A stretch of DNA of 63,990 nt, the filler included, from Cercozoa sp. M6MM (taxonomy: Eukaryota; Protista; Endomyxa: Ascetosporea), in NCBI GenBank assembly GCA_040357565.1. It is 8 parts of 8 records of this genome, joined end to end, with 100 filler letters (N's around TTAATTAATTAA, not from the genome) between each part and the next. Parts side by side here need not be neighbours in the genome. Positions count along the whole stretch, not along the records: positions 1 to 6,833 come from JBDODJ010000687.1; positions 6,934 to 12,359 come from JBDODJ010000911.1; 6 more parts are not named here. One strand, written 5' to 3'. The notes under the pieces are model-generated. The model was not told the DNA's origin. It saw only the letters and a list, made by a program, of their open reading frames with translations, and made no database searches. Below are positions 1-63,990 of the stretch, one piece after another. Position 1 is the stretch's first letter, and every line of letters starts with the position of its first letter. Position numbers and translations under genes: made by a program.

Positions 1-2
1 CG

Positions 3-181
<179 letters not shown>

Positions 182-1909
182 GTATCACGCACGATGGCCG
201 ACAAGAAGGACCAGCAGCGCTTGTTCGATTTGCACCATCGCGAACTTGGGTTTCATCCTTTTTCGTTTTCTTGAGTGTTGGTGTGTTGCTTGCGTTGGTA
301 CGGCTTTGTTTGCAGAGGCAAGTTAAACCTAATGGCACCGCAGCGTCGTTGTCTACTCGTGTCAACACTTGACATGGTGCCTCCATTCATGAATTCCCTT
401 CATACTTCACGTTGTTATGTACGCAGGTGGAACGTCCGGGCAAACCTGCCGTTGCACACCGCTTCGCCTTGTGCAGCGACTTCTTGCTGATTTGTATCCT
501 TGATTTCGCAGTTATGTGCCTGGTACCGATGTGTTTTCTCCGTTGCCCAGTCGGTGTCAAGAAAGGTCTGCTGTCGGGTGCCCACAAGATCAAGGCTGTC
601 CACCCGCTGACCCAGATGAAGATCAGCAAGGTACACCTTTGTGTCAGGTCAGTGTGTTTGTGTTTGATGAGTTGGCTTGTTTCGCAGGTTGAAAACGATC
701 CGACTCTGCCAAACGCGGTGCGATTCTCAACCTTTTCGGGAACGTTCGTCGCCATCTGCAAGGACGCCAAGGAGCAGCGTCGCTGGCTAAAGCGACTGCC
801 GCAGGCGGTGAACCTCGAGAGGTACAACGAGCGTCCGACCAACCCGATTGACCTCGATAAACGCATTCTCGGCAAGCGCACATCGCCCGAGGGCAAGGCC
901 GACTACGTGCAGGTGACGGACGAGAAGAAACTCGCCGAGATTCGCGCGTGGCAGGTATTCGATTTTTTCATGCATAGTATGTACATGTATACACTGTGTG
1001 TCCTGCAGGCCGAGCGCAAGAAGACGACGGTGAAGCTGCCGCCACCACCAGAAGAACACAGCACGACGCCCACGTCCGCATCGACACCACCTGCTCCTCC
1101 TGCTCTCCCGAACGTTGAGGAACAGGCCGAGCAGAAGGAGCAGGAGGAAGGCGAGCAGCAGCAAACTGTTCCCCCACCGGCACCGAAGCCGCCAGTCCCC
1201 ACACCGCCTGTACCATTCGCTGTATGTTTAATGGCTTTTACTACACTGCACTGTTTACTGCTTATTTAGGCTCCAACACCGGCGACAGCGCCTCCGCCTG
1301 CCCCGCCTATTGGCACGACTGGACCGGCCGTTCCACCGCCTGCCCCGTTGCCGCCGGTGCCTCCACCTGCTCCCGTCGTGTACCCTCTGCTGCCTCGTCC
1401 TCTTTTGAAGGCTTTCTGTATGACCCTTTATGTAGCAGTCCCACGCCGCCTGCACCGGTAACAGCAGGCGCTGCTGACACGTCGAACCTCATGGCCGCCA
1501 TCCGTGCTGCCAAGGGTGGCTTGGCTGCACTCTTGCTGTATTTCTGTTGTGTGCTTGTGCATATACACAACTGCACAGGCACTGGACTGCGTCCGGCAGC
1601 CACGAAACCGTCAGCGTCGCCTTCTCCGCCTTCGCCGCCCTCTGGTCAGAACGGTCTGCTCGGTGCCATTCGCGGCGGCATCAAACTGCGTCACGTCGAT
1701 CGATCCGTACCCGCCTCCCATCTGTTGTGTGCTGAGGTATGAGTGGACTGGTTTTGTTTTTGCAGCAGCCAGTGGCACCGCCGGTCGAGGAGGAAGTCGA
1801 GCCGGCCCAGCAGGATATGTCAACGCTGCTGGAGAAGTCGCTGGCCAACTACCGCGCCTTTGTGCAAGACGTCAGCGACGACGAAAGCGACGACGAGGAC
1901 TGGGATTAA
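182..1909 (+). CDS. 5'-partial, 10 visible exons: PH domain (post-DH type), proline-rich region, two WH2 motifs and a central/acidic tail (WASP/VCA-like actin nucleation-promoting factor)
   Basis: Spliced translation VSRTMADKKDQQRLFDLHHRELGGKLNLMAPQRRCLLVSTLDMVERPGKPAVAHRFALCSDFLLIF resembles a DH-PH junction and PH strands. Poly-Pro follows, then WH2-like NLMAAIRAAKGTGLRP and GLLGAIRGGIKLRHV, then MSTLLEKSLANYRAFVQDVSDDESDDEDWD* (TAA 1907-1909). Confidence 0.8.
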
Positions 1910-2180
1910 GTTTGCGCTCCGACTGTCCGATCTCGTCTCACACGCACCGTCGCGTCTGCTGTGTGCCAGCGCTAGCGCTGCCGTTCAGGCTGAGTGTCTA
2001 TGTATCGTGAGGTCGTACTGTATCTATGTATCGTGGCAACATCAGTCCGTTTTCGTTTGTCGGTGTATGCGATATGCGACGGTACCTAGGCTCATATCAC
2101 ATCACGTATCAATTGAAAATTACGAGTCGCTTAGTTTGTGACCGTATTAGCGCGGCGGTCCATCGCGAACCGACGTGAGT

Positions 2181-4448
2181 TCAAAGCTCATGCTTCACGG
2201 GCTCGTCTGGCTCGAGGAAGTTTCGATTGCCGCGCTTCAGGGCAAAGTCCTGATCAGTCGCATCAATGATCTGGTCGAGCGGCAGTTCGACGAACTCGTT
2301 GGGAGACAGAATGGTTTCCACTATCAACAACACAGATACGATCCAAAACGGGGAGAAACTGATGTGAAGTACAGACTTGCGGCTCAGCGCACTGCTTGGC
2401 CAGAGCAAAGTCGCGCTCATTAAACACGATACTGAAGGCGTCGTGCAGCATTTTCTGCTCACACAGCACCTGGAGTAAAGGAGACAAAGGGTAGAAAACA
2501 GACAGTAAAACACACCACTTTGACATGCTCATGTGACTTGGCACGCAGCTTGGTTTCAGGCTCGATGTTGATCTGTCACGGAAGGTGCGAACTGGCTTAA
2601 AGAGCGAGCAACAGAGCACGTGAAAGAGCAGGTTAATCTACCTCCAACAAAGCAACGGAAAGATCATTCAAAACGAGCAGATCGACGCCGAACAGCTCAA
2701 AGCAGTTGGGGCACGGGAACTTTGCCAAGTGCTGCTGCGCTCGCCGGAATACGTCGGCCACGACACGATGTATCTACAGCAACATCAAAGGACGAAAAGG
2801 TAAAAGAGGTGGAGCACAACTAGCACTGTACCTTGTGCCAAAGCATATCCGCCTGCGGCTGGCCGTGCTCGCGTGCGACGTGGGCCAGCACGTTCGACAA
2901 GGTGTGACTCAAGCTGTCGCGGTCCTCCTTGTGCAGCGATGTGTTCGTCAAGTGGCGACGCCGGCGTTTCTCTTGATCGCCTACCTCGAAAGCAGCGTTG
3001 TCGTAGTGTCCCGGAGCGAAGCGAACCAGTCCGCGCGAATGCAAGTGCGCACGCATCTTGCCGTTCTGCAAGAAGGAAAGAAAGAAGAGTCAGCGATATT
3101 ATAGGCCCGCTAAGTGCTACCTGGACACGGTCGACGAGAACGTAAAGTCGCAAGTCAAACTTCTGGCGTGTCTTTTCGTCACTCGTCGGCAGCGTCAGCA
3201 CGTCACGACTGAGATGAAAGTGAATGGGTACAAAAAAAAAGTTAACTGAGACAGACTTAGAGTAAAGAGGTACATGAAATGCTGACAAATCGTTTTCGCG
3301 GACTCTCGGTTCGCATCGAAATACTCAGCGAACTCAGACTTTGACGTCACGAAAAACTGCAAACAAAGAAGGAAGGAAGGCTTGAAGTAAAAGGCAGGTT
3401 CAAAGTAAAGTGGGGGGAGAGAGGTACGATGCCACGTCCGCCGGCATTGGCGTTTGGCTTGCAGATGAGCACACGGTCCGAGTCACTGAGAGCCCCTTTG
3501 TGCACGTTGTTGTTTGCGACGAAACGGCGTGCCTTCTCGCGCTCCTTGTCGTTCCACATGAGGAAGGTTTCGGGTACTGCGAGAACACAGGTTTACCTTT
3601 GAGTCGATCTGCACACAACGGACAGGATGACGATATAGCTGACTCACCGTAGGGCGCGTCTTTGAGTGTTTCCGACAGTGGGCCCTTTTGGCCGACCTGA
3701 AAGCGCACCACGTCGATGCTTTCAGAGCAATTTCCATCAACGCTCAAAGTAAATTAACTGTACCATTTTGTTGTTGTGCACGTGGTTGAACTTTCCGCGC
3801 GGTGCTGCTAGGTCTAAAAATTTCGATTGTTGGAACAATGAGCGCATTAAACGGTATGTGTATTCTCGAGGGAAAGCACCTTCTTCGGCAAGAAAAAAAT
3901 CGGTGAATCGCTTTCGAAACGTCTGTATGCACCATACAGATTCCGATACAAACAGTTCGGTCGGGAGGGCAAAAATGAGAGTACGCCAGTTGAAATCCAA
4001 GTGAGTTGGAGGTTTTTAAGTCCAAGTTTCGCAATGTCTTCTTCGCTGCGAGCACCACCATTCATGTGGAAGTTGCCATCCTGTGCCCATACCATCCAAC
4101 TGACATTCGAATACTGCTTAAACACAGAAGGAAACAACTTACATCGTCTTGCAAGGTGCTGATTGGCACTTCTCCCCAACCACGCGAAGTCAAGGTGGTT
4201 GCAATCTGCACAGAAACAAGCATTCTTCGAACTCCATCCAGATTGCCCATAACCTCAACAGCGTTTCGACCCTATCTCGATACCTGACTTCCCCAACCAG
4301 AGGGGCGACGAATTCCGCCTTTCTTTGACGTCATGCGAAACACAAATGGTGCATCGGAGGTGTTGCAAACGGTTTCATCCAAACGATCTTTTGCTTCCTC
4401 ACTGGAACCAAAACTGGCAAGACCCAACACCAGAAAGGAAAGCCACAT
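2181..4448 (-). CDS. Tubulin-tyrosine ligase (TTL/TTLL) family ATP-grasp protein with an N-terminal signal peptide and C-terminal KHEL
   Basis: Spliced motifs FNHVHNNKMVGQKGPL, YVPETFLM, ICKPNANAGGRGI, KFDLRLYVLV, HLTNTSL and CFELFGVDLL...LLEINIEP. Starts MWLSFLVLGLASFGSSEE (alternative ATG at 4463) and ends PVKHEL*. Confidence 0.85.
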
Positions 4449-4686
4449 TTTTATGACACACATTTGGACTTTTGAGCAGCGCAGTATACAACTAGCAACC
4501 CAATATCGAGACGAAGCTAGCAGAAAACTGATGGCACCAGCGAATTTTGTTTTCCAACAACTCTGTCCTAAACTGTACTGTCCAATAATACTGTGCCTTT
4601 TTTACGATGTAGGCCCTGCGCTCATTTTCGGCAGCGGACGATCATCCCAGCCTTAGTTGACCAGCGAGCATACGCCAGAGTGTCCG

Positions 4687-6369
4687 ATGGATCAGGTACT
4701 CCGGCCCATAGAGGTCAATGAGCAGATCTTTGACGTCCAATACCATCCTTCGTCATCTTTGTTGGCGATTGCGCTTCTCGATGGCGAGGTAAACCCCCTC
4801 CCACTCCCCAAAAAGTGGCATGTTTAAGTTCTGCTCTCGCTCAGGTATCGCTGTACGACGTGAGCGGTCTGCCTAAACAGACGGCGCGTTTCACATTCCA
4901 CTCCGAAAGCTGTCGTGGTCTTGCGTTCTCGCACGACGGTGCGTTTCTCTACACGATTGGTCGCGATCGGTCGATCGGCGTGATCGACGTCGTCAATCAC
5001 ACCCTAGTCTTCCAACTGAAGTAAAAATACAGCTTTGTGTTTCCCTGCCAGCCTCTTATCCGTGTTAAACTCTCTGTTGCCAGAGATGCGCATGAGCACC
5101 CTATCAATGCCGTCGCTGTGTTCACGAAGACTGACGACACGAGTGGTGACTGCACCGATGAGTTCCTCATCACTGGCGACGATGTCGGCGAGTTGGTGCT
5201 CTGGTCACTCAAGGTAGCTTTCTTTCCGTGAAACTATGCGTGTCCTGACTGATAGATGTATGCATGTACTCTGTCCAGGAGGACCGCCGGCAACCGCGAT
5301 TGGTGCGCCGACTTCCGAAGGCACACTCTGACTGGATCTCGCGCGTCCTGCCGCTGCCCGCGCGGCGTCAGTTTCTTGTCACAGGTACCTCCGTTATTTG
5401 TTCTTGTTTTACCCTGTTATACCTGCACTTTGCTGTTGTGACAGGTGCAGATGGTGTGCTATCCATGTGGAACGTTGACGGCGGCGTGCAAAAGTTTAAC
5501 GGATCTGGAGTGCCTTTTCCTTGTGTTTCTTAATTTGTTGCCGACTTTGTTAACCCTTCAGCTGTGTTGTTTGTGCAGCCGAAACCGGCGCCGCGACCTT
5601 GGCTGGCCAAGAAGAGTCTTCCTGCCGGCGATGAGTTGCTGTCCGTGGCGCTCATCAAACACGGCAGGAAGGTCGTCACTGGCAGCACTGTACATCTCAC
5701 ATCTCACTCACAACTAATAACATTGATTCAAAACTGTATGTGCGCAGGAGGGTTTGTTGATTCTGTTCGACATGCGCGATATTGGCGACTACTGCGACCG
5801 CATCCCGGGCCATCCGCAGTCGGTGGAGCAGGTGCTTCCGATCGATGAGTCTGTCGTTTTGACCGCATCGTCCGATGGCATCATTCGCGTCGTTCAGGTA
5901 CTCTCTGTTCCTCTATCTGCCTGGCACATGTTTTAATATGCATGTGAATACTCGCACTGTGTAGATCCACCCGCACAAGCTGCTGGGTGTCGTGGGTGCC
6001 CATGGCGACCTTCCAGTCGAGCACCTGTGTCTCTCGCACGACCGTCGCACACTGGCGAGCAGTTCGCACGACAACACTGTCAAGTTCTGGGATGTACACG
6101 AGTTCTTTGAAGAGGACGACGAAGAAGAGGAGGAGGAACAGCAACAACAAGAACAAGACGACGAAGAGGACGAGACGGCTGAGAAGATGCAGCCACGCAC
6201 GCGGCCACGGTCACGCTCCGCCGTCATGGCTGAGAGCGACGACGACAGCGACAGTGACAGCGACGACGACAGCGACAGGCGAAGCAAGCGACGCAAGCAA
6301 AAGTCGCAGAAGATCAACGTTGGACAGGCCACGCGCATGGCGCGCAACGATTTTTTCGACGACTTGTAA
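4687..6369 (+). CDS. WDR55: WD40-repeat protein, WDR55/JIP5 family (ribosome biogenesis), 8 exons
   Basis: MDQVLRPIEVNEQIFDVQYHPSSSLLAIALLDGEV, DELLSVALIKHGRKVVTGS, DRIPGHPQSVE, LTASSDGIIRVVQIHPHKLLGVVGAH, LASSSHDNTVKFWD, then an acidic tail ending NDFFDDL*. Confidence 0.85.
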
Positions 6370-6833
6370 CCGAGCAGAGCGAAGTTTATCTTCGACCTGC
6401 GCCGCCGTCACGTTGCATCGTGCTGCGATAGGTCTCGCTTCATGATCAGTTTTAGTTTGCTTCCTTCAGTTGCGAAGGCCTGGATTCAGGCGGAGCGCCG
6501 AGTGGCTGATAAGACACACCAGTACGGTAGATAGTCTCTGGTTCAACCGACGGTGTGTGCGGATATGATATTGTACATGCGAAGAGTCTTCAGTTGTGAC
6601 AAACGCTATTAACACATTGATATTCCTGAGAGGTTCTTTTGCGTCTCACTGTAATCGACAGAGTTGCTGAACTAAAATGTTTCTGCTTGCGATTGCGTTG
6701 CAGCAATCTTGACGAACCCAGCAACTGTGAGAACGTATAGACAGGTTGGAACCATTGAACTGAACGTTCGCGGGGAATCACGCATCTTCATCCGATGCCA
6801 TCGACGGCGGTGCCAGCGCAGCGCAGAAGGCGT

Positions 6834-6933
6834 NNNNNNNNNNNNNNNNNNNNNNNNNNNNNNNNNNNNNNNNNNNNTTAATTAATTAANNNNNNNNNNN
6901 NNNNNNNNNNNNNNNNNNNNNNNNNNNNNNNNN
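6834..6933. other. Artificial 100-bp contig spacer (N-run, TTAATTAATTAA, N-run); also at 12360-12459, 17632-17731, 28248-28347, 51304-51403, 57783-57882 and 62750-62849
   Basis: The same 100-nt structure, with stops in all six frames, occurs seven times. Genes are cut at these points. Confidence 0.97.
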
Positions 6934-8723
6934 CCGAGTGTTACGCCTGAAACTGATAGGACGGACCTGAGCGTGGCCAATGCGCTGCGTCGTGTCATGA
7001 TCAGTGAGGTGCCTTGCATGGCCATCGATCACGCCTCGATCTTTGCGAACTCGTCGCCGTTGCACGACGAGATGCTCGCGCAGCGGATCGGCTTGCTGCC
7101 CGTACTATTACCCCCCCCCCGGCGTGCAGATTTTGTGCGACGACCTGGACAAACTGGTGGAACCACACAACTGCAAATGCGGTAGCTTTACTCATTTAAC
7201 CCCCCTCTTTACCTCTTCACCCCTCTGGACCCTCTTGACCCTCTTCACCCCTCTTCACCCCTTCTACCTCGCCCCCTTTTAACCCCATTATTCTTCTTTG
7301 TTACCTCTTATCCTCCCAGAAACATCGACGGACAATCTGCCCGGATGCAACCGGTGCAGCGCGCGCTTCGTCTGCGATGTCACCAACAACACCAACGTAC
7401 TCGCTCTCTGTCTTATCCCTCATCCTTACCTTGCCTGCCCTGTCCTACCCCACTTTTACCTCACAGGGTGTCATCCTCGTGACCTCCAAGGACGTGCAGT
7501 ACAACATGTACGGTCCGCCCGGCGTTAACTTCCGTGTGGCTACGCCTGATGTATCTTCTCGCTTACGGGGGGGGGGGGTAATGGAGGGGGTAAAAGGAGG
7601 TAATGAGTGGGTAGGAGAGTAAAGAATGTGTGTGCACGTAGGCACATGACACACTCCTCACGAAACTCGCACCGAAACAGAAACTCCAGTTCATTGCCAT
7701 TGCCTTTAAGGTGCGTTTGTTAAGGCTGTTGTGTTTGTTAAGGCTGCGCGATCCTTTGTTAAGACTGCGCGATTCTTTGTTAAGGCTGCGATGTGGTGTA
7801 TCTGTGTGTGTTGGCAGGGCATAGCCAAGGAGCACGCCAAGTGGCAGCCCGTATCAGTCGCCAGCTTCTTCCGTGTACACTGTCTGTATGTGTATATGTC
7901 TATGTTTGTATGTCCATGTGTACCTGTCCATGTGTGTGTGGTCCGTTTGTACCTGTCCATTTGTGCCTGTACAGGAGCCGGTGGTCAAGCTGCGGCCAGA
8001 CCTGCTGCGACAGATGACAGAACGACAGCGCGATCGACTGGTCGCTTCGTGTCCGAGTCGAGTGGTGCTTTGCCCCCCCTACCTCTTGTCCCCCTCTACC
8101 CTCTTTACCCCCTCTACCCTTTACCCCCTTCTACTTCCCTTCTACTCTCCTGTTGAATAGTTCCGAAGGCACGCAACGAAACTGGTCGACATTGAGGACG
8201 CACTGGCGTGCACTGTACCCTCCTGTTACCCCTCCCCTAGCCCCTGTGTGTTTGTACTCTAACGACATCAATGTCGCTATGTGGTTACAGTCATGTGGCG
8301 AGTGCATCGACCTGTGTGCCAACATGGGCACTTTGGCCGATGCCGAGGCCAACCCGGTAGCTTCCTCTCTCCCCCTCTTTTTTTTCTAACCCCCGGGTGT
8401 CAGGACGTGACCGTGGTATCGCACGCCAATATCGACCGAAACGCGCCGTTCGAGAAGGCCGTCGAAATCTCCGAGGTGCCGGACAGGTTCCACTTCCACG
8501 TCGAGAGCGCCGGTCAGCTCGCGGCCTGGCAGGTCGTCGTTGCTGCCTTGCGCAACCTGCGGCACAAGGTAGCTCGTCCTCTACTACCCTACGACCTGAT
8601 CCTAACTCTAGCACTTCCCCACCCTACCTCACTCCCTACCTTCCCCCTGGTCAGGTCAACTTCTTCACACAAGCACTCAAGGCAGAGACCACCGAAGACC
8701 TGCGCCAGAAGCAGCGCAAGTGA
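6934..8723 (+). CDS. RPB3: RNA polymerase II subunit RPB3 (alpha-like), 5'-partial
   Basis: [22 protein letters not shown]...[18 protein letters not shown], zinc loop CKC...[16 protein letters not shown] (Trp as in RPB3 rather than Phe as in AC40), [14 protein letters not shown] at 8721-8723. Confidence 0.85.
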
Positions 8724-8758
8724 TCACTAATTTGATCGCATCCGATCATGTTCGTTGC

Positions 8759-9211
8759 TGTTACCGCAGCCCTCTCAGATAGGGATCAGGCCTTGGTAAA
8801 TTGAGGGTACTTTGCCAGTGATACAAACGAAAAAAAAACTAAGGAACGTAAGAAAGTCTGTTCTTGGGGAGAGTGGCCAAGTGTCAGCTTGAAAGAGTGA
8901 GTTTCCCCAACGGTTCAGTTACGGGAAAGGCACCCGTCAAATAGTAATTGAGTTGGCGTGAAGTAAAGAAAAGAAGGGCCTCTGGAAAGGCAGAGGACAG
9001 GTAGAAGCGAAGACAACTGGTCTGGAGAGATCAGATTACCTGGTCGAGAGAGAGCCCTTCTTTGAGTTCAGCTGCAAAAGCTTGCTCAAGGCTGAAGCTC
9101 TCGGTAGGTCAGGATACCAGCGAACACATGCCAAAATAGTCCACCTCTCTTCAGGATTATTGTAAGTTGTAGGGTTGCTTCCGCGCGGATACAGGAGTTC
9201 ATGCTGTAACA
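8759..9211. mobile_element. Solo-LTR-like repeat, copy A (TGTTAC...GTAACA termini)
   Basis: About 450 bp, alignable along its length to the reverse complement of 10845-11426. TG...CA ends with a 6-bp terminal inverted repeat. No clear target-site duplication. Confidence 0.7.
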
Positions 9212-9321
9212 TGTTGATACTTCAGCGATAACGACGTTCATTTTAACTTCTGGAAGAGCCCGCAGGAAGGAGGGGGGGGGGAGGGCGAGTAAACCGGCCT
9301 GTGTGAATACGCACGTGATGT

Positions 9322-10830
9322 CTAGACGAGAGGCGCACCGGTGGTGCCGCCGATGTGGTAGCCTGGCGGCAGGCTTTCGCCCTCGCCCTCGATTTCGCCG
9401 TAGTACTGCTGCGCAGCAGGCATCTACAGGTGCGAGCAGCCATGAATACCACACAAGCGACGGACATTAGGAGGGCGTTGTTTATNNNNNNNNNNAAAGA
9501 TGCGCAAGCTTGCCAGTGTCGACGCCGGTGCTCTGCATCTCTTCCGGGCCACCCAGCAACACCGGGATACTCCACAGCTGCTTCGCTTGCGCGCACTGAC
9601 CTGTGCAAGGACACAGGATGTCCCGTCCCATACGTGCAGCCGGAAAACAAAGTCAGAAAGGTACGCGCAGTCCCAGAAGCGAAAAGGCCGCGCGATTGCT
9701 CCTGTGCCATGGCCTGCTGCACCAGCATCGGCGCCACTGAAACGATGCAGTCCCGATGGTGCAGTGGCTGCACCAACGAGGCCAGTGGCGTCGGCTGCTG
9801 CGGCATGCCCGTGTAGATCACACCGCCACGCGACCTACCCATCCAGCAGCAGGCATCGCGTGCACACACACACATAAGGCTTGAAGAAATACGCCTACCG
9901 ATATTGGCGACGACGGCGACGTTCACGACGGTGCCTGGCGCTATTGTTTCTGCAGTTGCACCCAAAATAAGGAAACAACGACAAGATCGGGGTGGTCCAC
10001 CTCATTGCTTTCGAATGACTTGTTCCTGCGCTCTTCTACTCTGTGTCCAAAACTCACAAGAGCGACTAGCTATGTTGTACGGCTGAAGCAGTAGTCAAAG
10101 GAGGGTCAATCGTGATTTCTGTTTTGTGATCAATCAGTGACCACGTCTGCTGACGTACAGTATCCTGTATCTCGCTGTGCTGCAAGATATTTAGAGCGTT
10201 TGTTGTGCGCAGCGTTGTGCCACTCTCATAGCCACCGGCAGGGACAAATCAAGGTGCTTCAGGCTTACTTCATAAGGCGGCCAGTCAATGTTATGGCATG
10301 GTGACTGACCGAGACCCGATTGGACAGACTTGTAGAACTAAGCTAGTCGTGGTCGGCGGTGAGAGCGTCGATGAGTTGCCGCAGTCGCTTGAACACTGCG
10401 GCCTGTGTCTGCAGACGCGTTCGCCCGTCACACATACAGTCACACACTCCGGTAGGAAGGGGTGCGGTAGGAGCAGGGTACCAGAAACGCGTCGGCAGAG
10501 AGACACCAGTGCCTCTGCAAACACACATGCATATATACATAGACATACACACACACATGAACAAACACATACATAAATACACATACTAACATACATAGAC
10601 ATACTAACATACATAGACATACACACATACATAGACATACACACACTACCGGCAAAAGGAATTGAAGACCCTGAAAGGGTACCTCGAAGTATCGCACACA
10701 GTTTTTGCGGCGCTGGACGTGCGTGAAAAATATAGTGTGCACTAAACACTACCAATTCGAGTAACTTAGGGCCAAATCGATTGGGGAATCCCGAGAGAAT
10801 CCTTGTGCGAAAGCCGTATCGTATTTTGAA
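9322..10830 (-). CDS. Hypothetical spliced gene between the two LTR-like copies; exon structure and 5' end uncertain
   Basis: GT-AG-bounded open segments such as HSEIQDTVRQQTWSLIDHKTEITIDPPL, AKQLWSIPVLLGGPEE and a terminal MPAAQQYYGEIEGEGESLPPGYHIGGTTGAPLV*. The intervening stretches carry intron-type microsatellites. Confidence 0.4.
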
Positions 10831-10844
10831 TTTTCTAAACAGAG

Positions 10845-11426
10845 TGTTACAGCATGAACTACTGTATCCGCGCGGAAGCAACCCTACAACTTAAAAATCC
10901 TCAAGAGAGGTGTGGAAGATTTTTGACCTGTGTTCGCTGGTATCCTGACCTACTGAGAGCTTCAGTCCAGACTGTGGAACACCTGTGTTTGAGTAGGGAA
11001 GCCTTGAGCAAGCTTTTTGCAGCTGAACTCAAAGAAGGGCTCTCTCTCGACCAGGTAATCTGATCTCTCCAGGACCAGTTGTCTTCGCTCCTACCTGTCC
11101 TCTGCTTTCCGGGGCCCTTCTTTTCTTTACTTCCAACTCAAGTACTTCTGAATCCTCACTACTCAGTTCTCACGACGTCTTTCCGTCAGGACCCTTTTTA
11201 CTGACTGTCCTTTCTACAGTTCCCATCTGACGGGTGACTGTCCCGTCCACCACAAGTGCTTTGCCGCCCAACTGAACCGTTGGGGTAACTCATTCTTTCA
11301 AACTGACACTTGGCCACTCTTCCTCCAAGAACAGACTTTCTTACGTTCCTTCGTTTTTTTGTATCACTGGCAAAGTACCCTCAGTTTACCAAGGCCTAAT
11401 CCCTATCTGAGAGGGCTGTGGTAACA
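10845..11426. mobile_element. Solo-LTR-like repeat, copy B, inverted relative to copy A and about 130 bp longer
   Basis: Starts TGTTACAGCATG and ends GCTGTGGTAACA. Contains internal segments absent from copy A. Flanks AGAG/AGAT are at best an imperfect 4-bp target-site duplication. Confidence 0.7.
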
Positions 11427-11458
11427 AGATGTTTCAGAGATAAACACACTTTCAACTT

Positions 11459-11772
11459 TCACCGGCCATGGCGTTGCCTCTCCAAGTCCTCCGAGTCCGA
11501 GTCAAACGCATCGACATGGATACCGTCATGCCGATCCTCGAGCGGCACGAGGCGTTCCTCCTCGTGCGGCACACTGACCTCAGCATAGCCTGTTTGTGTT
11601 GGAGTCCGTCGACGTCCGCGTTTTCGCTGCAGGAAGAGCAGCAGGCTTAGCAGCAGCGTCGTAAGCACGAAGAAGGAGAGTGCGAGGTCGACGCGTTCGA
11701 CGCTGCTGTCGCCGGTTTCCACAAACGTTCCTTTGGTTTCGTGCACTTCGTTCGTTCGTTCTTGAGAGGAGT

Positions 11773-11821
<49 letters not shown>

Positions 11822-11831
11822 NNNNNNNNNN

Positions 11832-11902
<71 letters not shown>

Positions 11903-12285
11903 ACGGTCATCAAGGCGCCGTAGCTCTTCTCCGAGAGCAGCGAGACCATTGGCCACTTCGACAAACTGCGAAATCCCCAAGCAACAAGAGAGATAAGTGT
12001 TACCTTCCCACCCCCACCCCCCCCACCCCGACCTCAAGGTCTGTACCTGTTCCTCAAGCTGCGTTCGCGGCAGGCGGAATCCGTAGGACCCGCGGTCGCG
12101 CAACTCGAGTGCAAAACTGAACTCGCACAGCGCACTGTGAAGCATGTAGTCGATGGAGACGGCCGGTGCCATGTACAGCGTCTCGGCCACTGCGCCAGCA
12201 GTGTACGGCACGCCGAACGACGCCGTCATGGCACTCGTCACTGCTTGAGCGAGTTGCGCGTGCTCCGCGTGGTTGTCAACGTGAT
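11459..12285 (-). CDS. Zinc carboxypeptidase (M14A-like), 3' part, with a poly-Asn linker, C-terminal transmembrane helix and cytosolic tail
   Basis: YTAGAVAETLYMAPAVSIDYM...FSFALELRDRGSYGFRLP matches the M14 C-terminal ELRDxGxYGFxLP motif. Followed by LALSFFVLTTLLLSLLLFL and QRKRGRRR. Confidence 0.8.
11775..11900 (-). repeat. (AAC)n coding microsatellite (poly-Asn) containing an assembly gap
   Basis: (TTG)n on the + strand, in frame within the last exon of the carboxypeptidase. Confidence 0.85.
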
Positions 12286-12327
12286 CTGCACATTGCCTTT
12301 GCCTTGTGTGCATACAAATATACATAC

Positions 12328-12358
<31 letters not shown>

Positions 12359-12461
12359 TNNNNNNNNNNNNNNNNNNNNNNNNNNNNNNNNNNNNNNNNN
12401 NNNTTAATTAATTAANNNNNNNNNNNNNNNNNNNNNNNNNNNNNNNNNNNNNNNNNNNNGT

Positions 12462-12513
<52 letters not shown>

Positions 12514-12523
12514 NNNNNNNNNN

Positions 12524-12594
<71 letters not shown>

Positions 12595-13379
12595 TGTTTA
12601 TCCTGTCGGTGACGGCCGTGAAGGACGGTTATGAGGACTGGCTGCGTCACCGCGAGGACGATCGGTACAACCGCGCCTTGTACCAGGTGCTGCACCAAGG
12701 TAGTCTTCCGCCCTTTCCCTCCTTCCAGCTTGTATTTACCCCCGACCCCATCCCCGTGATTGATGTAACAGAAGGCGATGACGATGTCAACTTGAAGACG
12801 CTACGCAGTGACGAACTTAAGTGCGGTTAGTTTCCTCTCATTGGTTCAATTGGACGGTACAGTTGGACAGTCTCCTTGTGGACGGTTTCTCTATGTATGT
12901 TTGTGCAGGCATGGTTCTCCGACTGGAGGAGGACATGGCACTGCCAGCCGACTGCATTCTGCTCGTGTCGTCGCACTCGGACGGCACGGCCTACGTCAAC
13001 ACCTCTGCGCTCGATGGCGAGGGTGCTTTCGCCATGTTTCCTCCACCTACCCTACCCCTGCCCCCACCCCTACCTCTACCCTCCCCTCATCCTCCCTTCC
13101 ACAGCGGCGCCCAAGATGCGACGCTGCGTGCCACAGACGCACTTTTGCGGACAGGACAAGTCGCTGCTACACGGCCTCAGCGGCACCTTTGTGTAGCACT
13201 GTCTACTGTCTATACTGTCTACTGTCTATACCGTCTACTGTCTATACTGTCTACTGTCTAATTGTCTACTGTCTGCACTGTATCATGTGTGGACACGCTT
13301 GTTCAGCTCGCCTCCGCCAACTCGCGATTTGGACGGTTTCGTGGCGCGTCTCGAGATCGAGCCGCAGTCGCTCCAGGAG

Positions 13380-13427
<48 letters not shown>

Positions 13428-16400
13428 CTGTGTGCTAGACTATTAAGGGTGCTACCACTGGAGACTTAATAAGGGGGTGTGCTTTAGCTGGCGCGAATCG
13501 TGCGCGAGCGCGCCACGGGCTCACCTGCCGGCGATGCTGCTGTACTACCCTACCTTTATCTCACTTACGCTCTTACCCCTCCCCCTCCGACAGGAGGAAG
13601 AAGAAGACACCATGAACGAGAGCGAGGAAGACTCGGCGCTGTCGCAGCCGGTGGCACCTCTGGGTACCTCGCAGTCGATGTGTATGATATGGTGCTACTT
13701 GCGCTACTTGTGCGCATGTGCCCATAGGTGACCGAGAGCTACTGATGCGCGGAGTGAAACTTGTCAACACTGAGTGGTACGCCCTTCCCTCTCACTGGCT
13801 CCGTGTGACACGTGCCGACTGAGCGTATATGACATGTGTCACACCGACAGGGTCTACGCTCTCGTGGTCTACACTGGCGTCGACACCAAGCTCATGCTGA
13901 ACCGGCACCACACGCCCTTCAAATTCGCGCGATTCGAGCGACTGCTCAATCGATGCGTCGGTGCCATGGTGTGCCCCTCCCTCCTTTTACCCTTACCCTT
14001 TTGCCCTCTTACCCCCTTTTACTCTCTTCTATCCTTCAACCCTTTATCTTCCTAACCCTCTTTACACTCCCTACCCCTACCCCAGCTCGTGATGAACATC
14101 GTGCTGTGCCTGCTGCTGGCACTCGGACCGCAACTGGTGGACCACTCGCAGGTACTGTCCCCCCGACAGTCTTGTTCTCGAGGTAGGTACTGTCCAGGCG
14201 AGGTACTGTCCACTGTTGTAGATGGGACTCGAAAAGATCGAGTCGTCGGGTTTCAAGGATTTTATGCTGGATTTTGCCACGATGTGGGTGCTCAACTCCT
14301 TCATGGGTACGGTCCACTTTGCACAGTCCACTCTGTCCTATTCCGTCTGTACCGTATACCTGTACCGTCTCTCAGTGCCAATCTCGCTGTACGTGACGAT
14401 CGAGCTGGTGAAGCTCGTGCAGGCGCAGATGATTGAGTGGGACACCAGCGAGCAGTGCGTCAACTCGCGGTACTTGCGCCTGTCCGCGCTTGCACACCGA
14501 GTGACTGTGCGTGTGTGTGTGCGTGCGTGCGTGTGTGTGTGTAGAGTGCGAAACTCGTCGCTTAACGAGGAACTGGTAAGCAGTACCTAGCAGACTATAT
14601 AGAGATAGACGGTGCTATATATGGACGGTACAACATGGACAGGGCTCGATCAAGTACGTCTTCACCGACAAGACTGGCACACTCACGCAAAACCACATGG
14701 TGCCGTCTTGCTCCCCTGCTTCCTTTATCCCCATCCTACCCCTTTACCCCATCCTATCCCCCTGCACCCTGACTGTTGGTGACAGGTCCTCAACCGCGCC
14801 TGGATCGGCACCGAGACCGACACGCCGGATGACCAGTACATGCAATCTATCCGGGGAGGGAAGTGGCCAACCATCCGCGCGGATGGTCTGACTGTCTATG
14901 TGTGTGACAGCATTGACGCCGGCGCACTTTACTTCAACGAGGCCACTGCCGCCAATGTGCGCTCCTACGAGACGGCGCTGTCGCATCTGGTGCCTTTATC
15001 CCCCTTTACCCCCCCCCCTATTTTACCCCCTCTTTTACCCCCTCTTTTACCCTCTCTTTTACCCCTCTTTTACCCCCCATGGCGCAGGTGGAGCAGGCGT
15101 TCGACAGCGAGGGAAAGCCGAAACGCGGCACGTGCGCCTTCGAATTCGTGGCCTGCACGCTGGCCTCCAACGCTGCGCTGCCGCTTCGTACGGTAGTGTT
15201 TCCCCCTTTACCCCCTGTTACTCCTACCCCCGGCCCCCCCCCCCCCCCTGTACCGCGGCACAGCTGGTGGACAAGGAAGACGAGGACGTGCGGCACCTCG
15301 GCGTCGACGAGGAGATCGAACTGAGCGACGGCGAACGCGTCGAGTGGCGCTTCCAGTCGTCGTCGCCGGACGAGGTCTCTTTGTCCACTTTACCACCTGA
15401 CCCTCTCCCCCCTTAACCTTATCATTGACCCTCCCTTGATCCTTGCAGGTGGCATTCCTGGAGGCACTGCGCGACAACGGCATCACACTGACACAGGTGT
15501 GTGTGTATGTGTGCGTTTGTGTGTGTGTTTGTGTGTGTATGTGTGCGTATGTGTATGGTACAGAGGACAGGCAACACTGCCGCTGCAGTGCTGTCCAAGG
15601 GCGACTGTAGTTTACCCCCCCCCCCTCTTTATCCCTTTACCTTTTTACCCTGCCCTGTCCGCAGACTACAACAACGAGGAGCTCAACTTTGCGTTGCTGG
15701 CGCAGCTCGATTTTTCGTCGGCACGCCGTCGCATGTCGGTGGTACTCTTGCCCCTTTTACCCCCCCCCCCCGCCTGCCGCTCTCCTTCCACCTTTATTCC
15801 CCCATTCAGGTGGTCCGAGACGCGGCTGGTCGCATCGTGCTCTACACTAAGGTACCTTAGGGTGTGTGTGTGTGTCACCTGTCGTACTTGTGTACATCCG
15901 TGGATGCAGGGTGCTGACTCGCTGCTGATCGAGGACGGTGAGATGTGTCGCCCGCGCGGACTGGCGTCGTGCAGCTCCGCACTGGAAGCCTTCGCCAGCA
16001 CAGGTACGTATATATTCACGCATGGACCGTCCACATGGCCTGTCCTGTCCGTATGGACGGGACTCTGTGTGCGACCTGTTTTGTACCGTACATGTGTGCC
16101 GTACGTGTGTACTGCAGGTGCACGCACTCTGTGCTTTGCGTGGCGCGAGTTGGACGCCGCCGAGTTTGAGGAGTGGTATCCCAAGTACCAGGTAGGTTTA
16201 CCCCTTGCCCTCCATCCTGCCTGCCCCTTTCTTCCCCGTTACCCCTTTTGCCCCCCCCCCCCCCCTATTGCAGAGAGCGTCGACGGCGCTGCACGACCGC
16301 GAGAAACGAGTAGAAAAGTACCGATCACTCTGAGTTATGTATCATCTGAGTGGCTGGCTAAGGGGACGGTGTGGGGATCAACTGAGTGGGGATCAACTAA

Positions 16401-17617
16401 AATGGGGATCAACTGAGTGAGTGGGACACGTGCGCACGTACAGGTGCTTTGCGCGCATCGAGCGCGACCTGACGCTGGCGGCGGCCACTGCCGTCGAGGA
16501 TCATCTGCAGCACGGTACCACACCGTCAGTCCCCAGTCACTCTGTCACTGGCACCGTCCGAGTGACCACTGACCACGTGACCAAGTGAGCACGTGTGCAG
16601 GTGTGCCAGAGACGGTGGCGGCGCTGCTCGAGGCCGGCATTGAAATCATGATGCTCACTGGCGACAAGGTACTTCTTAATTCTTACCCCCTCTTGCCCCT
16701 ATCCTTACCCCCTCCCGTTACCCCTCGCAGAGAGAGACGGCAGTAACGATCGCGCGGCATGCCTCACTGATCGGACCCGAAGACCGCGTGGAGCACCTCG
16801 AACTCGCCACGTGCGCGCAGCAGCTCGGCACGCTCGTCGACGGTGTGTTTATCCCCCCCCCCCCTGCCTTCCCCCTTTACCCCCTTTACCTCCTTTACCC
16901 CGGCAGAGTTCCGCTCTCAAGAGGGCAGCGCGGGCGGTCGCAAACGTTCCTTCGTCGCGGTCATCACGGGCGACGTACTGGAGCGATGTCTCAAGTAGGC
17001 AATTCTTACCCCCCCACCCGCCCTAACCCTTTACCCCTTTGCCCACTTGACCCCAGCACGTGTCCGCAAATGCTGGCGCAAGCCTTCCGCGCGGCATCGG
17101 CATTCGTTTGTTGTCGTGCCACGCCGAACCAGAAGGCCGCCATGGTACCATGTTGTGCAGTTTGGACGGGAGGGTTGGATTAGGGGAAGGGGTCGGTACA
17201 ACTCTTGGTCCGTTTGAACAGGTCGATCTGATCCGACACGACGAAAGCACCGAGGAGCACCATTTGACGCTGGCCATTGGTGGTAGTTTCTTTTACCCCC
17301 CCCCCCGCCCCCTCTTACTCCCCCTTTCCCCCCGCCCCCGTGTGCAGACGGTGCCAACGACGTCTCGATGATCCAGGCCTCACATGTTGGAATCGGTACA
17401 AACCGGGCCTTTGTTTGGACAGGTCTGTACCGACGCTGTTAAGGAGGGCGCACGTGCAGGTATTCTCGGCAAGGAGGGCGCACAGGCGGCGCTGTCTGCC
17501 GACGTGGTTGTTCAGGTGGGATTACCTTTACCCCCCTTCCCCCGCGCCCCTTTACTCCTTTTACCCTCCTGGTGGTGCAGAGATTCGCTGCACTCGAGAG
17601 GTTACTCTTCGTGCACG
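12595..17617 (+). CDS. P4-type ATPase (phospholipid flippase), truncated at both ends by spacers
   Basis: [66 protein letters not shown] (phospho-Asp motif), [68 protein letters not shown]. Confidence 0.95.
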
Positions 17618-17744
17618 GTAGTTCCCCCCCCNNNNNNNNNNNNNNNNNNNNNNNNNNNNNNNNNNNNNNNNNNNNTTAATTAATTAANNNNNNNNNNNNN
17701 NNNNNNNNNNNNNNNNNNNNNNNNNNNNNNNAAAAAAAAAAAAC

Positions 17745-18180
17745 TGGCACATTTTGAACATTGGCGATCGCGTGCAGCAGCGTTTTCGCGTGCTGCGACT
17801 TGATCGACTGCTTCAGCACTTTCTTGGTCTGTCAACAACAACAACAACAACAACAGATAATTCATAACACTTTGTCCACGCAGCGAGAAACAACAACGGT
17901 ACAAAGCTGACGAATATTGACGTGTCGGCCAAGTCGCGTTCGCTGGTCACCTGCACCGTCTCACCTGCACTTACAAGTTAAAGGAATACAGAGATGGCTA
18001 GAGGAACGGTCCAGTGCAGCTACCGTGCAGTCGGAGGGTCGCCACAAGCCAAGCAAAGTACGCATCACACTCGCTCATGCCCCAAGGTCGAAAAACCGCC
18101 TCTCCACACGTCTCGCTCTCGCAAGCTCTAAACTCCTTGAAAACCTTTGTTACGCGTTTAACACAAGCCTGCACTGTCCA
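17745..18180 (-). CDS. Possible 5' exons of a hypothetical gene running into the spacer
   Basis: Three open segments separated by GT-AG introns of typical size. Reading frame ambiguous and no recognisable motif. Confidence 0.3.
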
Positions 18181-18380
18181 AAGGCACTGTATACAGTACT
18201 GATCACTAGGCTGAACATTATCCGATAGTTCATGAACGTTCCGTTCTGTGTTGATGGTTAGTTGAATGTACAGTAGTTCCTCTGCAGTTGCTGTGAATAC
18301 TGTAGGTCGTGATAGGGTTGGTCTCCTTACGAAGCACAAAAATCTTCAATTACAATGCATCTCTGGGTTTCAACTGAAAC

Positions 18381-21359
<2,979 letters not shown>

Positions 21360-21775
21360 CTGGCTTAATACCTGCTCAGACACCTCACTTAGGTGAACAG
21401 CTTTGGGGCACCCCTGTGCGCCTCTTCGCTGTTTTGACGATCAGCAGTTGGCTGCGAGCTGTTCTTCAGCAGTTGATTCATTCGCTGAGCATTTTGTCCA
21501 GCCAACAGCCGATCGTAAGATACGATTTACTGTGGGCAGTAGATCCAGCATGTTTCCCACTGCATCGTCACAACCAGGGACAACCTGGCTTCCATTTTAC
21601 TCTAACCTTGCGGTCCCACTTGTGCAGTACAGTCCCTGCTTTTCCATGAACACCCCTGCGTGTTCGGACTTTTGGTGTCACCCGCGACTCAGATCCTCCT
21701 ACCGTAAAAGAGGGCGGCTCTAGAGCAGCCGTGGCGTGTGTGACTGTGTGTCCGTGTCAAACAAGACCCAGTGAC

Positions 21776-23248
21776 ATGTTCGTCGTGCTCACGACCGCAA
21801 TTTTACTGGTCTCGGGCGCACTCGCATCTGGTGTTGTCTCCGAGTCAGAGCGCAGCAGCGAGGTCGACGCTCTGTTCGCCGATGCATTGACACAGTTCGT
21901 TGCTAGGCATGCGTAAGTTGCACCTTGTGTCACTTTGTGAGTAAGTGCAAGCATGTGTGTTGTGCTCTGTTTAAAGTTTAAAAACTATTTAGGCCAGATA
22001 AGGTGAAGCAAGAGTGCGTCGTGCTCAATGAGTGCCTAGTGACGCCGAACAGCGAGCCTATTATGCCCGCGTATTACCCTACACACGTGGTCTACGGACT
22101 CTGCGATACTTCTGCTCCTGTCGAAACGCCGCGCACGGTGTCCAAACGCGACACTTCGACGCAGGTGCACTTTTTGCCTGCCTTGTTTGGCTGTCTCGAA
22201 TTGCTATACTCGTTTTGTAGATGGTATCGGCATGCAAAAAGTGCTCAACACGTTTGATCGGAGGTGTGACCATCGCTGCTGCGTCTGTTGCGGTACCCTA
22301 ACTGTGCTTTTGTTTTTTGACGGACACTGAAACAACCTCGAGTCCTAAAAATGTACCAAGTAGGCGTTGTTAAACCCGACACAAGTTCGCGTTCGAAAGT
22401 CGAATTTGCTGGTGGATGTTGTTTCTGTTGGAAAGAGGTACCAGATGCCACTCGTTTGCCCTGAAACTGTACTTTATTTGACCTTCTACCTTGCCTGGGG
22501 CAACAGCGATTTTGTTGCCAAATACACAAGAGACCAATGGCACACTGTCCGGATTGACAAGTGCGCGCAGCTGCAGACTCAGTACAACGCGCTCTCGGAA
22601 GAGATACGTCGTCTACGGGGCGTCAACGATGCCATCGCTCAAGAGAAACAATCGCTGACAGCTTCGATGACTCAACTCAATGGAAACTCGCGAGGTAACC
22701 TTCTATTTTAGTTCTTCATCAGGTTCTTTCTATTGAGTTTCCTGAGCTGTCTTTAAACTTCAGGGCGCAAGAAGAGACCGAAAAGTGGAAACGACACGTC
22801 AAGCAACAAGCGACTTCGACTGAAGCAAGCACGCAAACCAATGTGCCTGAAGAAGAAATGCAAAATTTACTTCAGCTTGAGCAAGAACGAGTGCAACATG
22901 AAGAAGAGACTGTGCAGCAACAGGAAGAGGTCTTAAGTTCTTCCTTCTTTCATCCTTTCTTTTCAAATAACATAAATATAGTTGCCGAAGTGGGTGCAAA
23001 AATGGAATCCTTCGCACGCGGTCCTGCCCAATACCTTCCACTACGTTCTGTGTGTCCTGGAAACTGACTCGGTTTGTTATCCCTTTCCTTCCTCCCAAAA
23101 AACTATACAGTTGTTGACTGACCTAATTCCTTGCACGCAGGAAGAAACAATGCTCCCACCGAGCACTCCATGCAAGATACTGCCTCTACACAATATGAGT
23201 AACTTTCTTGAAGCTTACTTGGATTTGTTCTTCTATCTCTCCGTGTAA
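21776..23248 (+). CDS. Hypothetical secreted protein with a coiled coil; reading frame of the 3' exons ambiguous
   Basis: Signal-peptide-like MFVVLTTAILLVSGALA. In-frame GT-AG splicing leads to CAQLQTQYNALSEEIRRLRGVNDAIAQEKQSL. Stop at 23198 or 23248 depending on frame. Confidence 0.55.
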
Positions 23249-23709
23249 AATAGAACCCCGGGAGTACTCTTCATTCGATCGTCGCTTCCTACGTACTTGG
23301 TTTTCTGTTAGATGTGTGGACCTAAGGTCATTCCGTTTATTCTTTAGTGGTGCACCCGGAACCCGTCGCGTTGCATCGCCTGTGGCTCCGAGTCTATCCA
23401 TACGAGTACTCATCATCCTAGTAAAATTACCTCTCACTCAATTTAGTTTTCCTTCGCTTTCGCAGTCAGAACGAGAGAGAGGAGTACCTGCTCAAGGTGA
23501 CTCCAGTTGCCGAAACTGCAAGCGGCAATGGTTCACGCAGTCTTCCTGTGGTACGTACTTTCTCATATCCTGTGTATGAACTATGTAGTATTACGATTCT
23601 CGCAAGTAGCAAATTCAAGTGCATCGTGCATCTCAAGTGTCCAGATGTTTCTTCGTTGACACCGTGCTTTCATCTCTTTTTCTGAAGAAAAACAAGTTTT
23701 ATTGTGTCG

Positions 23710-26700
23710 ATGCATTCCCTCCAGATCGTGGTCCAACCGCTCTCGGCTTTGCCGACCCCTGAGTTTCGTCCCAGGGGCTCAGGCCAAGCCGCACAAGTCA
23801 CACAACTCAGTTCGCATGTGTTCTTGGTTCCTAAAAAGCTTTGGGGTACCACTGTTTCCACTCAGGCAACGTGTTTCCTTTCTTGAAACCTTCCCTGTGT
23901 CAAAAAAATAGGCAAACGAATCGTGCTGAAGCTGGTAAAAGCCTTGATCGCAGACGTACAATGTCATTCAGATGTGAATCTTGTGAGTCTTAGATTTTTT
24001 AATTTTATCCCTGCCTGATTCAGGTGGACTCAAATGCCACGTTGGCCGTCGGTGTCAAAGCAGCGAATACAGAGTTGGACACCATATCGTATCGACAAAA
24101 CATGGTGACTTTGCAACTGCCCACAGAGGCGACATCTATCGTTGTCACTTTCGCCTTGGAGTTGACGGTAAGACAGCTGCTTGCTCTGTGTGTAGCGGTC
24201 GATGATATCAGATATGAGCAGTCGCAAGAGACTAAAACACTGCTGCCAGTGTCAATAGTGCACCTGGTGCCTTCCAGCGACAGTGCTCTCGTGTCTCAAA
24301 TGCCAGCACCGACCGAACACCTAGAACGCTTCCTAGCCTTGCAGAAGTTCATGAGTCTGACTACGCAGTGGCAGGTGCGTTTCTCCATGTGTCTGTACCT
24401 TTGTGTTTTTGACTGGACTAACTTACACTTTTTTAACAAAACCTTGTAAAATTTAGTGGAACGAACATTGTCGAGTGAACTTTCCCCAGGGAGTAGGTTT
24501 TCCTTTTCTAGTGTCACTCTGTCTGTCGAGATATAGCACTTTCTGTTGAAGGAGGTGGCACATGCGTGGTTGCAAGTGAGTCTCGAGGACGACAGTGTCA
24601 TGTTTCCGACGGTGACTCTGCGTGCCACACCGACAGACACCGAAGGCTCAAGCGTCGACGTGCTGTCACTACTGCTGCCACACCTGTCGGAAGAGCAAGC
24701 TACCTTGCAAGCTCTCATGCTTGAGTTCAGGTGCTTTTGTTCTCCTCTCTCTCTTTTTAATGTACCCGTATATAACTCGACAGACAAGTGAAGTTACGAG
24801 TCACAGCACACTTGAATGGTCGAAGTATTGCGCTGACTCGTGGCGACGCTGACACATTGATCACCGTTACGAGCGATCAGAACACGCTCACTCTGAGTGG
24901 CAGCGATACTGGTACTCCCCTACCTAATTCAGTTAGAAGGCACGTCCACGGGTGTATGTGACTTGTAGAGACCCACGTGTCGGCACAGTTGATACTCTTA
25001 CCAGTGTCTAAAAGTACGCACAGCTTTCTGGACGCAACAGGCAGTGTTGCAGGCGCATCGACACCTGCCTCACCGATGATGTCGCCAGTGCCCTGGCCGA
25101 CGCGATTCTTCTTCCGTCGGCCCGAGTCGGTAAGTTACATTTGTTGTAGGTACAGCAACTATTACAGCAGATGTCGCTTTGGCCCCCAGGAAAGTACGAA
25201 GACATCGCAAGTACGCCTCAGTTTGGAACACGCCGAGTTGGCCACGCTGCTGAAGTTCCTCCCAGTCGGGTACAGATACTCTTCAGTACATCAGATTGTA
25301 TAGTGTCCAAGTTAAATGAGGTTATAAGAGTTCTAATGTGGAGCAGAGACACGCGGTTGCAGCTACAGCTGCAAGGGAGCGACGTGGTTCTACAAGCTCC
25401 GACAGAAGTCAGTCAGGTACTGTATACATTGACACAGACATCGTACTTAGTTGTATGCACAACTTTCTTTGAATTTTAGCTTTCGATCACGATCAGCGCG
25501 TTTGGACTGCCTCTATATCCTCTGCGTACCTTGGCTGTCTTGATGCCTTGTGTCCAGTAGCACATATAATAATTTGTTTACCTTAGGTCTCATCTTGGTG
25601 CTGGAGGATGGCAAAAGCTCGAAGGTGGCCATGCCTTTGCTGAGTGCTGCTCAGTTCGATTCCGCTCGTTTGTTGGGTACAGTCTTGTCTTCCCTCCTGT
25701 GTTGGATGTAGTCCCTTCAATACCCTTTGTAAAGGAGCCTACCGTGACGACATTCTGCTGAAGTCGCAGTTGCTGGAGCATGTGTCGCTGCTGCAAGAAA
25801 CGACTCGTCACGTGAGCGACGAATTTCTCCGCGAACGCATGACGGAGACTCTGAAGCTACTCGAAACTCAGACGAAGCAAACTACTTTGGCGCACGCACT
25901 GCCTTTGCAAGCACCCTGCATTATCAATGGCCCCGATATGCTGATACAAGAGGTGCACTGACGTTCGACACATAGGTGGCTTCTTCTGTTGTCCGTTGTA
26001 CTGTAGTTCTTGTGCATGGGTAGCTTCGAGTGCAACTGTTGGACACGGTGACACACAAGAGACGCACACTGCGCCTTCCGATCTCGTTGAAGCACCTCGC
26101 TGTCTCTGACGACTTGAATGTAGTTTCCGAACAGTGTGCATGCTTTGCATTGGTATCCTATGCCTACCTGAGCGTAGACGATCTACCTTACCGGGCGACT
26201 TCTGTTCGAGTTGCGCGGCATGAACCCATTGTAATTTACTCTGCACTTAAACTTCGCATGTTTGAAACTGTGTTGGGCACTGTAGATCCACCAATGTCGA
26301 GGAGATCACTACGATTGTCTACGACGCAGAGGCCCGTGCTTTGACTGGTTGGTTGTCCAATACTGTATGCCCCCTTTGTGAATAAAATGGGAGGCCAAAC
26401 GCGTGCTGTGAATGCACAGACAAGCTCGCGCAAAGTCACCCCAGTGCGGCGCTGGCCCAGGCACCTGCGCAATTCTCGGTGAACTTTACCGATTCCAGCG
26501 AGAACACTGATCAGGCTGGCATGGCCTACGTGCTATTGTACAGTCGCGCTTCTCGTCGACTCGCCAATGTGTACGTTTGCATCCGCGCGGAAGGTCTTGA
26601 ATGACTTGCGTATAATAAGTACTGTAGGAGAACGATGCATTTCCATCCGTTCGTCAATCATGTTGCTGTGATCTACACCTCGCCAGACAGTGGTAGCGGA

Positions 26701-27546
26701 CACCTTGGGGTCTCCTTTCTTTGCATCGACAGCGTATGTGCGTCTGTGGCAGACAAGAAGCGCAGTGTATCACTTCAATTCAAGCCGGTAATGTCGCTGA
26801 TGACTTTCGACGGTGCTGCGCCGTCCGATGTGGTCACCCTGCTCGACACCGATGATGCCAATCGAGAGGATACCGGCGCTAGCAGTGTTCCTGCAACCGT
26901 GCCCGATTCCGATGCTGTCGGTGGCATTCGCTGGCAGTCGCAATCGGTCGGTCCTGTCCGTGTTGGTTCCGAAGTGAACATCAGCTTCCGCATGGTACCG
27001 CTTGCTTTAACTCTCAGTGGCTGTACCTGTCGAGTTGAACTGTTGAGCAGCCTGACGGAGTGGCCAGTCTGCACTCAACGCCGACCACCGAGCAGCAGAT
27101 TCGCGTGACTGATGCGAGTGACTTGAGTCAGCTCCTGCAGGATCTGCTGAGCCACAGCAGCGGCGGCTGTGAGCTCGGTTTCGCTGTCTTCGGCTACGTC
27201 AACGGACAAGTCGCCGATGCCAGTGACTTCGAATGTCAGTGTACCTCTACTTTAAGCCCACTTCTTTCACCGCGTGACAATGGCCTAGGTACTAAAAAAC
27301 TAACTGACTATGTGTGGTACAGTGCCGCTGCGTCGCTCCATGCTGATGTTCACGTGCCGTCCGCAGCGACCTGGCACGCTCGCTCTCGCCTTCCGTGTCA
27401 GTGTCCAACCCAACAGTGACGGCGCTATCTGCGAGAGTGCCGGCATGTGGTGGAATCTCGACGTACCTGTGCTCGTCGAGCCTCCCCTCGAGGCCACCAA
27501 CGCCACCAACCACCCGAAACCTGAATTCGAACAGTCTGCAGACTGA
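23710..27546 (+). CDS. Large multi-exon hypothetical protein with a beta-sandwich-like C-terminus; start uncertain
   Basis: Regular exon/intron alternation ending MLMFTCRPQRPGTLALAFRVSV...WWNLDVPVLVEPPL...SAD*. Loosely reminiscent of TRAPP large-subunit C-termini but not assignable. Confidence 0.55.
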
Positions 27547-28162
27547 GGAGCTAGTGTTTCCGTGTATCAGCCTGGGGCAGGCCACGAGACCATGTCAGTG
27601 CACAAACTGTGTCGATAGGATTTTCGCAGAATGCGGCTTAAACGAAAGACTCGCGTGTCAAACCAAATACTAACTGCTAAAGCATTTCAAGGCTCTAAGT
27701 GGTGCTTTTTTGTCTTGCGACCACGCACTATTTCTCCCCGAACACTCGTCTTTGAGCCATCAGGTGCTGCTGCGCAGCACAGAGCTCTCTTCTCGGCTTT
27801 CAACAGATCTAAACGTAGACTCAGTTTTTCTGAATATTGTTTTTTACCATCCAGAGGCAAGAAAGGCAATGCGAGAGGTTTGTCATTTGCTTTCGAGATG
27901 TACTGAGAGGAATTAAACATCATAACTTAATAACTTCGTGTATGTAGCTCCGATTTAGGCTTCCACAAAGATGGCAATGTGTGCACCCGTCTGAGGACAT
28001 GCTGGTAGCGTTGAAGACCGCGCGAGCAGGTACACTTTCACGCTTCCGGGCTAAAACAGACGTTCATTTAACATAGACTCGTATGCGTACACATATCGGG
28101 GCTTTGATCTTAGCGCCTTAGGTGAGGATACATATATATACACATCGACTTATGTGTGTGTG

Positions 28163-28247
<85 letters not shown>

Positions 28248-28732
28248 NNNNNNNNNNNNNNNNNNNNNNNNNNNNNNNNNNNNNNNNNNNNTTAATTAAT
28301 TAANNNNNNNNNNNNNNNNNNNNNNNNNNNNNNNNNNNNNNNNNNNNGTACTGCCAGTCGAGTGATGGTCGTATCGAACCCAGTGCATACCTGCCTTAGC
28401 TACAGGCATCAACAAACCGCACGCAGTACGTACAACCAGATAAATTTACGAGTATTATGTTGAGTGAGTGATCCCAGTATTGATAATTGATTGACGATGT
28501 TGCATCGCAGAGTAGTAAGTAAGTTCACATGCACTGGCAGTGCAGGAAGTGTGGCGTGAGAGTTCAGTTCAGTGTTTGCGTTGGAAGGTGTGGCGCGGCG
28601 ATGCTTCTTCAATGTTCAAAGGGGGCCAGTCTACCTGCCAGTGCGTGCGTGCGCCACACAGAGAGTCGGTGACGGCCGAGATCTTGACAGTTGCCGTCAC
28701 GCTTGGATGAGGCGCTTGTGACTCGAGCCTAG

Positions 28733-29576
28733 CTAGACAGTGAGCAGGTCGAAGTGCACCTGGAGCAGCTCGTTGGCCACCGAGGCAGTCAGTTCTTGCT
28801 CCTTGAGAGCGCGAGTGACGGCCATGCAGGCGCGCGCCGAGCTCTGGCTGGCCGAGTCAGTTGCACGTGCCACTTGCGTGTGTCTAAGTTTACAAAAAGC
28901 CAAAGCCAAAGAGTTATACAAACATTCATGATGCAAAGAGGCAGAGAAACCAGGTACCGCTTCTCGGGCGGCACGTAGAAGGGCAACTCCTGGGCCAGGT
29001 CGTGGTAGGGCGCGCAAATTGCTGCACACGGTACCGGACAGTGCAGTGCAGTGATACCACACATAGTGCAGAGTGTCGTCATGGACACAAGGACTAAGGA
29101 CAGAACAGAAATGCACACGCACCCTGCTGAGCGGCAACCAAGGCGGCGTGCAGCGCCACCAGCGAGCCGAGGCGGCGCTGCACAGCGAGCTGCCGCTGAC
29201 GACGACGCACGCCGGCGGCGACCTGCTCGGCCACGATCGAGCCGTAGCAACGCGTGGCGCTGCAAGCGTGCGCTTCCGCCACGCGAGCGATGGACTCGGC
29301 GGCGGCCACACGAGCGATGGACTCGGCGGCGGCCACACGTTCAGCACGACGGGCACCGAAGCGCGGCCGGCTGAAGTGCAAGTGCAGGTTGAAGTGGGGA
29401 CGGTGTTTGCGGATGTATTCCGCCACGGTCTTGCGGGAAAGCTTCTGCACACAGGCACAACACACATCATCAAGCGTGAACAGTTTGCACTACAACAAGA
29501 GTAAAACAAGGTTTTAGGCACACACGGCTTGCACACCAGCAGCTGGCACGCCAACAGACACAGAGTGACTCACCAT
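28733..29576 (-). CDS. Hypothetical protein with a 27-bp exonic tandem duplication (RVAAAESIA twice); probably continues toward the spacer
   Basis: Splice-compatible exons KLSRKTVAEYIRKH..., AICAPYHDLAQELPFYVPPEKR and HTQVARATD... Confidence 0.4.
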
Positions 29577-30280
29577 TGTTGTAGTAGCAGTACTTCTTGA
29601 TCATGAAAAGACAAAAGTTTTTGGTTGATCGAAAAGTGATCAAGTGACTTGGTCCGTCACTTTTGAGGTGTGCCGTTTGCCGAGTGTGCCACCATTTCCA
29701 CCATTTCCGTGTTTTGCGCATTTTCTCCTTGCACCGTGCACCTTCAGACGGCTAACTGAGCGCAAGCACCCTGATTCACTAACGCTCAGAGCACCATGCA
29801 CTCGTTTCGCTCTAAAAGGCGCTGTGCTTCGATTTCAGAAATCTGCGCCGGCGATCGGTGTGCGCACGATTTGAAGGATTTTGAGGACTAGGGACCGACC
29901 TAAGGCCCACTCGGTGGCCTGAAGGCCGCACAATGATGCTCCACACCACCTCTGAAAGTGTCAGCTTGTGCTTAGCGTTTCCCAGATTTGTTGTTGTTGT
30001 CATCGCTTTGCTCGGCAGCGAACAAAAGGTGAGGTGAGAGTGGCCGAGAATTTCCACCCTGGGAAGTGTCCAACAAAATATGCAGAGCTTCCCACAAAGT
30101 ACCTTTGACTTCCCAGTAAAGTCCATTTGACTTCCCTGTAGGGTCCTCTCGTCTTAATTTCCTAGTAAAGTCTGGTTTTCGGGAAAGAAACAACCGCCGT
30201 CGCTCGCTATCATTAAACGACAAACCCACCAACGAGCGGCCGTCGAGGTACATGACAATCAGAGTGATACTCCGTCTAGA

Positions 30281-31057
30281 TTAATTTAGCAGTCCCAAGC
30301 GTTCAGAGTCGTGTTCCTCAAGCTCTTCGTGTTTCTCCTCCGAGTCTCGAGCGTTCTCTTCATGTGTCTGCGCGATCGACAGAAGCAACAAGGCGTGAAG
30401 CAAAGAAACTGAAAGGAGAAAGGGAAGGCACCGACAACTGAGAGGACTCGCGGCCATCGGAAACGTCAATGCGCTCCTCAACTTGGATGCTGACATTGTG
30501 CTCCAACGCGTCCTCCTCCTCTGTTTCAGCAAGTTGCTGGAATTCGTTGGTTCGATGCGGCCGTCTCTCCGTCTCGTCGCCTTGCGACTCTGCCTCGCCG
30601 ATTTCGGCTTCCCTGCAGCAACTTAGGCATGAGCAGAAACGACACAACAAACTGTGCCGCAAGACCGCAAATATAGTGTACAGTGCAGCAAGGTCCATGT
30701 CAGAAAGTAGCTTGAGCTGCTGGAGTTGTTCGTCGTCCAGCTCGATATCATCGATCGCGTCGAACACTGCCGTGGAAGACAGATGCAAACAGCTCCAAAG
30801 ACAAGAAAAAAGACCAATGCACCCTCATCGTCGAGAAAACCTTCATCCAACGACGCCATGATTCCGAGTTCTTCATCACCACGTGGCCGATCTTGCTGTC
30901 TCAGCGCTCTTCGCTCTACACAATGAAACATGATGAGTACAATAAAAACAAGGATAACAATACCCTTCCATTGAAGGAACGGTTCTTTCAGTCGCTTCAT
31001 CAGCAAGTAAAGGGCCACCAATAGCAGCACAACGACTGCAAGGACACCAACTGTCAT
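30281..31057 (-). CDS. Small protein with an N-terminal membrane anchor and an acidic tail
   Basis: MTVGVLAVVVLLLVALYLLMKR followed by Asp/Glu-rich exons ending HDSERLGLLN*. Confidence 0.55.
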
Positions 31058-31471
31058 TTCTCGTGCACCCTACGCAGCAATTCCATTTGTTGCTAGCTCC
31101 CGAAAAATGAAATGATGATCAAGTTTATCACTACCTCGAAACAACAGAACACAGTAAAAGGCTACATGCACACAGTGGCGCTGCCTTGTGTAGAACCCAA
31201 CATGACGAAAGAAAAACTTTAAGAGGGTGTTCAACCTCTCCCGGCTCAGAATATTTCGACTTGCTCTGCCTGAAGTCTGGGCTGCGCGCCGTGTCCCGAT
31301 TGCTTTCAGTGCGTTTAAAGTAAACTCTACACAAGTCTGCTCACACTACTACCGCCAGGCATTGAGTTCCACCAAGTTCAATCAAATTAATTTTTTGGTT
31401 GAGCGCAGACTTGGTTCAACTGGTGGCATCCGCGCGGACGCCAGCGTTTCTGTGCGCGACAAACCGTCAAA

Positions 31472-34400
31472 ATGGCAACGCGTGGCAAGGCGCTTAACAC
31501 CACAGGTGGCGCCCGGCGCTTCCGCTTCCAGTCGTACGCTTTTCTGAAACTCAATTTTGTGTCATCAGTATCAGTGATGGGAGGTTCTGTGCAGTTTCTC
31601 TGATCGTGTGGCGGCCATTGATGTCGGTGTCGCACGACTGCGCTCGTAAACTTTTGTTTCAGATTATAGGCTCTGTTATACGGATGCGACGCTCTGAGCA
31701 GCCGTCGGTCGGAGTTGACGAAGGAAGCTTTGATCAAGGAGGGCATTGCATCGAGTGATGTGACCACGTTTGGCCTCGAACTTCGTCGAATATTGCAGTT
31801 GGACAAGACCGTTTCGTTTGGGTACGTTGTGTGTTGTCTGAGGTTGTTAAGGGCTGTCTTGTATCTTTTGTATGTGTGCTCAGCAAGGTGGCCAAGCCGC
31901 TGCTGCCGCTGACGCACACGCTGCCACTGGTGCTGCACCACAAGCAGCTCATCGTACAGGCGTTGCTGCAGCATCTACAGGCGGCGCGACCGTCGGATGA
32001 CCGTGCTCGTGATGTTGTAGGTTGTCGTATCGCCTTCTTTCTGTCAGCATGAAGTCTACTTTTTTGTTTGACTGCGCAGGCGGACACGTCGGCGACTCTC
32101 CACTGCCTCGAACTGACCGGCATCCTGACCAAGGAGCTGCGCGACGAGATGCTGCCCTACCTGGATGAGTGTGCCGCGGCTGCAATGGCTCTCGTTGACC
32201 CACGGTACCACCTTGTACTCGCTTTCTCGAGATCTCGTCTTTGATGTTACTTCCTGTCATTGCAGATGTCCGGAACTCGTGGAAGCAGCCCTGCAGTATG
32301 TCTCGCTCTGTGTATGAGGTGTTGTATCCATGTAAATGTGTGTGTGTATCAGGTGCATTGGCATGCTGCTGAAGTTTCTGCAGCGACACTTGATGACTCC
32401 AGGCGCCATTCGCCGCCTGTACGCGCAGGTGTTCCTGCGCGTGCTGTGTGCGCACCAGCCCTTCGTGCGACAACACGCAGCCGAAACGTTTGCCTACTTG
32501 CTGCGTAGTGCTTGTGAAGTTATGTCGTCCAAGGTACGTGTTTTGCTGCTCTTAGACACCCCCCCCCCCCCGATACCCATCTGTGTAGGACCAAAAGACA
32601 GTTCTGCAGCACTTGCTGGGCGAGCGACCAGACGTCGCGCATCAGAGAGAAGTCGTCGACGGCACGGCGTCCGTGGTGTTCGAACACTTGCGCGGCGCGA
32701 ATCGGCAGCTGCACACGCAGTTCGACGATCTATTCGCGCGCTATCTCCGCGCACTGCATGCTGCCCATACGAGTACACTTTCCATCTTTCCTTTGTCATT
32801 CCCTGTTGCTCCCTGTGTCGGACTCCTTGTTACACGCACACAGAGGAGCAAGACAGCGCCTTCGCGAGTGCCGTTCTGCGCAGCGCCGTCGCCAAACTGA
32901 CCGAGCATGGCGACAAGGACTCGATTCTGCCTCTCGTGCAGGTGCCTGCGTGCTGGCTATATATGTATATACGAAGATATGATGTATGCGTGAGTGTATC
33001 CGTAGGCACTCACCACGCGCATCACGAAACTGAGCGCGTTCGCCTCGAACAAGACGGGCGACAGTGCCGATGCTGCGATTGAACAGGTGTTTTTGGCGTG
33101 TTGGTCTTGTGTTGGCCCGCATATTGATGTGAGGTTCGCTGTACAGACCGGAGTGCTGCTGGCTGCGCTGGCGCACATGATGAAGCACCGTCATCACGCT
33201 CGCATGTCTGCCGCTGCCTACTCGTTGTATTGCCTAGTCTAGCAAGCATTGCCCCATGTGCTCGTGCCTCTGTTGTATGTTTGTGGCACTGTGTTTAGCT
33301 GCGTCGAAGCCGTGTCTGTCGTCAAGAGTCAGTGGTGGCGGCAGCCACACGAACACGTCCTCGTGGCCAAGTCGCTGTGCAGCCTGCTTGACACACTGCG
33401 CAAGTGCAGGTGCTCTCTCTCTCTCTCACACACACACACACTTGCTCATGCTCATGCTTTACCTTGTTCTGTACCTCACTGTGCCTTCCTTTGACAGGTC
33501 GCATGCGAACGAGTCGGACAGCCGAGCGTTCGAAAAAGTGCTACCGCTGGCGTTTGTTTCACACGCGCCGTGCGTAGTCCCAGCGCTGCGCGAACTAGTG
33601 GCCGCCATCACGGGCACGTCGCTGCACCCCAGTACGGCGGGCACTCCGCTGCCGTCACAGCAGCACGCGCAGGTACTTGCTGCCTAGCTTTTTGCGCTGT
33701 GCACACACATATAATTTGGTGTGACCCAGGTGACCTGCGACACAGAGACACTGCAGCTGGTTTCTCCTGCACTGACGACGCTGCTGGAGGCGCGGCAAGT
33801 CGCGCTGCGCGTGCGACTGACGCTGGTGGCTGCCTTGGGCGCGCCGCAGCACGAATGCGCGCTGGCATCAATGCCGCAGCTCCGACAGGAACTGCATGAC
33901 GTCATGGTGCAGCACACGCGCGGACAAGGACACCGAGACGCGGCGCTGCTGCTGATGTCGCTGCGAGCACTGCCATGGCTGCGGGACACGAGTGCTCTGC
34001 AGGACACGGTGGCCTCGCTGTTCGACAGTCTGTGTGACGCCGTGAAGCGACAGAGCTGCAGTACTACCGAGGAGGAGACCGAGACCATGCCGATCGATAA
34101 CCTGGAGACTGCACGCAAGCGACGACACCTGTGTCTGGTCGGCGCTGCTGCCCGTGCACTACCGGGTGACAGGGTGCTGCTCAAGCTACTCGCACTGCTG
34201 AAGGAGGATGCCACCTCGAGACTCAGCGTGTCGCTGCTGGAGGCTGTGCAGTACGCCATTAACAGCGCCGATACTGAGTCGATCGGCGTCGACACTGAGA
34301 CAATGATCGCTCTGCTTCTGCCTGCTTTGTGGTACACTGCCCCTATCCCTCCAAACTCCCTGTGTACGTGTTGTACCCTGTGCAGCCACCCACACCTGAG

Positions 34401-36890
34401 ACTGCGCCGTGCCGCCATCTCGGTGCTGTGTGCCATGCCGTGCCTGTCGTACGCGGACGAGGAAGCAGGCGACTGCACGTTGCTGCAGGAGGCTGCCTCG
34501 GTGGCTCTGCATGCCGACGCCTGTATTGGTGCCGAGAACGCCGTCACACGCCCATTGACAGACGCACGCGTTGCCCTGGAGACTCGACATGTACATCACT
34601 GCCTCTCACCCTACTGTATAATCGCGCTTCCTCATACACTTGCTTTGCATGTGAGCACAGGTTCCCTTGCCGATCGCAATCGCTCTTGCGGCCGCGTGTG
34701 TTGGTAGCTTTTTTGTTGCAGACCTAGGTTGTGTGTGTGTGTGCGTGTTGTTGTTGTTGTTGTTGTTGTTGTTATGAAGGGTGTGACAGGCGTGATGCAC
34801 CTCAAGTATCGACCCCTGTGGCCGCTGGTGCAGCGTGTGTTGCGCACGCTGGCGTCGTCGGGTCGTTACGCGCTGTCAGTGTGGCGTTCTGTTCTGGTAG
34901 GCCTTCATACCCCGTTATGTACCTTTTAAATTTGTACAAATGTGTGTATGCATATAAATTGTATAGGCACCGAACCTGCGACGTCAGTTGCGCCTGGCGT
35001 CGGTGCTGCTGGAGCGACGAGGAGAGGCTGTGCTAGCCGAGTCGCTCAATGAGACAGGAGACAGCGACGACGACCTGCTACGACAGGCGCTTCGTGCAGC
35101 TGCCGCACAGGAGTGCAAGAGCACCGACGACAACACCATGCTGGTGCCTTCCTTCTATATGCACACTGTGTCTCTATAGTGTTGAGTATTTTCTGCCTGC
35201 GTGTTTTGTGTCAGGTGCAACTCTTCTCGCTGCTGCGTCCGTTGGCGCACGGCTCCTCATCGGACGGTCTGCAGCACCGGCACGCCGGCGCGGAGAAGCG
35301 TCGCAAGAAGCTGCACAACGACGATGCTGCTCTGGCCAAGCTTAGCAACAAGGTATTGGGCACAGACGAGGATGTGTGTGTTGGACAAAGGATATAGGTA
35401 AAAGCAAGTACACACGGCTTGTGTGTGCGTGTATAGATGCTGTCGCGCGACGTTACGTGTCACGCGCTGTGCGACCTGTTCGACGACTTCATGCGCAAGG
35501 AGTACTACCGCGTGTACGCGGCGCAGCTCTCCTTCGACGCTCTCGACGAGTTGTCTGACGAGAGTATCGGCGAGTCCACCGGGGATGTCGATGAGGACGC
35601 CGACAAGGGTGCTGATGAGGGCGCCAATGAGGGTGCCGATGAGGGCGCCATGCAGGACGAGGACACCAATGGTTTGGTCAGCAACTCGCGCACCGTGGCC
35701 AACACGACCCTGCTGGTAGCCGTTGATGTCATCGTGTACTCACTTGGGTCGTGTTATCTGTATGTGTGTTTGTGTGTGTGCTTGTACACAGGAGTTCCTG
35801 TCGACGCTGTCGCAGAAGGAGGTGTTGCGCCAGTTGCACAAGATGCGTCGCCGCAGTTCCGAGAGCAACAAGGGCGCGCAGGACCGTCTGCATGCCTTGC
35901 AGTCCGTTGCACTCGACCTGCTTAGTACCTCGTTTTCTTTGTGACTGTGACCCAGTCCCTTTGGGCTACCTTACTACCTCGTACCTCGGTAGGCAAGAGC
36001 GACGAACGCGTGCAGGCACTCGCAGTGACCCTGCTGGCGCACTGTGCCGACACACGTCCGGACGCTGTGTTCAAGCAGGTAGCATTCTGCCTCTCTTTCT
36101 CTCTCTCTCTCTCTCTCTTGTCTATATGCAGTGGTATACCACACACTGGGGCAGTGCGAGTCCTGGACACAACGCGATGCCGTGTGTGCTGGAATCGCGG
36201 CGCATCGCAGTGCTCTGCAGCGACTCGTCAACTGGCGCACCTTCCGCGAGCAGATGGCGACCTTCCCGCTGTCGGGAGACAACTGCCTCCTCGAGAGTCA
36301 CGAGCGTGCCATCGTGGTTCCGGTGTTGCTACGTCTGCTGACTCCGAAACTCTTGCTGCGCAAGGTATACTCTCAGACATCGTTCTTCTCCCCATACTGC
36401 GCTTACTACTCTACCCTGTCCAGGTGGGCCGGCACAAGTCGACGCCGGCGGCTCGGCGTGCCATGATCTTTGGCTACCTGAGCTCGCTCGAGGCGCAGGA
36501 GCTGCGGCCGCTCATTGACTTCTTTGCGGCGCCCTTTCTGTCCGAGGTGTGTGTTCTGTGTGTCTGTGTGTGTTGTGTGTTGTGCATGTTGTGTGTCCAT
36601 GTGTGCCGATACATGCAGGGCGGCGTGAGCACGTGCAAGACGTCGGTGTCGGCCAAGACGGGCTTTGTGCGCATCGTGCAGGACATGGCCAAGCAGCTGC
36701 GCGAGGCCTTGTACCCTTTCCTGGGCGAGCTGCTGGCGGTGCTGCGCTCCATCGTGGCCGATTCCGACGAGGTGAGCAACCCGGCGCTCGCTTTGATTGC
36801 TTCGCTCCTCGAGTCCTTCCTGAGCTGGGTACATCCAGCTACACCAACACCCATACACACAAGCATGTGTGTGTATGTGTGTATGTGTGT

Positions 36891-36956
<66 letters not shown>

Positions 36957-38522
36957 GACGAGACACTCCAGGTGGCGCACCGTACCTTGCAAGTTGCCCT
37001 GGTGAAACGCCAGCTGCTGCACCGACTGCGCACCGAGTGCGTGCAGCAGCGCAACGCTCTCTTCAGTTTCGCACTTACGTTGGTAGCTGTTTTATCCCTC
37101 CTCCGTTGCACCAAATTTATCCTTGCTGGTTTAGGCACGTGTTGGTCTGTTCTCCGAGCTGCTGGTGATGCCGGCTGCCTCGGTGTTGGCCGAAACGGTC
37201 GCACAGACGCACGGCGACAACGTCACTCTCGAGACCGATGATGTCGTGTTTGACGGTGAGGACACGGTGCTCGGTGTTCTGTTGCAGCTTGTGCAGCACG
37301 ACAAGGTGCGTTCAGTTCAGTTCGGTCACCTTGATGTGTGGAGCCTTGACTTGGCTGTGTTGGTGGTGTAGCTGACCACGTCGGTGCTGGACGGCATCGT
37401 AGAGATCCTTCACGCCGTGTTCTCGCACGCCTTTGGCGAGTTCGAAGAGGACGACACCAAGCGCCGACGACTGCAGCGCAAGCGCGAGCGTCTGGTACCT
37501 TACATCCATGCTCGTCCACTTGCTCCCATTATGTGTATATAGTATTGTGTGTGTGTGTGTGTCTTCCCTCACGACAGAAGCAGATTAGTGCGCGTGCTGC
37601 CACCGAGATCGGCAGCGACACGGCGCCGGAGACGGTGTCGCGTGCGCTGACCGAGTACCTGCTGTCGCACGTGTCGCCACTCGTGCGTGCCTTGGCTGCC
37701 ACCGTCTCGCACGAGCAGCGCATGCACCGGTACACATTCCATTCATACCCCCCCCCCCGCTTGTTCCCAGACTGGTTATTGCGTGCTTTAGGTTCGCTCG
37801 CAAGGAGCTGCACCTGTTGCTGCGATGCGACACCCTGCTGGCACTGAGTCGGCAGCGTGGCACGCAGCATGAGGTCTTCCAGCAGGCCGACGCCGAGGTG
37901 CTGGTGTCGGCGCTGCTGCCGCTGATGTGTGTACCGAGCAAGTCAAAGCAGCGACGTTTATCACCGGACACGCAACTTCTGGTGGCACGCTCGTTGCGCA
38001 ACTTTGTGCCGCTGTCGTCGGCCGAGTTCCAGGTGACTTGCCACTGGGAGAACATCATCTGTACCTGTGTATATTGTGTGCGTGCCTGCTTCGTGGACAG
38101 GCCGGTAAGCGAGCGCTGGTGGCGCGCTGGTTCGGCATCCTGCGCGATCTGCGCGTCCGCGCGGAAGTCGCGCAGTCGCTGGGCGGCATCTTTGCGCTCC
38201 ACGACGGCAGTACTGCAGGTACTGCTGTGCCAATGTGCTTGCATGCTCGCACTTGGAGTCATACTGTATGTATCTGCGCACAGAGGAGGCAGACGTGGTG
38301 GTGTCGCTGCTGCGGCAGCTGACATCGCTAGACAAAAAACACGAGCGTGTCGGTGTGTTTGCCGACATGGACGCCAAGTTCGCCGCCTATGACCGACTGC
38401 AGACCTTGCTGCTGGCTTTGGTCAATGTAACACCAGTCTCCCTCGCCTTCTCCCTCCCCTTGATTCTGTTCAATGCTGCGTATGTGTGTATGTGTGTGTG
38501 TATGTGTGTGTGTATGTGTGTA

Positions 38523-38566
<44 letters not shown>

Positions 38567-40438
38567 ACAGGAGAGCGACAGTTCCATTGCCGAGAAAACG
38601 GACGGCGCGCGTCTGCTGCCGCTGTGCTTTGCGACGCTGTTCGACATGAAGGATGCCGACTTTGCCGTGCGCAGTCGCGCCTCCCACGTGGTACTGAATC
38701 GTGCAACTATCTGACTGTCTGTGACCATCTGTATGTGCTGCCACACAGGTGTCGCTGTTTGTCAAGTATGCCGTGCACACGGACGGGGAGAAAGGCGCGG
38801 TCGCGAACCCGCTGGTGCACCTGGCGCTGGCGCCGTTTGCGCGACGCGGCGTCACGCTTCGAAACGACGACGCACGTCGCGAGGCCGTCACTTTGCTGGC
38901 GCACCTGTGTCGTGCTGCACCAGGTGCCTGTGTGTATGGACGTATGGCTGTATGGGAGTGTTGTACACCTTACCCCCCTCCCCCGCAGACCTGTTTCGCG
39001 GCCTTCGTCTGCTGTGCGACGACGACGTGGAGCAGGACTTTTTCAGCAATGTGGTGCACATCCAGCTGCATCGACGACAGCGCGCCTTGCGTCGCCTCGG
39101 CGACTTCATTGAAGCGCACCGACCGGCCGATCCGCTCGATCGCGACAGCAACAAGGGTACGTTCTTTGTCTGCTAACGCATAGCCAACACACACACACAC
39201 ACACAACACACACACACACACACACACACGCACGCAAAGTGATGTATACTATCGCATATCTGTGCACACGGGCGTAGGACTCGACGTTGTGGCCGACAGC
39301 GAGCTGGCCAACACGGTGGACGCCGCTCGCAACAGCGTCGACGAGCAGGAGGTGCTCAAGGACGACATGGGTCTCGACAAGCACAAGGAGAGCAAGGCGG
39401 CGCCACAGCAGTCCGCTGACTCTGTCCAAAGCAAGGGCGAGGGGGACAATGACGGTGAGGAAGACGACAATGCCAGTGAGGAAGAGGACGTGCAAGAGGA
39501 AGACGACGAGGACGAGACGAAGGAAGAGTTCCCACTGGGAGCACAGTCGCTCAACCTGCTGGTGTCACTCGTGACGCACATGCTCTCGGGCAGCGGCGGC
39601 GACGCCCGTATCTCGAAACGTCGTGCCACCTCGTCCTTCAAGGAGGTAGCCCCTTCCACACATACACTACCTCATTCCTGGTCAATACCTGGTCCATACC
39701 TATCCCCACCAACTACACAGGCACACGAAGGCAAAGCGAGAGGTCTACGCGACGAGGCCGTGCGTGCGCTGTCGCTGCTCACTTCGGTACGCCTTAGTGT
39801 GTGTGTCTTTGTGTCTGTGTGAGTGTGTTGTGCCGCTGTACACTGGGAGGATCCTGCACAGGTGCACAGCGTCGGTCGTTTCACGGCCATTCTGAACCGC
39901 TTCTTCCACCAGGCCATGGCCATGCGCCGGCAGCGCGAGATCGCCGGTAGTCTTTTATCCTTCGCACCCAGTGCTTTTTGCGTTTGCTGTCATGCCTATA
40001 TATATATATACCTTCTCAACAGGCGGTCTGCAAGGCGGCCGTGCGCGGTCCAAGGAGCAGGCCGAGATGCGCGAGCAGGCCTCGATGAACAGCAACGTGC
40101 AGCAGGAGCAGCACGTGCAGAGCAGTCGCGAGGCCGAGCGTCGTCTGGTGCATTTTGACTCACTTTTTACCTTAACCCCTTCCCTCACGTCTGGTGCGTT
40201 TTGACTCACCGATCTATAGGTGCGTGTGGTGTGTGCCATTGCGTCCGAGTGTCGTTTTGACGCACGCAAGCAGTCGCAGATGGAGGACGAGCAACAGCAC
40301 ACTGAGCGTGAGTACATGTGCCACCAGTTACAGCACAAGGTGCCTCTCTCTCTCTCCCTCTCTCTCCCTCTCTCTCCCTCTCTCTTTCTCTCTCCCTCTC
40401 TCTCTCTCTCCCTCTCTCTCTCTCTCCCTCCCTCTCTC

Positions 40439-40485
<47 letters not shown>

Positions 40486-41043
40486 GTCTCTGTCTCTGTC
40501 TCTGTCTGTCTGTCTGTCTGTCTGTGCGTATACCTGTCCATTTTGATCGTGATTGCTGTGATGTTGCGCAACAGGTGCTGCCGCGTCTGCTACAACTGCT
40601 GCGTGACCCACGCACACTCTCGGTCATTGACTCGCACGTCGCCGGTACTCTCTCTGTCGAAGCTTGGATTTGCGTATCGGGAGTCAGATCTGACACATGT
40701 GTACAGGCGCCATAATGTCGGTGGCACGGCGTTTGCCGGCGCACGTGTTCCGCGCGGAACTGCGCCGTCTTGTGATGATCCTGGCGCAGTCGCTGCGCAC
40801 GCGCGAGGTCTCCATTCGCGACCAGAGTCGCTCCACGCTGGTTTGTTTCGCTTTGTCTTTTTGGACTATTACACTCTATGATGTGGGTGTGTGTGCAGGT
40901 GCAACTGTGTCGTTCCGACTGCGTGGACACGTCGCACTTTGCCATGCTGGTACAGCAGCTGCGCAGTGCACTGCAGCGAGGTCACCAGGTGCATGTCCTG
41001 GCCTACACGATCCACCAGGTTTGTTGACACTGAGTGCCCATAC

Positions 41044-41095
<52 letters not shown>

Positions 41096-41349
41096 TTATG
41101 TTGCATATGCTTGTCTCCCTGCCTAGGTCTGGGAGGTTCTGGCCGAGAAGGTGCGCCGGGAGCGCGAGCAGGTGCGTCGCTTCGTCGATTGCAGCGGCGG
41201 CGGCGACGAGGACAGTGAGGATGTACAGGAAGGACCAGTATTCCGCGATCGATCGCGCGCACTGCAGGCCTGCATTGATGCCACGCTGCCTGTGTATCCT
41301 CTGTTTATTCATATGTTTATGTATACCGATATCTGATATAAACTTATAC

Positions 41350-41383
<34 letters not shown>

Positions 41384-42049
41384 ATGTGTGTTTGAATGTT
41401 GTTCTGGTGCAGGTGCATCGATGACCTGCTGGGCTCGTTGGCACTGGAGCGAGAGTCGCGTCTGGCGGCACTGCAGGAGGGCGCCAAGGGCGGCATCTCC
41501 AAGGAGGCCAAGCGTAGTCGCTCACTGGACACGCTGCAGTTGTGTGCCGAGCTGTGCGACCTGCGTCTCTTCGATGCCTCCGTGTTCCAGCCTGTCCTGG
41601 TACATACTGTACCTGTGTGTGTGGTGTGTGTGTGCGTGTGTGTGTGTGTGTGTGTGTTTTTTACAGGTGTGTTGTGGGTGCTGTTAATGTTTGTGTGTGG
41701 CTTGGTACAGGCACACTTTGCCGTGGACACCAAGAAACCGCAGCTGCGCGACGACGAGCAGATCGAGCGCACCAAGGAACGGGAGGAAGCACTGAAGGCA
41801 CTCGTCAAGCAGTACGAGGGCGACAAGGCTGCCGAGCTCGATCAGAACGACGGCAAGAAACGCGTACATTTGACCCCACATGGCCCTTTACTTTCCAACA
41901 CGAGAGTGTATGTATGTTTGTCTTTGTGCAAAGAACGTCGTCGTGGCGCGTGCACAACTGCGCAAGCTTCAGCAGATCCTGCACCGCTTTGTGGTAGACG
42001 CGTGTTATGTGTTTACACTTCTCTCTCTCTCTCTCTCTCTCTATCTCTA

Positions 42050-42105
<56 letters not shown>

Positions 42106-43142
42106 CAATGTGGGTGTGTCTGTTAACTAGATTGGTCTCGTGCGCAACGACAGCGTGCTGTTCCGCCGAGTGCATGCACTGCTGGCGCAGCAGCAGCAGC
42201 AGCAGAGTCGCAGCGATGACAGTGTTCCTGAGTTTGTCGTGCAGCGGCCCAGTGAGGACGATCTGCAGGACGACGTGCGTCTCGTGCGTCTCCGCACGCT
42301 GCTAGACTACGCGACGCACGTTGCTCGCTCGCAGGTGGCTTTTTAAATATATCATCCTTGGGGCACTGTCATCCCTGACCCCTTTTGTATCGCTCTTTTG
42401 TATCGGTGCAGGTGACGACACTGCGCACGTTGCGTGAGCAGAAGCGTCTTCGACAGCAGTACTCGGGAGCAGCGCTGCAGCAGCAGGTCGAGGCCAAGAA
42501 ACGCTCGAGCTACGAGGTGCTCAAGGTGGAGGCTCAGCCGGCGCGACAGGGCAGTCTCCAGCAAAGCGAGCAGAGTGCCAAGGCGCAGTCCTTTGCCGTT
42601 GCCTTCGCCGATGACACGCTGTACTTTGCGTGCGATCTGCTGCTCACTTTGTTCCGACGCGAGGCCCTGCAGGTAGTATTCCCTTGCATGGGAGGTGGAG
42701 CGTCTAAGTGTGATGCATACACTTCTTTGTTATCTCTAAAACAGAGGAAGGAGATGCGCGAGAATGCCAACGTAAACTGGCGTCTGGCACAGTGGCAGCC
42801 TCTGCTGTCGGGTGCCCTGCGGGTACTTACTGCTAGTCTATGTGCGTGCACGTGTATGACTGCGTTGTCACAGTTCTCGAGAGCGCCGGGCGTGCACCGA
42901 CTGGTGCTCCAGGTGGCGCCGCATTACTGCAGTCTGCGCTTTGCCAATCAGTTCGTGTTCCGCGCGGACGACTTGAGCGGCGACGTGTGCGTGCAGCAGG
43001 CACCGGCGCGGGAGCAGCGACGACTGCTTGGCGAACGCGCTCGCTGCAGCGACGAGGAGGTGCGTTTTCCTTCGCGCCTGCTTGCTTGTGTCGATGAAAT
43101 CTTGGTGGTGTGGTCCTGGTGGTGTGTGTGTGGTGTGTGTGT

Positions 43143-43180
<38 letters not shown>

Positions 43181-44398
43181 GTTTGACCTGACCTGTGCCA
43201 CGTGGCGCATGTGTTTCTGCAGGTACAACAAGAGCTCGAGCAGCAGAGCAAGAAGCATAAGAAGGCTCGCTCGCTGCTGCTGAACAACAAGGAGATCCGT
43301 CAGCGCGAGAAAGTCGAGCGTGGTGAGTCCTGGATATCCACAGGGGCGAGGGTGCTATGCGGGTTATGTATAGAGGGGTGTGTCTATGTCTGTTTGTATC
43401 TCTCGCTACAGAGAAGCAGTACGGCCAGTGGCGACATCTCGTTACTGACGTGGCTGACCGGTGTTTCGATGCGCTGAGCGACACGGACGAGGACACGCGC
43501 CGCGTGGCCTACAAGGTGCTGGCGTCGCTGCTGCTGCTGACCGAGGACACCAATAACGACAGCAGCAGCAACGGCAACAGTAGCAGCAACACTGACAGCG
43601 ATACAAAGTCTCTCAACAAGAAGCAGAAAAAGGCTAAGAAGCGACAGCAGAAACAACAGCAGCAGCAAAAGGACGGCAAGGACCAGGTTTGGAATACTCT
43701 TGTTCCTCATCTGACTTAATAGGTCTACCCCTTGCTTGTGTGCACAGGCACTGGTGGCACTGGCGCCGCCGCTGCTGCGACTGCGAGTGGCACAGGCCGA
43801 CGTGCTGCTGCAGTTCGTGGGCGTGCACGTCAACGTGCACAGCACGAGCGACAGCAACGCGACGCGCGTGGCACTCCAGCTGCTGCGCGCGCTGCTGCAG
43901 CGACGTGTCGTCGTGCCGCGCATCTTTGACATCATGCAGCAGGTCACCAAGGTGCTCGTCACGGTCCGCTCTCGCTTTGTCCACGCTGACTGTTGCTACA
44001 TCTGTAATGGAACAAATTGCAGGCACATGACGAGTCGCTTCAGCAGCTCTGCGGCACTGTCGTGGGCGACTACATCATGCACTTCCCGCTGGGACCGAAG
44101 CGTATCAAGTCGACTCTGCGCGGACTGGTGGCTAATCTCGACTATGAGACACCGCTGGGACGCAAGGCCGTGACCTCTTGTCTCTCGCAGCTTGCCGAGT
44201 ATGCCTGGCCATGTGCACACTGATGCGTGTACACCTGTATACCTATGTTGCCATACATCTGCGCAGTCGACTCCCGGTGCCATTGCTGGAGGAGGAGTTG
44301 GCCGCTGTGCTCTTTGTCAAGTCGGCGCAGATGCACTCGGGCGACAGCGAGGAGGCCTGCCGTCTCGCTGCTGGTATATTCTTGGGTCCTCTTTGTGA

Positions 44399-44453
<55 letters not shown>

Positions 44454-44574
44454 CAAGATCGTGTGTGCTGCAGGCGACCTGATGCGCGCCGTGGTGGCGC
44501 GTGTGAGTCGTCGCACCGTGTCGCAGCTGGTGGCACTGCCGCGTGCCTGGCTACAACAGTCGCTTGAGGTACTC

Positions 44575-44613
<39 letters not shown>

Positions 44614-44919
44614 CATTCTCTCGTCTGTCCAACAATCACATGTATATGTGCTGTTTAGTCGAAGGACAAAACCCTGGCCTTGTTGGCGACGCAGACACTC
44701 GGCGCACTTCTGCTGTCGATGAGAAGGCAGCTCGTCGTGTTCGGTCCGTCGCAGGACGCGTCGCACGCGCTACAGCTGGTGCAGCTGCTGCACGAGACGG
44801 TGCAGCAGGAGACGCAGCGCGAGGAACAGCGCGTACGCGATGCTTATGCCGCGCACATGACGCATATGACTGACGACGACGAGAACGGTAGCTACAACAC
44901 ACGCATGTGCGTGTATGTC

Positions 44920-44969
<50 letters not shown>

Positions 44970-44979
44970 NNNNNNNNNN

Positions 44980-45031
<52 letters not shown>

Positions 45032-46598
45032 GTGTGTGCGTGTATGTGTGCGTATTATCTCGAGTGCAGAGAACAAGGACGATAGCTGGCGGGCGTCGTA
45101 CCACGCGTGTGTGTGCGTTGAGCGTCTGCTGTGCATGCCAGACGTCTTGCGTCTGGTGCGTGAGCGTCACGAGGTAGCTTTTCCTGCAGTGGGGAGTGGG
45201 TATTTTGGTGTCTTGTTGGACTCCCTTGTGTGGGTGCGGTAGAAACTGTGGCGGCTGCTGCGCGCTGTTGTGTGCGACAACGTGCGACACTCGCACATGT
45301 GGATGCGCGGCGTGGCCTTACGCGTGCTGCTGGCTCTTTTCACTGGCGAGGCTACCAGTCTGCAGGTACACAGTGGTGTACATGCACGCGTGAATACATG
45401 CACAAGTACGTTGTGTGTGCAGACTGCTCTCGACAGCGAGGACACGGGCGAGGTGGTGTCGGTGCTGTCGCAGTTGCCGCTGTATCAGACGCACGACTCA
45501 GCGCGGCAGGGTGTGCTGCAGATGGCACAGGGACTGGTGGCCATGCTGGAAGGTATCGACCATCCAACTTGAGTTGGTATATATATGGAGAGACATGTAT
45601 GTTGTCTTTGCCGTGTAGGTGGCAGCAGCGACACATACTTGCTGGCGGAGCCGGTGCATGCCGAGGTGGCGCGTTCACTCGTGCAGGCACTATCCTTGCT
45701 GGTACGTTTCCCATGCGCTCCTTTAGTGGTGCGGTGCAGGCTTGACCTTCTTTGTTGACCGTGCACAGGCGCTGTCGTTGCTGCACCTGGACGCTCACGA
45801 AAGCAAGAGCGGCAGCATGCAGATCGACGAGGACGACGAAAACGAGCAGGGCGACGAGAAAAGGCAAGGCTCAGCATCGGCCTTGTTCCGACTGGTCAAG
45901 CAGGTGTGCTCGCTGGCCCGGCGACTTGAGGTACTTGCTGTAGATATAACTTGCGTATCTAAGTAGTTTGGCATTTGCCGTGTCTCTAGGCTTGTCGAAC
46001 CCTCGTGTTCCAGTGGCTCTTTGTGCTGTCGCACCGCGTGCCGGTGTCGGTCCTAGAGTCGCTGCTGCCCATTGTGCTTGTGCCGCTGCAGCGCGCTCAG
46101 CACCTGCAAGTGCCGGAGCTCACCGAGCAGCAGGAACGCGCACAGTCGCTAGCTCACCAGGTACTGCTGTCACACAGCCCTTGTTTTATGGTATATACAT
46201 ACATGTGCGAATGCATGGATCGACTGCACAGGTGACGGAGGTGCTGCAACGCCGTGTCAGCAATGACATTTACGTGCGCGAGTTGCACCGTGTGCGATCC
46301 GACCAAGAAAAGGCGTACCTTGCTCTTAAACTGGATGCCTTTGCCCTCGCGTACACCTGTTTTGGCCGGCAGTCGACTCGAACGACGTGCGCGCGAGGCG
46401 CAGCTGCGTGTCCAGGCGCCTGGGAAGGCGAACTTGCGTCGTCAGAAACGTCACTTGCGCAAGCGACAGCGACGGTATCTTTTGTGCTTGCTTTCTTGCA
46501 GGGGAAGATGTTGCACCTTTGTTTTTGCACCTCCTGTGTCTGTGTTCAGTCGCGAGAAGAACGAAGAGCACCGTATGGATCGCCACATGCGACTGTAG
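31472..46598 (+). CDS. UTP20: UTP20 (SSU processome HEAT-repeat protein), several dozen short introns
   Basis: RRFRFQSFSDRVAAIDV, TLPLVLHHKQLIVQALL, LQRLVNWRTFREQMATFPL, DDDVEQDFFSNVVHIQLHRRQRALRRL, LQRGHQVHVLAYTIH, FPLGPKRIKSTLRGLVANLDYETPLGR, and a basic C-terminus. Confidence 0.93.
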
Positions 46599-47164
46599 TT
46601 TCCGCTACACTAAACTCGTCGCGTCTTTCAGTTCACGTCAGATTTCTTTCTTTTGGTTGGTTCCTTTCACGTTTAACGCAACGCAACTGAAGCCGGATTC
46701 CTTCGAATTCGTTCAGAGTAATTTAGTTAGTTAGTCATTCCGAAGTAATACAAGAACTGAAGCCAACTATGTCGTGTGCGGTAGTTCCGTTTCTTCATAC
46801 CCGACCGGTCTGGTCCTGCGCTGGGGTGGTCGAAGTAACTCCTTCGTTTAGTTTACATCCATTCCATTCTGACCGGCGGGATCTTGTCTTGTTTTTGTGT
46901 CCTGGATCAATCTGGTCGCCTAAGAATATGAAACCTCGCGTCTGTTTTAATCCTTGCTGAGCACAGCTCTGAAAGGTGCTGGCTCCGTAAAGTCACACCT
47001 ACGCGACCGGTATTTACAGTACGCTGACATCAGCTGCTCGATTTTTAGTCGTCGCTGCACGGGTTCAGCTAAATGGTCAAATTCCTATCGCTGCTCGCAG
47101 TACAATTGTAATACAATAATACGACGGGCAAAACTGTATTTATATCAATTTCTATTGCGTTCAT

Positions 47165-50100
47165 TCAGCCCCTGGTGGCGAGTTGCTTCCCCGCACTGAG
47201 CGCGTTTAATTTTTCGTCGTATGCCTCGATTTCGTTTCGTCGCTTGCGAATCTAAACTTACAGAATAAATTGAGATTTTATGAGTTGGTGAGCGAGCGCT
47301 AGGCCTGAGCAGCAGAATGTACCAACTCCTCGACGTCAACTTTCGGAGCCTCTTCTCTCAGGAGATTTGGCCCATTGGGGTTGTCCTCCTGGAACACCCA
47401 GACATGCGTTAGCTCATCAGTTTTAAGGTTGCGAAGATTTATACTTTGAGGCTTTCAGTATCAGCAGCGCGGTTTTGAGAGCGCCTGCGACCGCGTAGCA
47501 CGTTCGCATCGCACTTCGGGCACGCTCGGTCGCGATTCAGTCGTTCTGACACTTCAATTTTCTTCGAAAGTTCACGAACAAGGGAATCAGCTTGAGTTTG
47601 TCGAGCTGTAGCATCTTCGGCAATCTTCTTCCATTTTTCGATTTCATTTTCTCTGCTTGCCGAGCTGGCGAGTTTTGCCGCAAGCAACTGGTCGGTTTTG
47701 GCATCAAGGCGATCTTGAGCAGACGCGCGGTGGTAGTTCACCTTTTCAAGTTCGTCTTGCAGCGCAACGATCGATTGGTCTCTTTCAGAGAGCTGCATTC
47801 ACACGGCGTTTGTACAGTATTTGAATGGAGTGTAAGTTAAAGGCGCGAGGATTACCTTGCTAGTCAATGCAAGCATGATGTCGCGTTGTTTGAGGAGCAG
47901 CGTTTTGTACTTGTCTACCTGAGCCTTGTCTCGCTCAATTTCATGGCGCTCTTTCTCCAGAGTCGACAGTCTTTCCTTGTACTCCATTCTGATTTTTTGT
48001 TGCTCCAATAGCAGAGCAGTCCGGAATTCCTGTGACTGTTGCACAGAAGAACCTCCGTGCACGACTTGCGCTGAGATTCGCTTAATTTGGCGTTTCTGGC
48101 GGAATTGTTAAATTAAGTGCATCATACAAAGATGTGCGTGATGCACGGTTTTCAAGTTCATACCAGTCTTGCTTTTTCTGCTTTCTCGGCAAGCAGTTCC
48201 TGGGATAGTTTGTGGAGAGACTGAACTGCGCGATCTCTTGCTTCTTCCATTTCGAGCAACTTTCGTTTGTCAACGACGCGTTGAGATCGCTGTTGCAGTT
48301 GCTGCCGAAGGCGAGTTAGCTCCCGTTCGTACTAATGCACCAATTAAAAACTAATCTGGCTGTTGGTGTACGTGATTGGGTACTTTGCGCAGTTGAGTCT
48401 TGTGGTCGATGTCCACGTTTATCATTGGTCTGTTCTTGATTTTCTTTGCGCGATGCGCAAATTTCAGAGTGCTAAGCGACTCCAACAGAGCCTCTTGTGC
48501 GGGAGACACCATGGCAATCCTACACAACCGTCAGCACATGCTCTGGACCCGCTTGTATTTGAAGACGACGAAAGAGTGTAAATTTAAATTTACATCGTGG
48601 TGACGCAGTTTCCTCCCAACGAATCCTGTAAATACGGCATGAATACATATACTATCTAGTCTGTAAATTTCTGCCAAAGAAATGGTAATAGCCACTAACC
48701 TCGAGAATGCGTGTCAGCTTTGAGTTGCGATAGGGTACGTGCTTTCGACTGGTGCGTGCAGACTTGGGGTCAGTGAGAACGGAAATGACATTCCCCAGCG
48801 CCGCCAAGGAAAGGTCTACGTTGCACTCAGATTCTCCACGCAAGTTTCTCAGACACGAGTAAATTTACTGATTTTTTTGGACTCTTCTAGTCGCTGCCCT
48901 GTCGCACCAGAGATGCGCACTCGTTCGGAACCTGCCAAGTCAACCTACAGCAGGGAACAACATCATGGTAGTATTTCACCTCGCTATCTTTTCGAAACGT
49001 GTACCAAATTCAACTTCCCCACTTTCACGGACTTTTTGTCATCAATCTCAGTTTGCTGTTCGACGACGATAATGAAGATCGCGTGAGAACGCGAAGAAAT
49101 TTCGTTCATGCGCGTCGAGGAAGTTGCTCGACTTTGGGAGCCCTAGAAGTTATGCGGTTGAATCCGCTTTTCGACTTGGAAGTGTTTTTTACCTTTTTGA
49201 TAAGCGAGTAGATCTCTTTCGGCGACCGCACGACCCATTCACTAAGCCGGGCAACGAACACACCGCGCTTTCTGTCTTCACGGATCTGCAGTGACTTCTG
49301 CTCGTTTCGCAGCAAGTCGCTGATCTGCTCGTTGTAGACTAAGTTTAGACAATGAGCCAAACGTATTCAGTTTCAGCACGGTAACTGCAGGAACAGGTAC
49401 TCTGCAAATACGACACGCGAACGAGAAATTTTGTTGAAGACGTGGCTTCACGGTCGATGTATGCTACATTGACGGTAGGTAAGGTACCAGGCGACTATAT
49501 ACAGAATGAAGATGAACCAAAAATATCGCTGATGGCCTTTGGAATAATTCCTGGTTTGTTTTGTTTTCCTTCCATGGTGAAAGTCTTGCCTGTTCACATT
49601 CACAAGTAAGATCAAAAGCTGTCAGATGGATGAAACTTAAGAACTGAACGTACCTGCAGAAGTCTGTCCGTACGCGATAAGTGTGGCATTGTATCCATTT
49701 AAGACGCTCATAACTGCGTTCTTGGCGGTCTTTTCATACACCTCTTGTTGCTTCGAGTCTTGGTCAAAGACGTAGTCGAAAGAATAATCATGCTGATTCC
49801 AGACTATCTCTCCGTCTATCACATCGTATGCAGTAATGTGCCTCTTGTCTTCGTGGACTTTAATTGCAGTTTTGTAGCGTGGGTGGCGTAACTCTCGTCG
49901 CAACGGAGGTCGAACGCGCACAGCAACACGGAAGTTTGTGTCGAGTGCCACTGGAGGTTGCACACCTGTATCGGGTTGCACCTTTACGTTTGACGCACTG
50001 AAACCGCGAACACCGTCGTTTCTGGAACTACGGCGTCGGCACGACGGAGGCTTCAGAACAGCAACTGGTGCTGTGCTCGGACGCTTCTCGTTCTGATGGC

Positions 50101-50472
50101 TGTTTCGCGGAGGTGTGCCACTTTCAGGCCGTGGGTAACGAGGAAGGGCGCATCTGATCAAGCCGCTAGCTGCTGACATCCTGTGTTCGCGCTCGTATGT
50201 CGGAGGCACTTCGGTTTTGAGCCAATCGTCATCCGGTCTCAAACTGTACCTTCGGCGAAAGTAATCCTGCGAAAGAAGGCAAGTTTAGTCCAGAGTTGAT
50301 AACCAGAGCAAAAATATGTTGAAAGGAAAGTTACGCTTGGAGCCTCAGCTTTATCCCAGTCCTCAAAGCACATCTCATCTTGGGTTTTGTTTTCGCCGTG
50401 CTGGTTTGTTTCGCTGAAAACAATGTATGGCGCTTCGTGATCAACGCCTCGTGGCGAGCTGCGAAGTACCAT
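47165..50472 (-). CDS. Kinesin with an N-terminal motor domain and coiled-coil stalk
   Basis: [36 protein letters not shown] (P-loop), [19 protein letters not shown] (switch I), VDLAGSER (switch II), [20 protein letters not shown], and stalk [23 protein letters not shown]. Confidence 0.95.
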
Positions 50473-50591
50473 CGCTCCTGCAGTGTTCTTAGCGTAAAAC
50501 TGGTTTTGGGAGCTCGGACCCCAAGATTTCTCGAAACGCAGACTTACGCGCTGACGGAGCAAAATGCGAAGACAGGCTGCCAGGGTACCGA

Positions 50592-50909
50592 CGGTAATTA
50601 CATCATTTTGTTAGTTAGTTCGTTGAATCTTATCGGAAACCAGCTAAGTAGTTCCCCTGCACCACCGTCTTGGGTGGGTCACAAGAGCATGGTCGTGTCT
50701 ACCGCCCGCTTAGGGTAGGCCCTGCAACTCCCCTTTTGAGGTTCCCCAGACAGACAGCGAGATCGACTTCATGGTTGGTACACGTGGCGGTTACATCATT
50801 TTGTAGTTAGTTAGTATAATTACCGATCAAAATGCTTGTGACCCACCTCGAACTGGTGCAGGGGAACTAAACTTACTTAGTAGGTTTCCTAAAATTTATA
50901 AGACTCAAC
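50592..50909. repeat. Intergenic composite of a diverged 70-80 bp inverted repeat and a 23-bp direct repeat
   Basis: 50622-50690 matches the reverse complement of 50832-50909. TTACATCATTTTG(T)TAGTTAGTT occurs at 50598 and 50791. Confidence 0.8.
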
Positions 50910-51022
50910 CCCGTGTCAGCTTTGAAGACATCTACAGAAATGGCGTGACATACACGGCAACCATACTACGACTACACGACACAACAGTGGCCGAGCGCTA
51001 GTGCCAGTGGCGTACGGTAGAC

Positions 51023-51303
51023 CTAGATCGACGAGTCCGACAGAGACCTCGCAATATTTAAGGGCGTCGCCTTGGGTCCGGAGTTTGAGTTCTTGGTGTT
51101 GTTGTTGTTGTTGTTGTTGTTGTCGTTGTCGTTGTTGTCGTTGTTGTTGCTGCTGCTCTCGTTGGTCGATGAAGCGAGTACACCAGCAGAGGACTCTTTG
51201 GTGACAGCGGCAGTGGCAGTGGCAGTGTCCGCAGCGTCTGGGGAGGAGGCAGCGGCCGTCGTCGTGCCGAGGCTGTCGCAGTTGCCGGCGTTGGCACTGG
51301 GGG
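51023..51303 (-). CDS. Low-complexity terminal exon (Ser/Thr/Ala/Asn-rich) of a gene truncated by the spacer
   Basis: Open frame SANAGNCDSLGTTTAAASS...NNNDNN...NIARSLSDSSI*. Confidence 0.45.
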
Positions 51304-51684
51304 NNNNNNNNNNNNNNNNNNNNNNNNNNNNNNNNNNNNNNNNNNNNTTAATTAATTAANNNNNNNNNNNNNNNNNNNNNNNNNNNNNNNNNNNNNNNNN
51401 NNNTTTTTTTTCGAATCGCGTCAGCGTCGTGTCGTTTTATTTCGGTCGAAATGTCACGTTTTTCTTGCATTTCTGATTCGGGCGTTTGTGTTATTTTGAG
51501 CGCCTCGATCAAGAGGGAACTGGGAACTCCACGACTGTCGCATGAACACCGGGACGTCAACGAAATTAACTCGAGTCAAAACTCTCGTCTGTGCTCGACT
51601 GTACTTGCTGTCACAAGACGCCAGAACCACAGCTCAAGAAATATCTTACAGCATCGTCATAGACATTGAGCTGCTGCAGGCTCG

Positions 51685-53370
51685 TCATCTCACACTGGAT
51701 GAACGTGGGTCAGTGCAGCGCTCAAAATCACGGAGGTGCTCCTGCTTTACACGAAACACTAATCCTTGCACCTACAACATACAGTCCAAATGATTCGTAG
51801 TTTTTACGATAATCGAAGAAAGCAGTAAATACCGCCACTTCCGTGGCGACTGTTGCTGGGATCTTTTCGGCAGTGTGAGTCGACTTTGCTGTAGGAGGCG
51901 CCTTTGGCTTGTCGCGCAGCAGGCGGAACACTGCCCTCTTGTGCCTGCCACAGACATCTCGAATTAAAAAACGAACGGATAAACAAACAAAAAAACAAAA
52001 GCAAACCGAATTTATAAATGTAAATTAAGGACTGTTTACATGCTGCGACTTTTCTGCAGCGAGTGCAGTTGACCGTCGATGTGAAATCGAATCATTTGTA
52101 TTCCAGTTCTGCGCGACATGGCACTCACCATTGCTTTGATTGGACCTAACAAACAACACTTGTCTAACACACCAAACGTATCATGCTAAATGCGGCTCAA
52201 CATACTGCAGCTGCTGATCTGGAGGCTTTTCAATTCGAGTGACCTGTTCACGGAATTCCTGTATTTCTCCGGCAAGTCGTTTTCCAGCATCTAAACAAAA
52301 ACAAGCTTTAAAAAAAAACTATGAGAATCAACCTGAAATTTCGTTTACCAATGCAGTCAGCAGTTCGGCGTAAGTAGTGCCGGTGGTATCCTCGGCGCTG
52401 TAGGCCTTGTCGCGATCGATGACACTGCCGTGCTGGGCGAGTATCTTGGCCGCCAGCAAGAACAGCGTTCTGCACTCGGTCGGAAGCTTGCGTTTCTCGT
52501 CGCACGGTGCCTATTCAAACAATACGATCAAAACTAAAAATGCAATGAGGCGGAGGCAGAAGGAAGAGAGACCACGGTGACTACAACTGTGGGATGCAAC
52601 ACAGCTTTCGGCGTGTCCAAAAGAGTGTCAGACACGCGTTTCTTCCGTGTCTTCTTCGGTTCAGGAGCTTCTTGTTCCTCCGTGTCTTGGCGCCGACCGG
52701 TGCGTGCCGGGCGACGACACTGGTCCAGCTCTTGCTCCAGTTGCTCCTGCTTCCGCTGCTGTTGTGACACTTCAGTAGGCCGGCTGGACACAAGGTCGCT
52801 GTTGCTGCTGCAGAAGTTGCTGGCATCTTCCAGTGCAGGCAACGCTACGGCACTCCGGCTTGGCGTTGACTACAGCACGTCAGTGGTGAAACTAAAAGCA
52901 CTGAAGCACGAATTTACATCAAATGAGCGCTCGCTTCGAGTTTCAGCAGCGCGAAATGTAAGTTTTTGTCGTTTCGGCGGCGGCGCCGACAACAGCAGTT
53001 CCGCCGACTGCCCAGGGATGAGACAATTCCCAAAGAGGTGCTTTAACAAGCAAGTCTTACATCCACATTGTTGATCCGGCTTTGTTCTACGTTGGACTTT
53101 GTGCCGCCGAGATGATGCGCTAAACACAACGGATCCAACGAGACGAGGCAAGGATGTGTGTGCCCAGTCAGGCAGGGTACAGTCGGACTGCTGGCGACGC
53201 TTGGCTGCCTTCCTGCGACGTCGGTTCGCTTTCTTGAGACGGACCAGCGCGTGGAGTCGTTCCTGCGTTCAATCCCAGAGCAGATTATGAGAACGCTTTT
53301 CGGTGGGTGGATCAAAACAATTTACAATATGGTCCTCGAGTTCATCAAAAAACTCTGAATCGGAACTCAT
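51685..53370 (-). CDS. Tandem paralog of the N-terminal half of the 53890-57189 gene (basic region plus HARE-HTH-like domain), with no La/RRM module visible; 3' end uncertain
   Basis: Exon-by-exon homology to 55340-57189 (MSSDSEFFDELE, KKRVSDTLLDTPKAVLHP, ECRTLFLLAAKILAQHG). Many synonymous differences and divergent introns. Confidence 0.75.
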
Positions 53371-53889
53371 CAGACTGTGCCGCGCTGTTTTGAGACAAGG
53401 CTTAATAGCACACTGCAATAAAACAAGCCACTGTCGCTTTTTGAAGGTTCTAACGCACTTATGGAAGCCGGAACCAAGAAGCCGGAACCAAGGACAACCC
53501 ACTGCTGGTGCCGTTTGGGAAAAGATCAAGCAACTTCAGCGTGAAGGTACAGAGTCTAATTTAGTGCAGTCATGTGCACACTTTCTGTGCACGCTCTGGC
53601 AGTAAACGATAGAACTACATCAATGTCGAGCATAAATCAGTACGAAAATTGAAACGGAATTAAAGATAATGTACGAAGCTGGACGGGGACGACTCGACTG
53701 ATGTGAAACTGACATCATTAAACTGCGCTTCCTAGCAGCGAGTGCTGTGCTGGCGGCGATCTTCACAAGTAATTTTTTCATTTATCGTATCGTATCGTAT
53801 GTGACTTCTTCGACTGAGACAGTCGAGCCCGTACAATACTATACTCCGAACTACGATAGTTGCAAGATCGCCCTCGCCAGCGAGACTAG

Positions 53890-57189
<3,300 letters not shown>

Positions 57190-57454
57190 CTTGTGCCATT
57201 CAGCGATGAACGCACTCGTTGCGCGGCCGCAACGCGAATAATACGTAATGCCAACACGCGATCACCAAGCCGTTAAATTGTTATTTTTACAGTACGGCCC
57301 AGAACTGTATCAGCCATAGCTGTGCTTATATCCAGAAGTGGTTGCGCCAAGCTCTTTCGCTCTTCAGAGCGTGTCGAGCTTAGTCGCCACAGATTAAGTA
57401 AAAAAAAATGGCGCTGAATCTGTCATAGTTAAAAACGTGGCTACGAGAAGTCGA

Positions 57455-57714
57455 TTAGTGCGCCTCACCCGACAGGAGCCAGCGCAGACCAAGCAGCACG
57501 GGTGCGTTCTCGTGGAAGGCCATTTGGACCTCCTCATCGCCGACCTGGCAACACAGTACCGCCAGGAGGGGAAAAGGTAGGTAGGTAGGGGGGCTAACGC
57601 ACCATGAATCGCACGAGGAGCACCTTGACCACACGCGGCACAGGATCCTGTCCGAACACGTCATTGTAGCGTCCCTGCCACAGCGTGCGCCGGTCGCGCT
57701 TGTCCACCAGCTCG
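57455..57714 (-). CDS. 3' exons of a gene ending in a SUEL-lectin/DNAJC11-C-terminal-like small domain
   Basis: YNDVFGQDPVPRVVKVLLVRFMVGDEEVQMAFHENAPVLL matches the FGxDPxPxxxKxLxVxY/F pattern. Confidence 0.5.
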
Positions 57715-57951
57715 CTACAGAGGGGGTAAAGGGGGGGGGGGGGGGTGTGTGGGGGTAAAAGTCTAACCGCAGTTGTTCGGTGNNNNNNNNNNNNNNNNNN
57801 NNNNNNNNNNNNNNNNNNNNNNNNNNTTAATTAATTAANNNNNNNNNNNNNNNNNNNNNNNNNNNNNNNNNNNNNNNNNNNNAACAGAGGGGAGAGTAAA
57901 CAGGGGAGGTAAACAGGGGGGGGGGGGGGGTAAACAGGGGGGTAAACCTAC

Positions 57952-59421
57952 AGTAACAACGTCGCTCGTCATTCGCGACGGCACCAGCATGGCCGCGTCC
58001 TGTCCACACACATCGGTCCACCTCTTGTCCAAATGGACGACACTACGCACTCCCCCTTAAACCACACACGCAAAACTCACCTGCGGAGCGGCGCGCACCG
58101 CACTCTGCAGCGGCTCCTGCTTGACACAGGGGGGTAAAAGTGTCAGGGACATAGGGGGGTATAGTATGGGGGTAGGGGGGGTAAAACACACCGTGCGCAG
58201 CGCCTGCCGCACCTGCTTGAACTTGAGCAGCGCGTCCAACAGGAGCCAGTCGGCGTCGGCATCATGCACTGCTGCGTCGCTTGGCCACTTTCTACTCGGG
58301 GGGGGGGGTAAACAGGGGGGTAANNNNNNNNNNNNNNNNNNNNNNNNNNNNNNNNNNNNNNNNNNNNNNNNNNNNNNNNNNNNNNNNNNNNNNNNNNNNN
58401 NNNNNNNNNNNNNNNNNNNNNNNGGGGGGTAAACAGGGGGGTAAACAGGGGGGTAAACAGGGGGTAAACAGGGGGGTAAACAGGGGGTAAACCTGCGCTG
58501 ACGTCTGATGGACGAGCACGACACAACGACACGCGCTCTGTGTCAACAAGGTAGTTCGTGTACACCCTAGGTAGACAGTAGGTACTGGACTACCTGGTAC
58601 GGGCCAGGAGTGACAACAGGAACACATCGAAGCTGTCGACAGCGTCGGCACTCTGCATTCATACAGGTTTACCTACCCTCCCCCACCCCTACACCTCTAC
58701 CCCAGTACCCCCCCGGAATCTACCTTCATAACGGCGGTAGTATCGACAATGATAGGCACTGCACCGGCTGCTTGACAGCCCAGAAGGGCCACTGCACATA
58801 TCGAGAACTCATTGTCTCTGTTTACCTTTGCCCCCCTCCCTAGATACCCCAGTTACCAGTGTGCCATACGGCCGGAGCCGCCGGTAGCAGCAGCAGCACG
58901 CGTTGGCCGCGTTGTACGCCATAGTCCTATTAGAATGTATAGGTCTGCATATAATATAATGTATATAATAATCTCATCTATACATAATATGTTTATTAAT
59001 CGAATGTAATATAATATAATGTTACAATATAATCTAATGTATTCAATGGCAGCCTTAACAGGTTCGGAAATCAGTCTACCTGTACAAGCATGGCCGAAAC
59101 CGAGTGCGCACAGTACCACAACTCTCTACAGAGACAAGGAAGTTTTGCAGACCAAGGAGACACTAACACAAGGGGCGGGTATACCCGTAGGTGAGTTGAG
59201 TGCCATGCGACTCGCGCCACAGGTGGTCCTGTCGCACATGAGTATCCCAACATACAAGTTCAGCAGTAGAAGAGTCCCTCCTTACCACCGTGGCAATTGC
59301 GTGTCGCTCGTGTTGTTGCACGGCCATCTGCATGCACGCACCGGCGTGTCTTACCAGGCATAAAAAAGCAGATACATACCTTGGCAATGGCGCCAATCAC
59401 TGTCTTGGAAGTGTCATCCAT
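57952..59421 (-). CDS. AMP-binding (ANL superfamily)-like protein, 5' part
   Basis: QLTYGELWYCAHSVSAML-DYGVQRGQRVLLL...VALLGCQAAGAVPIIVD...LLARTRARVVVS matches the A1/A2 region of adenylate-forming enzymes. Confidence 0.65.
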
Positions 59422-59858
59422 TTCGACTCCGCGCCTTCACACGTGCACACGTCTCCTCAGGCGCGAAACTAGCTGCACGAGAAAGGCACCCAATCCAATA
59501 ATCCAAGGCATCACGACTTGCACAATAACTCACAATAGTTTGAACAGTATAACGGCCGCACCAACAATCAAGGAGCTTCACCGCGTCTGCACAGGTGTCT
59601 GTTACCCAATTCAAATCTCCTGGAGCACTCAAATCGCCTTAGCTGCTGGCATCCCTTCGAATGACCACCAAGTCTGTACAAGTGGACGGCACGCTTTGTG
59701 TTTTCTTTATTTTTTGAACTGGGTCCGCGCTAAACGGCGATCGCAGGCGCTATATTGCCCGTGTTGCTACTTCAAGCACGTTGCACGCGTCCGTGCTGTC
59801 GCCCTGGCATGCGGCGCTTGTGACAGTGATTCCATTTCCACACAAAAAACGAAAAAGC

Positions 59859-62649
59859 ATGCAAGGCAGTCTGTTCAAGAGTCAGGTGCGTTCGCTGCGC
59901 GGTGTCCAGCTAAAGTTCGACAATGAGGAGACCAGTGGCGAAGAGCTAGCAGCCGAGCGGCAGGATTCGCTCGGATGGCAGCACGAGCAAATCGAGCGAA
60001 TCGACAGCAACAGTTGCAGCCAGGAGAAGGACCAAGACTGCAGCGACAACAACAGCAACAACAGCAACAACAGCAACAACACTTGCGAGAACAACGACAA
60101 TGAAAACAATAGCAAAAGAAGACTCACTCTGGCTGAGCAAGTCCGTGCGAAGCGACAGCTGCGTGGCGGATCACTTCGAGAGAAACTGCTGCGTCGGCGT
60201 CGCGAAAGCGAAGCGAGCGAAAGTTCGCCGTCGAAGCCGAGCCAAGTGACTGACATGCGAAAGCGACGTCGCATTCGCGATCCCGGTGCACCTGATCCGT
60301 ATGTTTCGTTTTTGTTTTTGCTTAGTTGCTTTGCGAGTTGCTTTGCGAGTTGCTTTGCGAGTTGCTTTGTGAGTTGCTTTGCGAGTTGCTTTGCGAGTTG
60401 CTTTGCTTTTGAAACTTTGGAAATAAAGAGTCGCATGTAGTTTCGCTCGGCGGCAGCGCAAAGCTTCGGATTTCGCGCACTTCCTGCGACCTCAGGCGGT
60501 AGCAAAGCAAGAGTATTGAAGCTTTCGTGTGAGTTTGGCACTCTGTGCTTTTGTGCGAGCAGAGCGGCGACGCGTTCGCGCAGCAGGCGCGAGCTATCGT
60601 GGAGCGAGCGGCGCAGGACTGGAGCGGCACCTCGCTGCTCACGGACAAGAACATCTTCCTGGTGGCTCGCAATCGCGTGAAGCAACTGGCCGAGCAGTAT
60701 GATGGCAGCGCCAGACTCAGCTGCAGCACCAAGCAGCGCAGTCGACTCGGCTCACTGGCGGCTGCGTTGGAGTCCAGCGTGCTTCGCGACGCCGAGTTTA
60801 TCCACGAGCTGTGCTTGCGCTTCGCGCGACACCTCAAGCAACTCGCACTGCGCCTGCGTCATACGCTCTGCTTGCCTGCCAGCACTCGCTTCGCTTCGAC
60901 TCGCTCGCGCTGTTCCTGGACTCTCGAGTCGAGCGAGTCGCACGCGCCGCTCCAACTGCGACGCGAAGCACGAAGCGAAACACGAAGCGAAGCGCGAAGC
61001 GAAACACGAAGCGAAATGCGAAGCGAAGCACGAAGCGAAGCGCGAAGCGAAATGCGAAGCGCCAGCTTCGAAGCACGCGCTGCTACCGGGCAAAGCGCCA
61101 AGCCACACGGTCGACTCACGCTGCGCAAGCTGCGAGGCCACCTGCGACTGCTCTGGCAGTTGCTCGACTTTGCTCTGTCGCCGTCGCTCGAGGACTTTCG
61201 CGTGCGCTCCAGCGAGCTTCTGGAGCCGGTGCAGCGCATCGCGGCCGAAGCACTCGCCTGCGTCGCTTCCGACTCGCTTCGCGTGCACGTGCCGCGCGCG
61301 CAGTTCCTCACGCTGCTTCGCGAGCAGTGCCGCCGCGCTCGCAGTCTCGCCGTCGAAGCGACTTGTCTCAAGCGCCTGCGCGACGATTTCGAGCGCGCTC
61401 TGCAGCGCCACTGCGTCGCTATCGTGAGCACGCACTCGCCTTCGCTTCCCGAGTGTCTCGACGTCGCTACTCGCGTCTTTGAACTGCTCGGCCTGCGAGA
61501 CGTCTTTGTGCACCCGAACCGAGTCGACGCTACTCGCGGAAGCACTCCGAAATCTCGCGAAACCTCGCCGAGCGAGTGCGAACTGGTCGAAATCGACCTC
61601 ACTGGCGACGTTGCTGTCGTGAGCACTGCGAAACCAAGCGAAGCAACCGCGAAACCAAGCGAAGCAATCGCGAAACCAAGCGAAGCGCACTCGAAACCAA
61701 GCGAAGCAAGCGCGAAACCAAGCGAAGCAACCGCGAAACCAAGCGAAATCGGCGAAGCAGCACGTGAGTCGAGCGAAGCAACCGCCGAATCGAGCGAAGC
61801 AACCGCCGAATCGAGCGAAGCGCAGCTGCTCGCGAAAGTGCGTCGACACCGGAGTCTGCTCAAGGCGCTGTTCAAGGAGATCTCGCGTCGCATGCTGCAG
61901 TCGCACCTGCTGCAGCAGTGGCCGGACCACTCTGAGCCGGAGTCTGAGTCGAAGTTTGAGTCGAAGTCTGAGCCGGAGCCAGAGTCGGAGCCGGAAGAAC
62001 GCGACGTGCTTCGCGACGTCAGTGGCGACAACGACGGCACCGGCGACTGGCTGCGCACGCGCTGCGAAGCGGCGTGGCACGCGGCCGTGCGGCTGTCCGC
62101 GCGGATGCGCCGACTGCGGCGTTTCTTGGAGCGCACGCGACCAGCCGCGCGGAGGAGTGACGCCAACGCGGATCTGCTGGCTGCTGCCGACACTGCTGTT
62201 GGTGTTTTCCCCCCTGTTTACCCCCCTGTTTACCCCCCTATTTTACCCCCCTATTTACTCCCTATTTTACCCCCCTATTTACCCCCTATTTACCCCCTGT
62301 TTTACCCCCTATTTACCCCCTGTTTTACCCCCTATTTTACCCCCTATTTACGCCTCTATTTACCCTCTATTTACTCCCTGTTTACCCCCCTGTTTACCCC
62401 CCTGTTTACCCCCCTATATACCCCCCTATTTACCCCCCTATTTACCCCGTATTTACCCCGTATTTACCCCCTATTTACGCCCCTATTTACCCCCTCCCCC
62501 AGGCGAGACATGCCGCCTGGTGCTGTGCCGCCTGGTGCAGGCGCTGCGGTCGCGCGAGCGGCAGGAACGTCGCAACGAGGGTCGTGACTACGGCGGCGAC
62601 TTGCGACTGCCGTCGCGCATGGCACTCGTGCGACTCGACGTGCTGGCTG
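59859..62649 (+). CDS. Hypothetical, probably nuclear protein with internal peptide repeats; 3'-truncated by the spacer
   Basis: ATG at 59859, NLS-like RKRRRIR, and an open exon of about 1.6 kb containing (EARS/ETRS/EMRS)n, (AKPSEAx)n and (EPES)n repeats plus VEIDLT. Confidence 0.65.
60322..60408. repeat. 12-bp intronic minisatellite (GAGTTGCTTTGC)n
   Basis: About seven copies directly visible. Confidence 0.9.
62202..62502 (+). repeat. Intron made almost entirely of degenerate (TTTACCCCC[T/A/G])n repeats
   Basis: GT at 62202 and AG at 62501-62502. The same motif occurs in many other introns. Confidence 0.9.
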
Positions 62650-62870
62650 GTTTTACCCCCCTCTTTACCCCCTGTTTACCCCCCTGTTTACACCCCTGTT
62701 TGCCCCTCTATTTACCCCCCTTTACCCCCCTGTTTACCCCCCCCCCCCCNNNNNNNNNNNNNNNNNNNNNNNNNNNNNNNNNNNNNNNNNNNNTTAATTA
62801 ATTAANNNNNNNNNNNNNNNNNNNNNNNNNNNNNNNNNNNNNNNNNNNNCCCCCCCATTTACCCCCGCAG

Positions 62871-63391
62871 AGCCGAGTACTGATCTGCGCCGGTGCTGAC
62901 CGTTTGGACCGCGAGCTCACTCTGTACCTCTTTTACCCCCCTTTACCCCCTTAATTCCTTCCTTCTACCCACCCCCCGCATGCGACAGTGCCGTCATGCA
63001 AGGCCGTTTCTGCAACCTCTTCGTGGTAACACTACTGGTGGGGGTAAAGGGGGGGGGGGTAAAGGGGGGTAGGGAGGTAGGTAGGTAGGGGGGTAAACTC
63101 ACATTGCGCTGCTGCAGAACGGCACCGGGCACTTTGTGCACGAAGACGCGCCCGAGCAGACCGCCGACTGCCTGCAGAAGGCGATCGGTACTTTCCCTGT
63201 ATCGCACCCTTAACACCCGAATAAAGGGGCGTTGTGCCTATCTTTTCGCTCGGTTTAACGGGTGTTTTCATGCGTCAGAGCGTGCCACCGGGAAGGACGC
63301 CGCCTCGGAGCGACTGCGCCAACTCAACGCGCAGTGGCACCGCCTCGAGCAGCAGCAGCCGCACTCCAACTCTAATTCCGACTCGGAATAG
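62871..63391 (+). CDS. PPME1: Protein phosphatase methylesterase 1 (PME-1), last four exons
   Basis: SRVLICAGADRLDRELTLAVMQGRFCNLFVNGTGHFVHEDAPEQTA matches the PME-1 motif LAGxDRLDKxLxIGQMQGKF...GHxVHEDxP, including the catalytic His. Confidence 0.85.
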
Positions 63392-63621
63392 TACTTACAG
63401 TGTCTAGATAATACGCATGCGTTATTAGTCAACGAAGGCTGTCAGTTTGGCCGCGCGGGACGCAACGCAAAATACCACGCCGGGTCCCAGGTCACTTGGC
63501 TAACTTTCGACAATTTTGACAAACTAGAGTGCCTTGCAACTTGCAGTAGTAGTCTGGCTGGTGCGTGGGGACAAGAAACGGCAGTTGTGGTGAACTGAGT
63601 CCATTTGCTTTAATTTCGGAA

Positions 63622-63890
63622 TCAGCACTTTTTTGTGTTCCGTTCGTCTGGGCTGTTTTTGTGTGCATTATTGCTGTTGTTGTTGTTTCTGCTGCTGTTG
63701 CTGGTGACGACGCGGCTTGTACGCAGAGAGCGACGAGCGCGTGCTGCTGCCCGTGAGACGATACGGGTTGCGACGCGATCTAAAACCAAAACGGAGTTAA
63801 AACAAAAGAAAGACGAAAACTAAGCGGATGCACCTGTGGTTATCGCTCGTGTTTCGAGAGCGTCTGCGACTCCTTCGAGTCTCTGCAGCA
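63622..63890 (-). CDS. Last two exons of an unidentified gene entering from the right edge; frame uncertain
   Basis: GT-AG intron at about 63780-63833 flanked by open low-complexity frames, with a (CA)n intron upstream. Confidence 0.3.
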
Positions 63891-63917
63891 GAGAATTGTG
63901 TGTGTGTGCGTGTGCGT

Positions 63918-63990
<73 letters not shown>

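Follow-up and report, generated by a model that had tools for sequence, protein, structure and literature searches.

Cercozoa sp. M6MM (Lemnamoeba sinaloensis, Rhizaria) is an intron-dense marine amoeba, and most of its predicted introns open with GTAC. Three proteins of the window match records of this organism. The window analysed here, meaning the whole stretch of 63,990 nt with its filler included, carries the genes listed in Table 1. The genome paper, in the part available, gives 13 introns per gene, GT-AG ends for 99.5% of introns and no introner signal (PMC13746701). Genome GC is 53%, and the introns number about 100,000 genome-wide. The tubulin-tyrosine ligase-like gene resembles that family by eye; Pfam returned no match on one piece of it, nor on two pieces of the gene labelled 'VCA protein' and two of the large gene labelled UTP20 in the original prediction. 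The start of the RPB3-like gene adjoins a contig end. A 78-nt GT..AG stretch absent from a paralogous repeat resembled a precise intron loss but was left out of the evidence, as a 5-nt slide scores better. An Rfam search of the window (gathering score and E<=0.5) found no snRNA, and the hallmark motifs of U1, U2, U5 and U6 gave isolated matches only.

Table 1. Genes of the window and their donors (positions along the window; base counts refer to the donors of each gene, above-margin donors where a margin is given)
Feature	Position	Strand	Introns	Basis of model	Donor bases
Gene labelled 'VCA protein' (by eye); 5'-truncated, with PH-like, proline-rich and acidic-tail segments	182..1909	+		donor-blind; 5 donors passing the confidence margin	+5G 0/9, all modelled donors
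'VCA protein' modelled donors	250, 377, 494, 631, 955, 1195, 1378, 1516, 1707	+		donor-blind
Tubulin-tyrosine ligase-like gene	2187..3799	-	9 modelled, 5 above margin		+4C 4/5, +5G 1/5
WDR55	4687..6369	+	7	exact mapping P0019; Pfam WDR55 above cut-off
WDR55 donors	4789 GTAAAC, 5021 GTAAAA, 5214 GTAGCT, 5385 GTACCT, 5510 GTGCCT, 5690 GTACAT, 5898 GTACTC	+
RPB3-like RNA polymerase subunit	6997..8723	+	10	exact mapping P0001; homologue alignment	+4C 6/10, +5G 1/10
RPB3-like donors	7102, 7182, 7397, 7551, 7711, 7875, 8065, 8215, 8357, 8569	+
P4-ATPase fragment	12594..17442	+	31	exact mapping P0020	+4C 18/31, +4A 2/31, +5G 10/31
GDA1/CD39 apyrase	18387..21386	-	16 modelled, 7 above margin		+3A 6/7, +4C 2/7, +5G 1/7
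Orphan gene, introns T-rich and C-poor (22% C)	21776..27546	+	32	exact mapping P0028	+4C 20/32, +4A 6/32, +5G 9/32
Large gene (labelled UTP20)	31471..46578	+	66 modelled, 39 above margin	donor-blind	+3A 25/39, +4C 20/39, +4A 2/39, +5G 9/39
Kinesin	47168..50493	-	16 modelled, 7 above margin	donor-blind; Pfam Kinesin	+4A 5/7, +4C 1/7, +5G 1/7

The full set comprises 163 donors from 21 gene models. Eighty were obtained by exact spliced mapping of four database proteins, which are themselves predictions, and 83 came from a donor-blind model that was given GT only, after 91 of its 174 calls had been dropped (margin <3, or GC). Before filtering, this model recovered only 61 of the 80 mapped donors; in a leave-one-gene-out test, 35 of 37 calls of the filtered type coincided with mapped donors. 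The two sets agree in position counts, and the unfiltered donor-blind set gives similar ones. Expected counts were derived from intron background composition, and their ranges reflect different background models. Relatives on metagenome contigs (76 loci) were all distant, with best segments mostly 22-48% identical, and were left out.

The predicted introns are of the GT-AG type and about 55-120 nt long, with a median of 68 nt. All 80 exactly mapped introns are GT-AG, the search having permitted only GT or GC with AG, and 77 of 80 have a pyrimidine at acceptor position -3. U2-type traits are present, namely -1G, a purine at +3 (149/163), a YAG acceptor and an excess of phase 0 (87/163 donors). 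The U2-type +4A/+5G consensus (GTRAG), which pairs with U1 and the U6 ACAGA box, is not followed: among the 163 donors, GTRAG occurs in 6, +5G in 36 and +4A in 21. Upstream of the acceptor, the branch-point motif YTRAY occurs in 41 of 159 introns against 43 in shuffles, weak branch points being common in intron-rich species, and CTRAC in 17 against 11; no branch-point motif rises above shuffles except for a weak CTRAC/CTGAC excess. Nor did a branch-point motif or a strong 3' signal emerge that would carry the information absent from the donors.

The donor signal over the 163 donors can be written as G|GTAC-N-TT. On the exon side, -1G is present in 109/163, and in 68% of the 80 real donors compared with 11% of 256 unused GT decoys; that the exon side matters fits the earlier suggestion of reliance on U5 contacts or intron length. 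+3A is found in 118/163 donors (1.35 bits). At +4, C occurs in 86 donors where 50-53 are expected (p<1e-7; 0.17 bits), and under an order-2 context model the expectation is 53 (p=4e-8); C follows GTA in 67/118 donors vs 46/147, and GTG in 17/31 vs 57/261. Moreover, +4C is seen in 60% of real donors and in 23% of unused GTs close by. It is present in 41/82 donors of the C-poor half of the introns, and the orphan gene with its C-poor introns serves as test case: with +4C in 20/32 donors there, the preference does not stem from introns being rich in C. The kinesin gene, which lies in a more AT-rich stretch, is the sole departure from +4C. T is depleted at +4 (31 against 58-69 expected) and enriched at +6 (85 against 58-59), a preference that extends to +7; the information at +4C and at +6/+7T is weak. 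Position +5 holds 0.07 bits: +5G is at background level and not avoided (22%, 95% CI 16-29%; 26-29 expected), and +5C numbers 59 where 44-50 would be expected (p between 0.005 and 0.06, depending on the background model), or 26 against 24-27 among the 80 best-supported donors.

The original prediction, made from 26 donors of three genes, had proposed a shifted consensus GTACCY with +5G and +4A almost absent. Its tallies were closely reproduced: our recount (10 RPB3-like and 7 WDR55 donors from exact mapping, 9 VCA-like donors from the donor-blind model, several of low confidence) gives A6/C14/G1/T5 at +5, where A5/C15/G1/T5 had been reported, and A2 C14 G5 T5 at +4, where C had been counted 15 times and A twice. 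However, near-absence of +5G does not hold as a general rule, since 35 of 141 donors elsewhere (25%) carry it against 1/26 (Fisher p=0.018), and those 26 donors were therefore an extreme draw. GTACCY fits 3/26 donors in the three genes and 13/141 others, and +5C, barely above background, shows that it is not the consensus; background-level +5C was an outcome that the prediction itself had named as counting against it. At +4 the excess of C stands, while A is not generally depleted (26-30 expected), and the GTRAG class is indeed nearly missing. The observation is thus partly confirmed, real yet overstated.

A missing -1G is compensated by +3A and not by +5G: the 54 donors without -1G have +3A in 48 cases and +5G in nine (trade-off of -1G with +3A, p=0.0008; with +5G, p=0.32). 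Neither -1G nor +5G is present in 45/163 donors, which belong to introns of ordinary length, and 109/163 are neither AG|GT nor GTRAG. Donors with +4A are enriched in +5G (9/21 against 3.5 expected, p=0.004). In donors with +4C, neither -1G (p=1) nor +5G (9/86, 10.8 expected) is raised in compensation, and those with another base at +4 have somewhat more +5G (27/77 against about 18 expected), as would be expected of a base paired at +4. In exons, nGT|AA was counted 2 times against 28 expected and other xT|AA junctions 8-10 against 23-32, and nGT|AC 10 times against 21, with 9-13 against 16-24 at control junctions. Depletion affects every xT|A codon junction and only GTAA is distinct, which makes exonic GTAC avoidance uninformative as an independent test. 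Donors in a shifted register were rejected, as standard-consensus matches peak at register 0 (mean 5.5, compared with 3.3 at register -1 and 2.9 at register +1).

An otherwise ordinary spliceosome, shifted in the letters it reads, is likely. We favor, at about an even chance, the major (U2-type) spliceosome, with the pairing sequences of U1 and U6 left standard and a short junction core read in place of the +4A/+5G pairs. The core from -2 to +3 would be held by U1 and U5 loop 1, and pairing of U1 C4 and the U6 ACAGA box with +5G might be optional in most introns. Narrow intron length and the T-rich bases after the donor could supply the missing specificity through intron definition, and the change may lie in proteins more than in snRNA sequence, for instance if a factor of the LUC7L or SNRNP27K type was lost. 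That standard pairing still works is suggested by the enrichment of +5G in +4A donors and the extra rarity of exonic nGT|AA. Standard U1 pairs with A at +4, however, which leaves the +4C preference unexplained; in addition, the lineages that set a precedent for losing +5G have 15-25 nt introns, and those of M6MM are about three times longer. According to the parts of the studies available, Stentor combines a weak or absent +4/+5 signal with unchanged snRNAs (PMC9505925), as does the Bigelowiella nucleomorph (PMC6461891), loss of LUC7L was linked to the lost +3..+6 consensus in Paramecium bursaria (PMC12862383), and Thecamonas and Mamiellales combine +4C donors with a standard U1 (bioRxiv 10.1101/2022.06.08.495308). 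Splicing terms are enriched among the gene-family losses reported for M6MM (21/77 orthogroups, FDR 0.0025; draft assembly, ids unnamed; PMC11069148).

The main alternative, rather unlikely but worth weighing, is that U1 was instead rewritten to ACGUAC as in Mastigamoeba, with G facing +4; the uninterrupted G|GUAC helix, gaining one G-C pair, would then let U1 do without +5G, with relaxed docking of U6. C is the commonest base at +4 in each of the two donor sets, and also where introns are poor in C, and the C preference of the Mastigamoeba type is found in M6MM. The lack of compensation at +4C donors, the +5G enrichment at +4A donors and the excess of +6T, the next U1 pair, point the same way. 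Nevertheless, +4C reaches just 53%, exonic nGT|AC is avoided no more than controls whereas nGT|AA is, and +4A prevails in the kinesin gene. Exactly such a change has been published once, in a study which, as far as it is quoted, also records a standard U1 in two of its three +4C lineages and +5G in all three Mastigamoeba and Mamiellales consensus donors (10.1101/2022.06.08.495308).

Improbably, only -1G, GT and +3A might be read, the +4C excess arising from mutation bias or intron origin, such as GTAC-type target sites. C does follow TA in 129/314 cases inside introns, its frequency after interior GGTA (10/23) is indistinguishable from donors (p=0.26, small sample), and +4 in the kinesin gene tracks local composition. 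Against this, the excess survives the order-2 context model after GTA and GTG alike, real donors differ from unused GTs in +4C, and the available part of the genome paper reports introner signal as absent (PMC13746701).

Quite improbable is an altered U6 ACAGA box, or a different handling of its m6A, by which C would be favored at +4 and +5 left unpaired in the activated spliceosome. The scarcity of GTRAG, a class described as set by U6 pairing (PMC9803359, PMC11732430), and the 109 donors outside both classes would agree with it. Not even Entamoeba, Stentor or the nucleomorph has, however, given up ACAGA according to published work, and loss of METTL16 reportedly moves +4 to U, yet +4T is depleted here; donors of the METTL16-loss type were thus rejected, and the depletion fits a methylated U6.

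Very improbably, miscalled donors have produced the pattern and the true ones are GTRAG: the junctions and the database proteins are predictions and the unfiltered donor-blind model missed mapped donors, but a gene-model-free count over six gene spans gives GTRAG 32 times on the sense strand, too few for 155 modelled introns (53 antisense), +5G numbers 39 with all 173 GT calls kept, and the same pattern is seen at 22 P4-ATPase junctions pinned by a gap-free alignment (by eye) with a solved P4-ATPase (+5G 8, +4C 13, +4A 2). The U12-like properties raised in the original prediction are scarcely credible: C is the most frequent +5 base, but GTATCC(T) starts only 2/163 donors, neither with CCTTRAY, that branch motif occurs in 2/159 introns (2.0 expected), +4T is depleted, phase 0 dominates, -1G is favored, and minor-spliceosome components were not found in the rhizarians surveyed in the available part of PMC11347168.

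Pairing of +5G with U1 and U6 is regarded as near-universal when donors are recognized, and a donor is taken to need either a strong exon side or GURAG. It is tentatively conceivable, and somewhat unlikely, that a eukaryote dense in introns of normal size has nearly abandoned U6-ACAGA-dependent donors, with G|GUAC read by U1 altered to ACGUAC or through an altered U6 box. If so, M6MM would be a natural experiment in which the +5G checkpoint is dispensable across its introns. The 45 donors without either -1G or +5G bear directly on which step determines donor sequence in evolution, the binding of U1 or the docking of U6, and the pattern is relevant to gene prediction in Rhizaria.

No prior description of the M6MM donor pattern was found in the literature searched. 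As far as the sources are quoted, Mastigamoeba balamuthi (donors GUGCGC, U1 ACGUAC), Thecamonas trahens and Mamiellales share the preference for C at +4 of GT-AG introns (Roy and Bowser, bioRxiv 10.1101/2022.06.08.495308), and Mastigamoeba is also an intron-rich amoeba; however, the quoted consensus donors of Mastigamoeba and Mamiellales keep +5G, whereas M6MM has +5G at background and A at +3. Entamoeba, whose GUUUGU donors co-evolved with U1 (same source), is likewise shifted at +4 and favors T at +7, but it is intron-poor with a strict consensus keeping +5G, unlike the degenerate signals and dense introns of M6MM. In Stentor coeruleus, Paramecium bursaria and the Bigelowiella natans nucleomorph, donor information is likewise reduced to GU/GUA plus the exon side, and snRNA pairing motifs are reported unchanged (PMC9505925, PMC12862383, PMC6461891); introns there are 15-16 nt in Stentor and 18-23 nt in the nucleomorph, whereas those of M6MM, in a 53% GC genome, have a median of 68 nt and a positive +4C preference. 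Finally, the model of two U2 donor classes, AG//GU and //GURAG (PMC9803359, PMC11732430), shares with M6MM a trade-off between exon and intron sides, but a missing -1G goes with +3A here and not with +5G, and //GURAG, roughly half of the donors in the animals studied there, accounts for 6/163 in M6MM.

The 163 donors predicted in the window follow the consensus G/GTAC-N-TT, in which +5 is nearly free, being neither G nor a selected C, as indicated by position counts and information content. The last exon base (-1) is G in 109/163 donors, while +3 is A in 118, G in 31, T in 10 and C in 4, +4 is C in 86, T in 31, G in 25 and A in 21, and +5 is C in 59, G in 36, T in 36 and A in 32; the information content falls from 1.35 bits at +3 to 0.17 at +4 and 0.07 at +5. 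Expected counts were taken from each intron's own composition or from order-1 or order-2 context models. At +4, C is enriched (50-53 expected), T is depleted (58-69) and A is near background (26-30), while at +5, G is near background (26-29, p 0.025-0.1), C slightly up (44-50) and T down (52-59). T is also enriched at +6 (85/163) and +7 (88/163), relative to 54-59 expected.

Set 1 (80 predicted donors) was obtained by exact spliced mapping of four database proteins. The RPB3-like P0001, WDR55 (P0019) and the orphan P0028 were matched by single-exon queries, are named Cercozoa sp. M6MM and are identical to the window (the P0028 match was 84% because the query ran through an intron), and the unnamed P4-ATPase P0020 also maps exactly. 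Sliding introns with GT/GC..AG ends kept gave the same protein in none of the four mappings, and 22 of 31 P0020 junctions lie, by eye, inside gap-free alignment stretches with a solved P4-ATPase. Set 2 came from a gene model that drew on codon usage and on the composition, length and acceptor of introns, and knew the donor only as GT; in a leave-one-gene-out test, it recovered 61/80 mapped donors, and 35/37 calls with a score margin of at least 3 agreed with the mapping. Its 174 calls from 17 other regions were cut to 83 by removing 91 with a margin below 3 or a GC donor; the margin filter disfavours donors with a nearby second in-frame GT (e.g., GTAGT) and is not biased against +5G as such.

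The two sets are concordant for +5G (20/80 and 16/83) and +4C (48/80 and 38/83), the pattern is alike on both strands, and +4C occurs in 41/82 C-poor introns, with the kinesin gene as an exception (+4A in 5/7 donors). Compared with 256 unused GTs within 25 nt, set 1 donors more often carry -1G (68% vs 11%), +3A (76% vs 10%), +4C (60% vs 23%) and +7T (59% vs 29%), whereas +5G does not discriminate (25% vs 24%). As a model-free bound, GTRAG occurs 32 times in sense and 53 times in antisense within gene spans holding 155 introns.

The original prediction of GTACCY donors almost lacking +5G and +4A was a real observation, partly misdescribed. Recounting its 26 donors from three genes gave +5 A6 C14 G1 T5 and +4 A2 C14 G5 T5, near the earlier numbers, including the single +5G; elsewhere +5G reaches 35/141, and overall it is unselected. 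The shift at +4 holds for C, which is the signal, with A near background, and the proposed +5C is not a donor signal.

In animals and plants, PMC9803359 and PMC11732430 describe two donor classes, AG//GU and //GURAG, linked to loop 1 of U5 and the ACAGA box of U6, with +5G permitting any -1 base. Among the M6MM donors, 48 are AG/GT, 6 are GTRAG and 109 are neither, and 45/163 lack both -1G and +5G. Donors without -1G carry +5G in only 9/54 cases and +3A in 48/54, vs 70/109 of those with -1G (p=0.0008; p=0.024 per set). The standard class survives as a remnant, seen in the association of +4A with +5G (9/21, 3.5 expected). In +4C donors, +5G occurs in 9/86, in line with the 10.8 expected from intron CpG scarcity, and in the others in 27/77 (about 18 expected).

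Regarding mechanism, we infer that the major spliceosome would grip the -2..+3 core via U1 and U5, with the +5 pair optional, and that the narrow spread of intron lengths (median 68 nt, 5th-95th percentile 53-121) and T-rich bases past the donor may help to locate introns. No branch-point signal above shuffles was found in the predicted introns. Unchanged snRNA pairing sequences rank first, at about an even chance, because most published shifted-donor cases keep them: Stentor (PMC9505925), P. bursaria (PMC12862383) and the Bigelowiella nucleomorph (PMC6461891) are described as having lost the downstream donor signal, and Thecamonas and Mamiellales (10.1101/2022.06.08.495308) as having +4C donors. 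Exonic nGT/AA is avoided more than control junctions (2 vs 28 expected; controls 8-10 vs 23-32), as might be seen had GTAA remained a strong donor, in a single post hoc comparison out of 16; nGT/AC is not avoided beyond control junctions. In 13 gene models (9252 codons), depletion is two- to three-fold for T/A codon junctions and about fourteen-fold for nGT/AA. Counting against unchanged pairing, +4C acts like a paired base without need of compensation, which a rewritten Mastigamoeba-type U1 (ACGUAC) would explain; we regard this U1 as a doubtful but real contender. Loss of METTL16 is unlikely to lie behind the shift, since it reportedly favours +4U and +4T is depleted here. The U12-like properties also suggested are contradicted by the donors, the branch motif, the intron phase and the base at -1.

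Several other features were observed (table). An intergenic element of 450-580 nt occurs in two inverted copies, 80-90% alike, with short complementary ends; an Rfam search of it gave no match and its folding is not unusual (z 0.19 and -1.25). A non-autonomous transposon is one possible identity and an unrecognised RNA gene another. One copy holds a 78-nt stretch that the other lacks, which may reflect either precise intron loss or deletion between short repeats. The P0001 insert is present in several aligned homologues and absent from named nematode RPB3. The 28-nt intron is half as long as the shortest introns usual in this window; it contains a C run and may have been shortened by assembly. 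Degenerate TTTACCCC-like repeats fill many introns, and the TAA[G]n motif, of their reverse complement type, is reported at contig ends and inside contigs (PMC13746701). The window joins eight contigs, and pieces side by side in it are not implied to be adjacent in the genome.

Features observed in the window
Feature	Position	Strand	Remark
Spacer between contigs	6834-6933		44 N, TTAATTAATTAA, 44 N; six similar places
P0001, RPB3-like	6997-8723	+	residues 172-207: CPxxxF..CxxCxxC insert, weak 4Fe-4S Pfam match below cut-off
Short intron	7102-7129	+	28 nt
Intronic repeats (examples)	7182-7319, 13969-14085, 14990-15087, 62202-62502		
Element, copy 1	8759-9211	-	
Element, copy 2	10845-11426	+	
Stretch in one element copy	11142-11219		GTACTT..TACAG, 78 nt
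Similar orphan genes	51411-53394 and 55845-57228	both -	gene models; La-like gene between them (by-eye label; one piece tested, no Pfam match)

M6MM is a rhizarian amoeba now called Lemnamoeba sinaloensis, with a 27 Mb genome, 13 introns per gene, a mean intron of 82 nt and 99.5% GT-AG, as given in PMC13746701. Its draft annotation used RNA reads for training (PMC11069148), and a supplement table of that paper lists splicing terms as enriched among M6MM gene-family losses (21/77, FDR 0.0025, unnamed orthogroups), which counts in favour of the reading with unchanged snRNA pairing sequences. The combination of +4C without +5G, normal-length introns and an intron-dense genome was not found in the literature searched. 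The genome paper (PMC13746701) has "splice" once, for the GT-AG share, and the text of its supplements has neither "splice" nor "logo", while their figures might hold one; a donor logo of a nuclear rhizarian genome in PMC12730881 is known by its figure legend only. The pattern may extend further across Rhizaria and would then be less unusual than it seems. Donors with +4C are already known, as is the loss of +5G from tiny-intron lineages.
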